Shown: positions 1 to 64,000 of the stretch, piece by piece | Numbering within the stretch: the first letter of the stretch is position 1 | Layout: every line of letters starts with the position of its first letter | DNA from: Marispirochaeta sp. | GTDB lineage: Bacteria > Spirochaetota > Spirochaetia > JC444 > Marispirochaetaceae | Reading direction: 5' to 3' | Assembly: GCA_963676835.2 (NCBI GenBank) | Contig: CAXXFF010000002.1 | Coordinates: forward strand, 960,001 to 1,024,000 | Length of the DNA: 64,000 nt | Program-made: the position numbers and the translations under genes | Notes under the pieces: generated by a model | Databases searched by the model: none | Told to the model about the DNA's origin: nothing | Seen by the model: only the letters and a program-made list of their open reading frames with translations

Positions 1-2
1 AC

Positions 3-1010
3 CCTTCTTTTACAGCAGAATATTTTACCGCAGTTCCGGGAAAGGGTATCCGCGGCAGTGTGAAGGGTGTTGAGTATGTAATTGGTACCGAGCTTTTTAT
101 GGCAGATAAAGGTATTGATTGTGAGGCGTTGAAGGATAAAAAAAAGGAGTTTGAAGCTCTTGGGCATACGGTTATCATACTTGCCGATACCTCTAAGGCT
201 TTGGCTCTATTTTCAATTTCCGACAGTATCCGCGATAAGTCAGTAGCGGGCATTGCCGCTTTAAAAGACATGGGTATAAGCGTTCACATGATAACCGGGG
301 ACAACCGGCGTACCGCGGAGGCCATAGCGGCTGAAGCGGGTATCGATAACATCCTTGCCGAAGTGCTTCCGGAGCAGAAGGCGGAAGAGGTTAAAAAACT
401 TCAGGCCGAAGGCAGGGTTGTTGCCATGGCAGGGGATGGTATTAATGATGCCCCTGCACTGGCGGTTGCAGATGTGGGAATCGCAATGGCGGAAGGTACG
501 GACATTGCCATGGAGTCGGCGGATATAACCCTGATGCGCAGTGACCTTTCAGAAATTGCTGTAACGATTCTCTTGTCAAGAAAGACCATGTCCAAGATCA
601 GGCAGAACCTGTTCTGGGCGTTCTTCTATAATTCAGTTGGAATCCCTTTTGCCGCCCTGGGGATGCTGAACCCGGTTATTGCCGGTGCTGCCATGGCCTT
701 CAGCTCCGTCTCGGTGGTGAGCAATTCCCTGAGTCTCAAACAGTTTAAACTCCGGAATAATAGTTCCCGAGCCAGCAAAGGTAGGAATAGTCATAAGGAG
801 TCAAATATGACCGAAATAATTACCGTGGATGGAATGTCCTGTAATCACTGTAAGATGAGTGTGGAAAAAGCTGCACTTTCCGTTGAGGGTGTAAGCGCCG
901 CAGAGGTTAACCTGGAAAAGAAGGAATTAGCCGTCTCTTTTTCTGATGGAGCGGAGAATATGCAGGCGGTACGCACGGCGGTGGAGGAGGCGGGCTACTC
1001 TCCCTTATAA
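3..1010 (+). CDS. copA: Heavy-metal (Cu+) P1B-type ATPase, 5'-truncated by the window edge, with a C-terminal HMA/CopZ-like domain
   Basis: Frame is open from base 3 (…AVPGKGIRG). Motifs MITGDN, AMAGDGINDAPALA, QNLFWAFFYN and AMAFSSVSVV (YN/MxxSS Cu+ signature); C-terminal GMSCNHC. Confidence 0.9.
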   Translation, partial: PSFTAEYFTAVPGKGIRGSVKGVEYVIGTELFMADKGIDCEALKDKKKEFEALGHTVIILADTSKALALFSISDSIRDKSVAGIAALKDMGISVHMITGDNRRTAEAIAAEAGIDNILAEVLPEQKAEEVKKLQAEGRVVAMAGDGINDAPALAVADVGIAMAEGTDIAMESADITLMRSDLSEIAVTILLSRKTMSKIRQNLFWAFFYNSVGIPFAALGMLNPVIAGAAMAFSSVSVVSNSLSLKQFKLRNNSSRASKGRNSHKESNMTEIITVDGMSCNHCKMSVEKAALSVEGVSAAEVNLEKKELAVSFSDGAENMQAVRTAVEEAGYSPL

Positions 1011-1046
1011 AAACTCTGACAAACTCTGGTAAGACCGTGTAAGAAT

Positions 1047-1075
1047 TTGACAGATCTTCTCTTAGCGAATACTCT
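1047..1075 (+). promoter_or_regulatory. sigma70-type promoter of the first REC-PAS gene
   Basis: TTGACA (1047-1052), 17 bp, TACTCT (1070-1075); the same arrangement recurs at 2003-2031. Confidence 0.7.
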
Positions 1076-1109
1076 TGTATAGTGAAGTCTATACAAGGGT
1101 TGGAAAGTA

Positions 1110-1898
1110 TTGGAATCAAGTAAGGCCGATAAGGATAAAACAATACTCCTGGTGGAGGATGAAGCCCTCATTGCCATGAGTGAAGCCCAAATGCTTCAAC
1201 AGCGTGGCTACTCAGTCCTGCAGGCCTACAACGGCGAGGATGCTGTACTTAAGGTCCATGAAAACCAGGTAGACCTTATTCTGATGGATATTGATCTGGG
1301 CAAGAACAGAATGAACGGAACCCAGGCGGCCCGGAAGATCCTTAAAGACCATACCCTCCCGATTGTTTTTCTCACCAGTCATACTGAAAAAGATGTTGTT
1401 GATCAGGTAAAGAATATTACCCGTTACGGCTACGTTATAAAAAACTCCGGCGAGTTTGTTCTGCTGGAAGCCATTACCATGGCGTTTGAATTGTTTAATT
1501 CCCATCAACGGCTGCATGAGAGTGAAGATCGTTACCGCACCGCCTTTATGACAAGTCCGGATGCAATTAATATCAATCGTATCGATGGTCTCTATGTTGA
1601 CGTGAACGAGGGCTTTACTTCTCTCACCGGTTTTACCCGGGATGAAGTGATAGGCCGGAACTCGGCGGAGATAGAGATCTGGGCTATTCCGGAAGACAGG
1701 GAACGGTTGATTAAAGGTCTTCAGGAAACGGGCTATGTGGAGAATCTTGAAACAATGTTCCGTTTAAAAAGCGGTGAAACGAGGAAAGGGCTCATGTCGG
1801 CCCGGGTTCTGCAGATGGACGGCCAGCCCCATATTCTTTCCATTACCAGAGATATCTCCCGCCGGCACGAAGCAGGACAAGCTGTAGATACTGAGTAA
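1110..1898 (+). CDS. Response regulator receiver + PAS protein, no output domain, probably 3'-truncated
   Basis: ILLVEDE…DLILMDIDLG…PIVFLTS…GYVIK receiver, then one PAS/PAC ending SITRDIS; TTG start. Confidence 0.8.
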   Translation: MESSKADKDKTILLVEDEALIAMSEAQMLQQRGYSVLQAYNGEDAVLKVHENQVDLILMDIDLGKNRMNGTQAARKILKDHTLPIVFLTSHTEKDVVDQVKNITRYGYVIKNSGEFVLLEAITMAFELFNSHQRLHESEDRYRTAFMTSPDAININRIDGLYVDVNEGFTSLTGFTRDEVIGRNSAEIEIWAIPEDRERLIKGLQETGYVENLETMFRLKSGETRKGLMSARVLQMDGQPHILSITRDISRRHEAGQAVDTE

Positions 1899-2002
1899 CC
1901 TGTTTCGGTCTGTTGTCCTGCCTGGACAATACTCTTAAGCTGTTTCCGGTGCAGACTGTTGCATCTAAAGGCCCTGTTTTTCAGCAGCAGGTGCGTAAGA
2001 AT

Positions 2003-2031
2003 TTGACAGATAAGTAATTAGCCTGTACTCT
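2003..2031 (+). promoter_or_regulatory. sigma70-type promoter of the second REC-PAS gene
   Basis: TTGACA (2003-2008), 17 bp, TACTCT (2026-2031). Confidence 0.7.
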
Positions 2032-2064
2032 TTTATAAAGCTAAGTTCATACAGGCGTAAGTAG

Positions 2065-3183
2065 TTGGTTAACACTGCGGAAAGTAAAAAAATCCTTCTC
2101 GTCGAAGATGAAGCAATTATTGCACTGAACGAAACTGCAATGCTTGAATCCCACGGCTATTCTGTTGTGCATGCATACAGCGGAGCAAAAGCTGTTCAGA
2201 AGGTTCATGAAACCCCTGTAGACCTGATCCTGATGGATATTGACCTCGGCCTGGGTTTGATGAGCGGAACTGAGGCAGCTCAGGCAATTCTTAAAGAACA
2301 TGACATTCCGATTGTTTTTCTTACCAGCCATACTGAAAAAGATATTGTTGAAAAGGTGAGAAACATCACCAGCTACGGATATGTAGTGAAGAATTCCGGG
2401 GAGTTTGTATTGCACGAAGCCATCATCATGGCTTTCGAACTTTTTAATTCCCACCGGAAACTTCACGAAAGCGAGGAAAAATACCGGGCCGCTTTTACCA
2501 CCAGTCCTGATGCCATATCTATAAGTACACTGGATGGAGTCTGCATTGATATAAACGAAGGGTATGTCAGAATGTCCGGATATACCTGCGAGGAAGTTCT
2601 CGGCAGAAATGTTGAAGAACTGGGAGCATGGGCGAACCTTGAGGACAGAGCAATGTTTGTCCGCATGCTGAAGCAGGATGGGGTGGTCGACGGTTTTGAA
2701 ACCGGGTTCTGTCACAGCAGTGGAGAAATTATAAGGTGTTTGCTGTCAGCACGGATCCTTGATCTTGGCGGAGAGCAGTATATCCTCTCAATCGCCAGGG
2801 ATGTTACGGAATACCGGAAGGTTGAAGCCCGGCTGAGTGATAGTGAGAAACTTCACCGGTCACTGGTGCAGGCAAGTTTTGATGCCTACTTGCGGCACGA
2901 TTTCAACGGACATATCCGGGAAGTGAATAACGCCGCCTGTGCAGTAACCGGATATACCCGTGAAGAACTTGAATCCATGCGGATCTCCGATCTCGATGTC
3001 TACTTTTCTCTGGATGAACTTCAGCGTGGGGCAGAATATATCCGGAAGTGGGGCGGAGCTGTTGCTGAAAGCAGGCATAAAAGAAAGGATGGATCGGAAT
3101 ATACTGTATCAATTGTTGTTACCTGTCTGCCTTACGAAGGAGAGGATCACTTCGTATCCTTTTTCCGGGATCTTTCCAGATAA
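2065..3183 (+). CDS. Response regulator receiver + PAS-PAS protein, no output domain
   Basis: Clear paralog of 1110..1898 (PIVFLTSHTEKD, KNSGEFVL) with a second PAS ending FVSFFRDLS. Confidence 0.8.
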   Translation: MVNTAESKKILLVEDEAIIALNETAMLESHGYSVVHAYSGAKAVQKVHETPVDLILMDIDLGLGLMSGTEAAQAILKEHDIPIVFLTSHTEKDIVEKVRNITSYGYVVKNSGEFVLHEAIIMAFELFNSHRKLHESEEKYRAAFTTSPDAISISTLDGVCIDINEGYVRMSGYTCEEVLGRNVEELGAWANLEDRAMFVRMLKQDGVVDGFETGFCHSSGEIIRCLLSARILDLGGEQYILSIARDVTEYRKVEARLSDSEKLHRSLVQASFDAYLRHDFNGHIREVNNAACAVTGYTREELESMRISDLDVYFSLDELQRGAEYIRKWGGAVAESRHKRKDGSEYTVSIVVTCLPYEGEDHFVSFFRDLSR

Positions 3184-3200
3184 CAGGAATTATTATTTTC

Positions 3201-3229
3201 TTGTCATAAGCGCTTAGCGGGTTTAGGCT
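3201..3229 (+). promoter_or_regulatory. Promoter of the glycyl radical enzyme operon with a palindrome in the spacer
   Basis: TTGTCA (3201-3206), 17 bp, TAGGCT (3224-3229); TAAGCGCTTA palindrome at 3207-3216; SD TAAGGAG before ATG 3247. Confidence 0.55.
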
Positions 3230-3246
3230 GATGTAAGGAGTTCCTT

Positions 3247-5595
3247 ATGATCCAGACAAGCGGGCGTATAAACCTTCTCAAAAAGCAGATAATCGAAAGC
3301 ATTCCCACCGTAAGCATTGAGCGGGCGCGGATTATTACCCGGGCCTATAAAGAATATGCGGACAAACCTGTTGTGGTTAAGCGTGCCCTGGGGCTGAAGA
3401 AAGTCCTTGAGGAGATGACCATCTATATTAACCCCGGGGATCTTCTTGCTGGAAACCAGTCGGAGAGCCTCCGCTGTCCGCCGGTCTATCCGGAAAACTT
3501 CTGCGCCTGGATGGCCGACCGGGAAGAGATGGACATGATGGAAAAGCGGACCCTCAATCCGCTGAAAATACCCGAATCACTCCGGGGAGAGCTGGAGGAA
3601 ATGGCGGAGTATTGGCAGGGGCAGACCCTGGTGGACCGCTGCTACGCGGTCTTTCCGGAAGACATAAAAGATGCACGAAAATCGCTGCTGTTTTCGGTCT
3701 CCCTGGAAAAGAACGCCATGGGACACTGCGTGCTGGATTATCCCAAACTGCTGACCCTGGGTTATGCGGGGCTGAAAAAAGAGATAGAAGAGAGGCTTAA
3801 GGATGCTGATCCGGATCAGCATGATTTTCTCAGTGCCGCGGCAATTGTCTGTGACGGCATTATCGCCTTTTCCAACCGCTACGCGGACCTCGCGATGGCC
3901 GAAGCCGCAGCGGAACAAAATCCGGTCAGGAAGAATGAGCTTATAAAGATTGCCGATGTTTGTCGTAAGGTTCCTGCCGCGCCTGCGGAAACATTCCATG
4001 AGGCCCTGCAGTCGGTCTATCTGGCTCATACGGTCAACATGATTGAGACCAATGCCTACTCCATGAGCTACGGCCGCTTTGACCAGTACATGTATCCTTT
4101 CTTTCGCTCTGATATTGATTCAGGCAGGGAAACGGAAACCACCGTTCAGGAGCTGATCGACTGCTTCTGGTGCAAGACCAACGAGGTTATGCATGTGGAC
4201 GATTCGGAGATGGTCTATTTTCACGGCGGCCATCCCTTCGGACAGCATCTGACTGTAGGGGGAGTGAGCCGCGCCGGTGAGGATGCGGTAAATGAACTCT
4301 CCTACATGTGCCTCGATGCCCATGAAAATGTAGGGCTCTATCAGCCCGACTTCAGTGTCAGGTTTCACCGCGGTACCGCAGACGCTTTTCGCAGGCGGAC
4401 GGCGGAGGTTATTAAACTCGGCTACGGTCTGCCCCAGATTTTCAACGATGAAGTAATTATCGAATCCCTGGAAAACGACGGACTGCCGAAAGACGAAGCC
4501 CGGGATTATACCCCTACAGGCTGCGTGGAATATGCCACGCCGAAATGCTGGATCCGTGCGCCCGGCGGCTGGTTCAATGTACCCAAGGTTCTGGAGCTTG
4601 CGCTTCACCAGGGGCGCTGCGGTGTTACGGGAAAGCAGATAACCAGGGAGACGAAACCGGTTGAAGAGATTCTCAGTTACGATGAACTCTATGAAATATT
4701 TACCGAACACTTTCGTAAGGCGGTGGCCCTGCATGTGGAGTGGAGTAACCTCATCGACGGTGTTCATGAAACCACCATGCCCCAGCCCTCGGTCTCGGTG
4801 CTTACCGATGACTGCATTGCTTCCGGCAGAGACGTGGTAAACGGCGGGGCCCGCTATAACTTCACCAGCCCCCTCCTGGTAGGAATAGCCAATATTGCCG
4901 ACTCCCTGGCAATTATCAAGCGCATGGTTTTCCAGCAGCGGAAGCTTGGTCTGCCGGAGTTAGTTGCAGCCCTGGACAGTAACTTCGAGGGCCATGAGAT
5001 TCTGCACGCCCGGCTCTTGAACTTTCCCGAGCGCTACGGCAATGACATTGAGTTTGTGGATGCCATAGCCCGGGATATTTCGGTTCTCTTCTGCGATGAG
5101 TTTGAAAAATACATCAATACCCGGGGAGGAAAGTTCCGGGCAGGATTCTGGTCGGTAACTGCCAACTTCAACCTGGGTTCCAATACAGCGGCGACTCCCG
5201 ATGGAAGAAAGGCCTTCGAGCCCCTCTCTGATTCAATCTCTCCCAATGCAGGCAAGGATCTTACCGGCCTGACGGCGTCATTCAACTCCGCGGCGAAGCT
5301 CGATCAGCGCCGGGCATCAAGCGGTACGGTGCTGAACCGGCATATTTCTCCTGCGGATATGGAGGGGCCGGGAAAGCTGGATAAGTTTATTAACCTGGTG
5401 GAAGGATATTTCGAACTGGGCGGCACCAACCTGGGATTCAATATCATCTCCCGGGATACCCTGGTTGATGCCCAGGAGCACCCCGATAACTATGCGGACC
5501 TTATGGTTAAGGTTGCAGGTTATGCCGCCTTTTTCACAGAGCTCGGCAAAGGCTGTCAGGATGCTCTGATAGAACGGACTGAACACCACGTATGA
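3247..5595 (+). CDS. Glycyl radical enzyme (PFL-like fold, single-Cys GCVE eliminase type), substrate unknown
   Basis: SIERAR, GRFDQY, GCVE active-site loop, ATPDGRKA, C-terminal LMVKVAGYAAFF glycyl loop; activase gene overlaps by ATGA. Confidence 0.92.
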   Translation: MIQTSGRINLLKKQIIESIPTVSIERARIITRAYKEYADKPVVVKRALGLKKVLEEMTIYINPGDLLAGNQSESLRCPPVYPENFCAWMADREEMDMMEKRTLNPLKIPESLRGELEEMAEYWQGQTLVDRCYAVFPEDIKDARKSLLFSVSLEKNAMGHCVLDYPKLLTLGYAGLKKEIEERLKDADPDQHDFLSAAAIVCDGIIAFSNRYADLAMAEAAAEQNPVRKNELIKIADVCRKVPAAPAETFHEALQSVYLAHTVNMIETNAYSMSYGRFDQYMYPFFRSDIDSGRETETTVQELIDCFWCKTNEVMHVDDSEMVYFHGGHPFGQHLTVGGVSRAGEDAVNELSYMCLDAHENVGLYQPDFSVRFHRGTADAFRRRTAEVIKLGYGLPQIFNDEVIIESLENDGLPKDEARDYTPTGCVEYATPKCWIRAPGGWFNVPKVLELALHQGRCGVTGKQITRETKPVEEILSYDELYEIFTEHFRKAVALHVEWSNLIDGVHETTMPQPSVSVLTDDCIASGRDVVNGGARYNFTSPLLVGIANIADSLAIIKRMVFQQRKLGLPELVAALDSNFEGHEILHARLLNFPERYGNDIEFVDAIARDISVLFCDEFEKYINTRGGKFRAGFWSVTANFNLGSNTAATPDGRKAFEPLSDSISPNAGKDLTGLTASFNSAAKLDQRRASSGTVLNRHISPADMEGPGKLDKFINLVEGYFELGGTNLGFNIISRDTLVDAQEHPDNYADLMVKVAGYAAFFTELGKGCQDALIERTEHHV

Positions 5596-6527
5596 GTTCC
5601 GGCTGGATATTCAAGATCCAGCGGCACTGTATTCACGACGGCCCCGGCATCCGTACCACGGTATTTTTCAAGGGCTGCCCTCTATCCTGCCTCTGGTGTT
5701 TTAACCCCGAGTCCCAGAACCCCCGGCCGGAAGTGGTCCACTCGCCGGATAAGTGTATTGTCTGCGGTCTCTGTCTCAAGGAGTGTCCTGTGCCGGGCGC
5801 TCTTCAGCCGGATGTTCATGAACCGGAAGGACCAATAGGCAAAAGTAAAATCACCCACAATAAACAACTCTGTACTGATTGCGGCAGCTGTCTGGAGGTG
5901 TGTCCCACCGGGGCTTTGAGTCTCATCGGCTATCAGATATCTTCAGAGGAAGTAGTGGAGACTGTTCTGCGGGACAGGGTCTTTTACGAAAAATCCGGGG
6001 GCGGCGTAACCCTTTCCGGCGGAGAGGTTGCTCTCCAGCCGGATTTTGCCCGGGAAATACTGAAGGGCTGCCGGGATAAGGGGATTCATACCGCCATAGA
6101 AACCTGCGGCCATGCTCCCTGGCGGGAAATGGAGAAGGTGCTGGAGTATACCGATACGGTACTCTACGATCTGAAGATTGTGAATTCTAAGAAGCATCTG
6201 GAATTTACCGGGGTGTCCAGTGAGCTGATTTTTGCAAATATGCGGAAGATAAGCGATGCTGGAAAAGAGCTTGTGCTGCGGCTGCCGCTGATACCGGGCC
6301 TGAACGACGGGGAGGATGATCTGTCCGCCGCGGCTGAGCTTATCCTCAGTCTGCCCGCCTGTGCCGGGGTACACCTGCTCCCCTATGAGCTTTTAGGGGT
6401 GGACAAGTATAAAAAGCTCGGCCGGGGTTATGAGCTGGATAAGATACGTCCCCCGGGGGAAGATTTTCTGGAGAAAGTGCAGAGCTTTTTTGCTGCCAGG
6501 GGGATTGATGTGCAGATCGGGGGATAG
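5592..6527 (+). CDS. Glycyl-radical enzyme activating protein (radical SAM with 2x[4Fe-4S] ferredoxin insert)
   Basis: HDGPGIRTTVFFKGCPLSCLWCFNPESQ; CIVCGLC…CP and CTDCGSC…CP; GVTLSGGE. Confidence 0.95.
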   Translation: MSSGWIFKIQRHCIHDGPGIRTTVFFKGCPLSCLWCFNPESQNPRPEVVHSPDKCIVCGLCLKECPVPGALQPDVHEPEGPIGKSKITHNKQLCTDCGSCLEVCPTGALSLIGYQISSEEVVETVLRDRVFYEKSGGGVTLSGGEVALQPDFAREILKGCRDKGIHTAIETCGHAPWREMEKVLEYTDTVLYDLKIVNSKKHLEFTGVSSELIFANMRKISDAGKELVLRLPLIPGLNDGEDDLSAAAELILSLPACAGVHLLPYELLGVDKYKKLGRGYELDKIRPPGEDFLEKVQSFFAARGIDVQIGG

Positions 6528-6547
6528 GCCCTCTTTCTCCGTGTTTG

Positions 6548-7939
6548 TTACATCCCCGAAAAAAACGTCAGATACGGTCTGCCTTCAGCGAGTCTCTTCA
6601 CATACACCGCCAGTTCCAGCAGATGATAGTCCCCCCACATCGCTGATTCCCCGTGAGGTACAGCGCTGCCTTCGGGGATGTAGTCCCAGCCGTTGGGGCG
6701 GTGATAGACTGTATGAATCAGTATCCCTTCGTGGTCCGGACCCTCAGCAAGGTAGGGTCCTGTAAACAGAGTCTCACAGACCCGCAGTGCCGCTGCGGAG
6801 TACCGTTCTCCTACCGGTGAAGCTGATCCCATATAACGGCCCAGACGAAAAAGGCCCTGGGCAGAGATTGCTGCGGCGGAGGAATCCACAGGTTCAAACC
6901 GATTGAAGGGGTCCGCCGGTTTATCGAGATAATCCGGCAGACTAACCAGTCCCGGGGCACCGGTGTCCCAGTAGCAGATGCCGTCGGTGGGTGTCTGCTC
7001 AATATAGAAATCAGCAGCTGCTTTGGCAGTCTCCAGGCAACGGTTCAGGGCCTCTTCTTTGGTGCTCATCCCCGGAACCGCAGCCTCGACAAACTCATCT
7101 TCCCCCCGTGTATCAAGCCATTCCAAAAGTTCTGCATAGCCCAGGAGTACCCAGGCATGTCCCCGTGTCCAGGTGGTGTAGGGGGAGTAGCCCTGCTGGG
7201 TCGAGGGGCAGCGGTAGCTGCCGTTGGATGTATTGAAAAGCGATTCGTGGGCCACCCGGCCGCGGATATCATAGCTGTCCCGGCGGGTTCCGAAATAGAC
7301 GGTAAAGCGGGAGGTTGTTTCCATGTGCTGAAGAAGCCGTCTGAAAAGGGATATCTTCTCATCCTGCTCGCCCATCAGAACATGGCCGAATTGATGAGCC
7401 AGTGCCAGTACCCGCAGGGTGCGGATGGTATCGGCAAATAGAGAATGTCCGCCGTTGAAGGAGTAGATATAGCCGAGGCCGTCGGCCGCCTGAGTCCAGC
7501 GGGAGGCCTGTACAGCACCGGAAATCATAATCGCCGAGCGGTACATCTTTTTTTCCGTTTCCGGAATAGAGATCAGCCCTTCCCCGGCAAGGCGCAGCAG
7601 GTTCCCGTAGGTGCTGACAGTGTTAAACCCGTGATCATGGACGCCGGTGTGGGTAAGGTGGGGTGTCATACGGCTAAGGATCTCTGCTTTGCCCCATTGA
7701 AGCATATCCTTCTCTCCGCTTGCTTCGTACAGATAGAGGGCATTCCCAAACTGAAATCCCTGAGTCCATTCGGTCCATCCCCGGGATGTATATTCTCCCT
7801 GTACAGTAAATACCGGTGTTCCTTCAGAGGGATTCTGCCTGTTTATCAGCCTTCTGGTCGATTTAAGGCCTGTTTTGATTACTTTTTCTGTTCCCGCTGC
7901 GAGGTCGTCCAGGGCCGGGGGATTGATGGTATGTATCAT
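6548..7939 (-). CDS. Glycoside hydrolase family 88-like (unsaturated glucuronyl hydrolase-like), cytoplasmic
   Basis: WTQGF, HDHGF, WTRGHAW, YWD, DSSAAAI and WGDY motifs of the GH88 (alpha/alpha)6 barrel; no signal peptide. Confidence 0.75.
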   Translation of the reverse strand: MIHTINPPALDDLAAGTEKVIKTGLKSTRRLINRQNPSEGTPVFTVQGEYTSRGWTEWTQGFQFGNALYLYEASGEKDMLQWGKAEILSRMTPHLTHTGVHDHGFNTVSTYGNLLRLAGEGLISIPETEKKMYRSAIMISGAVQASRWTQAADGLGYIYSFNGGHSLFADTIRTLRVLALAHQFGHVLMGEQDEKISLFRRLLQHMETTSRFTVYFGTRRDSYDIRGRVAHESLFNTSNGSYRCPSTQQGYSPYTTWTRGHAWVLLGYAELLEWLDTRGEDEFVEAAVPGMSTKEEALNRCLETAKAAADFYIEQTPTDGICYWDTGAPGLVSLPDYLDKPADPFNRFEPVDSSAAAISAQGLFRLGRYMGSASPVGERYSAAALRVCETLFTGPYLAEGPDHEGILIHTVYHRPNGWDYIPEGSAVPHGESAMWGDYHLLELAVYVKRLAEGRPYLTFFSGM

Positions 7940-7966
7940 TCCGAAACCTCCTGAAAGATGAACTGC

Positions 7967-8962
7967 TTATATAGTTTCACCTTCTACATATTGGACAGGA
8001 AGAATTTCCTGCATCGGGCTGTTATCCTTGTCTATAATTGCTGTATTCAGCCATTCTCCGGCTTTTACTCCGAGTTCGGGAATGGAAAGATTCATGGTAC
8101 TTATTTTTCTTTCAATCATTTTCAACAGGGGAGAGTTGTCGAAGCCCGTCAGGGATATCTCTTCCGGAACCCGTATATTTCGTGCAGTAAATGACTGCAG
8201 AAGGGAAAGGGCGAAAAAATCGTTAAAGGCAAAGACTGTGTTGAATCTGTTCTGCTCTATCCAGGGAATGGCTGTGGTGCTGATGGCCTGAAGATCATCA
8301 ACAAAATAGAGATTCTCTTTTCCGAAGGGAACAGCATGGGAGGCAAAGGCCTTCTCAACTCCTGCAAACCGCTCCAGAGAAAGTTTCTTCAGACTGCTGA
8401 AGGCAATGTAGCAGGGGCGGATATCTTTTCCTTTTTTCTCGTAAACAAGATTCGCAAGGGACCGCATTGCGTCACCGGTGTCATAGCAGACAAAGGAGTG
8501 GTCCGGGCTTTGTCTGTTCAAAAGCACTACAGGAATCTCCCGCTCGTTAAGGGCATTTGAGAGCTCTTCTCCGGGGGTTGTGAACGCGAAGATACAACCG
8601 TCGATATGGCCTGTTTTCTTGAAAGAGAGAAACTCCATATTTCCGTCATTTATACGGGTGGTAATATTAAGCCTGACACTGCCGAATCCTTCCTGAATGG
8701 AATCGATCAGTTCGGAAAGGTTGTAGAAAAAATGAATAAGGGTGTTTCCCGCCCGGGGAAGAAACAGATGAATATTCAGGATTGCCCGGCTTACCTGCTT
8801 TTTTATTGCCCTTCTGCGGTAGCCCATCTCTTCCGCAGCCTGACGGATCTGGCGGGTGCGTTCATCGCTTATAAGGCTTGAGTTGTTAAGAACCCTGGAG
8901 ACAGTGCTGGGTGAAATATCAAGTTTGCGGGCAATATCATATACAGTAACGCGTTTCGCCAT
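7967..8962 (-). CDS. LacI-family transcriptional regulator
   Basis: VTVYDIARKLDISPSTVSRVLN HTH; VPEEISLTGFDN C-terminal signature. Confidence 0.92.
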   Translation of the reverse strand: MAKRVTVYDIARKLDISPSTVSRVLNNSSLISDERTRQIRQAAEEMGYRRRAIKKQVSRAILNIHLFLPRAGNTLIHFFYNLSELIDSIQEGFGSVRLNITTRINDGNMEFLSFKKTGHIDGCIFAFTTPGEELSNALNEREIPVVLLNRQSPDHSFVCYDTGDAMRSLANLVYEKKGKDIRPCYIAFSSLKKLSLERFAGVEKAFASHAVPFGKENLYFVDDLQAISTTAIPWIEQNRFNTVFAFNDFFALSLLQSFTARNIRVPEEISLTGFDNSPLLKMIERKISTMNLSIPELGVKAGEWLNTAIIDKDNSPMQEILPVQYVEGETI

Positions 8963-9019
8963 TCTGCCGGGTACCTCATATTCTTGCTTATCAGCCTTTT
9001 TATATCATATTTCAGCAAT

Positions 9020-9097
9020 TGTTGCATGCAAATTATTCAACTATTTTCTTGACAGAAAAAAGAAAGCACCTCTATACTTGTTTTGTTGCATGCAACA
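9020..9097 (+). promoter_or_regulatory. Promoter flanked by two operator palindromes
   Basis: TGTTGCATGCAAAT (9020-9033); TTGACA 9049-9054, 18 bp, TATACT 9073-9078; perfect TGTTGCATGCAACA (9084-9097). Confidence 0.85.
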
Positions 9098-9117
9098 TTA
9101 ACCTATAGGATGTATCG

Positions 9118-10513
9118 GTGGCAGATTTTAAACGTTTTAATTTGAACAGTCCGGAAGATTTAAAAAGAGAACTCTCAGCATTATCACTTGAACTGCCAAT
9201 GAGTGAAAATATTGGCCTTCTTGGCGACACGGTGCCCCTGGGACGGGCAGAAAAAAAAGAAGAAAGGCAAATGGCAGCTTCCCAACCGCTTTGTAACCCA
9301 GCCAATGGAAGGATTTGATGCACTTGAGGAGGACTCATCCCCTTCGGAGCTTACCTTTCGACGGTACAAACGCTTCGCCGCTGGTGGAGCGGGACTTATC
9401 TGGTTTGAGGCCGCTGTAATATGCTCCGACGGCCGAAGTAATCCCCGTCAGCTTATGCTGACGGAAAAGAATCTTGATACCTGGAAGCGCCTGGTGGACG
9501 AAACAAGGCAGGCTGCCATGGACCGGTGGGGACACGAAATTGTAACCGTACTGCAGCTTGCTCACTCCGGACGCTGGAGTAAGCCTGAAGGCCGGCCGAA
9601 ACCGGTTCTGATCCACCACAACCCGGTGCTTGATGCTGCGGTGGGCAGCAGCGCCGAGGATGCCCTGATTAATGATGATGAGCTGAAGCGTCTCAGTGAT
9701 CTGTTCATCGAAAACAGCATACTTGCTACCCGGGCTGGTTTTGACGGGGTGGAAATGAAGGCCGTCCACGGATATCTTTCCGCGGAACTGCTCTGCGCTC
9801 ATACCCGGCCGGGGCGCTACGGCGGCAGCTATGAAAACCGGACCCGGTTTGTAAGGGACTGTACCGAAGGCATGCGTCAGGCAATGAGTTCCGACCATTT
9901 TGTAACCGCCAGGCTTACCCTGTACGAACCATCGGCTTACCCCTACGGATGGGGAACAAAGACAGAGACCGGTTCGCTTGAAACAGATTTTTCCGAGCCC
10001 ATCAGATTTGCTAGGGAACTGGCAGCCCTTGGGGAGATGCCGGTGTTTAACTATTCCCTGGGGTATCCCCGTTTCCAGCCCTATATTACCCGTCCATATA
10101 ACAATCCTATTGCCGGTGATTCCGTCTCTCCCGAGCACCCCCTGGAGGGAATTGTACGATTCCAGAACGCCGGCAGGGATCTTCAGGCCGAACTTGGTGA
10201 GGTACCGCTGGTGACCGCCGCCCTGGGCTGGCTCCAGCATCTGATGCCCGTTGTTGCTGCAGGGCTTGTGAAGCAGGACTGGGTTCGTCTGATAGGCCAG
10301 GGACGGCAGAGTTTCGCCTATCCGGAATCGGTGGCAGATATTCTTACCAAAGGGAAAATGGAGCCCCGCAGATGCTGCATTACCTGTTCGCTCTGCTCCC
10401 AGATAATGAAAGACGGTCTCGGCCGAACAGGGTGTCCCGTTAAGGATGGGGAAATTTACCGGAAGGAGCTGCAGAAAGGGCGGGCGGCAGCAAGGGCGCG
10501 GGGTCTTAAATGA
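9118..10513 (+). pseudogene. NADH:flavin oxidoreductase (Old Yellow Enzyme family) with C-terminal Cys cluster; frameshifted at an A8 tract (real break or assembly error)
   Basis: N-terminus from GTG 9118 (AGGA upstream) lies in one frame; LPNRFVTQPMEG, GGAGLIWFEA, AGFDGVEMKAVHGYL, YGGSYENRTRF and CITCSLC lie in the +1 frame. Removing one A from 9251-9258 joins them. Confidence 0.8.
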
Positions 10514-12552
10514 AGAGTCAAAATTACCGGCGGCAGCTTGACCCGGTCTCAGTTGGAAAGAGCAGTATTGCCTGTTTCTACTATCATACTCTGATAATAG
10601 GCAGCGGCGGAGCAACCCTGAGTGCGGCGGTGAGGCTGAAGAGAGCAGGAGTGAGTGATATCTGTGTTCTCACCGACGATCTTCAGGGGGGAACATCCCG
10701 CAATACCGGTTCGGACAAACAGACCTACTATAAACTGTCCGATTCGGGAAGAACTCCCGATTCTCCCTACAGCATGGCGGAATCTCTTTATGCAGGCGGT
10801 GCCATGCATGGAGATATTGCCCTTATCGAAGCCATTGGATCGGAGAACAGTTTTTATAATCTTGTCTCTCTGGGAGTTCCCTTTCCCCATAACCGGTGGG
10901 GGGGCTATACGGGATACAAGACTGATCATGATCCTCAGACCCGGGGGATGTCTCTGGGACCGTATACATCAAAAAAAATGGTGGAAGCCCTGGAGTCAGA
11001 ATGCCGCATACTGGATATAGAAATCAGGGACAGGCATGAGTGTGTACGGCTTATCCGCTCAGGCGACAGGATTGCCGGAGCAGTTATTCTGACAGCAGCA
11101 GCCCAGTCCGGTGCCGACAGGGATAACCCGCAAGGAAGACTGAAGATCTTTCTCTGCGACAACATGGTTTTCGGCCCCGGGGGACCTGCGGGGCTCTATG
11201 AGGCATCGGTGTATCCTCCGCGGCATACCGGTGCCATAGGCCTGGCTCTGGAAATAGGGGCGGAGGCGGTAAACCTCACCGAATCCCAGTACGGTATTAC
11301 CAGTACGGAATTCCGCTGGAATCTATCCGGAAGTTTTCAGCAGGTTATACCCCATTACTACAGCCGGGATCCGCTGACGGGCAACACATACTGCTTTTTA
11401 AATGACTATTTTCCTTCCATGAAAAAGCTTTCCCTGGCCATTTTTCAGAAGGGGTATCAGTGGCCCTTCGATGCACGCAAGGTATTTGACTACGGTTCTT
11501 CGCTTATTGATATTCTGGTGTATCAGGAGTCGGTCATCCGGGGGCGGGAAGTCTTTATGGACTTCAGATGTAATCTGCAGGGGGATAAAAAGATCGGCCT
11601 GTTCAATCCAGCTGGTCTGGCTGAAGAAGCCGCACACTACTGGCGCCGTTCCGGGCTGACCGGGGAAACCCCGGTGGAGCGTCTTAAGCAGATGAATCCC
11701 AAGGCGCTGCAGCTGTATAGATCCCATAACATCGATCTGTATTCTCAGCCCTTAAAGATTGCAGTATCGGCCCAGCATAATAACGGCGGGCTTGCGGGGG
11801 ACATCTGGTGGGAGTCTACAAATATCAGACACCTCTTTCCTGTAGGTGAGGTAAACGGCGCCCACGGGGTTGCCCGCCCCGGCGGCAGCGCTCTTAATTC
11901 CGGACAGGTTGGTGCCCTGCGGGCGGCGCAGAAAATTGCCAATGTCTATGGGGAAAACAGTCTTGACCTGGACGAGGCCCGCTCCGCTGCAGGCCGGGAT
12001 GCGGGCTTGCTGTTGGAGACTATCGGGGAAATCCTGGGAACCGCCGCAGACCGGGAGTCTCTCAAGGCCTTCCGCCGTGAGTTCCGGATGCGGATGAGCA
12101 GTTCTGCCGGGCTCATTCGAAGCCCAGGCAAAATTGATAAGGTCTGCAGGGATGCAGCGGTTCAGCAGAATAATTTTAAGCGACTGCAGGTGGATGGTGT
12201 CCGCCTTACGACAGCCCTCCGGCTGCGGCATCAGGTAATATCCCATCGGATTTATCTGGAAGCAGTTCGTCATTATCTCTCTTCAGGCGGAGGAAGCAGG
12301 GGCTCCTTTCTTGTTGCCCTTGAATCGGATGCAGCGGAGGAAGAAGGTATTCCCCTGGTTCCGGAGATCGGTTTTATCCCCGGTATCCGTCCTGAGAACC
12401 CCGGTCTGCGGGATAGTCTGCAGATTATCAGATTTAACAGTGACAGCGGTGAGCTTGAGTTCTCCTGGACAGACCGCCGGTCTGTTCCGGAAGAAGATGA
12501 CTGGTTTGAGAATGTCTGGGCCCGTTATAACAGCGGCGAAATCTTTACATAA
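10510..12552 (+). CDS. FAD-binding oxidoreductase, SdhA/FrdA/NadB-like
   Basis: LIIGSGGATLSAA Rossmann motif; QHNNGGL, LFPVGEVNGAHG and RPGGSALNSGQVG motifs; SRGS near the C-terminus. Confidence 0.8.
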   Translation: MKSQNYRRQLDPVSVGKSSIACFYYHTLIIGSGGATLSAAVRLKRAGVSDICVLTDDLQGGTSRNTGSDKQTYYKLSDSGRTPDSPYSMAESLYAGGAMHGDIALIEAIGSENSFYNLVSLGVPFPHNRWGGYTGYKTDHDPQTRGMSLGPYTSKKMVEALESECRILDIEIRDRHECVRLIRSGDRIAGAVILTAAAQSGADRDNPQGRLKIFLCDNMVFGPGGPAGLYEASVYPPRHTGAIGLALEIGAEAVNLTESQYGITSTEFRWNLSGSFQQVIPHYYSRDPLTGNTYCFLNDYFPSMKKLSLAIFQKGYQWPFDARKVFDYGSSLIDILVYQESVIRGREVFMDFRCNLQGDKKIGLFNPAGLAEEAAHYWRRSGLTGETPVERLKQMNPKALQLYRSHNIDLYSQPLKIAVSAQHNNGGLAGDIWWESTNIRHLFPVGEVNGAHGVARPGGSALNSGQVGALRAAQKIANVYGENSLDLDEARSAAGRDAGLLLETIGEILGTAADRESLKAFRREFRMRMSSSAGLIRSPGKIDKVCRDAAVQQNNFKRLQVDGVRLTTALRLRHQVISHRIYLEAVRHYLSSGGGSRGSFLVALESDAAEEEGIPLVPEIGFIPGIRPENPGLRDSLQIIRFNSDSGELEFSWTDRRSVPEEDDWFENVWARYNSGEIFT

Positions 12553-12567
12553 AAAGGCGGAATCCTG

Positions 12568-13350
12568 ATGAAGAAGGCAGGTAATGCGGTACTGGTTACC
12601 GGAGGAAGTCGGGGTATCGGCAGGGGCATAGCGGTACAACTTGCATCTGCGGGTTTTTCGGTGGCGGTAAATTTTGCCGGAAACAGGGCTGCTGCGGAAG
12701 AGACGGTAAAAATCTGCCGAAACAATGCGCAAAATACGGAACAGCAGTTTGACCTGTTTCAGGCGGATATCTCCCTGGCAGAAGACCGGGAACGTCTTAT
12801 AGATGAGGTAGCAGCCCGCTTTGGGAAGTTGCGCGGTTTGGTAAATAACGCCGGGGTTGCGCCTCTTGAAAGGGGAGACTTGCTTGATCTCAAGGAGGAG
12901 TCCCTGGACAGGCTGATAGGTATAAACCTCAAGGGGGCATTCTTTCTTACCCAGTCTGTAGCCCGCAGGTGGACAGGGGAAGAAGAGCCCGGAGGGCGGA
13001 ATATTGTGTTTATTACCTCCGTCTCTTCTGAGATGGTCTCTGTAAACAGAGGCGATTACTGCATGACAAAATCCGCTCTCTCCATGGCGGTTCAGCTCTA
13101 TGCCCGGCGTCTGGCAGCAGAGGGTATCGGAGTCTTTGAAATCCGTCCGGGAATAATCCGCACCGACATGACCGCGGGAGTACAGGAAAAGTATGACCGG
13201 CTTATAGCTGAAGGACTGGTACCGCAGAAACGCTGGGGAACCCCGGAAGACATCGGCACTGCTGTTGCCTCCCTGATGCGCGGTGATTTCGGCTATGCAA
13301 CTGGTTCTGTGATTCATCTTGATGGCGGCCTGCATATTCCTGAGCTGTAG
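12568..13350 (+). CDS. Short-chain dehydrogenase/reductase (3-ketoacyl reductase-like)
   Basis: VTGGSRGIG, NNAG, YCMTK catalytic motif, PGIIRTDMT. Confidence 0.92.
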   Translation: MKKAGNAVLVTGGSRGIGRGIAVQLASAGFSVAVNFAGNRAAAEETVKICRNNAQNTEQQFDLFQADISLAEDRERLIDEVAARFGKLRGLVNNAGVAPLERGDLLDLKEESLDRLIGINLKGAFFLTQSVARRWTGEEEPGGRNIVFITSVSSEMVSVNRGDYCMTKSALSMAVQLYARRLAAEGIGVFEIRPGIIRTDMTAGVQEKYDRLIAEGLVPQKRWGTPEDIGTAVASLMRGDFGYATGSVIHLDGGLHIPEL

Positions 13351-13418
13351 ACGGATCCATTTTGACGGTGATGTTACCTGTTTTGTGCGGAAATTTTCTA
13401 AAGCGGGGGGGCTGAAGT

Positions 13419-14297
13419 ATGATTCTTACCGGGTTCACTGATGAAGTATCGCCGGATTTTAGCAGGCAGGTTGACGCCTGCCGTGTTCTGTCATGGGACT
13501 GGATTGATCTGAGAACAGTTGGCGACAAGAATATATGCCACCTTGAAACAGGTGAAATGGAAAATCTGCTGGAGGTTTTACGCGATTCAGGCATTCGCAT
13601 CGCATCCTTCGGCAGTCCAGTGGCCAACTGGTCCCGTTCTCTGGATTACCCCTTAAAAGATGAGATCCGGGAGCTTGAGCATGCTGCCGGGCTTATGCGC
13701 ATGGCTGATGTGAAGGGAATCAGGATAATGAGCTACCAAACAGATGCCCCAATACCCCTCCATGATCCTGTTAGAGATAAGGTTTTAAACAGACTGAAGG
13801 AATTGTCCCGGGTTGCCGGGAACGAGGGGATTGTCCTGCTTCATGAAAACTGTGAAACCTGGGGAGGTCAGAGCCTTGAGCACACTCTCTTTCTTCTGGA
13901 TAACATCCATTTACCGGCTTTTCGACTCATTTTTGACACTGGTAATCCTCCTGGCTCACCGGACATCCGGGGAACGGTTCCATTTAAACGACAGAACAGT
14001 CTGGAGTTTCTGAAAGCTGTTTATGAGGCTGTAGATATGGTTCATATAAAGGATGCGCGGTTCAGCAAAGAGGACGGTACTGTCTACACCTGGCCTGGAG
14101 AGGGTGACGCCGGACTGTCCGGGATTTTTTCATGGCTCAAAAAACAGGAATACTCCGGTCCGTTCTCAATAGAGCCCCATCTTGCTGTGGTCTACCATGA
14201 CGAGTCCGTAAAATCGGATGAAAAGAAGCGGTGGGACATGTTTATTGAATATGCCCGTAGAAGCAGCAGGCTGCTTAAGGCTGCCGGCTTTACGTGA
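13419..14297 (+). CDS. Sugar phosphate isomerase/epimerase (xylose-isomerase-like TIM barrel, AP_endonuc_2)
   Basis: GFTDE start; metal ligands in LLHENC, FDTGN, VHIKDA and SIEPH. Confidence 0.85.
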   Translation: MILTGFTDEVSPDFSRQVDACRVLSWDWIDLRTVGDKNICHLETGEMENLLEVLRDSGIRIASFGSPVANWSRSLDYPLKDEIRELEHAAGLMRMADVKGIRIMSYQTDAPIPLHDPVRDKVLNRLKELSRVAGNEGIVLLHENCETWGGQSLEHTLFLLDNIHLPAFRLIFDTGNPPGSPDIRGTVPFKRQNSLEFLKAVYEAVDMVHIKDARFSKEDGTVYTWPGEGDAGLSGIFSWLKKQEYSGPFSIEPHLAVVYHDESVKSDEKKRWDMFIEYARRSSRLLKAAGFT

Positions 14298-14324
14298 CAA
14301 AAGGATGCTCTGTAAAGATTTATC

Positions 14325-14387
14325 TTGACAGATTCGAAATTTGCTCCCTATAATGTTGCATGCAACAAAAAACTTTTGCATGCAACT
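14325..14387 (+). promoter_or_regulatory. Near-consensus promoter with two tandem operators before the transporter operon
   Basis: TTGACA 14325-14330, 18 bp, TATAAT 14349-14354; TGTTGCATGCAACA 14354-14367 and TTTTGCATGCAACT 14374-14387. Confidence 0.88.
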
Positions 14388-14434
14388 ATTCTGTTTGTAA
14401 AAGTGAAAACGCGGGAAAAAAAAGGAGAGGAGAA

Positions 14435-15457
14435 ATGAAAAAAACTGTTGTTGTTCTGCTGGTATTTTTTATTGCTTTAGGTCTTTCTGCGGAAGGAAAA
14501 AAGGAATCCGCCGGAGGCTATGAATGGCAGCCCGGCAAACCGGTCAACCTGGTTGTGCCCTGGGGCGCTGGAGGCTCAACCGACCGTTCTGCACGTACCA
14601 CAGCTGGTATTGTTGAGGGACCTCTGGGCCAGAAGATTGTTATTGTAAACCAGGCTGGTGCTTCCGGGTCGGTAGGAACCAAGAATGTACTTGATGCTCC
14701 CAAGGACGGACTGAAATGGGTGGCCGGAGCAGTTAAGGATCTTGGTGTGTATAAGGTTCAGGGAATGATTGATACAACCCTGGATGACTGGCACCTCTAC
14801 CTTAATGTAGCTATGCCCAATGTGGTTGCCGTAAGTGCTGACTCGCCTTACAACGATTTCGGTGAGCTTATTGCTGCAATGAAAGCCAATCCCGGAAAGA
14901 TGAAAGTGGCAACCGCCGGTGTAAACTCCGCCGGTCATACCGCCATTGAGCTCATTAAAAAATATGCCGGAATTGAGTACACCCATGTAACCTATGATGG
15001 TGGAAACCCTGCGGTAATAGCCACGGTCGGCGGTGAAGCGGATGTTGTAACCCAGCTTTCTGTTGAAGAAGTTGACATGCTTAAAGCAGGAAAACTGAAG
15101 GCCCTCTGTGTTATGACAGACAAACCCCTTGTTGTAGATGGAATGTCCGGAGAAATTCCTCCCATTACCAACTGGATAAAGGATTTTGCATCTGCCCCCA
15201 TCTATTTCGGTATTTTTGTACCCAAGGGAGTACCTGCAGAAGTTACCAATACCCTGGATCAGATCTGGGAAGATACGGTAATGGACTCTGCGGAGCTGAA
15301 AGACTGGGCCGCCAAAAATGCGGTTGTCTTTGACCCCTGCTATGGTGAAGAGGCTCTGAAGAAATCCTTCCCCATGGTTCAGATCAGTGCATGGCTGAAA
15401 GTTGAATCCGGTGATGCGGTGGTAGATCCTGCCAGCATTGGAATCCCCAAACCCTGA
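14435..15457 (+). CDS. tctC: Tripartite tricarboxylate transporter substrate-binding protein (Bug/TctC)
   Basis: PVNLVVPWGAGGSTD, VNQAGASGSVG, HVTYDGG; signal peptide MKKTVVVLL after SD GGAGAGG (start moved from 14360). Confidence 0.88.
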   Translation: MKKTVVVLLVFFIALGLSAEGKKESAGGYEWQPGKPVNLVVPWGAGGSTDRSARTTAGIVEGPLGQKIVIVNQAGASGSVGTKNVLDAPKDGLKWVAGAVKDLGVYKVQGMIDTTLDDWHLYLNVAMPNVVAVSADSPYNDFGELIAAMKANPGKMKVATAGVNSAGHTAIELIKKYAGIEYTHVTYDGGNPAVIATVGGEADVVTQLSVEEVDMLKAGKLKALCVMTDKPLVVDGMSGEIPPITNWIKDFASAPIYFGIFVPKGVPAEVTNTLDQIWEDTVMDSAELKDWAAKNAVVFDPCYGEEALKKSFPMVQISAWLKVESGDAVVDPASIGIPKP

Positions 15458-15471
15458 TTATTGTGCATCCG

Positions 15472-15522
15472 GTCCCTCTCTTCCTCTCTTTTCCCCCTTT
15501 TTAGAGGGGCGAAGAGAGGGAC
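15472..15522 (+). terminator. Intergenic stem-loop after tctC (mRNA stabiliser or partial terminator)
   Basis: GTCCCTCTCTTC (15472-15483) pairs with GAAGAGAGGGAC (15511-15522). Confidence 0.6.
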
Positions 15523-15548
15523 ATTTCTACTAAAACAGGAAAAATCAT

Positions 15549-16064
15549 ATGAACGATCAACAAATGAAAAAGGCGGATTTCTTAACCTCAGTTGTTCTGC
15601 TTGTTTTCGGAACCGGCGTAACCTGGATATCCTTTACCATGCCCCGTCTGGAAGAGAAGGGCATTAACCCTTACACAGCCCCTGGAGTAGTCCCTGCAAT
15701 ACTGGGCATTATTATCCTCTTTCTGGCTCTTGTTATGTTTATCAGAACAATAAAGCAAGGAGATTTTCTCCCCGTCTTTTCCGGCGGCGATCTGAAATCC
15801 TTTATCCTCAATGGAGGAACCCTTCGCCTGACTGTCGCTCTTGTTCTCAGTCTTATCTATGCCCTGGGAATGGTTGGGAGGGTCCCGTACCCCCTGGCAA
15901 CCTTCCTCTTTATCTTTGCCTTTATCCTCTGTTTCGACCTGAAATTTGATGCAATTCCGGGCAGTAAAAAAAGAATAATACTGGTGGCCTTTATTGAAGC
16001 TCTCATTACAGCTGCAGTTGTAAGTACCGCTTTTCAATATCTCTTTCTCGTCGATCTGCCTTAA
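15549..16064 (+). CDS. tctB: Tripartite tricarboxylate transporter small membrane subunit
   Basis: Hydrophobic, PGVVP motif, ends FQYLFLVDLP; lies between tctC and tctA. Confidence 0.85.
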   Translation: MNDQQMKKADFLTSVVLLVFGTGVTWISFTMPRLEEKGINPYTAPGVVPAILGIIILFLALVMFIRTIKQGDFLPVFSGGDLKSFILNGGTLRLTVALVLSLIYALGMVGRVPYPLATFLFIFAFILCFDLKFDAIPGSKKRIILVAFIEALITAAVVSTAFQYLFLVDLP

Positions 16065-16076
16065 GGAGTTTCCTCT

Positions 16077-17603
16077 ATGTTTGAAGGACTTAGAATGTTT
16101 CTGGAGAGCCTTGGTGGATTCTTATCTCTCAAGATTCTTTTTGATGTATTATGGAGTACCCAGTTAGGCATTATCGTAGGAATGCTTCCCGGCCTGACAG
16201 CCACCATGGGTGTTGCCCTTATGACCACCCTCACCTACAAGATGTCCGCCGATAATGCGGTGCTTATTCTTATGTGTATGTACATCGGCGCCATATACGG
16301 CGGAAGCCGGTCGGCAATTCTGCTTAACATTCCCGGTACCCCCGCCAATGCGGCTACTTCTGTCGATGGTCATCCCCTGGCGCGGCAGGGCAGGGCTGGA
16401 GAAGCAATCGGGATAGGCACAACCGGAAGTTTTCTCGGCTCTGTTGTGGGCATGCTGATGCTGGCTCTGTTTACCCCTATTCTGGGAAACTTTGCCCTCG
16501 ATTTTCAGTCCTATGAGTTCTTCTGGCTGGCTATTTTCGGCATTATTATTTCCGGCAACCTGACTGCTCCCAAGGATCCTCTTAAGGGATGGATTTCGGG
16601 CTTCCTCGGACTCTTTGTTGCCATGATAGGCATGGAGGGTATCCACGCCCACATCCGTTTCGCCTTCGGCAATGTTAATCTTTCCGGAGGAATTGATCTG
16701 TTACCCGCCATGGTCGGCGCCTTCGGTATGGCTGAGATTCTTTCTCTTATGAAGAGTCCACGGTCTGAAGTAATCAACACGGAGATAAAAAATGTCCTGC
16801 CCCGGCCGAAGCAGATTCTCAAATACAAGAAGACCATCCTCCGCTCAGGGATTATCGGTACCTTTGTCGGTGCCATCCCCGGGGTGGGTGAAGATATTGC
16901 CGCCTGGGTAAGCTATGATTTTGCCAAGCGGGGAAGCAAGGAGAAGGAGCTCTTCGGCAAGGGAAGTACCGAAGGCCTTATCGCCTCGGAAACCGGGAAC
17001 AATGCAGCTGCTGCCGGGGCGGTTATTCCGGTACTTTCCCTGGCTATTCCCGGTTCTGCCCCGGCTGCGGTACTGCTTGCAGCCATGTTTATTCATGGTA
17101 TCCGTCCGGGGCCGCTGATTATGATCGAGTCTCCGGAGTTTGTGTATAAAGTTGTGGCCATGGTTTTTCTGGCAACCTTTGCCATGTTTATTCTTGGGCT
17201 CTCCATGGTCCGTACCCTGGTGAAGGTTCTGCAGGTGCCGAGGACAAAACTGATTCCGGTAATATTTACCCTCTGTGTTATCGGTTCCTATGCCCTTGCC
17301 AGCCGCACCTTCGATGTCCGGGTAATGATATTCTTCGGTGTTCTCGGGTTTCTTATGCGGGAGATGGAGTATCCTGTGGCTCCCATGATTCTGGGAATTA
17401 TTCTGGGGGGGATTCTGGATAAAAACCTGCGCCGAGCCCTGGTAATTTCCGACGGAAATTTCTGGCCTTTCGTAACCCGTCCCATATGTCTGGTGCTGAT
17501 GGTTTTTATTCTCTTTGCCATCGTCGGCCGTATGAACTGGTTTATAAAATTAAAAAATGCCCTGTTTGCAAAGCTGGGGCGGGGAGAACGTTCAAATGCA
17601 TAA
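16077..17603 (+). CDS. tctA: Tripartite tricarboxylate transporter large permease
   Basis: GMLPGLTATMG, YGGSRSAILLNIPGTP, GAIPGVG, ETGNNA, LAIPGS, GIRPGP. Confidence 0.93.
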   Translation: MFEGLRMFLESLGGFLSLKILFDVLWSTQLGIIVGMLPGLTATMGVALMTTLTYKMSADNAVLILMCMYIGAIYGGSRSAILLNIPGTPANAATSVDGHPLARQGRAGEAIGIGTTGSFLGSVVGMLMLALFTPILGNFALDFQSYEFFWLAIFGIIISGNLTAPKDPLKGWISGFLGLFVAMIGMEGIHAHIRFAFGNVNLSGGIDLLPAMVGAFGMAEILSLMKSPRSEVINTEIKNVLPRPKQILKYKKTILRSGIIGTFVGAIPGVGEDIAAWVSYDFAKRGSKEKELFGKGSTEGLIASETGNNAAAAGAVIPVLSLAIPGSAPAAVLLAAMFIHGIRPGPLIMIESPEFVYKVVAMVFLATFAMFILGLSMVRTLVKVLQVPRTKLIPVIFTLCVIGSYALASRTFDVRVMIFFGVLGFLMREMEYPVAPMILGIILGGILDKNLRRALVISDGNFWPFVTRPICLVLMVFILFAIVGRMNWFIKLKNALFAKLGRGERSNA

Positions 17604-18774
17604 AAAATCCATTAAGGCAGGAATTCTGGGAAGCGGCTTTTCTGCAAAGTTTCATTACGAAGCATTGTTGCGGGTATACGGTGCAGATATCGAGGTTGCC
17701 GGTGTTTACTCACCTAACCCGAAGAACTGCGGCGGTTTTGCAGAAGAGCGGGGATTGAAGGCGTTCAGTTCGGCGGAGGCGCTGATGGAAGCCTGCGATG
17801 TGGTACATATCTGTACGCCTCCTTCAACCCACGAGGATTTAGCCGTAAAAGCTCTAAGACTGGGAAAATATGCCATTGTAGAAAAGCCTTTTACCGGATT
17901 TTTTGGTAAGGGCGTGGAGAACTTCAACGGTGATACCTTCGACCGTGAGTATGGACTCAACCAGGCCATGGAAAGTCTTCAGCGTGTTCTTGAGGCGGAA
18001 AAGAGCAGTTCCGCCAGGATTCTTTACGCTGAGAACTGGGTGTATGCTCCTGCTGTTCAGAAGGAGCGGGAAGTGCTGGAAAAAACCGGCGGGCAGATTC
18101 TCTGGCTCCATGGACAGGAGAGCCACAGCGGTTCACACTCCGATTTCTACGGTGACTGGTCATTTTCCGGCGGCGGATCCATTATGGGGAAATCAGTCCA
18201 TCCCCTGACGGCATCACTCTATCTGAAGAGCGTTGAAGGCCGTGTCCGGGGGGAGGCGATTCGACCTGTAACGGTGAGTGCAAGAACCCATGCCCTTACC
18301 AGGCTGGATAATTTTCAGAACGACGGATTCCTGCGCACAGGCTACAAGGACATAGAAGATTTCGGTGCCCTGCATATTACTTTTTCCGACGGAACTGTGG
18401 CCGATATTTTTTCCTGTGAACTTATCATGGGGGGTGTCTATAACCATCTGGAGGTAAGCGCAAGCAATCACCGAACCATCATCAACATCAATCCCAATAC
18501 TGCAATGCAGACCTACAATCCCAAAGCATCCCAATTTAACGACATCTATGTGGTGGAGAAAATCGGGACAAAAGAAGGCTGGGCATGTACATCTCCCGAT
18601 GAGGACTGGTTTACCGGCTATCAAAACGAGATGGAGAGCTTTTACCACAACGCCCTTGAGAACACGGTACCGGAATCGGACAGCAGGCTGGCTTCAGATA
18701 CCATTGCGGTGGTCTATGCAGCCTACCTTTCCGCGGAGCGGAAGGGGCAGGAGGTGAAAATTCCCTTGATATAG
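17596..18774 (+). CDS. Gfo/Idh/MocA family oxidoreductase
   Basis: AGILGSGF, VVHICTPPSTH, AIVEKP, SGGGS; ATG 17596 overlaps the tctA end. Confidence 0.9.
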   Translation: MHKKSIKAGILGSGFSAKFHYEALLRVYGADIEVAGVYSPNPKNCGGFAEERGLKAFSSAEALMEACDVVHICTPPSTHEDLAVKALRLGKYAIVEKPFTGFFGKGVENFNGDTFDREYGLNQAMESLQRVLEAEKSSSARILYAENWVYAPAVQKEREVLEKTGGQILWLHGQESHSGSHSDFYGDWSFSGGGSIMGKSVHPLTASLYLKSVEGRVRGEAIRPVTVSARTHALTRLDNFQNDGFLRTGYKDIEDFGALHITFSDGTVADIFSCELIMGGVYNHLEVSASNHRTIININPNTAMQTYNPKASQFNDIYVVEKIGTKEGWACTSPDEDWFTGYQNEMESFYHNALENTVPESDSRLASDTIAVVYAAYLSAERKGQEVKIPLI

Positions 18775-18832
18775 GGCTGTTTATATTGGAAAATACACAG
18801 AGAGCACACCAACCCGGGAAAAACGATTTTTA

Positions 18833-18861
18833 TTGACCGTTAAATATATAGAAATTACTAT
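18833..18861 (+). promoter_or_regulatory. sigma70-type promoter of the efflux operon
   Basis: TTGACC, 17 bp, TACTAT. Confidence 0.55.
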
Positions 18862-18895
18862 ATAAGTATCAAATTGGAAAAAAGGTAACAGTCAG

Positions 18896-20254
18896 ATGAA
18901 ACCAATGGTTTCTGTTGCCCTCCTGGCCGGCGTGCTCTTTGTTACTCCCTCCGCTGCACTTGATTTTCCCACAGTGTCCGGACAGGTCGATGCAACCTTC
19001 GATGTAATTGCCGCACAGATAGAGCTTGAACAGGCGCAAAAGAGTGTTCAGCTCCAGCGCTATCCGGAGGATTATTCTCTTTCTCTGAACCCCACAACAA
19101 AGGTTACCAGTCTGGTTGATGGTGATTTTGGGGAAGAGGTAGCGGTAAGCGCCAATATCCAGATTAAAGCGCCGGTGGGCATGTCGGCCCTGGAAAAAGA
19201 GAGGCTTGCTTTTGCCCTGGACTCTCTAGAAATCGCTGATACTTCTCTGTCGATTGTGCAGTTCCAGGCCTATGAAAAACTTTTCAGCTTGTACCAGGCA
19301 GCCTGGCTGCTTCAGCAGGAACAGTCTGTAATAGAGCTGGAACTCGGGGCGGCTGAATTATACCGGGAAACCCTGCTTGAACAGTTTCAGGCGGGCCGGG
19401 CCAATATGGCAGGTTTATCCTCCGCGGAGGAGGACTACGCCGAACTGGAGAATGCCCTTACCCAGAACCAGCTGGAACAGCGCCTTGCCTGGTTTGCCCT
19501 GGTCTCATACGGCCAGATGAATCTTGAGCCGGAAAAGCTGGACAGTTTCAGCCTTCAGACAGAAGAGATCCCGGAACCCCCGGAACTTGCAGTTTGGCTT
19601 AAAGAGAATCACCCCTCGCTTAAAGGTGAGTATGTAAAGGTCCGGCAGCTGCAGCAGACCATGGAGCGGCTTGAATCTCCGGATATCGGCGTTGGGATCA
19701 AGCCCTTCTATACCTATGAGGACCATTCCGCTTCTTTAACCTTCGATCCCTACAATCCGGGATTTACCGGTTCCTACAGTTTTCCCCTGCAGACCTTCGG
19801 AGAGATTCCGTCCGGTTCGGGAAGCTCGGTGAGTACCTGGAGCACCGGCCTGACTGTGGAGTTTTCCATTGGGTCCAACAAAAATGATTCTCTGGAAGCA
19901 GAGGTTCTATCCCTGGATCTTAAAACCGCTGAGAGCAGAATTGCCTATCTTACGGATTCCCTTAATCTGAGTCTGAGGTCTGCATATCAGAAATACCTGC
20001 GCAGTCAGGATCTTCTGGAGCAGGCCAGGATGAATCTCCTCCGCAGTGAAAGCAACCTTCGCCTTGTAGGTGAAATGGACCGGTCCGGCAGAGTAACGGT
20101 TTACGACCGGCGCGAAGCTGAGGCTGTTGCCGCCAGAGACCGCTGGAAGATTGAATCTGCCCGGATCGAAACAGAAAAGGCCTGGCTGGATCTTCTGGAT
20201 CAGGCCGTATGGTTTGATCAGGTCTCTATTCCCGGGAGGGTGAACAATGAGTGA
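18896..20254 (+). CDS. TolC-family outer membrane efflux protein (divergent)
   Basis: Signal peptide; two helical repeats (QFQAGRA…, DRSGRVT…) with intervening beta-strand segments; first gene of the RND operon. Confidence 0.65.
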   Translation: MKPMVSVALLAGVLFVTPSAALDFPTVSGQVDATFDVIAAQIELEQAQKSVQLQRYPEDYSLSLNPTTKVTSLVDGDFGEEVAVSANIQIKAPVGMSALEKERLAFALDSLEIADTSLSIVQFQAYEKLFSLYQAAWLLQQEQSVIELELGAAELYRETLLEQFQAGRANMAGLSSAEEDYAELENALTQNQLEQRLAWFALVSYGQMNLEPEKLDSFSLQTEEIPEPPELAVWLKENHPSLKGEYVKVRQLQQTMERLESPDIGVGIKPFYTYEDHSASLTFDPYNPGFTGSYSFPLQTFGEIPSGSGSSVSTWSTGLTVEFSIGSNKNDSLEAEVLSLDLKTAESRIAYLTDSLNLSLRSAYQKYLRSQDLLEQARMNLLRSESNLRLVGEMDRSGRVTVYDRREAEAVAARDRWKIESARIETEKAWLDLLDQAVWFDQVSIPGRVNNE

Positions 20255-23200
20255 AAAACAGAATTTCTTAAGCAGAATCTCAGCGGTTTCAGTCGACCGT
20301 TACCGAATAGTCTATCTCCTTATGATCCTGCTGGTTATGGCAGGATTTTTTTATTACACAATCCTTCCCCGGGAATCGAAGCCCGAGGTTGTCTTTCCCA
20401 AAATCAAGGTGAACGTAAATTATCCGGGAGCATCTCCGGTGGATGTAGAGGCTCTGATTACCAACCGGCTGGAGGCTGTGCTGTCTACCGTGGAAGATGT
20501 GGAGTTTATGACCTCTTCGTCCCTGGCAGGAAGGTCGGAGATTCAGCTTGATTTCTTTCCCGAAGCAGACATAGCGGAAAAGCTCAACGAGGTAAACCAG
20601 GCGGTCTTTTCCATCCAGGATTTTCCCGATGAGGCTGAAGCGCCGGCGGTAAAGGTCTCTACCACGGCCAACCGGGCCTTTATGGTTCTCAGTCTGAGCG
20701 GAGATCTCAGCCCCTCGGAGCTGAAAACAGCTGCCGACTCCCTTTTTGATGAGCTTCTGAGTATAAAGGGAGTTAACGATGTGCGTATGTCCGGAGACCG
20801 CAAGGAGGAACTCCGGGTAACGGTTGACCCTGCCAGGCTTGCCGAGTTTAACCTGACCATGGACAGTCTTGTTCAGGCTATTCGGCTGCGCCATAAAGAT
20901 ACCCCCGCCGGAGACGCTATTCTTGACGGCAGTCATTATTACATCCGGGTTATGGGAACCTACAACGGGGCAGATGAATTGGGGCGCACCCTGATTAACC
21001 TGCCCGGAGGGGGAACCATTTTTCTTAAGGATCTTGCTGCTGTAGAAGAGACCTACGAGCCGGTAAAAACCTATTCGCGCCGATCGGTAAACCTGGGAAC
21101 TGACAGCGCAGCCATGAAATCGGCTATTACCCTCTCCCTCTACCGGGATGGGGGCACGGACATCATCGGACCCAGCCAGGCGGTGAAGGATCTTATCAGC
21201 GGCGATAAGGCCGCATCTTTCCCGGAGGGGCTGGATATTCAGGTGATTCAGGATGATGCTGTTACAGTCCAGGAAGATCTGGATGCGGTGCTGGAGAATG
21301 CCGTCTCCGGTCTGCTTATTGTTGTGCTGGTTCTCTTTCTCTTTCTGGGGTTGAGGGAAGCGCTTATAACTGCTCTGATAATTCCCTTCTCCCTGTTTAT
21401 TGCATTCTTTGCAATGAACAGCATCGGTATGACTTTTAACACCATGACCCTGCTGGCCATGATAATCGCCCTGGGTCTGCTGGTGGATAACGCAATTGTG
21501 GTAATGGAGAATATCGCCATCTACCGCGAACGGGGTCTTTCCCGCTACCAGGCTGCCCGGCAGGGAAGCGCCGAGGTTGCACCATCTATTTTCGCCGCTA
21601 CTCTTACCACTATGGTTGCCTTTATTCCCATCGCGTTTATGGGCGGACGCATTGGTCTTATTGTAAGCGTAATTCCCGTGACCATTATTTTTATCATCGG
21701 GGCGTCCCTGCTGATTGCCCTTACGGTAACTCCAACCTTAAGTTCCCGGATGCTGAAGAAGGTCCATAGTTCGCATAGTGAACCCCGTCAGTTCTCCCTT
21801 GCCCGGGAACTTACGGAAGGGTTTATTGTTCTGGTTCTTTTTTCCGCTGCTTTTACCAGCAAGGGCCGGCCGGGGCTTTTGTCCCTTACGACGGGTCTGG
21901 TAATGGCTGTAATTCTCGGGGTTAGAATTTTCTCCCGTTACAAACAGGTCAACCTTTTTGACAAAATCGCGGATCTATACCGGCAGACCCTTACCCGGCT
22001 TGTGTCGAAAAAACGCAACAGGGTGCTTGTTCCTCTGGTTACCCTGTTTGCCCTTGTTGCGGTTCTGTCCACACTGCCTCTTGGTTTGTTGAAGATCGAA
22101 CTCTTTCCGGTAATGGATGAATCGTCCCTCTATATTACCCTCACAACTCCCCAGTACAGCACTCTGGAGGACACCGACCAAGCGGCTCGCAAAATAGAAG
22201 CGTCAGTCCTGTCCTTAAGCGGCATAAGTTCCATTTACTCGGAAGTGGGCGTAGACAGCCTGCGGGAAGCTGAAGTGATCCTCAATCTTAAGCCCCGGGA
22301 GGAACGCTCCTGGACCACCAAAGAGATGGTCTCCCAGCTGATGAAAGAGTTTCTGACCATTCCCGGTATCAAGGTGACCATCGGAACCTCCGCCGGAGGC
22401 AAGACCGCGAACAGTCCCGTACAGATACGGCTGACAGGTACCGGAGGGGATATAGAGTCTCTGTACTCCTCTGCGGGAGAAACCTTGAAGCTTCTGGCAC
22501 AGGTTGAAGGCATCGGTAACCCGGTTACCGATATTGAGCCAGGGTATCCGGAGGTTCAGGTTCTTGTCCGCCAGCTTGAAGCCGCCGATCTCGGCCTCGA
22601 TTCAACGACGATAGGAAATCTGGTAAAGACCGTGGTCAACGGACAGACCGCAGGAACTCTCCTTGCGGGAGAACAGGAAATTCCCATCCGTTTTACCATC
22701 ACTGATGACAAACTGGATTCGGTGCAGGATCTTGAAAAGATTATTGTTACCCTGAAGGACGGCAGCCGGGTTCCCCTGACTCAGGTTGTCTCAATCGCCG
22801 AAACAAGCGGTATCGGCACCATCCGGCACAATGGAGGCGACCGGGCGGTGATGCTCTATGCCCAGCTGCTGCCGGATGCAAACCTGAAGGATATTGTAAA
22901 CAGCTTTGACAGGATCGCCGCAGAACAGGGTCTTCCCGGAGGCATCTCTTATGAGTGGTCCGGAGATGCCGCCGATCTTGACTCCTCTTTCAGTGAGATG
23001 ACGGTAAACCTGATAATAGCCCTGCTTGCGGTATTTCTGATTCTCACCATTCAGTTCGATTCACTAATGCAGTCTCTGGTAATTCTGCTCTCAGTTCCCA
23101 TGTCGGTAATCGGCGTCTTTTCCGGGCTGCTATTAACGGGTAATAATTTCGGCCTCTATGCCTTCATGGGGGTAATTGCTCTTGTGGGTATTGCCGTCAA

Positions 23201-23516
23201 CGATGCCATCGTTCTGGTTGATACGGTCAACCGAAACCGCAGCGGGGGCATGGCCATGCTCGATGCCCTGACGGATGCAGGCAAAAGCAGGTTCGGCCCG
23301 GTACTTGCCACAACCCTGACCACCATCGGCGGAATCCTTCCCCTGGCATTCAAGGATGAGAACTTCGCCCAGCTGAGCATTACCCTGATTTCCGGACTTA
23401 TCGCGTCCACAGTGCTGACCCTGGTGGTACTTCCAACTATCTATTCCATAGTGGAGGAGTCCAAGGTCCGCTTTAAAAAAGTTATTCCCGTTTTTACCGA
23501 GGAGGAAAAAGGATGA
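20247..23516 (+). CDS. RND efflux transporter permease (AcrB/AcrD/AcrF family)
   Basis: YPGASPVDVE, LGLLVDNAIVVMENI, ATLTT, GIAVNDAIVLVD, SRFGPVLATTLTT. Confidence 0.93.
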   Translation: MSEKQNFLSRISAVSVDRYRIVYLLMILLVMAGFFYYTILPRESKPEVVFPKIKVNVNYPGASPVDVEALITNRLEAVLSTVEDVEFMTSSSLAGRSEIQLDFFPEADIAEKLNEVNQAVFSIQDFPDEAEAPAVKVSTTANRAFMVLSLSGDLSPSELKTAADSLFDELLSIKGVNDVRMSGDRKEELRVTVDPARLAEFNLTMDSLVQAIRLRHKDTPAGDAILDGSHYYIRVMGTYNGADELGRTLINLPGGGTIFLKDLAAVEETYEPVKTYSRRSVNLGTDSAAMKSAITLSLYRDGGTDIIGPSQAVKDLISGDKAASFPEGLDIQVIQDDAVTVQEDLDAVLENAVSGLLIVVLVLFLFLGLREALITALIIPFSLFIAFFAMNSIGMTFNTMTLLAMIIALGLLVDNAIVVMENIAIYRERGLSRYQAARQGSAEVAPSIFAATLTTMVAFIPIAFMGGRIGLIVSVIPVTIIFIIGASLLIALTVTPTLSSRMLKKVHSSHSEPRQFSLARELTEGFIVLVLFSAAFTSKGRPGLLSLTTGLVMAVILGVRIFSRYKQVNLFDKIADLYRQTLTRLVSKKRNRVLVPLVTLFALVAVLSTLPLGLLKIELFPVMDESSLYITLTTPQYSTLEDTDQAARKIEASVLSLSGISSIYSEVGVDSLREAEVILNLKPREERSWTTKEMVSQLMKEFLTIPGIKVTIGTSAGGKTANSPVQIRLTGTGGDIESLYSSAGETLKLLAQVEGIGNPVTDIEPGYPEVQVLVRQLEAADLGLDSTTIGNLVKTVVNGQTAGTLLAGEQEIPIRFTITDDKLDSVQDLEKIIVTLKDGSRVPLTQVVSIAETSGIGTIRHNGGDRAVMLYAQLLPDANLKDIVNSFDRIAAEQGLPGGISYEWSGDAADLDSSFSEMTVNLIIALLAVFLILTIQFDSLMQSLVILLSVPMSVIGVFSGLLLTGNNFGLYAFMGVIALVGIAVNDAIVLVDTVNRNRSGGMAMLDALTDAGKSRFGPVLATTLTTIGGILPLAFKDENFAQLSITLISGLIASTVLTLVVLPTIYSIVEESKVRFKKVIPVFTEEEKG

Positions 23517-24850
23517 ACCATAAATTAACCATACCCATGATAATTCTTACCGGACTTCTGTTTTTTACTGCTTCCTGCAGTCAGTCCGAACCGGCAGCAT
23601 CTTCGGATACAGCTAAGGCTCCTGCTGCAGCCCCGGCAGTTGATCTCTCTGTTCCCCCTCCCGGTTCAAGTGCTGACCAGGCCAAGTGGGATTCCTTTAC
23701 GGCTGAGAAAAAGCAGGAGTCCTGGGATAAGTACCTTGCATCTCTGGAAGCTGCAGCCCCTGACTCTGCGGCAGCAGAAGCTGCACCGGTGGAGGAAAAG
23801 AAACCCGGGAGCCGGGCCAGTGTAGTTGCGGTAGCGGTGGGAAAGTTAACCAGAGCTCCCATGGAGGTTTTTTACTATAACCTCGGCGAACTGCGGGCCG
23901 GGGGCGAAATGCGCATCAATCCCCAGTCCACAGGAATAGTTGCTTCTCTGTATGTTAGGGAAGGTGACTTTGTCGAACCCGGTGACCTCCTCTTTTCCCT
24001 CGATAACAACGATCTGGTAAAAAGCATGGAGCGTACCTCGGAGAAATGGAACACCGATCTTGAACTTGCGGAGATAAAGCTGAACGAGGCCCTGGAGAAT
24101 TATGAGACAACCAACAGCCTCTACGCAAAAGAGCTGGTCTCCCGGTCGGAGTTTGAGAAGGCAAAACAGGCCTACGATGAAGCTCAGCTGAATTTTGAGA
24201 AAACCCAGCTGGGGAAAACATCGGAGCTTGAGAATCTGCAGGAAAATCTGCGGACTACTCTGGCGATAAGTCCCGGAAGAGGATATGTCTCGGAGATCTC
24301 CTTTTCCCGGGGAGAAACGGTTAACTCTGCTGACTACGTGGAAATTATTGATATTGAAAAGATAGCAGTGAGCATAAGGGTTCCGGAAAATATTATTACC
24401 AGAGTAAAACCGGGCCAGCAGGTTTTTGCCAAGAAGGCTTCGGCCCCGGATTATGTGCTGGAAGGCACTGTCAGCTTTGTCGGCCTCAAAGCGGACAGTA
24501 ACCGCAGCTATGAGGTCGTAGCGGAGTTTGACAACAGCAGCCAGAAACTGCTTCCGGGAATGCTTATTGAAGCCCAGATCAAGCTGATGCAGTACAGTCC
24601 CAATTTTGTGGTTCCCAAGTCCAGCGTGGTTATGGAAAGCGCCGGGCAGTTTATTTTCAGGATTAAGGATAACGCAGCAGAAAAGGTTCCTGTGGAACTG
24701 GGCCGTACCCGGGGCGAGCTGATACAGGTAAGCGGCCCGCTGAAAGAGGGTGATGTTTTTGTTCTTTCCGGCCAGACCTATCTGCAGAAGGGAACGTCTG
24801 TTACCGTCTCAGAGGAGCGGGAATACCTGCCTGCCAGGGCGGAGCTTTAG
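23513..24850 (+). CDS. RND efflux periplasmic adaptor (MFP), lipoprotein
   Basis: Lipobox FTASC; lipoyl motif VREGDFVEPGDLL; coiled coil; LLPGM. Confidence 0.88.
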   Translation: MNHKLTIPMIILTGLLFFTASCSQSEPAASSDTAKAPAAAPAVDLSVPPPGSSADQAKWDSFTAEKKQESWDKYLASLEAAAPDSAAAEAAPVEEKKPGSRASVVAVAVGKLTRAPMEVFYYNLGELRAGGEMRINPQSTGIVASLYVREGDFVEPGDLLFSLDNNDLVKSMERTSEKWNTDLELAEIKLNEALENYETTNSLYAKELVSRSEFEKAKQAYDEAQLNFEKTQLGKTSELENLQENLRTTLAISPGRGYVSEISFSRGETVNSADYVEIIDIEKIAVSIRVPENIITRVKPGQQVFAKKASAPDYVLEGTVSFVGLKADSNRSYEVVAEFDNSSQKLLPGMLIEAQIKLMQYSPNFVVPKSSVVMESAGQFIFRIKDNAAEKVPVELGRTRGELIQVSGPLKEGDVFVLSGQTYLQKGTSVTVSEEREYLPARAEL

Positions 24851-24868
24851 GCAGATAAGTAGGCCGAG

Positions 24869-25216
24869 ATGTATTACCTCATAAAGCTTGCAGTTTCTGC
24901 AGTTATTATTGTGCTTGTAAGTGAAGTGGCAAAAAGAAGCTCCCTTTTCGGTGCCCTTATTGCCGCTTTACCTTTAACTTCCCTGCTTGCCATATTCTGG
25001 ATGAAAATGGAGAAGACGGAAGTCAGTACAATTTCCAGTCTTTCATACGCAATTTTCTGGCTGGTAATACCTTCACTTCTCTTCTTTCTTATTTTTCCCA
25101 TCCTTCTGAACAAAGGAATTGCTTTCTGGCTGAGTTTTACTGTGGCTTCGGTAAGTACCACTGCTGCGTACCTTTTGCTCGTAAGGATTTTAAAACTCTT
25201 TGGTATTGAGCTGTGA
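24869..25216 (+). CDS. Small membrane protein, DUF3147-like
   Basis: VSEVAKRSSLFGALIAALPLTSLL pattern, four hydrophobic segments. Confidence 0.7.
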   Translation: MYYLIKLAVSAVIIVLVSEVAKRSSLFGALIAALPLTSLLAIFWMKMEKTEVSTISSLSYAIFWLVIPSLLFFLIFPILLNKGIAFWLSFTVASVSTTAAYLLLVRILKLFGIEL

Positions 25217-25381
25217 TGGAACTCTCCAAAGGCGGGGCAAAGATCGTGAGCTCCGCCTGTTCGGGGGAAGAGAGTATTCTGTATGCCCTTTCTATAAAAT
25301 GGTAATTACCAGCATCATATATACCATCTCCCTGCGGAACCGTTATACTGTTTACCTACAGAAGTTACAGGGAGATGAAAA

Positions 25382-26137
25382 ATGAGTAGCAGAAAGATCG
25401 TTCTTATTACCGGTGCAAGTCAGGGTATCGGAGCCGCCGTATCACGTGCTTTTGCGGAAAGCGGATTTACCGTAGTCCTGGCCGCCCGCAGGGAAGATAA
25501 ACTTAAAGAAGTGATTGCAGGTTTCGGCGAAGCCGGGAAAAACTGTCATGCTGTTCCCTGCGATGTATCTGATCCTGTCTCAGTGGACTCCCTCTATGCA
25601 GCCATACAGGAAAAGCTGGGACGTCTGGATGTAGTATTCAACAATGCCGGTATCAACTGTCCTCCCGACCTTGTGGGGGACGTTGAGTTTGAAAACTGGC
25701 GTAAAGTACTGTCGGTAAATCTCGATGGTTCTTTTCTTATCGCCCGGGGAGCTTTCCGCCTTATGCGGGATCAGAACCCTCAGGGCGGACGGATTATCAA
25801 TAACGGTTCCATCTCCGCCCACGCACCCCGGCCCGGGCAGGCTCCCTATACTGCATCCAAACACGCCATAACCGGCCTGACCAAGGCGATTGCTTTGGAC
25901 GGACGGCCCTTCAATATTGTCTGCAGCCAGATTGACATCGGCAATGCCGCATCGGCCATGACAGCCAGTATGGCCAACGGTGTGCTTCAGGCCGACGGCA
26001 GCATGAAGCCGGAACCTACCATGGATGTAAACGATGTCGCCCGTACTCTGGTTCACATGGCATCCATGCCTCTGGAATCGAATATGCTCTTTACCACCAT
26101 TATGGCAACCAAGGCTCCGTTTGTCGGCCGGGGATAA
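25382..26137 (+). CDS. SDR family oxidoreductase
   Basis: ITGASQGIG, FNNAG, GGRIINNGSISA, YTASKHA. Confidence 0.92.
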   Translation: MSSRKIVLITGASQGIGAAVSRAFAESGFTVVLAARREDKLKEVIAGFGEAGKNCHAVPCDVSDPVSVDSLYAAIQEKLGRLDVVFNNAGINCPPDLVGDVEFENWRKVLSVNLDGSFLIARGAFRLMRDQNPQGGRIINNGSISAHAPRPGQAPYTASKHAITGLTKAIALDGRPFNIVCSQIDIGNAASAMTASMANGVLQADGSMKPEPTMDVNDVARTLVHMASMPLESNMLFTTIMATKAPFVGRG

Positions 26138-26149
26138 GTAAAGAATATT

Positions 26150-28000
26150 ATGAGTCTGGCACACATCGAACTGCAGATCTTTGAACTGGGGCTGCTTGTC
26201 CTTGCAGCCTATTTCGGCGGACGGATTGCCCGGAAACTGCAGGTCGGCGAAGTTATCGGCCAGATTCTGGGGGGCATTATTGTCGGCCCCCACTTTCTCT
26301 ACCTGGTAAGTCATTGGCTGCAGGGACATCCGGGGCTATCTGCATTGCCACTTTTTGTCCCGGTCTCCCGCTTTTTTGAAACCCGCTTTACCGATTACGC
26401 TTCAATTATGGAAGATGCCCACTTCTTTGTATTTCTCTTTCTGGGGATTGTGGCCTTTTCTCTGGGTGAGGAACTTCACTGGAACCGGCTGAAGCAGGTG
26501 GGCATCCGGGCTTCTATAATCTGCATTATTCAGGCAGTACTGACCTGGGCACTTCTGGCCCTGGGATTCAGGTTTATATTTCATGCCCCCTGGATTGTTG
26601 CCATGCTTATCGGTTCAATAGGAATTGCAACGGCACCGGCGCTGACCTTTATATTAATGTCAAAGTTCCAGATTGAGGGAAGGCTGAAAAACCTGCTGGC
26701 AAACATAGTTGTGCTTGATGATGTTATCGAAGTAATTGTTTTTTCCATTACCCTTGGAGTTGCCGTCGGCCTGCGGGAAGAAGGGCACCTTTCACCGTCC
26801 CATGTTCTCGCCGAAGTGGGCACAGAGTTTGGACTTGCCCTGCTTCTGGGAGTTCTGCTTTTTGCAGTACTGCGCTTTGCCATACGCAGCTACGACCGGG
26901 ATCATGAAAACAGTCCTGAGCATGCGAACCGGGAGGGCTCACTGCTTTCCACGGTTCTTTCCGATCACCCGACTCCTTCTGTGGAAATCCTGCTGATTAT
27001 CATTGGTGCTATTGCCGTAGTTATATCAACGGCCATGCATTTTAACCTGCCCTTTCTGGTGGTTGCGGTAGTGGCGGGAATCCTTATTGCCAATTATCAC
27101 ACCAATGCCCTGTTCGACTCCCTCAAGCTCAAGGATGTGATGCCTCTTTTCAACCTGCTTTTTTTCGGCATTATCGGCGCAAGTATTCAGATAGAAACCT
27201 TTTCTCTGGACACCATCTTTCTGGTGCTTGGCTACTTTGTTCTCCGTGCAGCGGCAAAACTCGGGGGTAACTGGATCGGCTGTAAAATAACCGGTCAGGA
27301 TTTAAAGGTTACCGCCAGTATTCCCAAACTGATGCTGCCCCAGGCGGGAATGGCTGCGGTTGAGACAATCCTGGTGTCCCGGGTTCTCGGAGGCCCCGAG
27401 GGAGAAATGGTGTTCAATACCATTGTTCCCGCCCTTGTTCTGTTTGAACTTGTGGGCGCCTACCTGTCGGAAAAGACCCTTATACGCTGGAAGGAGTGGA
27501 CCACCGGAGAATCGGATGCCATCCGCGGAATTGAAACATCCTCCGGAGAGAATCAGCCACAGAACAGTCAGATGCAGCCGCCTATCGATCTGGATACCCT
27601 TATGCCCATACCCCTGCAGAGAATTACCGCAGAAGGGGACCTCTCTAAAACGGGTATTATAGATGATCTGATCAACTCGCTTGCTGCAGAGGGTTTTATA
27701 GAAGACAGGGAGTATACCCGCAACGCCATTATCGAGCGGGAGCAGCTTGGTTCGACAGTTCTGATAGATGGTATTGCCCTGCCTCATTGCCGCAGTGAAT
27801 CAATCGATACACCCGTGGCGGTCGCCTGTACCCTGGATACACCGGTGCTCTGGCAGCTGAAACCGGAGAAAAAAGTGCAGCTTGTGTTTCTGATTATCTC
27901 GCCCAAACAGAAACCCGATGAGCACTTGAAGGCGCTGCAGACAATTTCCCATGCCCTGAAGTTCGGCAGATTCAGTAATATGGTTACGGTGCCGGATTAA
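26150..28000 (+). CDS. Cation:proton antiporter (CPA) fused to a C-terminal PTS EIIA (fructose/mannitol/Ntr-type) domain
   Basis: Multiple TMs with ATAPA, VVLDD and PQAG; C-terminal IEREQLGST…GIALPHCR…EHLKAL. Confidence 0.85.
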   Translation: MSLAHIELQIFELGLLVLAAYFGGRIARKLQVGEVIGQILGGIIVGPHFLYLVSHWLQGHPGLSALPLFVPVSRFFETRFTDYASIMEDAHFFVFLFLGIVAFSLGEELHWNRLKQVGIRASIICIIQAVLTWALLALGFRFIFHAPWIVAMLIGSIGIATAPALTFILMSKFQIEGRLKNLLANIVVLDDVIEVIVFSITLGVAVGLREEGHLSPSHVLAEVGTEFGLALLLGVLLFAVLRFAIRSYDRDHENSPEHANREGSLLSTVLSDHPTPSVEILLIIIGAIAVVISTAMHFNLPFLVVAVVAGILIANYHTNALFDSLKLKDVMPLFNLLFFGIIGASIQIETFSLDTIFLVLGYFVLRAAAKLGGNWIGCKITGQDLKVTASIPKLMLPQAGMAAVETILVSRVLGGPEGEMVFNTIVPALVLFELVGAYLSEKTLIRWKEWTTGESDAIRGIETSSGENQPQNSQMQPPIDLDTLMPIPLQRITAEGDLSKTGIIDDLINSLAAEGFIEDREYTRNAIIEREQLGSTVLIDGIALPHCRSESIDTPVAVACTLDTPVLWQLKPEKKVQLVFLIISPKQKPDEHLKALQTISHALKFGRFSNMVTVPD

Positions 28001-28198
28001 TAAATTGGTTTCTCACTATTTCCGGTTATTAAATTGACAGATTTTATTAATATGTTGCCATTTTTTGTGATACCTGTACGTAGTAAATCAAGTCAATAAA
28101 TAGAAAATATTCAGAATATCGAGAGTAGACAAAGCATGTAATACTTTTTTCAGCTTTTTGATCTGACAATACAGATCCTGATTGAGTTGGAGGAGTAT

Positions 28199-28717
28199 TT
28201 GAAATCTTTTCTTTTACATTCCCTGGATGCAGTTTACTTACGATTATTAAAATTTATTGAATTTATAATTATGCTTTTCTCATCAATTCTGATACTTGTT
28301 GTCTTTAGCGGGGTTATAAGCAGGTATTTTTTAAATGCCTCACTGGCCTGGTCAGAAGAACTTTCACGGTTTTTATTTGTATGGATAATGCTGCTTGCTG
28401 CTGTTTTGGTCAATGAAAAGTCCGGCCATATGCGCTTTGATTATCTTGTTCAGCATGTCCCCCGGAAAGTTGCATCCTTCATAAGAATAGTGGCTCTTTT
28501 AATAGTTGCTTTGATTTCTCTTGTACTTATCCGGGGAGGCGTAACTATAACACTGGAAAGTACAGATTGGCTTTCGCCTGCTCTCCAGGTCCCTTATGCA
28601 GCAGTTAATTGTATCCTTGTAATTTCATTTACCTTGATTCTTTTTCAAACAATTCGGCGGCTCATTTCTCAGATTATCTCATTCTACAGCGATGTACGGA
28701 AAAATTCTCAGGCATAA
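28199..28717 (+). CDS. dctQ: TRAP transporter small permease
   Basis: SRYF…WSEELSRFLFVW, HMRFD; TTG start after GGAGG. Confidence 0.88.
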   Translation: MKSFLLHSLDAVYLRLLKFIEFIIMLFSSILILVVFSGVISRYFLNASLAWSEELSRFLFVWIMLLAAVLVNEKSGHMRFDYLVQHVPRKVASFIRIVALLIVALISLVLIRGGVTITLESTDWLSPALQVPYAAVNCILVISFTLILFQTIRRLISQIISFYSDVRKNSQA

Positions 28718-28730
28718 GGGAGCTATTTAA

Positions 28731-30002
28731 ATGTTGATTCTTTTTCTTGGCGGATTATTTACTCTGATTGCAATAAATGTTCCCATCGGTTTTGCTTTGA
28801 TCGGAACATGCATTTTGTTAATGCTCAATATGAGCGGATTTGCACCCCAGACAATTACCCAGGGGGTTTACAGAGGCATAGATAATTTTCCGCTTCTGGC
28901 AATACCTTTCTTTATTTATGCCGGGGAGGTTATGAATGTCGGCGGCATTTCCAGGAGAATAGTTAATTTTGCAGATGCTGTTCTCGGACATATTGCCGGA
29001 GGGATCGGGTATGTCGGCATCCTCTCCAGTATGATTTTCGCTGGAGTTTCCGGTTCTGCAGTAGCGGACACTGCAGCTATGGGATCGATTCTTCTCCCGG
29101 TTATGAAGAAGAATGGCTATGACGTACCTAAAAGTACGGCCCTCATAGCAGCTTCCGGTTGTATCGGACCGATCATTCCTCCCAGCATACCTATGATTCT
29201 TTATGCGGTATACAGCGAAGTATCGGTGGCAGAGCTTTTTCTTGGGGGAATTATTCCCGGAGTTCTCGTAGGTGGAGCCCTCATGGTTGCGTGGTTTCTG
29301 CATAGTAGAAAAATGGGATATCCAAAACGTCAGCGAACACCGCTTAAGGAACTGTTTCAGAAAACGCTTGATGCTTTCTGGGCAATACTTCTGCCATTTA
29401 TCATTATCGGTGGAATTATTGCCGGTATTGTAACCCCGACAGAGTCTGCTGTCATTGCTGTGGTTTATGCTTTGATAGTTTCATTATTTGTCTACCGTGA
29501 AATGAAAATAAGCGATATACCAGCAGTTCTGGTAAATGGGTCAAAGATTGCAGCAACAACTATGTTTGTTGTTGGAGGTGCCGTTGCAACCGGGTATTAC
29601 ATCACCATTGCCCGTATTCCGGAACTTCTGACCCATCTTATTCTATCTTTTACTACCAATATTTATGTAATTCTCCTGCTTATTAATATTTTACTGCTTC
29701 TTGTAGGATGTGTGCTTTCTGTTGGTAGTGCAATTCTTATTCTGACACCGGTTCTGGTTCCGATTATTCTCTCTTTCAATCTGGATCCCGTCTATTTCGG
29801 CGTAATTATGGTTGTCAATTTGTGCCTTGGGCTTATGACCCCTCCTGTTGGTGCAGTTATGTATATAGGGTGCAGTCTTTCAGATATATCCATGGTTCAA
29901 TTTGTCAGAGCGGTATGGCCATTCCTTCTGGTTATGGCGGCGGTTCTGATTTTAATTACCTATACACCGGGTCTTGTTATGTTTATTCCTGGACTGCTTT
30001 GA
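28731..30002 (+). CDS. dctM: TRAP transporter large permease
   Basis: LLAIPFFI, SGSAVAD, IIPPSIP, TPTES, GLMTPPVG. Confidence 0.94.
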   Translation: MLILFLGGLFTLIAINVPIGFALIGTCILLMLNMSGFAPQTITQGVYRGIDNFPLLAIPFFIYAGEVMNVGGISRRIVNFADAVLGHIAGGIGYVGILSSMIFAGVSGSAVADTAAMGSILLPVMKKNGYDVPKSTALIAASGCIGPIIPPSIPMILYAVYSEVSVAELFLGGIIPGVLVGGALMVAWFLHSRKMGYPKRQRTPLKELFQKTLDAFWAILLPFIIIGGIIAGIVTPTESAVIAVVYALIVSLFVYREMKISDIPAVLVNGSKIAATTMFVVGGAVATGYYITIARIPELLTHLILSFTTNIYVILLLINILLLLVGCVLSVGSAILILTPVLVPIILSFNLDPVYFGVIMVVNLCLGLMTPPVGAVMYIGCSLSDISMVQFVRAVWPFLLVMAAVLILITYTPGLVMFIPGLL

Positions 30003-30049
30003 TGCAGATGAAACTTGGAATGGCAAATATATTTTATCAGGAGAAAAGA

Positions 30050-31108
30050 ATGAAAAAGGGAGTATTAGTTGTTTTAGCAGCAGTTGTTGCCCTGTCCTTG
30101 GGAAGCTGTATGAAATCCTCAGAAGTCAGTATTCCGAAGGATTCAGCATCGGCTGCAGCTGCGGGAACAGAGCAGTCTGTTATTACTATTCGTGTCGGAT
30201 TGGGAGGTCCGAAAACACTTCCGTCCTATAAGGCTATGGAGGAAATCCTTGTAAATGACCTGGGTGTTAAAACGAACGGACATCTTAAGTTTGAACTGTA
30301 TCCTGCGTCTCAGCTGGGAAGTGATGTTCAGGTTATCGCTGCTGTTCGTTCAGGTGTTCTGGAAATGGCTTCATGCGCTACTGCACCGCTTGTTGGTCTG
30401 GTTAAAGAATTTGCAATCTTTGATACACCGTTTCTTTTTACCAGTGCAGACACTGCTCATAAAATCCTCGATGGTGATATCGGAAATACCATTGTAGACT
30501 TGATAGGAGAAAAAGATATTTATCTGCTTGGCTGGTCTGAGTTGGGTTTCCGGCATCTGACAAACTCAGTCAGAGATGTAAGAACACCTGCTGATATCAA
30601 AGGCCTGAAAATACGGACCATGGAGAATCCCATTCATCTTGCCACCTGGCGGGCGCTTGGCGCCAACCCGACTCCGATGCCTATTTCTGAAGTGTATACA
30701 GCCATTCATCAGAAGGCAATTGACGGACAGGAAAATCCTGTAGCTGCATTTTTTGGATGGAAGATTCATGAAATAAATAAGCACATTTCTCTTACCGGTC
30801 ATGTGTACTCTCCTCAAACCTTTATCTTCAGCAAGAAAATACTCGATACACTTTCAAAGGAAGATCAGGATCTGATCCGGGAATATGTTAAGAAAGCCGC
30901 TCTGCGGGCCCGGGAAATAAACCGTGAGCAGGAAGGTGACTACCTTAGCAAAATCAAGGATTCCGGAGCTACGGTAATTGAACTGACTACTGAAGAAAAG
31001 GCAGCCTTTCAGGAAGCAACAAAGACAATCTGGAATACGGTAGGAGATACCGTAGGGGCAGATTTTATGAACAAATTGAAATCTGAGTTGGCAAAAGCCA
31101 ACGGATAA
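30050..31108 (+). CDS. dctP: TRAP transporter substrate-binding lipoprotein
   Basis: SD AGGAGA then ATG 30050; lipobox LGSC; YPASQLG, GFRH, GLKIRTM, LGANPTPM, IDGQENP. Confidence 0.92.
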   Translation: MKKGVLVVLAAVVALSLGSCMKSSEVSIPKDSASAAAAGTEQSVITIRVGLGGPKTLPSYKAMEEILVNDLGVKTNGHLKFELYPASQLGSDVQVIAAVRSGVLEMASCATAPLVGLVKEFAIFDTPFLFTSADTAHKILDGDIGNTIVDLIGEKDIYLLGWSELGFRHLTNSVRDVRTPADIKGLKIRTMENPIHLATWRALGANPTPMPISEVYTAIHQKAIDGQENPVAAFFGWKIHEINKHISLTGHVYSPQTFIFSKKILDTLSKEDQDLIREYVKKAALRAREINREQEGDYLSKIKDSGATVIELTTEEKAAFQEATKTIWNTVGDTVGADFMNKLKSELAKANG

Positions 31109-31116
31109 TTTTTACA

Positions 31117-31144
31117 GGTGCAGTGGATTTAATTCCGCTGCACC
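31117..31144 (+). terminator. Stem-loop after dctP
   Basis: GGTGCAGTGGA…TCCGCTGCACC inverted repeat, with a T run shortly downstream. Confidence 0.55.
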
Positions 31145-31183
31145 CGATATTTTTCAAGCAAATCACTTACGAAAGGTCAGAGA

Positions 31184-32341
31184 ATGAGTGCAGATATAAT
31201 CATCAGGAATGGATATGTTATAGATACCTTCGCCGGTGTAGAGGGTATCAAAGATATTGCAATAAAGGGTAACAGGATTATCGATTCATCAGCGGATGAA
31301 GCGGCTTCGGCCGAAGTCGAGATTGATGCAGCCGGTTGTATTGTTTCCCCCGGGTTGATCGACCATCATCTTCATATGAACTATGGTGGGAATGATGCAA
31401 GTGTACCTTCTGATGTATCTTTATTTCCGTCGGGAGTTACAACAGGTGCTGATGCGGGAAGTACCGGTGTCTCGTGTTTTGAATCATTCAGAAGAAACAT
31501 CATAGGCAGAAGTCTCCTCCGAATAAAAGCCTATATTAATGTCTGTTCTGCCGGGATGGCTACGAGGAAATATCCGGAAAATATCGATCCTCAGTTCTAT
31601 GACTTTGAGAGGATTCAGGAAATTGCAGAAAGGTATCCCGATACTTTTGCGGGACTTAAATTGAGGGTCAGTGAGGAGCTAAAAAGAGAATTCAGCAGGG
31701 ATCCGGTGGAGGAAACAATCCGGATGGCAGAGAAGCTTAACTGCCGGATTGTTGTGCATGTTACTAACCCATTTCTGGAATCAGAGAAACTTGCTGAGCT
31801 TCTGCGTCCCGGTGATGTTTTCTGTCACTGCTTTCATGGCAAAGGAAATACCATTATAGCTGAGAGCGGTAAAATCAAGAAAGGGATACAGTCTGCTGCG
31901 GAAAAAGGATTGATTTTTGATGCCTGCAACGGACGTTATAACTTTTCCTTTGATGTGGGGAAAAAGGCGATAGACCAGGGATTTTTCCCCCAGGTGATCA
32001 GCACCGATCTGAATACAATGGTTTTATACAGGCATCCGGCATTCTCTCTTCCTTTTGTTATGTCAAAATATATAAATATGGGAATGGATGTCCCGGCTGT
32101 TTTCAAAGCCTGTACTGAAACACCAGCAGAATTGCTGGGGATGTCCGGTCAGATTGGAACACTTGCAGCCGGCTCAATCGCTGATGTTGCAGTCTTTAAG
32201 CTGGAAGACTGTGCGGTGAAGTTTTATGATGATCTGGATAATTCATTTGAGGGGAATAAGGTTCTTGCTCCCCAGCTGACAATAAAGGATGGTACCATAT
32301 TCTATCGGGATCTCCGTTTTTCAAATGAACTTAACCGTTGA
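31184..32341 (+). CDS. Metal-dependent amidohydrolase/deacetylase (dihydroorotase-like)
   Basis: PGLIDHHLH, GVTTGADAGS, GLKLR, VHV, HCFHG, ISTD, ADVAVF. Confidence 0.85.
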   Translation: MSADIIIRNGYVIDTFAGVEGIKDIAIKGNRIIDSSADEAASAEVEIDAAGCIVSPGLIDHHLHMNYGGNDASVPSDVSLFPSGVTTGADAGSTGVSCFESFRRNIIGRSLLRIKAYINVCSAGMATRKYPENIDPQFYDFERIQEIAERYPDTFAGLKLRVSEELKREFSRDPVEETIRMAEKLNCRIVVHVTNPFLESEKLAELLRPGDVFCHCFHGKGNTIIAESGKIKKGIQSAAEKGLIFDACNGRYNFSFDVGKKAIDQGFFPQVISTDLNTMVLYRHPAFSLPFVMSKYINMGMDVPAVFKACTETPAELLGMSGQIGTLAAGSIADVAVFKLEDCAVKFYDDLDNSFEGNKVLAPQLTIKDGTIFYRDLRFSNELNR

Positions 32342-32372
32342 TGGTTTGATACGGGTGTAACATTCCGTTAGA

Positions 32373-34688
32373 ATGCGGTCAGGCTCTGATAATGTGATAG
32401 TGGACAGTTTCAAAATCAAGTACAAACCTCTCAGTGTATTCTACCGGACTTTGGTCATCCTGATACTGGTAATGATCATCCCTATGGTGATGGCTGTTTC
32501 CATTATTTCCCGTTCTGTTATTTCCGCAATTGAGCAGCAATCCTATACATCAAATATTAATCTGCTGCAGAAAACCAGTAAGGTTGTTGATACAATCATG
32601 CTGCATACCGACCAGGTCCTGCAGCAGGTGTGCAATGATCCGGATATCATCCATATGGTAGTAGCGCCTGAAGACAACGGCATGGAAATGTATGGAGATA
32701 CAATCGCCGCATTGAGGAAAATACAGTTACTGAATGAGTATATTCATTCAGTCTATTTATATCGGGCCTATGATGATCTTATCATAAGTTCGGATGGCGA
32801 GGTTTCTACCGGGGATGAATTTTTTGATATTGGATGGAGGATCCCTTTCCGGCAGATATTTGTAGGTACCAGGCAGATGAAAAGGCGAACCATTCAGGAA
32901 CCTTCTGAGACTGCAAACTGCATTACGTTAATCCGGAATATTCCGTACAGCTCCTGGAGTAAAATCGGAGGTATTATAGTAAATCTTGATGCGGATAAAT
33001 TGTATGATCTGATTGCTTTAAGCCATGACGATCCAGGTGAAATCTTTGTTCTGGATCGCGATGGCGATTTCCTGCTTAAGCGAAAATCTATCAATGAAAG
33101 TTTTAACAGATATCTGGCCTTCAACTCACTGATGAAATTCAATACCGGTTACCAGGCGGTATATTCAGGCGATGAAGAAAAACTGATTGCATATATATCT
33201 TCAACTCTCAATTACTGGAGATATGTATATGTGGTTCCTCTGATTGAACTACAGAGAGCCGTAAAAAGCATCTCGCTGCTTATGTATGTTGTCATGATCG
33301 TCTACATCTTCTTCGCTCTGGGAGTTTCATTTCTTGTTTCGAATGGATTGTATCGGCCTGTAAAAAAGCTGTTGAATACCTTGCAGATTGGCGAACTTGG
33401 CACAATGCCAGGAACCGGTAATGAATTCGATCTGATTGATACTGCGTACAAGGATGTTATCAACAGGAATGTTGTAATGAAAGAGGATTTTAAAAAAATT
33501 GAACCCTTCATCAGAGAACACTTTTTTCTGGATCTGATTAAAAAGCAGATATTTGCACCCGGAGAAATTCAGCAGAAAATGGATATTCTCAATGTATCCT
33601 TTGAATACCGAAACTTCATAGCAGTTATTGCGGAGGTTGATGATTATAAAAGCTATATACAGAGCGTTGATGAACAGGATGTTAAGGTCCAGATGGCCTA
33701 CCTTATCGATCTTCTTAACGATCTGGTCGCAAGTTATTATTCAGGACTGTGTTTCGGACTAACTGAGAATAAGGTTGTTATTATTTTTAATCTTAATCAG
33801 CGTTCACTCTCGGCTATGATTCAGCAGGAAATGTATGATTTTGTCATGGAAACCAATAAGCGTATTTCTCATGAGTTTCCGTTTTCCCTTACTTTCGGAA
33901 TTGGAGAGATACATGTGGATGTTGAAAATATATGGCGGTCATTCCATGAGGCGGAGAAGGCGCTGAACCATAAGCTTTTTGTTGGAAGAAATCAGACAAT
34001 TTTTTTCAGTGATATTGCAGAAGAGATAAACGGTATCCGGTATCATTTCTATGAAAAAAATATTGCCCTTATGAATCTTTTGAGTACAGGCACAATTGAA
34101 GGGGTAAACAGTATTATTGATGAAATAATGGAAATGCCCAGCACCACTTTAATGTCATACACCGATTTTCTGCGGGAAATCGGTACGATGCTCCACCTGT
34201 TTACCGGCTTTCTTGTGAAAAGGGGAATTCCTGTTGATAAAGTATTTGACGGCAGAAAAAGTCCATTTGCGGAACTTGAAGGAATGGAAACAATAGATGA
34301 TATAAGAATATGGGTTAAAGGGATCTGTGCAAAAGCTGCTGAGGAAGTTTGTCGGGGGCGGGACACAAAAGTCGATAAATACTCCAGTATGATGGTCGAA
34401 TTTATCAAGGATAATTTTCATGATGACATCACCTTATATGATCTTTCTGTACATGTTGGATTGAGTACAGCGTATACAAGTAAAATATTTAAAGATACGG
34501 TGGGCAGTAATTTCACTGAATATGTAAGTACCCTGCGTATAGATGAAGCAAAACAACTTTTGTCGGAAAACAAACTTTCAATAAAAGAAATTGCATACAA
34601 GGTGGGGTTTAACAGTATTTATACATTCCTTAGAACCTTTAAGAAATTTGAGAATATTTCACCGGGACAATACAGATCCATCCTGTAG
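32373..34688 (+). CDS. Membrane-anchored AraC-family regulator (two TMs, Cache-like extracytoplasmic domain, C-terminal HTH)
   Basis: TM1 LVILILVMIIPMVMAVSII, TM2 LMYVVMIVYIFFALGVSFLV; C-terminal YTSKIFK…IAYKVGF…FLRTFKKFENISPGQYR. Confidence 0.85.
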   Translation: MRSGSDNVIVDSFKIKYKPLSVFYRTLVILILVMIIPMVMAVSIISRSVISAIEQQSYTSNINLLQKTSKVVDTIMLHTDQVLQQVCNDPDIIHMVVAPEDNGMEMYGDTIAALRKIQLLNEYIHSVYLYRAYDDLIISSDGEVSTGDEFFDIGWRIPFRQIFVGTRQMKRRTIQEPSETANCITLIRNIPYSSWSKIGGIIVNLDADKLYDLIALSHDDPGEIFVLDRDGDFLLKRKSINESFNRYLAFNSLMKFNTGYQAVYSGDEEKLIAYISSTLNYWRYVYVVPLIELQRAVKSISLLMYVVMIVYIFFALGVSFLVSNGLYRPVKKLLNTLQIGELGTMPGTGNEFDLIDTAYKDVINRNVVMKEDFKKIEPFIREHFFLDLIKKQIFAPGEIQQKMDILNVSFEYRNFIAVIAEVDDYKSYIQSVDEQDVKVQMAYLIDLLNDLVASYYSGLCFGLTENKVVIIFNLNQRSLSAMIQQEMYDFVMETNKRISHEFPFSLTFGIGEIHVDVENIWRSFHEAEKALNHKLFVGRNQTIFFSDIAEEINGIRYHFYEKNIALMNLLSTGTIEGVNSIIDEIMEMPSTTLMSYTDFLREIGTMLHLFTGFLVKRGIPVDKVFDGRKSPFAELEGMETIDDIRIWVKGICAKAAEEVCRGRDTKVDKYSSMMVEFIKDNFHDDITLYDLSVHVGLSTAYTSKIFKDTVGSNFTEYVSTLRIDEAKQLLSENKLSIKEIAYKVGFNSIYTFLRTFKKFENISPGQYRSIL

Positions 34689-34694
34689 GGAAGA

Positions 34695-35630
34695 ATGAAG
34701 AAAAAAAGCGTTGTATACATTTTTGTGCTGCTCGGAGTTCTCCTTATTATTCCTCTTTTTAATCGGTATTTTGAACTGCGCAGGAAGGTCCCGGAAGTTG
34801 TTTCAATCCCTGTGATACGGCACAACGATTCCCCGTCTGTTGATATAAGAGTTCTAAAAATTGCTCACCAGTTCTCAGAGTATTCCCCGAAGCATCTGGC
34901 GATCATAGAACAGTTTATTCCTCTGGTACAGGAAGGCAGCAGAGGGAAAATTGTCGTGGAAGTATATCCGGCAAATCAGCTGGGAGATGAGGAGATAATT
35001 GTTCAGGGGCTTTCTTGTGGGACTATTGAGATGGCTGTTTCCGGGCAGTCGCTGCTTGAAGAGGAATTGTCGGATATAAAGATGAGCGATGAACTGCTTG
35101 CAAGAGTTTCTTTTTTTACCAGAGATGCCGGCTACAGGTGTCTCTATTGGAGTTTCAACGGGTTTAAGCAGTTATTTCTATTTGACAGCCCATTAGGTGA
35201 AAGTGAACAGACTTTCCGCCGGCTCGATCCGCATGATGCCAGGGTGCGTCACTATACAGATCTTCTGTTTAGCTCTGCCGATCTGAATTTCTCCTTTGAA
35301 AGCGACCCGGCAGAAGGAGCCGTCGGGAAGGGGGCGCTATTTCTTTATGAAGGAACGCTTCAGGAAAGTATGTATGCTTCTTTCTGGGATAGTCTTAAAG
35401 CTGTAATTCTCAGTAATCATCAGACAGACATCCAGATGTATATGGTGAGTGAGCGGTTCTGGAATACATTATCCAATCCCGAAAAAGAGTTGCTGAATAG
35501 CGCAGTACGTCATACCGAGCTGTACGAGACTGAACTTCTTCAGAGGTATGAGAGTGATATACTCAAGGATTGGGAGGAAAACCAGGTCTTTATTTTGCCA
35601 GTTATGCCTGAATCACCGGATCCTGAATAG
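34695..35630 (+). CDS. Divergent DctP-like binding protein with N-terminal membrane anchor
   Basis: VLKIAH…VEVYPANQLGDE…GTIEM and VSERFWNTLS match DctP; the central KIR/GQEN motifs are absent. Confidence 0.6.
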   Translation: MKKKSVVYIFVLLGVLLIIPLFNRYFELRRKVPEVVSIPVIRHNDSPSVDIRVLKIAHQFSEYSPKHLAIIEQFIPLVQEGSRGKIVVEVYPANQLGDEEIIVQGLSCGTIEMAVSGQSLLEEELSDIKMSDELLARVSFFTRDAGYRCLYWSFNGFKQLFLFDSPLGESEQTFRRLDPHDARVRHYTDLLFSSADLNFSFESDPAEGAVGKGALFLYEGTLQESMYASFWDSLKAVILSNHQTDIQMYMVSERFWNTLSNPEKELLNSAVRHTELYETELLQRYESDILKDWEENQVFILPVMPESPDPE

Positions 35631-35719
35631 GTGACAAATCAAAGGGTATTATCCATCCCTTTTGCAATTTCACATCTTCTCCGCTACACTTCATCATATT
35701 CACAATGCAGGAGGAATTT

Positions 35720-35968
35720 ATGGAATACCAGTTGGTGGCAATTAAAATTGACCAGAGAGAAGATGCAGCAACGGCGGTGCAGAAAGAACTGACCGCATTC
35801 GGCTGTAATATTAAAGTGCGCCTGGGGCTGCATGATCTGCCCGAGGGTGCCTGTGATCCCGCGGGACTGATTGTCCTTCAGGTTGTGGCAATAGAAAGCG
35901 AGCTCTCCGGATTTCTTTCCGGCCTCAACGGAATTGAAGGCGTTTCTGCAAAGTCACTGACAATCTGA
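35720..35968 (+). CDS. Small ACT/NikR-C-like protein, related to the TM1266 hydrogenase-associated family
   Basis: SD GGAGG then ATG 35720; VQKELTAFGCNIKVRLGLHD…C…GLI pattern; upstream TTGCAA-17-TACACT promoter. Confidence 0.5.
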   Translation: MEYQLVAIKIDQREDAATAVQKELTAFGCNIKVRLGLHDLPEGACDPAGLIVLQVVAIESELSGFLSGLNGIEGVSAKSLTI

Positions 35969-36010
35969 TTGACAGCTGCCTCTCTAGACTGTATTTTATG
36001 TGTACACATA
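35969..36010 (+). promoter_or_regulatory. Toxin-antitoxin promoter with operator palindrome
   Basis: TTGACA 35969-35974, 17 bp, TATTTT 35992-35997; perfect palindrome TATGTGTACACATA 35997-36010. Confidence 0.7.
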
Positions 36011-36042
36011 TAACACATAAAATACTGAGTCAGGGAGGCGGC

Positions 36043-36282
36043 ATGAATATTACCTTATCCGCAGACAGTGAATTAATCCGCAAAGCCCGGGAATATGCCC
36101 GGCGGCATAATTCCTCCCTGAATAAAATGATACGCGGGTATCTTGAAAAGATAACCAGTGAGATGGATTTTCAGACAGCCGCAGAAGAATTCAGATCTAT
36201 CTGCTCAGAACATGCCGGGGAGTCAGCTCCCGGGTACTACTTCAAGCGTGAAGATGAATACTCCCGTCATGGAAAGGTGTGA
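36043..36282 (+). CDS. vapB: Ribbon-helix-helix antitoxin (VapB/DUF6364-like)
   Basis: MNITLSADSELIRKAREYA…SLNKMIRGYL; SD GGAGG; overlaps the PIN gene. Confidence 0.75.
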   Translation: MNITLSADSELIRKAREYARRHNSSLNKMIRGYLEKITSEMDFQTAAEEFRSICSEHAGESAPGYYFKREDEYSRHGKV

Positions 36283-36701
36283 TGGGGAAGGTTTTTATCG
36301 ATACCAATATTCTTACCTATGCCAATGACCGTCGAGATCCGGTAAAACAGCAGGCTGCCATGCAGCTTGTCTCAGACCTGATTGAATCGGGAGATGGGGT
36401 AGTCTCAACCCAGGTTCTGCAGGAATATGCAAATGTTGCGGTTTCAAAGCTCGGACAGTCCGAGGATGTTGTTCTTCGACAGATATACCTTCTGGAAAAG
36501 CTTGAAGTAGTGCTGCAGTCTCCGGCAATGATCAGGCGGGCGGTGGAAATTCGCAAAACCTACAACATCAACTTCTGGGATGCATGTATAGTAAGTAATG
36601 CTGAGTTTGCGGAATGCAGTACTATTATTTCAGAAGATCTCAACACCGGTCAGTTCTATTCCGGTATCCGGGTTGTAAATCCATTTTCCGAATCCATATA
36701 A
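36279..36701 (+). CDS. vapC: PIN-domain toxin (VapC)
   Basis: VFIDTNILTY, STQVLQEY, FWDACI, SEDL. Confidence 0.9.
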   Translation: MMGKVFIDTNILTYANDRRDPVKQQAAMQLVSDLIESGDGVVSTQVLQEYANVAVSKLGQSEDVVLRQIYLLEKLEVVLQSPAMIRRAVEIRKTYNINFWDACIVSNAEFAECSTIISEDLNTGQFYSGIRVVNPFSESI

Positions 36702-36713
36702 AACAGGGAAAAC

Positions 36714-37598
36714 ATGCCTACATCAGTTAAAACACACTACATCGGGCTTCTTGCCGGAGTTCTCTGTATCAGCTTCTCTGCGGTCTTTGTAAAGCTTGCG
36801 GGGGTTGAGCCTACCTTAAGCGCTTTCTACCGCTGCTTCTATTCGTCTATAGTTTTGTTTACCATTGGAATTATCCGTGGAGAGCACAGGAAAGCCCGCC
36901 GGGTTTGGGTGATTCCTGCTTTGCTTGGCGGTTTGAGTCTGGCGACGGATATGATTATCTGGCACAAGACTATCATCTATATCGGTGCGGGCCCTGCAAC
37001 TATCCTGGCAAACAGTCAGGTGGTGTTTATGGGGCTCATCGGTTTTCTGGTCTTAAAAGAGCGGATCTCTATCTGGTTTCCTCTTTTTATTCCCTTTATT
37101 TTCTACGGAATGTATCTGACTATTCCCGACAGCCAGATTATGGTCTCCCCCGGGCTGGGTTTCTTTCTCGGAATTCTTGTGGGGATTTCCTATACCGGCT
37201 TTCTTTTTGCCCTCCGCTATGCAAAGGAGAAGTCAGACGGGGATTATCCGGAGATTTTTTCCCTGGCGGTCTTTGTGGCTGCCACCGGTTTCTTTGTGGG
37301 GCTCTGGGGCGGCGCTGTTGAACACCTCGATTTTATTGTCACATCCTGGACGAGTCAGCTCTACCTGGTACTTATTGCCCTGGTTGCCCAGAGCCTCGGC
37401 TGGATTCTGATAAAGGCAAACATAACCCGGATTCCATCCCACCAGGGCAGCCTTATGCTGCTGGTTCAGCCCATGCTGACCATGTTCTGGGGCTTTCTTA
37501 TTCTGAGTGAACCACTGACGCCTGTACAGATTACCGGAATGGTCATGGCCCTCGGGCTTATTGCGCTGTATCAGCTGAAGCTTGCACCGGGAGAGTAG
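36714..37598 (+). CDS. DMT/EamA family transporter
   Basis: About 10 TMs in two repeats; AFYR, ATILANSQ, VLKERI, LSEPLT. Confidence 0.88.
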   Translation: MPTSVKTHYIGLLAGVLCISFSAVFVKLAGVEPTLSAFYRCFYSSIVLFTIGIIRGEHRKARRVWVIPALLGGLSLATDMIIWHKTIIYIGAGPATILANSQVVFMGLIGFLVLKERISIWFPLFIPFIFYGMYLTIPDSQIMVSPGLGFFLGILVGISYTGFLFALRYAKEKSDGDYPEIFSLAVFVAATGFFVGLWGGAVEHLDFIVTSWTSQLYLVLIALVAQSLGWILIKANITRIPSHQGSLMLLVQPMLTMFWGFLILSEPLTPVQITGMVMALGLIALYQLKLAPGE

Positions 37599-37645
37599 GA
37601 AATTTTACCATTCCTAATTGAACAGCAAAAGGGTATACTGTTTTT

Positions 37646-37881
37646 ATGCCTACTGTATTGCAGATAGATGGATACAGGTTCTTTTTTATTCCAGTGACAG
37701 ACCGGAGCCTATTCATATTCATGTAGAAAAAGGAAATGGATCGGCGAAAATCTGGATCTCTCCTGTTCGTCTCCAGTACAGCCATGGCTTCAACAGCAGA
37801 GAATTAAATCAAATTCTTTCGATAGTGCAAGATCATCAGAATGTTATAATGGAGGCCTGGAATGAGTTTTTTGGTGACTGA
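37646..37881 (+). pseudogene. DUF4160-family (HicA-like) toxin, frameshifted in a T6 tract
   Basis: ATG 37646 reads MPTVLQIDGYRFFF; FYSSDRPEPIHIHVEKG…AKIWI continues in another frame; one extra T at 37682-37687 restores the ORF. Confidence 0.8.
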
Positions 37882-38179
37882 AATTGAAATTTCTAATGCT
37901 GTAAACGTCGCAATTGATGATGAAAGGCTTTCAGTTTCTCTGGATGATGGCAGAACCATTTCTGTTCCTGTCAGCTGGTATCCCCGGCTATTGCATGGGA
38001 CCAATGAAGAGCGTAACAACTTCAGGTTTATCGGCAACGGAAGCGGAATTAACTGGCCGGACCTTGATGAAGATATAAGTGTGCAGGGATTGCTGGCGGG
38101 TCGGCATTCAGTTGAAAGCCAGAAGTCTCTGAATAAATGGCTGGAAAAACGAACAACCCGGGAAGTTTCCGGTGATTAA
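37862..38179 (+). CDS. DUF2442-family antitoxin
   Basis: LDDGRTISVPVSWYPRL…GINWPDLDEDISV. Confidence 0.85.
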   Translation: MSFLVTEIEISNAVNVAIDDERLSVSLDDGRTISVPVSWYPRLLHGTNEERNNFRFIGNGSGINWPDLDEDISVQGLLAGRHSVESQKSLNKWLEKRTTREVSGD

Positions 38180-38228
38180 GTATTGTTGCCGATTATAAAC
38201 TTCGTAGTTTTTAGTATACATTTTACCA

Positions 38229-38804
38229 ATGAGCGCAAACGTATTCAAATCACTTAAACTCTTCCGCTACAACAAGCAGGCGAAAAAAGCCTATATCGAT
38301 ATCAGTCTGGATACCTACCGTGAGATTTACAACGAATGGGATTTCAGTCCCCAGATTAAGAAAGATCTCGATGGAGATTTGCTGGAGTTCCTGAAGGGGA
38401 GTGCCGAGGAGATCCCGGATAACTACAAGATAGAAATTGTCTGTCATCTGCCTGAGAATATCCGCAACCCGGAGCGGGAGCAGATCAGTACCGAAAGCTT
38501 CAGGAATATATTCCGCTATAATATCCGCCGCCTCGATTTTAAACTGAAGCGCAAAAACAAAGAGATGGCCTTCTATGCTGTTGCCGGTTTGATTCTTATT
38601 ACCCTGGGAAATCTCGTCTCCAAAAGTGCGATTCTTCCGGCGGAAATTATCGGCGAAGGCTTCTATATCGGCGGCTGGGTGCTCTTCTGGGAGTTGTTCT
38701 CCAGTATATTTTTTAATCATAACGAGTTCAGAAATGAACGGCAGGATTTAAAGCGGCTCTATTCTGCGGATATTTCATATCATTATATCCAGGGGAAAGA
38801 ATAA
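38229..38804 (+). CDS. Conserved hypothetical membrane protein
   Basis: YNEWDFSP…DLD soluble N-part and two C-terminal TMs ending IGGWVLFWE. Confidence 0.6.
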   Translation: MSANVFKSLKLFRYNKQAKKAYIDISLDTYREIYNEWDFSPQIKKDLDGDLLEFLKGSAEEIPDNYKIEIVCHLPENIRNPEREQISTESFRNIFRYNIRRLDFKLKRKNKEMAFYAVAGLILITLGNLVSKSAILPAEIIGEGFYIGGWVLFWELFSSIFFNHNEFRNERQDLKRLYSADISYHYIQGKE

Positions 38805-38876
38805 TCACTGTTCCTGCCCGAGGGAGAGAGATATCAAAATTGACATCTCTCTCCCCGGGGAGTAGAATCCAGTTAA

Positions 38877-39932
38877 ATGTCTGGAGTCAGAAACCTAATA
38901 CGCCTGCTGATGATACTCGTTTTTTCATCCGGTCTGGCCCTTGCCGCTGAAACCTATACCCTGGTTGTGGTTCACAGCTACGAAGAGGATCATGTCTGCG
39001 GGTCTCCCCAGCATGAGGGGATCGTCTCTGCCTTGAGGGATGCAGGTATTTCTGAATACCGGGAGAATCTTAAGGTAGTCTCCTGTTTTATGGATACCAA
39101 ACGTCGCAATAACACGCCGGAGCTGATTGCCCGGGAAGCGGCGGCAGCCCTCAGGCTCATAGAAGAGTCAGACCCGGATATTGTTGTAACCATAGATGAC
39201 AATGCCTTCAGGCATGTGGGCATACAGCTTCTTGGAACCGGGATTCCTGTACTTTTTTCCGGCGTTAACGGACAGATTGAAGACTATATCAGCCAATACG
39301 GCATAGCATATTCACGGGATGTTCCGGGCAAGAATATAAGCGGAGTATACGAGAAGCTCCACCTTGAAGATGCCGTGCGTGTCCATTCGGTTATCTTTCC
39401 CGATTTTCGCAAAATCAGATTCTTCGTCGATACCTCACCCACCGGCCTGGCCATTCAGAAACAGATTGAACATGAGCAGGAAGGTTTCGGGGCATACTGT
39501 CAGTGGGATATGAAGATTGCCCATTCCTGGGAAGAGTACCGGCAGTTGATTGAAGAGACCAACCGGGACCCCTCCATCGACGCAATATATCCTGCAGTAA
39601 CTCTTCTGAAGGACAGTGGCGGTACCACCTATACTGCAGAAGAGCTTATTCCCTGGACGGCACAGCATGCGGCAAAGCCGTCCCTGGCAATAAACTTCAG
39701 CTATGTACGGTTTGGAATTTTCGGCGGCGCGGCGGTTGATTTTGTTGCCATGGGGTATCAGGTGGGCGCCATGGCTGTGGATGTTCTCCGGGGGAACCCG
39801 GTGGGAACCCTGCCCATTCGTGATGCCGATAAATACGCTCTTGCTTTTAACCTTAAACGTGCCAAAGCTCTGGGCATTGAGGTCCCCGTAGATATTATTA
39901 TGGAGGCTGACGAGCTGGTGCTTGATGAATAA
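38877..39932 (+). CDS. ABC-type substrate-binding-like periplasmic protein, probable sensor partner of the downstream kinase
   Basis: Signal peptide; VVHSY, MDTKR, TIDDNA, LFSGVN, FNLKRAKALGIEVP; no ABC permease nearby. Confidence 0.75.
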   Translation: MSGVRNLIRLLMILVFSSGLALAAETYTLVVVHSYEEDHVCGSPQHEGIVSALRDAGISEYRENLKVVSCFMDTKRRNNTPELIAREAAAALRLIEESDPDIVVTIDDNAFRHVGIQLLGTGIPVLFSGVNGQIEDYISQYGIAYSRDVPGKNISGVYEKLHLEDAVRVHSVIFPDFRKIRFFVDTSPTGLAIQKQIEHEQEGFGAYCQWDMKIAHSWEEYRQLIEETNRDPSIDAIYPAVTLLKDSGGTTYTAEELIPWTAQHAAKPSLAINFSYVRFGIFGGAAVDFVAMGYQVGAMAVDVLRGNPVGTLPIRDADKYALAFNLKRAKALGIEVPVDIIMEADELVLDE

Positions 39933-42615
39933 CTCCGTTAAGCAGCGCGGACGGCCTTTTTCCCGCTTTGTTGCCAATCTTCTCTTTGTGTTTGAGATTG
40001 CAATCCTCGCTGCTGTTTTTGCTGTTATGTATCCGGGGCTTTCCGCCGGGTATGAGCAGGACTACCTGAGCAGTCTTAATCTCCAGCTGGCAGAACTGAA
40101 TCAGATCCTCCAGAATCGTCAGAGTCAGATAGAACGGGAACTAACGGAGTTGACCCTGAGCAACTCCATCCGGGTAAGCCTTATGCTCGGTATGGATTCC
40201 CAGACCAATGAATTCATGCTGCAGCGCTATAACAAGCTCAGCGGTGTTGAACTGTATATCCAGCAGGGAAAACAGTATTTTCCCCAGGGTGTTCCGGATC
40301 TGGAACGGTATCAGGCAATTTTCAAGGCCCTTTCGTATCAGTCCGGTATATCGCTTCTTCCCATGCAGCGGGTTAACGGCGGCCCGCCTGTGGTCCTGGC
40401 GTCTGCACCTATTAAGCGGCAGGAAACAGAGCTTGGAACAGCTCTGGCTCTCTATGATCCGGCAGAGGATGAAGAGTTTCTTGACCATTTTGCAAGAAAG
40501 AAATTTTCACACCTGATTTTTACCGATGATGAAGGAGCTCTGGATATTATTACCGGAATGCCTCTGGATGTGGAAATTCGTAATGGTGTTGCAGTCAACA
40601 AGGCCGCCCCAACTATTGCAGGGTACTCCTCTGTCTCCAGAGTCATGCCCTGGAAGGAGTTTCCGGGAATTTTTCTGGTCTACAGCATGGCCCCGGTGGA
40701 TAGGCAGAAGAGTGACTTCCTGCGTCTGTTTATCTATCTTTCCGTGGCAATTCTGCTGCTTACCATGGTTGTTGTTGCAATAATAAACCGCAATATAAAC
40801 AAGCAGATTCGACGGCTGGCAAATGACGCATTCAGTCTGGCTACCTCAGAATCCTCCGACAAGCTTCTTGTTCAGAACCTTCATTTTGATGAGTTCAATA
40901 CCCTGGCGCAGGCATTTAACCAGCTTCTGGAAAAACGGAAGGATGCCGAAGCCCGGGTTAAGCAGGTCAATGAGCAGCTGGAAAAAAGGGTGGTAAAGCG
41001 GACATCTCAGCTGGCAGCGATGAACTCTCAGTTGAAGCATGAAATTGATGACAGAATCCGTATAGAAGGAGACCTTAAGCAGGCGAAGGATCTGGCCGAA
41101 GAAGCCAGCCGGCTTAAAAGTCAGTTTCTTGCCAATGTGTCCCACGAAATACGTACACCCCTGCACTGTATCATCGGGTTCTGCGATATCCTGCAGCAGC
41201 AGGATCATGATGGTTCACTGAATACTCAGGTGTCAGCTATTCTTCGGGAATCACAAATGCTTCTGGCAATTATCAATGATCTTCTGGATCATACGAAAAT
41301 TGAAGCGGGTAAAATGGTTCTTGAAAATGCCCCCTTTTATCTTCCGGATCTTCTGTTCTCCGTAATTACCAGTGCAGAGAGTCAGGCGGAGGGTAAGGGG
41401 CTGGCTCTTTTTCTGGATTACCCGGAATCCCTGGATGCTGTCTTTTCCGGCGACCGTCTGAGGCTTCATCAGGTGCTGAATAACCTGGTTAATAACGCGG
41501 TCAAGTTTACCCACACCGGCTCGGTCCATCTAAAGGCGGAAGTAGAATCTTCCGCTGATGAGGGGCTCACCGTCTGTTTTTCCGTAATAGATACCGGAAT
41601 CGGAATCCCCGAAGAAAAGCAGCAGTCCATCTTTAACAGTTTTACCCAGGCAGACGGCAGTACAACCCGTAAATACGGGGGTACCGGCCTCGGGACAACC
41701 ATTGCCTTCGATCTTGTTCAACTTATGGGCGGCACGTTAAAACTGCACAGCATGGTGAATAAAGGGTCGGAGTTTACCTTTACCATATACCTTCCCTTTG
41801 CGGCGGACCAGGAGAGGGTTCTGCTGTCTGCAGACAACAGCAAAGCTGATTCTGTCGGCCGGAAACTTATCCGCGGAGACGCTTATACCCTGCTGCTTGT
41901 GGAGGACTACCTGACAAACCGGCAGGTTGCGCTGCACCATCTGGAGAGTCTCGGCTACAGTGTCGAAACCGCTGAGGATGGTATCCAGGCCCTCGAAAAA
42001 TGCGCCACCAGGAGCTATGACCTTATTCTTATGGATCTGCAAATGCCGAGGATGGGTGGTTCCGAAGCCAATCAGAAACTGAAACTGGGGGACGGCCTCA
42101 ATTCCAATACTCCTGTTATTGCCCTGACAGCCAATGCTGAACAGGATATTGTTGCAGTTTGTAAAAGCGAAGGCTTTGCTGATGTTATACTCAAACCGGT
42201 AAGGAGAACTCCTTTTCTGCTGAAAATCCAGCAGGTTCTCCAGGGCGATGCCGGGGACAGTGAGGGTTCCATCTCTGTGAATGAACCCGAAGGCTTCTTC
42301 AACTACCCGGCTCTTCTGGATGAGTTTGATCATGATGAAGTACTTGTGCGGCAGTTGCTTACAGAGTTTATGCGGGAGTCGGGAGAGAGCCTTGAAAAAA
42401 TGTCGAAATCCCTTGCGGAAGAGAATCTTGAGGCCTTCCGTTTTGAGGCTCACCGCATAAAAGGGGGAAGCCGCAACATGACAGCCGCAGGACTTGCCCG
42501 GGCTGCTGAAGGTGCTGAAAAGGCGGCCAAGGCAGGCGATTCTGATTCTGCCCGGGAGTTTGCCGGGACTTGCACAGAAGAGTATCATCGGCTGGTTTCC
42601 TATCTGGGGTTTTAA
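39925..42615 (+). CDS. Hybrid sensor histidine kinase (TM-sensor-TM-HAMP-HisKA-HATPase-REC-HPt)
   Basis: FLANVSHEIRTPL, NLVNNAVKFT, DTGIGI, GGTGLG, LMDLQMP, AHRIKG. Confidence 0.92.
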   Translation: MNNSVKQRGRPFSRFVANLLFVFEIAILAAVFAVMYPGLSAGYEQDYLSSLNLQLAELNQILQNRQSQIERELTELTLSNSIRVSLMLGMDSQTNEFMLQRYNKLSGVELYIQQGKQYFPQGVPDLERYQAIFKALSYQSGISLLPMQRVNGGPPVVLASAPIKRQETELGTALALYDPAEDEEFLDHFARKKFSHLIFTDDEGALDIITGMPLDVEIRNGVAVNKAAPTIAGYSSVSRVMPWKEFPGIFLVYSMAPVDRQKSDFLRLFIYLSVAILLLTMVVVAIINRNINKQIRRLANDAFSLATSESSDKLLVQNLHFDEFNTLAQAFNQLLEKRKDAEARVKQVNEQLEKRVVKRTSQLAAMNSQLKHEIDDRIRIEGDLKQAKDLAEEASRLKSQFLANVSHEIRTPLHCIIGFCDILQQQDHDGSLNTQVSAILRESQMLLAIINDLLDHTKIEAGKMVLENAPFYLPDLLFSVITSAESQAEGKGLALFLDYPESLDAVFSGDRLRLHQVLNNLVNNAVKFTHTGSVHLKAEVESSADEGLTVCFSVIDTGIGIPEEKQQSIFNSFTQADGSTTRKYGGTGLGTTIAFDLVQLMGGTLKLHSMVNKGSEFTFTIYLPFAADQERVLLSADNSKADSVGRKLIRGDAYTLLLVEDYLTNRQVALHHLESLGYSVETAEDGIQALEKCATRSYDLILMDLQMPRMGGSEANQKLKLGDGLNSNTPVIALTANAEQDIVAVCKSEGFADVILKPVRRTPFLLKIQQVLQGDAGDSEGSISVNEPEGFFNYPALLDEFDHDEVLVRQLLTEFMRESGESLEKMSKSLAEENLEAFRFEAHRIKGGSRNMTAAGLARAAEGAEKAAKAGDSDSAREFAGTCTEEYHRLVSYLGF

Positions 42616-42763
42616 ACCGATTCTGCTTTTTTTCCTTTTTTCGCTGTCACAAGCCAATTCCACGAAAACAACCGGCATGTATTCATCGACTGCGTCAGGC
42701 CGTTTCCGATCTGACAGCCTGACTAAACTTGACTGTCTGAATAAGGGAATGTACCTTTACCGG

Positions 42764-43428
42764 ATGAATAAAAAATTGAGAAAAACGAGTCATTCCTTTC
42801 ATGCAGGATTTACCGGAACTCTGCTGATTACCGGGGTATTTACCAGTATCATTGCCACAGCTCTTATGAATAATGCATCTTCTCTGGTGAATGATTTTAA
42901 CCTGGTTATAGCGAGTATTGTCTTTCAGCTTCTGACTGCTCTGGGTGCCGTGGGAATTGCCCTTACCCTGTTCTACATGAGAAAAGTCCCGGGGCTGCAG
43001 TCAGTGCGGTTGCATTTCGCAGTATAGAAGCTGTGTTTTATGCACTTTCCGCACTTTTTCTTACAGGACTCCTTGGTAATGCTCTGAGCGGCGTATCTGA
43101 GTCTTCTTCCAGCCTTTTCTCTTTCATATGGAATTTGCGGGATGCAGCAAATTTTATCGTCGGAGTCTGGTTTTTCTCCTTTGGATCTACTGCATATTAC
43201 TTTGCCCTGTATAAAAACAGGATGATTCCTGTATGGCTTTCCATTTGGGGCGGAATCGGGATTCTTCTTGTCTTCAGCACTTCTTTGGCAGTTTTGATCA
43301 TCGGTCCACCGTATACAATCAGCGGCCTTCTGAGCCTGCTTGCTTTGCCCATTGCCCTTCAGGAGATTGTACTTGGGATATATCTTATTGTTAAAGGATT
43401 CCAGCAGGAGGTAAAAAATGACGGATAA
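42764..43428 (+). pseudogene. DUF4386-like membrane protein, frameshifted near 42961
   Basis: …AVGIALTL is in one frame; YPVLHEKSPGAAVSAVAFRSIEAVFY…IPVWLSIWG…EIVLGIYLIVKGF is in another. Confidence 0.7.
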
Positions 43429-43765
43429 AGAGTTAAAAGTTGTGTTTCACATTGATGAGCCGGAAAAGTGGAAGCTGTTGCTGGGGAATGTTCAGAACCT
43501 GATCAATGCAGCAGAGGGGTTTGAAGCGATAGCTGTTGTTGCAAACTCAGCAGCCGTAAAGGGTTATCTCAGGGATGATCCGGGTTTTGGAAACCGAATG
43601 CAGAAACTCGTAGATCAGGGAGTCCGTTTCTGTGCCTGTAATAATGCGCTGAACGGGTTGAATATAAAGTCAGAACAGCTTTTTTCCTTTGTCGAAATAG
43701 TTCCCGCAGGGGTTAAGGAGATTGTCGATTTGCAGATGCAGGCATACGCTTATATAAAACCCTGA
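43418..43765 (+). CDS. DsrE/DsrF-like family protein
   Basis: KVVFHIDE, LGNVQNL, FCACNNAL, VPAGV, AYIKP. Confidence 0.8.
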   Translation: MTDKELKVVFHIDEPEKWKLLLGNVQNLINAAEGFEAIAVVANSAAVKGYLRDDPGFGNRMQKLVDQGVRFCACNNALNGLNIKSEQLFSFVEIVPAGVKEIVDLQMQAYAYIKP

Positions 43766-43856
43766 TTAAGCTGCTCAACCCGAATTTTCTTTTTAATTAT
43801 TACCTGCATTTTTTAGCATTTCCTTACCGGTTTTACTATGATTTGATCAGAGGATC

Positions 43857-46800
43857 ATGGGAAAAATCGAGGTAGAACACTTTTTTACTCATTGCTGTCG
43901 GCCGCTTGGCCGATACCTTCTTGTTTCCCTGCTGTTTTTTATAATCCTCTCCTGTTCTCCTTCATCTCCGCTGGTAGGAACTGCACAGACTGAACAGCCT
44001 CTCAATAATGAGTTTATCGCCCGGCTGACCCCGGAAGAACAGACCTGGCTGAAGAACCATAACTCTTTTTCCTTAGGGATAATGAATGCCTGGCCCCCTA
44101 TGAATTTTGTAAATCCCAATGGTGTCCCCGACGGCATAGGGGTTGATTATATTCAGGCTCTCAATCGCCGGCTGGATTGTGAGATTACTCTGGTGCCGGC
44201 TCCCTTTGCTCAAAACCTTGAGGCAGCGAAAGCACGGAAAATTGATGCATTAATGGATGTGACCCCCAAGCCTGAGCGGGAGGAGTTTCTTTACTTTACC
44301 GGGGAATATCTGAATATTCCCCATGTTATTGTGGCGAGGATTAATGGGCCCCGCTTTGCCTTTGAAAAGGATCTTTCAGGCCATACACTGGCTCTGGAAA
44401 AGGGATTTTATAACGTAACCTACTTCAGCCAGAAGTATCCTCACCTGGTAATCCAGGAATACCCCGATACCGCCCGGGCTCTGGGGGCTGTTTCCCGGGG
44501 CGAGGCTGACGCCTATGTAGGCAACCGGGCAGTGGCTGCCTGGATTATGGAAAAAGAGCTGATTACAAATCTGCAGTTTATGGGCAGGGCAGATAAGGAG
44601 GGCTCTGTCCTTACCATTGGCGTCCGGAAAGACTGGCCGCTTCTGGCATCAATACTTGATAAGGCTCTGGAAGATCTGCGCCCTGCCGAGATCCATGATA
44701 TTCACCAGAACTGGACTGGATTTTCATCTCAAACCACCCGGGACGACAGCGGGCCCGAAGTTTCTGAAGGCACCGGAGGGTCCGAGCTTCTGACTTCAGC
44801 GGAAAAGGAGTGGCTGGAAGCACATAAAGGGATAACTTTGGGCATCGGTGCAAGCTGGCAGCCTTTTGTTTTTGAGAAGAGTGACGGCAGTCTTGAAGGC
44901 TTTGATGTGGACTACCTGGCAGCCATTAACCGTCTGACCGGCGCTGATATTAAACTTGTCGCCGGTCAATGGAAAGATATTGTCCAGATGGGGGAGGGCC
45001 GGGCGATTGACGGACTGGCTGAATCGGCAGTTACACCCCAACGGGCTGAAAAATTCAATTTTTCTACAAGCTATAATATTACTGAATATGCGGCAGCTAC
45101 AGTCCCTGAAACTGCTGCTGAATTTCGCGGACCATCTGATCTGAAAGGAAAGAGGATAGCCCACCTTAATGGAAATATCTGGACAGGAAAAATACTTAAT
45201 TCAATTGACCGGGTGCAGATACTCGAGGCGGATTCCGAGACAGAAGCTTTTAGGCTGGTATTGCAGGATAAAGCCGATTTCGCCCTGATTCCGGTACATC
45301 AGTTTGGAGCTCTCCGGGAAATTTACCATCAGTCACTCTCATTTGCCTATGTATTTACCCAGGATGAGTATGTGCTGAACTCTGTGTATTCCATCCGCAA
45401 TGACTGGCCGGAACTGGTGACAATACTCAACAAGGCGATTTCTGCAATCAGCATTACCGAAAAACAGCTGATGTATGAAAAATGGATTCCCGCACCCACC
45501 GGTATCCTTCAGGCAGCATCGCATAATCATCTGCAGTTTCAGATAGGCCTGTTTCTGCTGAAGAGTATCGGCCTTGTTTTCATTGTAATGATGGCTGGCA
45601 TTTTCATCGCCTGGATGGTAAAAGGCAGGCCGAAACAGCTCTCCATTCGTGATTCAATGTTTGTTATATCTTTTATTTTTGCCTCCCTTATTGTGTCCAG
45701 CGGTGTCTTTGTGCTGCTCCTTTCCCAGACCCACGAGCATGAAGATGAGATTACCGATAGAAATCTTGAGTCGTTGAACCTTGCCTTTGAATTGAAACAG
45801 TCTTCGGACGATCTCACCCGTTTTGCCAGGACCTACACAGTTACCTCCGACCCCAAATACGAGTATTTCTACAGAAAAATTGATGCGATTCGTGATGGAA
45901 GGCAGGCGCACCCTGCTGAGTTCAATTTGTTTTACTGGGACTACATATCTGCAGACCTGCTTGCCTTCAATCAGCAGGGTTCTACTTACAGTATTGAAGA
46001 GCAGATGAACTCTCTTGGTCTTACGGATGAAGAAAAGTTCAAGCTCTATGAAGCCAAAAAAGAGTCTGAAGCCCTTATGCATATGGAGAATACCGCCATG
46101 AATGCGGTAAAGGGGCTCTACCGCGATTCCAGCGGCCAGTTTACCATCAATGCTGATCCCAACCCGGCTATGGCCAGGGAACTGCTGCACAGCCAGGAAT
46201 ACAACCAGGCAAAAGCCCGGATAATGACTCCTATTGACCAGTTTTTCTCACTGCTTAAGACAAGAATGGACCGGGATGAGAATCAGCTGCACACCCGCAA
46301 TCAGGGGGTTATATTCGGCATAGCCCTTCTGGTCGGCATAACCATCGCCTTTTCCATCTATATTTTTTACCAGATGAGACTCCGGATTATTCTACCCCTC
46401 TCGGCGGTGGAAAAAGGGGTTAAGGAAGTAAAAAAAGGTAATTTCTCACATGCCATTGAGATCAAACATCATGATGAAATCGGTTCCCTGGCAGCAGTCT
46501 TCAACTCAATGTCCCGGAGTATTGAGGAACGTACCTCCCGCTTGACTGCCACCATAGAGTCCACCACTGACGGTATTCTGGTGGTAGATCTGAATCAGAA
46601 GGTTACCTCCTATAACACCAGGTTTCTGGATATCTGGAATATCGACAGGACCCTCGCCGAGGCAGGAAATGATGATGAGCTGCTTGCCCAGTGTGTAGTT
46701 CAGCTGAAGGATCCCGATGCCTTTATTGACAGTGTGAAGCAGCTGTATGCACACCCGGAAGCAACAGATTTTTCCACCCTGTTTTTGGGTGACGGCCGTA

Positions 46801-49157
46801 TTCTTGAGCGCTATTCCCAGCCCCAGAGAATAGGTGAAAAAATTCTCGGCAGGGTATGGAGCTTCCGGGATGTTACCGCAACCCGTATGGCGGAGCAGGC
46901 CCTGAAAGAGGCCAAGGACGCCGCCGAGGTTGCCACCAGGGCAAAAAGCGATTTCCTTGCCAATATGAGCCACGAAATACGCACTCCCATGAACGCCATA
47001 ATTGGTATGAGCAATCTGGCCCTTAAAACTGATCTGAACGATAAACAGCGGGATTACCTTTTAAAAATAGATCAGTCGTCCAAGGCTCTTCTGAATATTA
47101 TCAACGACATTCTGGATTTTTCAAAGATTGAAGCGGGGAAACTGGAGATCGAGTCGGTTCCCTTCTTCCTGGATGATGTGCTTGAGAACCTTACCAGCAT
47201 GGTAAGCGTCCATACCAGGGAAAAAGGCCTTGAGTTTGTCTATAACATTGTTCCGGATTTTCCCCAGAAACTTGTTGGAGATCCCCTGCGTCTTGGACAG
47301 ATATTGCTGAATCTGTGCAGCAACGCGGTGAAATTTACCGAAACCGGCGGCGTTGTTGTCTCTGCGGATGTTGAGAGTCGGGATGAAAGCGGCCTGATTG
47401 CCCGGTTCAGTATTCGCGATACCGGGGTCGGCATGAATCCGGAACAGCAGAAAAAGCTGTTCCAGTCCTTTTCCCAGGCAGATACATCTACCACCAGAAA
47501 ATACGGCGGCACCGGGCTGGGCCTTGCAATTAGCCGGAATCTTGCGGGATTAATGGGCGGCGGTATCGGAGTAACCTCTGTTCCAGGCAAGGGAAGTACC
47601 TTCTGGTTCACCGTACACTTGGGGCTGCACGATAAATCAAAACCGGATAAGGAGAAATACTCAGTTCTGGCTTCAGACTTGAAAGGTACCAGGATCCTGA
47701 TTGTTGATGATAACGAAGATGCCCGAAACTCTCTTAAAATGATGTGCGAGAGCTTCGGCTTTGAGGTTATCACGGCGGTAAACGGATTCGAGGCTATAAG
47801 CATGCTTGAGGCACCCGAAGAAAAAGAGACTCCCCTTGTTCTGATGGATCTCAAAATGCCGGGAATAGACGGCTTTGAGACTACCCGGCGAATAATCGCA
47901 AGTGAGAAAGTGAAAGTAAAACCGACGATTATTATGCTCACAGCATATGGCCGGGAAGAGCTTATGGTGCAGGCTTCAGAGGTGGGTATAGAGGCTTTTC
48001 TGGTTAAGCCCGTAAGCCAGTCCCTGCTTTTTGAAACCATTATGGCTACCTTCGGAAAAGAGATTAAAGTTCGTTCTCAGCGGCTTCCCGGGCAGACTGT
48101 TCTGCCGGAGAATTTTGACTCCCTTCGGGGTGCCCGTATTCTTCTGGTCGAGGATAACCAGTTGAATCAGCAGGTTGCCCGTGAGCTTTTGGAGGATGAA
48201 GGCTTCCATGTTTTTCTTGCTGAGAACGGCCGGCTGGCGGTGGACGCGGTGGCAGAGGCGGAACCGGATTTCTACGATATTGTTCTTATGGATCTTCAAA
48301 TGCCCGAAATGGACGGTTATGAAGCCACCCGGGAGCTGAGAAAAAATCCAGAGCTGCAAAAACTCCCGGTCATTGCCATGACCGCCGACGCCATGGACGG
48401 TGTGGCAGACAGGGTTCTTCAGGCAGGTATGAATGACTATGTATCAAAGCCTATCGAACTGGAAAACCTTTTCCATGTGCTCTCTTCCTGGATTAAGCCC
48501 GGCAGCCGGGAGCTGCCAGAAGGATATACTCCTCCGGATTTCGCAGCAGGGGATTTACCGGAAAAGCTGCCGGTGATTGATGGAATTGATACTGCTGATG
48601 GATTAAGCCGGGTAGGCGGAAACCTTAAGCGTTATGTAAAGGTACTGGAACAGTTTGTGGAGAATCAGGGACAGGTGGAATCTGCACTGAACCAGTCGGT
48701 GGAGAAAGAAGACTGGGAAACTGCTGTTCGTCTTGCACATACGTTAAAGGGAATTGCAGGAACCATCGGAGCATCGGAACTGCAGAAACTGGCGGCAGAA
48801 CTTGAAAAGAGTTTAAAAGCGGAGACCCTGACTGTTTTAGATGAGCAGATAAGTGCGGTGGGAACCATGGTGGCAGAAACCGTAGCTGCTATATCGACAG
48901 GTCTGCGGGATGTGCCGGATATGGTTCCGCCGAACCATGAGAGTGAATCCCTTAAGCAGCTTGCGGACAGTCTGAGGGAGCTTCTCCTTGAGGACGACTC
49001 AAAGGCGGCTGATGTAATAGAGCAGATGATTAACGCCGCAGAAGGATTGCCCCTGGCACAGCAGCTTGCCGCAATTCAGGCGGATATTCGGGATATAGAG
49101 TACCAGGGGGCACTGGAAAAACTTGATGAACTTGAGATAAAGGATCTGGAGGATTGA
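43857..49157 (+). CDS. Large hybrid histidine kinase (2x SBP_bac_3, three TMs, helical sensor, HAMP, PAS, HisKA, HATPase, 2x REC, HPt)
   Basis: LTPEEQTWL and LTSAEKEWL binding-protein repeats; [39 protein letters not shown]. Confidence 0.92.
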
Positions 49158-49158
49158 T

Positions 49159-50250
49159 ATGGGCAAAGTACTGATTGTAGATGATACTGCAGAAAACCGT
49201 GAGATTTTCAAAGGACTCCTCGAAGCGGATCATACTATTTACCTGGCGAAAAACGGTGAGCAGGGAATTCAGCTGGCCCGTAAACGGGAACCGGACCTTA
49301 TTTTGATGGACGTAATGATGCCGGTTATGGACGGGTATGAAGCATGTAAAGTACTGAAAGAAGATGCTTCCACCCGGGATATTCCCCTGATCTTTCTTAC
49401 CTCCATGTCCGAGGAGGAGGATGAGACCAAAGGACTCGGCCTTGGGGCGGTGGACTATGTAACCAAACCTGTCCGACCTTCAATATTGCGGGAGCGGGTC
49501 AAGAATCATCTGGAACTGAAACATTCAAGAGATCTTCTCAAGCGGCAGAACGAGGTGCTGGAAGAGCGGGTACTTGAGCGCACCCGGCAGATGGAAGAGC
49601 TTCAGGATGTAACCATGGTTGCCATGGGCGCCCTTGCGGAATCCCGGGATCCGGAGACGGGCAACCATATCCGGCGGACCCAGCACTATATAAAAGCCCT
49701 GGCCATGCATCTGAAGGATCATCCCGGATTCGGGGGATTTTTTGAACCGGGAATAATCACCTCCCTCTATAAATCTGCTCCTCTACATGATATCGGCAAG
49801 GTCGGTGTTCCCGATGAAATTCTGCTTAAGCCAGGCAAGCTGACTCCTGAGGAATTTGATATTATGAAGATGCATACGGTCCATGGCCGTGATGCAATTG
49901 CGGCGGCCGAAGGTTCCATGATAGTAGCCGATGATTTTCTTATCTTCGCAAAAGAGATTGCCTATATGCATCACGAAAAATGGGATGGATCGGGCTATCC
50001 CCTTGGGCTCAAAGGTGATGATATTCCTATCTCAGCCCGGCTTATGGCCGTTGCCGATGTATATGATGCTCTTATAAGCAAGCGTGTTTACAAGCCGGCC
50101 TTTCCCCACGAAAAAGCTGTTTCCATAATTGCAGAGGGACGGGGCTCCCATTTTGATCCGGACATGACCGATGCCTTTATGGAAATACAGGAAGAGTTCA
50201 AGCAGATTGCCGGTAAGTTTACCGATAGTGAAGGAGCACTAAAGTCATAA
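49159..50250 (+). CDS. Response regulator with HD-GYP c-di-GMP phosphodiesterase domain (RpfG family)
   Basis: REC (LMDVMMP); RDPETGNH, LHDIGK, HHEKWDGSGYP, ADVYDAL. Confidence 0.93.
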   Translation: MGKVLIVDDTAENREIFKGLLEADHTIYLAKNGEQGIQLARKREPDLILMDVMMPVMDGYEACKVLKEDASTRDIPLIFLTSMSEEEDETKGLGLGAVDYVTKPVRPSILRERVKNHLELKHSRDLLKRQNEVLEERVLERTRQMEELQDVTMVAMGALAESRDPETGNHIRRTQHYIKALAMHLKDHPGFGGFFEPGIITSLYKSAPLHDIGKVGVPDEILLKPGKLTPEEFDIMKMHTVHGRDAIAAAEGSMIVADDFLIFAKEIAYMHHEKWDGSGYPLGLKGDDIPISARLMAVADVYDALISKRVYKPAFPHEKAVSIIAEGRGSHFDPDMTDAFMEIQEEFKQIAGKFTDSEGALKS

Positions 50251-50337
50251 GTACTGCATTCAGGAACAATTCCTTTTTCTTGCGTAATATAATTCCTCAT
50301 GAGAAAATAGATGTACTGCTATATATGAGGGTAGTAC

Positions 50338-51711
50338 ATGCATTTTGATCATTCCACCTTGGAGTTTATTATTGAAGGCTCAAACCTTGGAACCTGGGAG
50401 TGGAATGTTCAGACCGGAGAAACCGTCTTTAACCGGCGATGGGCGGAAATTGTCGGATACAGCCTTGAAGAACTTGCCCCGATATCAATAGAAACATGGA
50501 AAGAGCTGACTCATCCCGAAGATCTGGAAAAAGCAGGGGTTAAACTGCAGGCCCATTTCAGGGGTAAAGCAGAGTTCTATGAAATGGAACTCCGGATGCG
50601 TCACAAGGACGGTCACTGGGTGTGGGTTCTCGACCGGGGCAAGGTTTACACCCGAACGGAAGCAGGTGATCCGGAATGGGTCTACGGATCACATCAGGAT
50701 ATTTCCATGCAGAAAGAACTGGAGTTTCGGCTTAAGCAGAGTGAGGAAAAGTTCCAGAAAACCTTTATAACAAATCCTGCAATATCCGGCTTGAGTGATA
50801 TAGAGACCGGCTGCTATGTAGAGGTAAACCCGGCATTTTATGCGCAGCTTGGCTTTGAGGAAGGTGAGGTTATCGGCAGGCGGGCAACAGACCTTCTCAA
50901 ACTGGACCCTGGATTCAGGGAACCTGCATTAGCGCAGATGAAGGAAAATGGTGCTGTGTATAATCTGGAAACTTCCATTACCAGAAAAGACGGTAGTGTC
51001 ATGGACGTTCTTGTTTCAGCCAACATCCTGGAACTGCAGGGCCGGAAATACAATTTTACCACCGCCATCGATATTTCCCGGCAAAAGGAAGCGGAAAGAG
51101 CGCTCCAGAAAAGTCTGGAGGAAAAAGAGCTTTTAATGCGGGAGATGAACCACCGCATCAAGAATAATCTTCTTCTTGTTTCATCGCTCATAAGCCTTGA
51201 ATGTATGAACAGCCAGAAGGACGCGGATCTTGGTAATCTGAAAAACCGCATAGATGCCATTGGCCTTATTCATGAAACCCTTCTGAAGGATAAAGACCTG
51301 AAAACGGTAAACATCCGGACATACATAGAAAATCTGTTGGCAAATATTTTTGAACATTTTGTTCAATATTCTGTCACGGTGAATAATGATGTGGAGCCAA
51401 CGGAGATTTCCACGGATAAAACAATCCCCATCGGCCTTATTGTAAATGAAATTGCCACAAATGCAGTAAAGCATGGTCTTCAGGAAGGAGACCACGCGGT
51501 ATTTAATATAAAAATGGCCAGCCCCGATGAGGATGGTATGGTTGAATTGCGGATATCCGATAACGGCGACCCGCTCCCGGACAATCTCGATTTTGAGCAT
51601 CCCCGGAGTACCGGTCTGCAGCTGATCCAATCATTGGTTATGCAGCTGGGTGGAACCATTCAGCTTACCCGGTCGCCCCATGCGGAATACCGGATATATT
51701 TTTCTCTATAG
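50338..51711 (+). CDS. Soluble PAS-PAS sensor kinase, HisKA_2 type
   Basis: PAS_3 (THPEDL…RHKDGHWVW), second PAS, EMNHRIKNNL, NEIATNAVKH, DNG, STGLQLI. Confidence 0.9.
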   Translation: MHFDHSTLEFIIEGSNLGTWEWNVQTGETVFNRRWAEIVGYSLEELAPISIETWKELTHPEDLEKAGVKLQAHFRGKAEFYEMELRMRHKDGHWVWVLDRGKVYTRTEAGDPEWVYGSHQDISMQKELEFRLKQSEEKFQKTFITNPAISGLSDIETGCYVEVNPAFYAQLGFEEGEVIGRRATDLLKLDPGFREPALAQMKENGAVYNLETSITRKDGSVMDVLVSANILELQGRKYNFTTAIDISRQKEAERALQKSLEEKELLMREMNHRIKNNLLLVSSLISLECMNSQKDADLGNLKNRIDAIGLIHETLLKDKDLKTVNIRTYIENLLANIFEHFVQYSVTVNNDVEPTEISTDKTIPIGLIVNEIATNAVKHGLQEGDHAVFNIKMASPDEDGMVELRISDNGDPLPDNLDFEHPRSTGLQLIQSLVMQLGGTIQLTRSPHAEYRIYFSL

Positions 51712-51744
51712 TGGGTGCTTAAATATTATAAAAACAATCAGCTA

Positions 51745-51796
51745 TAGACATCCTGCTTAATTGACAGTATCTTTTGGTTATACCCCCAGGGGGTAT
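51745..51796 (+). promoter_or_regulatory. Promoter with CsoR/RcnR-type operator
   Basis: TAGACA 51745-51750, 17 bp, TATCTT 51768-51773; perfect palindrome ATACCCCC-A-GGGGGTAT 51780-51796. Confidence 0.75.
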
Positions 51797-51810
51797 GTGA
51801 GAGGTGCAAT

Positions 51811-51948
51811 ATGAAGCGAATTTTTACCACAATCAGATTACGCTGGATCAAATATCTTGAAAAACTTGCCAAAGTGAATGAGGAGCTTTACGGCAATAAG
51901 CGGCTGGATTGCTGTGATATGAACAAAACACGGCACCCGGGTGCCTGA
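51811..51948 (+). CDS. 45-aa LDCC-motif putative metal-binding peptide (absent from the ORF track)
   Basis: SD GAGGT; MKRIFTTIRLRWIKYLEKLAKVNEELYGNKRLDCCDMNKTRHPGA*; lies between the operator and the multicopper oxidase. Confidence 0.8.
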   Translation: MKRIFTTIRLRWIKYLEKLAKVNEELYGNKRLDCCDMNKTRHPGA

Positions 51949-51962
51949 CGCAGTGTATCCCT

Positions 51963-53336
51963 GTGAAAGACACAGTTAGATACGTGAATCTGCTTATAAG
52001 CCTTCTGCTGCTTGCAGGAAGTTTTCTGTGGGCAGATTCCGATTCCACGTCTTTACCTGTTCCCCCTCTGATAAATGGCAGCTCTGTCACCCTGAATATA
52101 CAAAACGGCAGTCTCCAGCTGCCCTTTGGTACCAGTGATACCCTTGGTTTCAATGGAAACTATCTCGGGCCGACAATCAGATTTTCCAGAGGAGATTCCG
52201 CGAATATACAGGTTAATAACGGCCTTAATGAGGATACAACCGTTCACTGGCATGGTCTTCATGTTCCGGCGGAGTACGATGGCGGGCCGCATCAGATTGT
52301 CAAAGCCGGAGAAAGCTGGAATCCGGAATTCCGGATTAACCAGAGCGCTGCAACCCTGTGGTACCATCCGCATCTTATGGGAAAAACGGCGGAGCAGGTA
52401 TACCGGGGCCTGGCAGGAATGTTTATAATTGATGATTCATATTCGGATTCGCTGCCGATTCCCCGGGATTACGGAGTAAACGATATTCCCCTGATACTGC
52501 AGGACCGGAGGATTGACCGGAGCGGAAAGTTCTCCTACCAGCCCTCCCGGCCGGATGTTGTCCATGGGTATACCGGCAACATTATGCTGGTTAACGGTGC
52601 GTATCAGCCTGTTCTCGATACATATCAGGGAACCTACCGTTTCCGGATTCTTAACGGATCAAACTCATCGGTCTACCGTCTGTCATTTTCAGATAAAATT
52701 CAGTTTACCGTAATCGCTTCGGATGGAGGCTTTCTTCCCCGGTCTGTTTCGGCCTCTACTCTGATAATCTCCCCGGGAGAACGCTTTGAGATTCTTGCTG
52801 ATTTCCGGAAAAACGGAGACCGGACACTGAATGTGGAAGTTCTGGGAGGTCCTGCATACACTGCCATGACGGTTCGTACCGGTTCCGCGGCAGGCCGTTA
52901 TTTTCCCCACCCCCGGAGGTTCGACTATGTTCATCCGGATTACTCAGCGCCGGGCCTGGCCATGCGGGAATTCAATATGGAAACCCGGATGATGGGCTCA
53001 TTTACCATAAACGGGCAGCAGATGCGTATGGATAAAATAAACTTCAGCCTTAAATCCGGCAGCGAAGAAATCTGGACTGTACGGAATGTAGGTATGGGCA
53101 TGATGAATATTGTTCACTCCTTTCATGTTCATGATACCCAGTTTACTGTTCTCTCTTATAACGGGCGCAAACCCGATCCCCTGTATCAGGGGCCCAAGGA
53201 TACTATCCTGCTTTCCCCGGGGGACGAAGCTGTTATAGGGGTAAGCTTTCGTGATTACACCGGCGTCTATATGTATCATTGTCATCTTCTGGAGCATGAA
53301 GACTCGGGAATGATGGGCCAGTTTCTGGTGGAGTAG
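51963..53336 (+). CDS. Multicopper oxidase (CueO-like)
   Basis: HWHG, WYHPH, HSFHVH and HCHLLEHEDSGMM copper ligands; signal peptide. Confidence 0.92.
   Translation: MKDTVRYVNLLISLLLLAGSFLWADSDSTSLPVPPLINGSSVTLNIQNGSLQLPFGTSDTLGFNGNYLGPTIRFSRGDSANIQVNNGLNEDTTVHWHGLHVPAEYDGGPHQIVKAGESWNPEFRINQSAATLWYHPHLMGKTAEQVYRGLAGMFIIDDSYSDSLPIPRDYGVNDIPLILQDRRIDRSGKFSYQPSRPDVVHGYTGNIMLVNGAYQPVLDTYQGTYRFRILNGSNSSVYRLSFSDKIQFTVIASDGGFLPRSVSASTLIISPGERFEILADFRKNGDRTLNVEVLGGPAYTAMTVRTGSAAGRYFPHPRRFDYVHPDYSAPGLAMREFNMETRMMGSFTINGQQMRMDKINFSLKSGSEEIWTVRNVGMGMMNIVHSFHVHDTQFTVLSYNGRKPDPLYQGPKDTILLSPGDEAVIGVSFRDYTGVYMYHCHLLEHEDSGMMGQFLVE
53307..53335 (+). repeat. Left 29-bp direct repeat (attL-like), 3' end of the multicopper oxidase gene
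   Basis: GGAATGATGGGCCAGTTTCTGGTGGAGTA, identical to 61095-61123. Confidence 0.92.
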
Positions 53337-53930
53337 CTGGGGTTTGATCGTTAATTGCAGTATGGACTTGTTATTGCAATTGATAATTTGTAGTGAGATG
53401 AAAAACTGAAACCTCCCTAATCGAAGAATAGAATCATTAAGTTCAAATCTCAGAATGTTATCTTCTTTGATTCAATAATGTTATTACAAGAAAACATTGT
53501 TTTTAAGTGATAGTGTTTACATAAAGCTCGCTGTGATAAAAGTTCTCTTCATAAGACTATTTACTTGTTATATATTCAGAGGTCATCTATTGAGTTTGAG
53601 ACTTAGTGGTTTTATGAAAACATGGATCAGTGAATTATCTCCTATAGCCTGATCAATTGCTATTAGTTGTATAATGTGATCACCCGACCAATCCATTTGA
53701 TAAATCATCTTTAGATTAGTTATTCGGACAAGACGCTTTTTGAGATAAAGTTGTAAAATTTGGTATATAGATTTTTAAAAATTTCTTTTTAAGATCAAAA
53801 ATATAGTCATAAGTAACTATAGAGTTTCGCATTTGTGGTTTTAATGATCAATAAAAAGACTGCCAATCGTTCATGCAAAATGTTTAGGATTATGACACTT
53901 AATTAATTTAATCATGGATATAAATTTTAA

Positions 53931-54000
53931 TTGACAATGCCATAGGGTGATGTATAATGAATTTACTTGTACAACAAGTGACTTAGAGGTAGTACAACCA
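53931..54000 (+). promoter_or_regulatory. Promoter and FadR/GntR-type operators of the islet operon
   Basis: TTGACA 53931-53936, 16 bp, TATAAT 53953-53958; inverted repeat ACTTGT-ACA-ACAAGT 53965-53979 and a second site TAGTACAACCA 53990-54000. Confidence 0.75.
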
Positions 54001-54021
54001 AAAAATTTTTGGGAGATATTG

Positions 54022-54717
54022 ATGAAGGGCGAGAAGATAAGAGCAGGAGAACAAATTTTTACGTATTTGAAGGACGAAATACAAAATGGGAAAATATCTC
54101 CTGGTGATAAACTCCCTTCGGAAAATGAAATTGCAGAAAAATATAATGTAAGCAGGAATACAGTTAGAGATGCAATCAATAAGCTTGCGGCTCTTGGCAT
54201 TGTTGAAACATTTCATGGAAAAGGCACTTTTATTAAAGAAATAAAGGTGAATGATGAGATAGATGGTTTAATACCGCATTTTGTTAGAGAATCCAGTGAC
54301 TATTTATCCATGATGAATTTACGGATTGCAATAGAGACTCAGGCAGTTTATCTCGCTGCAGTCAATTCAACTTATCAGGATGTTGACGCAATAGAAGCCA
54401 TCCTTTTAGATCTGGAAAATCATCGTGATGATCTTGAATATTATTCTAATAAGGATATGGATTTTCACAATAAAATTATTGAATGTAGTGGGAATAAATT
54501 GTTTTACTCAATGCTTCAGATTGTAAGGCGTGTTCTAGATGATGTGATGATAGATTTCATTGTTGACTTTGGAAACTATGAAAGCATTTCAGCACACAGA
54601 AAAATATTTGAAGCAATTAAAACAGCCAATCCGGAAAAAGCTAGTAAGCATATGCATCAGCATCTGCAGATAGTTGTTAATCGCTATTTCTATATTTTCA
54701 AGCAGGAAAAGAAATAA
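54022..54717 (+). CDS. GntR/FadR-family transcriptional regulator
   Basis: PGDKLPSENEIAEKYNVSRNTVRDAI…GKGTF; FCD domain DMDFH…SGN…H; start reassigned after GGGAGA. Confidence 0.92.
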   Translation: MKGEKIRAGEQIFTYLKDEIQNGKISPGDKLPSENEIAEKYNVSRNTVRDAINKLAALGIVETFHGKGTFIKEIKVNDEIDGLIPHFVRESSDYLSMMNLRIAIETQAVYLAAVNSTYQDVDAIEAILLDLENHRDDLEYYSNKDMDFHNKIIECSGNKLFYSMLQIVRRVLDDVMIDFIVDFGNYESISAHRKIFEAIKTANPEKASKHMHQHLQIVVNRYFYIFKQEKK

Positions 54718-54741
54718 GAGCTAAAAGGGATGGCGTAGAGA

Positions 54742-56244
54742 ATGAGTATGAATACACTAATTGAATTTCGAAATATAACGAAAAAATTTCCTGGTGTTAC
54801 TGCCTTAAATAATGTCAGCCTATCACTGGTTAGAGGTGAGGTTCATGTTTTACTCGGAGAAAATGGCGCAGGAAAATCTACACTTATGAAAGTTTTATCA
54901 GGTGCTATTACTCCTGATATGGGAGAGGTTCTTCTCGAAGGGCAACCCATTATAAATAATTCTCCTATAAAAGCACAAGATCTTGGTATATCTATGATAT
55001 ATCAAGAGTTAAATCTTATCCCAGAGTTGTCTGTAATGGAAAATATCTTTTTAGGTTCAGAGGAAAAGGGCAAATCCAATTTTCTACTAAATAAAAAAAG
55101 AATGTATAAGAAAACAGTTGAGCATTTGTCAGAGTTGAATTTAAAAGTGGATCCGAGAATTCCGATTAAAGAATTGGGTGCTGGGACACAGCAGATGATA
55201 GAAATAGCAAAAGCCATTTCGAAAGATTCAAAGGTGCTTGTGCTGGATGAGCCGACTAGTTCTCTTACCGATTCAGAAATTGTTGAATTGTTTAGAATTA
55301 TCAAAGTGTTAAAAAATCGCGGTGTCGGGATGTTTTATATTTCACATCGATTAGAAGAGATTTCTGAAGTTGGTGACTCAGTCTCAATTCTACGTGATGG
55401 TGAGAAAATCAGCAGTAATAAAATTTCTGATTTAACAATGGATGAGATGATTGAGCAGATTGCCGGTAGAAAGATTACTAATCTTTTTCCGCATACGAGG
55501 AAGAAGCGCGGCCAATGTGTTCTTGATGTAAAGAATTGTTCAGGCGATGGATTTACTGATATTAATCTTCAAGTATTTTCGGGAGAAATAGTAGGGTTGT
55601 CAGGGCTGGTCGGTGCCGGAAGGACAGAGCTGGCCAGAGCGATTTTTGGAATTGATGATTACTACCATGGTGAAATCCTGGTTGAAGGCAAGAAAGTAGT
55701 AAAGAAAAATACACGGAAAGCTGTGCGACAGGGAATTGGACTTGTTCCGGAAGATCGAAAGGAACAAGGGCTATCCCTACAGAAAAGTATAAGGGAGAAT
55801 TCTGTTGTAAGCGTACTGAAAAAAATTCATCAAAAAGGATTCATCAATGTTGGGAGAGAGAAAAAGATATGTCATGAATATGTAAGAAACCTCTCTATCG
55901 CAACCCCATCAATTGAAAAGCTTACGGGATTTTTAAGTGGAGGTACACAGCAGAAAGTTGTTATCTCAAAATGGCTTATGGCAGGGTTAAAACTTTTCAT
56001 TTTCGATGAACCAACACGAGGAATAGATGTAGGTGCTAAGAGTGAAATCTACAGCATTATGGATGGACTTGTTGAACAAGGTGCTGCAATACTAATGATA
56101 TCTTCAGATCTACCGGAAATACTCGGGATGAGTGACAGAGTGTATGTCATGTCCTCTGGGAACATTAAAGGAACTATGGATATTGAGGACGCTGATCAGA
56201 CAAAAATACTACAAATTGCATACTCACATAAAGGAGGTAATTAA
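54742..56244 (+). CDS. Sugar ABC transporter ATP-binding protein (RbsA/MglA type)
   Basis: GENGAGKSTL, LDEPTSSL, ISHRL, PEDRK, LSGGTQQK, DEPTRGIDVGAK. Confidence 0.95.
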   Translation: MSMNTLIEFRNITKKFPGVTALNNVSLSLVRGEVHVLLGENGAGKSTLMKVLSGAITPDMGEVLLEGQPIINNSPIKAQDLGISMIYQELNLIPELSVMENIFLGSEEKGKSNFLLNKKRMYKKTVEHLSELNLKVDPRIPIKELGAGTQQMIEIAKAISKDSKVLVLDEPTSSLTDSEIVELFRIIKVLKNRGVGMFYISHRLEEISEVGDSVSILRDGEKISSNKISDLTMDEMIEQIAGRKITNLFPHTRKKRGQCVLDVKNCSGDGFTDINLQVFSGEIVGLSGLVGAGRTELARAIFGIDDYYHGEILVEGKKVVKKNTRKAVRQGIGLVPEDRKEQGLSLQKSIRENSVVSVLKKIHQKGFINVGREKKICHEYVRNLSIATPSIEKLTGFLSGGTQQKVVISKWLMAGLKLFIFDEPTRGIDVGAKSEIYSIMDGLVEQGAAILMISSDLPEILGMSDRVYVMSSGNIKGTMDIEDADQTKILQIAYSHKGGN

Positions 56245-57282
56245 ATGTCAGACTTTAAGATTCAGAACAAGCTGATAGTTCATGTCTTACGAATTAATCG
56301 AAGAATGCCAAATTCGATTTATATATTTATTGTTGTGTTTCTTGGGTTATCAATGAGCGTCAACAATTTTTTCTCAGCAACTAATTTAGCCACCTTGTTG
56401 GAGCAGACCTGTATTCTATCATTACTAAGTGTTGCAATGTCACTTGCAATCATTTCTGCTGGAATAGATTTATCTGTTGGTGGGATTGTGTCATTTGCCG
56501 GAATTATTATGGCTTTGATGGTAAGCAGTGGGATCAATACCGTATTCGCTGTGATTGTGGGAATTTTTGCAGCACTAATCTTTGGTCTGCTGAATGGTTT
56601 GATAGTGGTTAAAATGAAAGTCGTACCTTTTATCGCTACTTTTGGAATGATGGGTGTTGCACAGGGAATAGCAAATCTTCTTTCTAATAAAAGGGCAATC
56701 TATTTGAATGAAGACAACGGGAATATCATAATACATTTTCTGCAGAACAAGTTGATCGAGATCAATATTGGAGATGGCGCCTTTAGTATCAATATGATTG
56801 TCATCATTACAATTTTATCAATAGCGTTGATCATATTTATTTACAAAAAGACTCAACTGGGTTTGTACCTCTATGCAATAGGAGGGAACAGAGAAGCAGC
56901 AAAACTTTCTCATATACGAGTAGATATGTGGAATATCGGCGTTTATGTAATTACCGGATTAATAGCTGGGATAGCCGCATTACTTATGGTGCTTCGTTTA
57001 AACAGTGCTCAACCAACTGCAGGTGATGGCTTGGAATTTCAAGCAGTTGTGGCAGCTGTTCTTGGAGGTAATGATCTTAAAGGAGGAAAAGGCAGTATTG
57101 CTGGTGCTATACTTGGAGCATTTTCTGTATATGCGTTGAAGAACGGGTTAGCATTGGCTGGTGTTAACAGTTTCCTGATCATGATAATACTCGGTGCTGT
57201 TCTTGTTATTGGAATGGTCTTAAATACACTTGCATCAAATCACAATTTTTCTAAGAAATATGTAACAAGGGGAATGGAATGA
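56245..57282 (+). CDS. Sugar ABC transporter permease (RbsC type)
   Basis: GIDLSVG, PFIATFG, YAIGGNREAA, AAVLGG. Confidence 0.92.
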   Translation: MSDFKIQNKLIVHVLRINRRMPNSIYIFIVVFLGLSMSVNNFFSATNLATLLEQTCILSLLSVAMSLAIISAGIDLSVGGIVSFAGIIMALMVSSGINTVFAVIVGIFAALIFGLLNGLIVVKMKVVPFIATFGMMGVAQGIANLLSNKRAIYLNEDNGNIIIHFLQNKLIEINIGDGAFSINMIVIITILSIALIIFIYKKTQLGLYLYAIGGNREAAKLSHIRVDMWNIGVYVITGLIAGIAALLMVLRLNSAQPTAGDGLEFQAVVAAVLGGNDLKGGKGSIAGAILGAFSVYALKNGLALAGVNSFLIMIILGAVLVIGMVLNTLASNHNFSKKYVTRGME

Positions 57283-58286
57283 AATCCTCAAAGATCCGAC
57301 TTGGAATTAAGTCTGCCTTATATAACTTTTCAACCTTATGGATATTACTTGTAATACTTATATTCTTTTCGGTTACAGGCCGGGGATTTGTTAGTGGAGG
57401 TAATATTTCAAATATTATCAATCAGGCTTCGTTTCTTTGTATTATAGGTGTTGCTCAATTAATTGTGATTCTGGCTGGTGGAGTTGATCTTTCTATTGGC
57501 TCAATTATGGCACTGTCTACAGTCTTATGTGGACCGATGTTTCTGGCGAAAAGCAATACATTTTTTCTTATTCCTGTTCTTCTTACATTACTATTTGGAG
57601 GTCTCGTTGGACTCATAAATGGCCTAATGGTTACCAAGTTAAAAATACCTGCATTTCTTGCAACCTTCGCAGTTATGTATGCCGCACGCGGTGCTGCATG
57701 GTTGTATATAGGTAAAGGTGTCTACTATGGAATAAACAAATCAATAAGATACTGGGCAACCGGATGTCTTTTTAATATTGGTAGTTTTCGGGTCACCGTA
57801 CCTATACTGGTTGTTCTACTCTTTCTGGTGATTATGTCTTTCTTTCTTAAGAAAACGATTCTTGGACGGGAGATATATTTTACTGGTGCAAATAAAACTG
57901 CAGCATGTTTTGCTGGTATCCCTGCACATAATATTATTATCTGGTCACATGTATTGAGTGGGTTGATTTCCAGTTTTGCAGGAATAATGTATGTTGCAAG
58001 AATAAATGCTGCCGATGCAAATCTTGGTGTGACATATCACTTTGATGCAATATCGGTTGCCTTGATTGGTGGAGCAGTTTTCTCTGGTGGTTCAGGCAGT
58101 GTCTGGGGTGTTGCCGGAGGAGCTCTGATAATTTCAATCATTCAAAGTGGAATGAATAACTTGAGAGTCCCTACCGAACTTCAGACTGCCTTCCTTGGTT
58201 TGGTTATTATTGTGGCTGTATTTCTTAATCAATACTTACAAACAAAGCAAATGTCTCTGGAAGATAAGCAGATAGAGAAAGCATGA
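57279..58286 (+). CDS. Sugar ABC transporter permease (RbsC type), second subunit
   Basis: GGVDLSIG, PAFLATFA, GREIYFTGAN, IGGAVFSGGSG. Confidence 0.92.
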   Translation: MKSSKIRLGIKSALYNFSTLWILLVILIFFSVTGRGFVSGGNISNIINQASFLCIIGVAQLIVILAGGVDLSIGSIMALSTVLCGPMFLAKSNTFFLIPVLLTLLFGGLVGLINGLMVTKLKIPAFLATFAVMYAARGAAWLYIGKGVYYGINKSIRYWATGCLFNIGSFRVTVPILVVLLFLVIMSFFLKKTILGREIYFTGANKTAACFAGIPAHNIIIWSHVLSGLISSFAGIMYVARINAADANLGVTYHFDAISVALIGGAVFSGGSGSVWGVAGGALIISIIQSGMNNLRVPTELQTAFLGLVIIVAVFLNQYLQTKQMSLEDKQIEKA

Positions 58287-58335
58287 ATATTTTAACTCCT
58301 CTTCCTTAAGGGAGAGATAAAATTCAGGAGGAAAT

Positions 58336-59289
58336 ATGAAATCACGTGTATTGGTCGTTATGGGAGTGGTGTGTCTGTTACTTGGCTTGCTTGGCTGTAA
58401 TGGAGGAGTGGAAAGCGGCAGTGTAGTATCGCAGGCACAGGAAAGTGCAAAGAACTACAAAATCGCATTTATTGTTAAGAGTCTTCAGTCCCCATTTTTT
58501 ATCAATATGATGGAAGCTGCAGAACAGGCAGATGAGGATTATCCGGAAATCACTGTGGATGTAAGTGCACCTCAGACACCTTTCAATATTGATGAACAAA
58601 TTCAACTGGTAGAACAAGCAATAACAAACAAAGTTGATGCTATTGTTATTACACCTTGTGATTCGGTTGGTATAGGACCTGCAATCAAGAAGGCAAATGA
58701 AGCCGGAATCATTGTAATTACGCCTAATACGAAATCAGCGACTGGGAAAATTACTGCCTTTGTTGGTGTGGAAAACTATAATGTTGGATATGACCTTGGT
58801 GTTGCCTTATGTGAAAAACTAGATGGAGAAGGAAATGTACTTCTTATGGAGGGTAAAGCTGGGAATTCCACCTCAGAAGAGCGTGCCAAGGGGTTTAAAG
58901 CAGCAGTTCAAACATACTCCAGAATAACTTTGCTTGATAGCCAACCGGCAGACTGGGAACGGGCAAAAGGTATGACTGTTATGGAAAACTGGCTGCAGCG
59001 TTATAAAGAGATCGATGGTATTTTGACTCTTACTAAAGATATGGGTCTAGGTGCAATTGAAGCGATAAAGGCTGCCGGACGTGACCAGGAAATTGTTTCG
59101 GTTACTTTTGACGTAGATGATGATGTGCTGGATGCTATAAAAAATGGAGATCTTTATGCTTCTGGTAATCAGAATGAGAAAAGTCAGGCTTATGTTGCTG
59201 TTACAAGTGCATTATTTACTTTGAAAGGGTATAAAGTTGACGATTCCCAGATTCTTCCCATTTCAATTGTGACAGCAGAAGATATTTAA
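58336..59289 (+). CDS. Sugar ABC transporter substrate-binding lipoprotein (RbsB type)
   Basis: Lipobox LLGC; KSLQSPFF, VDAIVITP, ERAKGF, ADWER. Confidence 0.9.
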   Translation: MKSRVLVVMGVVCLLLGLLGCNGGVESGSVVSQAQESAKNYKIAFIVKSLQSPFFINMMEAAEQADEDYPEITVDVSAPQTPFNIDEQIQLVEQAITNKVDAIVITPCDSVGIGPAIKKANEAGIIVITPNTKSATGKITAFVGVENYNVGYDLGVALCEKLDGEGNVLLMEGKAGNSTSEERAKGFKAAVQTYSRITLLDSQPADWERAKGMTVMENWLQRYKEIDGILTLTKDMGLGAIEAIKAAGRDQEIVSVTFDVDDDVLDAIKNGDLYASGNQNEKSQAYVAVTSALFTLKGYKVDDSQILPISIVTAEDI

Positions 59290-59301
59290 ACATGGTGTTG
59301 A

Positions 59302-59337
59302 TCTGCGGGAATAGTCTCAAAAAGATATTCCTGCAGA
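59302..59337 (+). terminator. Stem-loop after the binding-protein gene
   Basis: TCTGCGGGAATA…TATTCCTGCAGA inverted repeat. Confidence 0.55.
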
Positions 59338-59367
59338 CACAAAATACTTCAATAGGAGATACAAAAA

Positions 59368-60483
59368 ATGAGCTTACTGGATAAATGGATTACAACCGAA
59401 GAACCATCAATATTTTTCGAGAACACAGAAGTCGGACAGTTGAAGAAAAAGATATGGGATGCTTCTGAGTGTGAAATAGAAGATATCTTGCAGGAATACG
59501 ATATCCCTTCTGACCCCGAGCTGGGAAAACCCAATACATATATACAAACGACAAACCGGAACCTGGCAATTGAGAAGAGGCGGAAGAACGATATAGTATT
59601 TATTCCAGTCGGATGTTCTGAAAATCATGGTATCCATGCCAATACTGGTCTAGATACCTTTATGGTGACACAGATAGTGGAAGGTTTGCGGCGTTATACA
59701 GCAAAAAAAGGGCATGAGTGTAATATAGCATTTACACCATTGAATTACGGGGGGCATCCACATCACCATGTTGGCATGCCTGGTACTATTATTATGCCTC
59801 ATGAAGTTGTTGTTGAAACTCTAATCTATACAATGCTTGGTTTATGGAATGATGGATACCGAAAGATTTTACTGATAAATAATCATGGTCATCTGTGGAT
59901 GCTGGAGTCAGCGATTCAGGAGTTCTGTAAAAGATATCAGCTTCCCGGTATTTTCAGGGTAATAGACTGGCATCGTGCAATCCGGGAATTCTTTGTACCG
60001 GTTGATCGTGGGGACAGTTTTGAAACAACCTTTATTCATGCTGATGAAATTGAAACATCCATGGCGTTATTGTTGTTTAAAGGAATGATCGATATGAAAG
60101 TTGTTCAGGATGCATGGCCAGTAAATCTGCTTCCGGGTGGTCACTTGGATGTGTCTGTTGACACATATCGAAGACCGTGCAGGTGGTCGGAGGGCGAAGG
60201 TCATTCTGCAATAGAAATTAAGGGAACTCCTGAAGGAGTGGTCGGTGCACCCAGTAAAGCAGATCCTAAAAAGGCAAAACGTCCGATGGCTGCAATACTT
60301 AAATATCTTACTCTTTTACACGATCAAATTCTTGAGGCATATCCGGCAGGAGAAGTTCCGTCTGTTGAGATGACAACGTTGAGAACTGAAGAGGAAATGG
60401 AACCTTATCTGCGTGAACCTCTTTCGGATGGCTGGAAGTCTGTATATCAGTTGCCAAAAATTGGCGCATTTGAAAAACTTTAA
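59368..60483 (+). CDS. iolN: Creatininase-family hydrolase, probably 3-dehydro-scyllo-inosose hydrolase-like
   Basis: IPVGCSENHGIH…D, HHVGMPGT, INNHGH and HADEIETS creatininase metal motifs; the long N-terminal extension resembles IolN-type proteins as I recall them. Confidence 0.6.
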   Translation: MSLLDKWITTEEPSIFFENTEVGQLKKKIWDASECEIEDILQEYDIPSDPELGKPNTYIQTTNRNLAIEKRRKNDIVFIPVGCSENHGIHANTGLDTFMVTQIVEGLRRYTAKKGHECNIAFTPLNYGGHPHHHVGMPGTIIMPHEVVVETLIYTMLGLWNDGYRKILLINNHGHLWMLESAIQEFCKRYQLPGIFRVIDWHRAIREFFVPVDRGDSFETTFIHADEIETSMALLLFKGMIDMKVVQDAWPVNLLPGGHLDVSVDTYRRPCRWSEGEGHSAIEIKGTPEGVVGAPSKADPKKAKRPMAAILKYLTLLHDQILEAYPAGEVPSVEMTTLRTEEEMEPYLREPLSDGWKSVYQLPKIGAFEKL

Positions 60484-60524
60484 CACGGTGTCAGTAGTAG
60501 TGCGAATTCTGGAGGATTATTTCT

Positions 60525-60956
60525 ATGTTTGAAAAACTTGAGCACACTGCATTAAGTGTTGAGGATATTGAAAGATCACTGAAGTTTTACTGTGAGCTTC
60601 TTGGGTTTACGGTTCTGAAGAGATTGGAGCCAGATCCTGCGCTTCCTCAAGGTAAAGTATTAGATTTACAAGAAGATGCTGGAGCAAAGATTGCACATCT
60701 TGAATTGGGTGGTGTAATGCTTGAACTTTTTCAATTCGTTAAACCTCTTGGTAAGCCGCTTCCAAAAGAGTTTACTCAAGCAGATCATGGGTTTACACAC
60801 ATTGCATTGAAAACTCAGGATACTAAGGCTGCTTACCAGTACCTGGTTGATAGAGACGTGGAGTTTTATAGTGAGCCAGTAGAGTTTAGGCCTGGGGTTT
60901 GGATATGTTTTTTCCGTGGGCCTGATGGAGAAACTATAGAATTACGGCAGACATAA
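60525..60956 (+). CDS. VOC (glyoxalase/methylmalonyl-CoA epimerase-like) protein
   Basis: HTALSVEDIERSLKFY…LGF, LELFQF, HIAL, FFRGPDGETIEL (H/E/H/E metal set). Confidence 0.88.
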   Translation: MFEKLEHTALSVEDIERSLKFYCELLGFTVLKRLEPDPALPQGKVLDLQEDAGAKIAHLELGGVMLELFQFVKPLGKPLPKEFTQADHGFTHIALKTQDTKAAYQYLVDRDVEFYSEPVEFRPGVWICFFRGPDGETIELRQT

Positions 60957-60987
60957 ATTATACTCTTATTAGTCACCTCATAATCAA

Positions 60988-61020
60988 AAAAGGATAGAAT
61001 CAAAAATAGTCTATCCTTTT
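60988..61020. terminator. Bidirectional intrinsic terminator at the end of the islet operon
   Basis: AAAAGGATAGA…TCTATCCTTTT inverted repeat with A/T tails. Confidence 0.6.
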
Positions 61021-61094
61021 ATTTATGTACGAATACTGACGATTTTTATTCATAATTTGAGATTGGTCTTAAACGATAATCTAAGATGTTCTCC

Positions 61095-61123
61095 GGAATG
61101 ATGGGCCAGTTTCTGGTGGAGTA
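61095..61123 (+). repeat. Right 29-bp direct repeat (attR-like), displaced copy of the oxidase 3' end
   Basis: Identical to 53307-53335; with its flanks it still reads SGMMGQFLVE*. Confidence 0.92.
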
Positions 61124-61297
61124 AGTGGAGTATAAAAATAGATCCCGCTACCCTTTGTACTTGTTTTATGTACCGCCGAAAAAATAGGAACAGCCTATAT
61201 TTCTATTGGATGTGGGCGTAATGTAAGGTTTACCCAGATATTCTCCGGGAGTAAAAAAAATTGCAGTTGCGGGCCCTGTTTGTGCTACTATTCAAAT

Positions 61298-62398
61298 ATG
61301 CAGTCGGATATGCAGGAGAGCCGGAACAGCCTTGATCTCCACTTGATTGATAACGCTACGGGAAAGCTTCCCGAGGTTATCGGCGAGATCGATGATCTGG
61401 TGAAGATTGCCGCTAACGGGGATCTTCCCATGCAGGACAGGATCGAAGCCTATGAGGATATTATCGCCTCCGAGGTCGGGGATACCGCCATGCTCCGGGC
61501 CAGGAACATAGAACGTCAGTTTAACTTCCGTCAGCTGTTTCTCAAGTTTGAGGGATCAAATCCATCGGGTTCGCACAAGGACCGGATAGCCTTTGCCCAG
61601 GTGAACGATGCCCTCCGCCGGGGGTATGAAAAGATTGTATTTGCCACCTGCGGCAACTACGGTGTGGCCCTTGCTTTTGCTGCATCCCTCGCGGGGATAG
61701 CCTGCAAAATCTATATCCCAACAGCCTATCATCCCCAGCGGATCCCTGAGATGAAGACCTGGGATGCAGAGATTGTCCGGGCAGGTAATGACTACGAAGA
61801 GGCGGTGTACCTCTCCAGCAGGGAAGCCTTTGACGGGGATTATTACGATGCCAACCCGGGCGGGCAGAATACAGATCTTCAGCTGAAGGCATACGGGGAA
61901 ATCGCCTATGAAATTTATGATGAACTGAGGGATGCTCCCGCGGCGGTGGCAGTTCCGGTCTCCAACGGTACGACCCTGACAGGTATCTACCGGGGATTTG
62001 TGACTCTTTACCGGCGGGGAAAAACTTCCCGGATACCGAAAATTATCGCCGGGTCCACCTCCAACAAGAATCCTATAATTGTCTCATTCAAAAAAAACCT
62101 GGACTCCTGTGAAGATCTTAATCCGGCAAAAATTAAGGAGTCTCCCATAAACGAACCTCTTATAAACTGGCATTCCATCGACGGCACTATGGCTCTGACC
62201 TCTATACGCAACACAGGTGGCTGGGCATCGGATGCGCCGGATAAAAAGATGGCGGAATATGCGGGCTATATAAAAAAACATGAAGGCCTGTCGGTTATTC
62301 CCGCCTCCACCGCAGGGCTGATTGCCCTTTTGGAGTGGAACGCAAAAGAGGCGCTGCCGGGGGACCGCTATGTAGCAGTCCTTACGGGAAGGAGATAA
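61298..62398 (+). CDS. PLP-dependent enzyme, threonine synthase/fold-type II family
   Basis: LKFEGSNPSGSHKDR, ATCGNYG, VPVSNGTT, PAST, VAVLTG; start at 61298 or 61310. Confidence 0.85.
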   Translation: MQSDMQESRNSLDLHLIDNATGKLPEVIGEIDDLVKIAANGDLPMQDRIEAYEDIIASEVGDTAMLRARNIERQFNFRQLFLKFEGSNPSGSHKDRIAFAQVNDALRRGYEKIVFATCGNYGVALAFAASLAGIACKIYIPTAYHPQRIPEMKTWDAEIVRAGNDYEEAVYLSSREAFDGDYYDANPGGQNTDLQLKAYGEIAYEIYDELRDAPAAVAVPVSNGTTLTGIYRGFVTLYRRGKTSRIPKIIAGSTSNKNPIIVSFKKNLDSCEDLNPAKIKESPINEPLINWHSIDGTMALTSIRNTGGWASDAPDKKMAEYAGYIKKHEGLSVIPASTAGLIALLEWNAKEALPGDRYVAVLTGRR

Positions 62399-62400
62399 GC

Positions 62401-63471
62401 ATGAAACCCGAAGGAAACGCGGTTGTCTACTGCGAAGGGGCATTTACAACAACCTATGGAAAAACCGCCCATGGACTGGTGCGCTTTACCGAGCGCTACC
62501 GGGTGGTGGCTGTAATAGACAGTACCTGCGCCGGCAGAGATGCCGGTGAGGTCCTGGAGCATAGGCCGAAAGATATTCCCCTGATTGAATCTCTTGAAGC
62601 TGCCTTTGATCTTGCCGCGGAGCGGGGGCTTCCCCTGACCCATTTTGTAATCGGTCTTGCTACCGACGGGGGATATGTAACGGATGAAATCCGTGCCGCA
62701 GCCCGGGAAGCTCTGGAAGCAGGCTTGAATGTCGATTCGGGACTGCACGACTATCTTGGGGAAGATGAGGCCTTAATGACACTGGCTGCATCGAAAAAAG
62801 TACAAATCCGGGATATCCGCAAAGCCCCGGCAGATGCAAATCATATGTTTTCGGGTCGCATAAGTGAGGTAGGTGCTCTGCGGGTTGCCCTGCTGGGCAC
62901 CGATTCGGCTGTCGGCAAGCGCACCACCGCCTGGAAAATGGCCCATGGGCTGCAGCAGAAAGGCTATTCTGCGGAGTTTATCGGAACCGGGCAGACTGCC
63001 TGGCTTCAGGGCGCTGAGTTCAGCATTGTGCTGGACAGCCTGATAAACGACTATGTCAGCGGTGAGCTTGAGAATGTGGTTCTGCGGGCCTGGGATGCAA
63101 AGCAGATGGACTTTGCCATTATTGAAGGACAGGGAAGTCTTATGAACCCCGGCTATCCCGGCGGGTTTGAGATACTGGCTGCCTGCAGACCGGACTGCAT
63201 CATTATGCAGCATGCTCCTGCGCGACTTGAGTACGACGGCTTTGCCGGATATCCGGTTGATTCAATTGAAGATCAGATATTTCTGGCGGAGTTCCTGTCA
63301 AAAAAGAAGGTAGTTGCCGTTACGGTTAATGATGAGAATATCTCTGTTGAAAATATTGATCAGGAATGTGAAAAGCTCAGGGATCGAACCGGCCTTCCGG
63401 TAGTTGCTCCTCTGCATCATAGCCTTGATCCTGTTATTTCTTGTCTGGAAGAACTCCGTCGGGCCAAATGA
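62401..63471 (+). CDS. DUF1611 family protein (DgcN-like P-loop protein)
   Basis: GKTAHGLVR, SGLH, GTDSAVGKRTT, GTGQT, IEGQGSL. Confidence 0.85.
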   Translation: MKPEGNAVVYCEGAFTTTYGKTAHGLVRFTERYRVVAVIDSTCAGRDAGEVLEHRPKDIPLIESLEAAFDLAAERGLPLTHFVIGLATDGGYVTDEIRAAAREALEAGLNVDSGLHDYLGEDEALMTLAASKKVQIRDIRKAPADANHMFSGRISEVGALRVALLGTDSAVGKRTTAWKMAHGLQQKGYSAEFIGTGQTAWLQGAEFSIVLDSLINDYVSGELENVVLRAWDAKQMDFAIIEGQGSLMNPGYPGGFEILAACRPDCIIMQHAPARLEYDGFAGYPVDSIEDQIFLAEFLSKKKVVAVTVNDENISVENIDQECEKLRDRTGLPVVAPLHHSLDPVISCLEELRRAK

Positions 63472-64000
63472 AAATAACCTCTGTTGAACTTATCCGGCTC
63501 TCTATGGAGATGGCGGAGCCGTATCAGGTGGCCTACAACACCTTTACCAGGGCGGAGAATATTCTTATTCGGATTACCGCCGGAGGGATAGACGGCTGGG
63601 GCTGTATTGCCCCCGACCCTGATGTTACCGGTGAAGATCTTTTGGAAATTCACGGGACAGCAGAAACAATTCTGCCCGGACTTTTGAAGGGTGAAGATGC
63701 CATGCGCCGGGCTTTTATTCTGAACAGACTGAGAAAGCAGACTCCCGGCCTGTTCAGCCTTCATTCTGGAGTTGATATCGCCCTCTGGGATCTGCTGGGA
63801 AAAAAGGCGGGACTGCCGGTTTGGAAGATTCTCGGCGGTTACCGGGAAAAGATAAAAACCAGTGTAACCATCGGTATCTGCGGAGTGCCGGATACGATCA
63901 AACAGGCGGATGCGTTTCTTCGGGAGGGCTGGCAGATACTCAAAATTAAAGGCGGATTGAATGTGGAAACTGATATTATCCGCCTTCATGAATTGCGGGG
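63468..64000 (+). CDS. Dipeptide epimerase (L-Ala-D/L-Glu epimerase/DgcA-like, enolase superfamily), runs off the window end
   Basis: ATGA overlap with DUF1611; MKITSVE…EPYQVAY…GWG…VTGE…GVDIALWDLLGKKAGLPVWKILGG…TSVTIGI…LKIKGG. Confidence 0.88.
   Translation, partial: MKITSVELIRLSMEMAEPYQVAYNTFTRAENILIRITAGGIDGWGCIAPDPDVTGEDLLEIHGTAETILPGLLKGEDAMRRAFILNRLRKQTPGLFSLHSGVDIALWDLLGKKAGLPVWKILGGYREKIKTSVTIGICGVPDTIKQADAFLREGWQILKIKGGLNVETDIIRLHELR

What the first reader, a model, noticed from the sequence alone, without database searches (positions are those of the whole stretch)
53303..61130. Integrase-less 7.8-kb islet using the 3' end of a multicopper oxidase gene as its attachment site
Seen: the last codons of the oxidase (CTCG-GGAATGATGGGCCAGTTTCTGGTGGAGTA-G) recur 7788 bp later (CTCC-same 29 bp-A). 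Both flanking differences are synonymous (TCG/TCC Ser; TAG/TAA stop), so both copies read SGMMGQFLVE*. The DNA between them is visibly more AT-rich and carries only a catabolic operon, with no integrase, transposase or relaxase. Known: integrative elements duplicate and restore the 3' end of their target gene, usually a tRNA or housekeeping gene. Inference: this is a cargo-only islet, mobilised in trans or left after loss of its recombinase, with an unusual target. The roughly 600-bp non-coding left arm (53337-53930) could hold arm sites or an oriT.
Basis: partly seen in the sequence, partly recalled or inferred. Interest (0 to 1): 0.85.

Follow-up and report, generated by a model that had tools for sequence, protein, structure and literature searches.

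The report
Sugar islet behind duplicated oxidase tail
A 7.8-kb block of foreign-looking sugar-uptake genes sits between the end of a copper-oxidase gene and a second copy of that gene's last codons; about nine other genes in this genome show the same scar, so it likely arrived by ordinary recombination with a relative's DNA rather than through a dedicated integration site.

Summary
In detail: an exact 29-bp direct repeat (37 of 41 bases with flanks), unique in the genome, brackets a 7.8-kb AT-rich, recombinase-free operon (GntR, sugar ABC transporter, IolN-family hydrolase, glyoxalase-fold protein). One unitig spans it without differences, so it is no assembly artefact. The closest relative keeps both flanks but holds a different gene here, so there is no clean empty site. 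The 'attachment site' reading is weak. No other oxidase end examined has an orphan tail copy, no viral contig carries the motif, and the arms show no recombinase remnant or homologue. Instead this is one of about ten gene-tail duplications in this genome, at unrelated genes, 24-185 bp long, without shared arms. Their two copies differ mostly at silent positions (38 synonymous, 13 non-synonymous codons), so they are two alleles; two sister sites have clean empty alleles in a relative. Best reading: insertion with long target duplication through homology to a relative's gene tail, a described kind of event, here with catabolic rather than restriction cargo. This scan has noted similar islets on other DNA (51 findings). 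Real, but close to ordinary.

The parts
51963..53336 (+). Multicopper oxidase gene (457 aa, three Cu-oxidase domains); target gene, intact
   Evidence: 82% identical to the orthologue in G002
53303..53343 (+). Left repeat copy: last 10 codons, stop and 7 bases beyond (exact core 53307-53335)
53337..53930 (.). AT-rich non-coding left arm; no homologue, recombinase remnant or unusual folding found
   Evidence: z 0.61; one 37-bp match in 300 other genomes
53931..53958 (+). Sigma-70-type promoter match, 12 of 12, 16-nt spacer
   Evidence: consensus match only
53967..53977 (.). Palindrome just downstream of the promoter; likely operator of the GntR/FCD regulator (motif class recalled)
   Evidence: sequence; function inferred
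54022..54717 (+). GntR/FCD (FadR-type) regulator
54742..56244 (+). Sugar ABC transporter ATPase (ribose/arabinose type; below every equivalog cut-off)
56245..57282 (+). ABC permease
57279..58286 (+). ABC permease
58336..59289 (+). Sugar-binding protein (Peripla_BP_4)
59368..60483 (+). Creatininase-family hydrolase over the NCBIfam cut-off for IolN (3-dehydro-scyllo-inosose hydrolase, 305 vs 245 bits)
   Evidence: best database relatives 79% identical
60525..60956 (+). Glyoxalase/VOC-fold protein
60988..61020 (+). Perfect 11-bp inverted repeat after the last cargo gene; possible terminator (the terminator scan did not call it)
61091..61131 (+). Right, orphan repeat copy (exact core 61095-61123); no open frame upstream; likely the displaced native gene tail
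   Evidence: geometry inferred from two sister sites
61236..61259 (+). Short stretch resembling the two borders of the right repeat joined without the oxidase tail; unexplained, possibly a second junction relic
   Evidence: 1 of 1000 shuffles reach the score; found after the fact
61280..62398 (+). PLP-dependent (PALP) gene, right backbone flank
   Evidence: 92% identical in G002, 1.6 kb after the oxidase there

Best explanation
The islet is a recombinase-free cargo block flanked by two versions of the oxidase's last codons, and it likely entered by homology-driven recombination with DNA from a related strain that carried the oxidase tail joined to the cargo, not by a dedicated integrase. Shown: the repeat, the foreign composition, the absence of mobility genes, the variable content of this site in a relative, and about nine sister scars at other genes, whose copies differ mostly at silent sites and two of which have clean empty alleles. 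Inferred: incoming DNA paired with the resident gene tail, either as a circle crossing over once in the shared bases or as a linear piece anchored in the gene with an illegitimate joint at its other end. The incoming tail now ends the gene, and the native tail was pushed 7.8 kb downstream. Gene ends are favoured because only there the gene survives without a new promoter. Once made, the block would spread between strains by recombination in the flanks and could be lost at a low rate through the 29-bp repeat. The cargo is predicted to import a sugar or cyclitol and open an inosose ring under GntR control; the pathway looks incomplete, since no IolM over the family cut-off was found in this genome.
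For: Among 3618 ORFs, 17 rows have a unique orphan copy of the gene END downstream, against 1 for gene middles and 1 for gene starts; 10 sites remain after 7 rows were dropped (3 reciprocal rows, 4 paralogue/IS/terminator-like). Targets are unrelated (purL-like, tyrS, larB-like, epimerase, NMT1 binding protein, NUDIX, UDG, oxidase), repeats 24-185 bp. Tail-versus-orphan differences at 9 sites: 38 synonymous, 13 non-synonymous codons, 47 of 63 base changes at third positions; 0 of 2000 random simulations reach this share (mean 0.24). With the tenth, paralogue-like site: 39 vs 31, still 0 of 2000. At this site both in-frame differences are silent. G002 has clean single-copy empty sites at 2 of 7 sister sites tested, and its DNA after the repeat matches the RIGHT copy's flank. 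The oxidase cargo shares no arm with the others. Furuta 2010 (PMC2853133) describes recombinase-free insertions with long, variable duplications, often spanning start or stop sites. In marine metagenome X2, islet pieces differ at 29 of 1900 bases and flank pieces at 74 of 1061, a hint of recent transfer between lineages.
Against: No same-species empty site was found for this locus; G002 holds a MASE3 histidine-kinase gene here and its post-stop DNA matches neither copy. Here the core is short and exact (29 bp) with no longer diverged gene fragment before the right copy, which is also what a site-specific attachment site looks like, and is near or below the length given for RecA-dependent recombination (about 30 bp in E. 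coli, PMC2884548). This cargo is about five times larger than the sister cargos and of a different kind. Five of 7 sister sites tested gave no clean empty allele. Homology-facilitated illegitimate recombination is reported to be rare (PMC5361080). No X2 contig bridges a junction, so the islet and flank pieces may come from different organisms, and 31 pieces were not listed.
Confidence: 0.63

Rival explanations
1. A decayed or parasitic site-specific element (CIME-like, or H47-island-like): an integrase once used the oxidase tail as attB and was later deleted, or a host recombinase acts in trans.
For: Short exact core at a stop codon with silent flanking differences; 600-bp non-coding arm; the genome has 8 tyrosine recombinases; the H47 island excises without RecA and without its own integrase (PMC3191183); single CIMEs are thought common (PMC7563491); a joined-border relic 152 bp downstream could mark repeated use of the site.
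Against: 0 of 27 other genomes' matching oxidase ends have a downstream tail copy (18 with at least 8 kb of downstream DNA); only this genome among 401 has two motif matches; 0 viral contigs match; the only recombinases near such an end are trio-type clusters without a tail copy (L063) and a fragment 9 kb upstream (L057); the core matches at most 19 of 29 near any of the 8 resident recombinases; no serine resolvase match in the genome; no remnant in the arms.
Confidence: 0.22
2. A whole second oxidase gene came in with the cargo ahead of the native gene, and the native gene was later deleted down to its last 41 bases.
For: Three other genomes hold only a 60-90-bp 3' relic of this oxidase and no full gene by this query (G741, G742, G488); at the NMT1 sister site the orphan has a mid-gene piece next to the tail.
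Against: The oxidase lies in conserved synteny with G002 and has backbone GC3; it needs two events; the clean empty sites at sister loci fit one step.
Confidence: 0.12
3. Chance repeat or assembly error.
For: None found.
Against: Chance expectation 1.6e-7; one unitig spans both copies with 0 differences; the composition shift coincides with the repeats.
Confidence: 0.01

Closest known systems
Insertion with long (variable) target duplication (Furuta, Abe, Kobayashi 2010, PMC2853133; 12 passages and section 15 read)
   Same: No mobile-element genes, under 20 kb, repeat unique in the genome, repeat spans a stop codon and leaves the gene intact, GC shift, many unrelated targets in one genome.
   Different: Cargo is catabolic, not restriction-modification; exact core is 29 bp (41 bp at 90%), at their 30-bp threshold; no same-species empty site seen; the two copies look like two alleles rather than a fresh copy.
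Homology-facilitated illegitimate recombination and sequential displacement (PMC5361080 and PMC2884548; passages read)
   Same: A conserved gene part anchors foreign DNA, and the resident 3' part is shifted downstream as an orphan.
   Different: Described for effector-immunity and Rhs loci and in competent model species; here a housekeeping-type gene tail and a metabolic operon. Competence of this organism is untested (a ComEC match exists).
CIME, cis-mobilisable element (PMC7563491; passages read)
   Same: Cargo between direct repeats at a gene 3' end, with no recombination or transfer genes.
   Different: A CIME derives from an ICE or IME that uses the same site; none was found for the oxidase tail.
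H47 genomic island of E. coli (PMC3191183; abstract and Discussion read)
   Same: Small island, imperfect direct repeats, no integrase of its own.
   Different: H47 has long repeats with four crossover segments, widespread empty sites and demonstrated RecA-independent excision; none of this is shown here.
iOriT islands (10.64898/2026.01.13.699239; abstract and passages read)
   Same: Small cargo island without relaxase.
   Different: 92% of their att-delimited islands have an integrase within 2 kb and all carry an oriT; here no integrase, and no oriT evidence.

Membership tests
[quoted passage not shown] | Restriction and modification genes in the insert | tested here: not met
   Only regulator, ABC transporter, IolN and glyoxalase-fold genes
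[quoted passage not shown] | Insert under 20 kb and free of mobile-element genes | tested here: met
   7.8 kb
[quoted passage not shown] | Duplication longer than 30 bp, unique in the genome | tested here: inconclusive
   29 bp exact, 37 of 41 with flanks; unique
[quoted passage not shown] | Empty site with one copy in a related genome | tested here: inconclusive
   G002 holds another gene here; clean empty sites at 2 of 7 sister sites
CIME | att sites retained, recombination and transfer genes absent | tested here: inconclusive
   Repeats present and genes absent, but nothing shows that the repeats are att sites
CIME | Derived from an ICE/IME with the same target | tested here: not met
   None found in those searched: 27 genome loci, 401 class genomes, viral contigs; a sample, not proof of absence
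H47-type parasitic island | RecA-independent excision and integration by host functions | not testable with these tools
   No joint skipping the islet in contigs of X1, but contigs drop rare variants
iOriT / integrative mobilisable element | Integrase at the att site | tested here: not met
iOriT / integrative mobilisable element | Origin of transfer | tested here: inconclusive
   No oriT library on hand; the left arm has one weak unannotated plasmid match (E 4e-3) and folds no better than shuffles
IolN (NF041098) | Score over the curated cut-off | tested here: met
   305 vs 245 bits
IolM-IolN inositol route | IolM (NF041097) partner in the genome | tested here: not met
   Best 235 vs 450 bits in G000; over the cut-off only in G003, beside its IolN homologue

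The most novel reading that the evidence does not exclude
This lineage has a routine, recombinase-free way of adding cargo behind stop codons: small circles or fragments that carry a piece of any gene's tail and use it as their own landing site, with a host recombinase acting in trans. The oxidase islet would be its largest passenger and is now moving between Marispirochaeta species, as the metagenome pieces (98.5% in the islet, 93% in the flanks) suggest, with the joined-border relic marking an earlier visit.
Probability: 0.15. Interest if true: 0.62.

Novelty: new variant of a known kind. Interest (0 to 1): 0.3.

Why it matters
As a single locus it matters little: an accessory sugar operon behind a gene. 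Its use is as one of about ten scars in one genome that show how cargo is gained without integrases, and the silent-site signature gives a cheap test that tells allele-swapping recombination from true target duplication. If a host recombinase were shown to move such islets through any gene tail, it would bear on how the many genomic islands without mobility genes travel.

Tried and rejected
Empty site: none in 5 genus genomes; only G002 links oxidase and PALP gene. Excised form: no joint in contigs of 4 runs; no RNA holder listed. Other carriers of the cargo: GntR scan of metagenome contigs gave 4 loci at 29-41%; IolN search of 401 phylum genomes gave at best 71%; protein database at best 79%. 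Phage records: 5 matches, all partial matches at 82% to the oxidase motif, not followed up. Rfam: 4 matches, all far below gathering score. Terminal inverted repeats of a transposon: none at the islet ends among those listed. Orphan oxidase tails in G741, G742 and G488 were checked as possible attR sites and rejected: no full gene was found in those genomes with this query. Two matches 55 kb apart on one Alkalibacterium contig are two full genes. Recombinase trios beside the oxidase in L063 have no tail copy. A shared multicopy repeat occurs in 2 of 10 cargos (tyrS, NUDIX), not in this one. The larB-like site in G002 holds about 30 kb of other genes with no tail copy and no recombinase hit. 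A paper search for IolN returned nothing relevant. Cluster membership of the islet proteins stayed unchecked. Two of the nine sister sites (C1:341463, C2:1526668) were not tested for empty alleles.
Full report
Observation. The repeat is as described: 29 identical bases at 53307-53335 and 61095-61123, spacing 7788, and 37 of 41 identical with flanks. The two in-frame differences are silent (Ser codon, stop codon). No third copy exists in the 4.43-Mb genome at up to 6 mismatches, and chance gives about 1.6e-7 such pairs within 10 kb. The insert has GC 0.376, in the lowest 1.0% of 4400 genome windows, and all 7 cargo ORFs have GC3 in the lowest 1.3-4.1% of 3433 ORFs. Run X1, probably the source of this DNA and so not independent of it, spans 50000-64000 in one unitig without differences and shows no joint that skips the islet.

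Anatomy. After the oxidase stop come about 600 non-coding bases, a 12-of-12 sigma-70 match, a palindrome of the FadR/GntR operator type (class recalled), a GntR/FCD regulator, a four-gene sugar ABC transporter, a creatininase-family protein over the NCBIfam cut-off for IolN, and a glyoxalase-fold protein. G000 has no IolM over its cut-off, whereas G003 has IolM next to a 65% identical IolN in a different operon; so the islet carries part of an inositol-type route or acts on another substrate. The order of that route is recalled; the library search found no paper on it. The genome has 8 tyrosine-recombinase matches, none within 400 kb of the islet, and no serine-resolvase match. The arms hit none of 3912 genome ORFs, fold no better than shuffles, and match 1 of 300 other class genomes over only 37 bases.

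Relatives. Five genus genomes have the oxidase. A named record among the pattern hits, titled Marispirochaeta sp., encodes an oxidase 82% identical, which gives the likely genus. G002 is collinear over 46.7-53.3 kb and 61.3-64 kb but has a MASE3 histidine-kinase gene between oxidase and PALP gene and no repeat. The site is therefore variable, but this is not a clean empty allele. None of the five carries the islet. In metagenome X2, six listed islet pieces differ at 29 of 1900 bases and four listed flank pieces at 74 of 1061. No contig bridges a junction and 31 pieces were not listed, so this only hints at recent transfer.

Is the oxidase tail an att site? A degenerate pattern for this gene end found 27 loci in 185,579 species genomes. 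None has a downstream orphan copy; 18 of the 27 had at least 8 kb of downstream DNA. Of 401 class genomes, 10 match and only G000 matches twice. Viral contigs gave 0 matches. A profile of the 8 resident recombinases hit 2 of the 27 loci: trio-type clusters in L063 without a tail copy, and a fragment 9 kb upstream in L057. The core matches at most 19 of 29 bases near any resident recombinase. Paper searches (listings only; 20 of 196, 4 of 4 and 4 of 4 papers shown) showed no report of a multicopper oxidase as an integration target; the library lacks most subscription papers, and supplements were not read.

The genome-wide pattern. A scan for unique two-copy repeats and a controlled search show that this is not a lone case. 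Of 3618 ORFs, 17 rows have an orphan copy of the gene end downstream, against 1 for middles and 1 for starts; upstream orphans were 5 (ends), 1 (middles) and 7 (starts). I dropped 7 of the 17 (3 reciprocal rows of convergent neighbours, 4 paralogue, IS or terminator-like), leaving 10 sites. Their targets are unrelated, their repeats run from 24 to 185 bp, and their cargos are mostly 0.7-1.6 kb: AAA/DUF4143, PIN, HEPN with nucleotidyltransferase, Fic. At 9 sites the two copies differ by 38 synonymous and 13 non-synonymous codons; random placement gives a share of 0.24 and never reached the observed 0.75 in 2000 runs. The tenth site (1 synonymous, 18 non-synonymous) looks like a paralogue; with it the count is 39 to 31, also never reached. 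A fresh duplicate that decays would not do this, so the copies are two working alleles brought together by recombination. Of 7 sister sites tested in 5 genomes, G002 has a clean single-copy empty site at 2 (epimerase, UDG), and there its downstream DNA matches the right copy's flank. At 2 (tyrS, NUDIX) it lacks the cargo and a neighbour, at 1 (larB-like) it holds other genes, and 2 are unresolved. The oxidase islet shares no arm with the other cargos.

Mechanism. Shown: repeat, foreign cargo, no mobility gene, variable site, sister scars with allelic copies and two empty alleles. Inferred: DNA from a relative, carrying the oxidase tail joined to the cargo, recombined into the resident tail, by one crossover of a circle or by an anchored linear piece with an illegitimate far joint; the incoming tail completes the gene and the native tail is displaced. 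I put this at 0.63. A decayed or trans-mobilised site-specific element remains at 0.22, because at this site the core is short and exact and no longer gene fragment precedes the right copy. Arrival of a whole second oxidase with later decay of the native gene gets 0.12, since three genomes show bare oxidase tails. One oddity is unexplained: 61236-61259 resembles the two borders of the right repeat joined without the tail (1 of 1000 shuffles and 1 of 600 genome segments reach the score; found after the fact).

Known kinds. It works like insertion with long target duplication (PMC2853133, passages and section 15), which was defined for restriction genes, lacks mobile-element genes and often spans start or stop sites. 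It is not a member in the strict sense, since the cargo has no restriction genes. The displacement geometry is that proposed for homology-facilitated illegitimate recombination (PMC5361080, PMC2884548, passages). It fails the CIME test of a related ICE or IME at the same target (PMC7563491, passages) and the integrase test of iOriT islands. The H47 island shows that a host-supplied recombinase is possible and how to test it. Earlier notes of this scan list 51 similar findings in other genomes; they served as leads only.

Verdict. A real, horizontally gained islet with a duplicated gene tail; a new variant of a known kind, interest 0.3. The unusual target is likely incidental.

Noticed in passing
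G000:C2:115398, C2:473256, C2:669006, C2:902185, C2:1527000, C3:695182, C3:897054, C4:219938: Further integrase-free gene-tail duplications around 0.7-1.6-kb cargos (AAA/DUF4143, PIN, HEPN plus nucleotidyltransferase, Fic).
   Followed up: yes
G000:C1:449369-460788, C4:404934-412627, C3:843330-856168: Islets with type I restriction-modification-like ORFs (judged from the translations, no family scan) between direct repeats of 42 bp (tRNA-Thr 3' part), 22 bp and 21 bp, with no PF00589 match inside: closer to the published RM insertions than the oxidase islet.
   Followed up: no
G000:C1:136389-147727 and C3:166775-175018: Ordinary integrase-bearing islands at tRNA-Val and tRNA-Leu.
   Followed up: no
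window 51781-51795: Perfect-armed palindrome with C and G runs upstream of a short ORF and the oxidase; looks like a CsoR-type copper operator (motif class recalled).
   Followed up: no
window 61236-61259: Stretch resembling the two borders of the right repeat joined without the oxidase tail.
   Followed up: partly
G741:C43:54800-54862, G742:C169:3973-4059, G488:C139:4404-4472: Genomes with only a 60-90-bp 3' relic of this oxidase and no full gene by this query.
   Followed up: partly
L063:1421-4641 and 10765-13929: Copper-ATPase-like and oxidase genes of Sporosalibacterium faouarense lie between two different trios of tyrosine recombinases; the first trio has 88-bp inverted repeats.
   Followed up: partly
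L093:1975-2128 and L092:3330-3396: A roughly 150-bp repeat with about 20 copies in G000 and many in the genus sits in the NUDIX and tyrS cargos.
   Followed up: no
L115:7480-18647 (G003): Fuller inositol-type operon with IolM, IolN and a sugar ABC transporter.
   Followed up: partly
G000:C1:554757 and C4:404934: Duplications at gene starts rather than ends, around 9.5-kb and 7.7-kb inserts.
   Followed up: no
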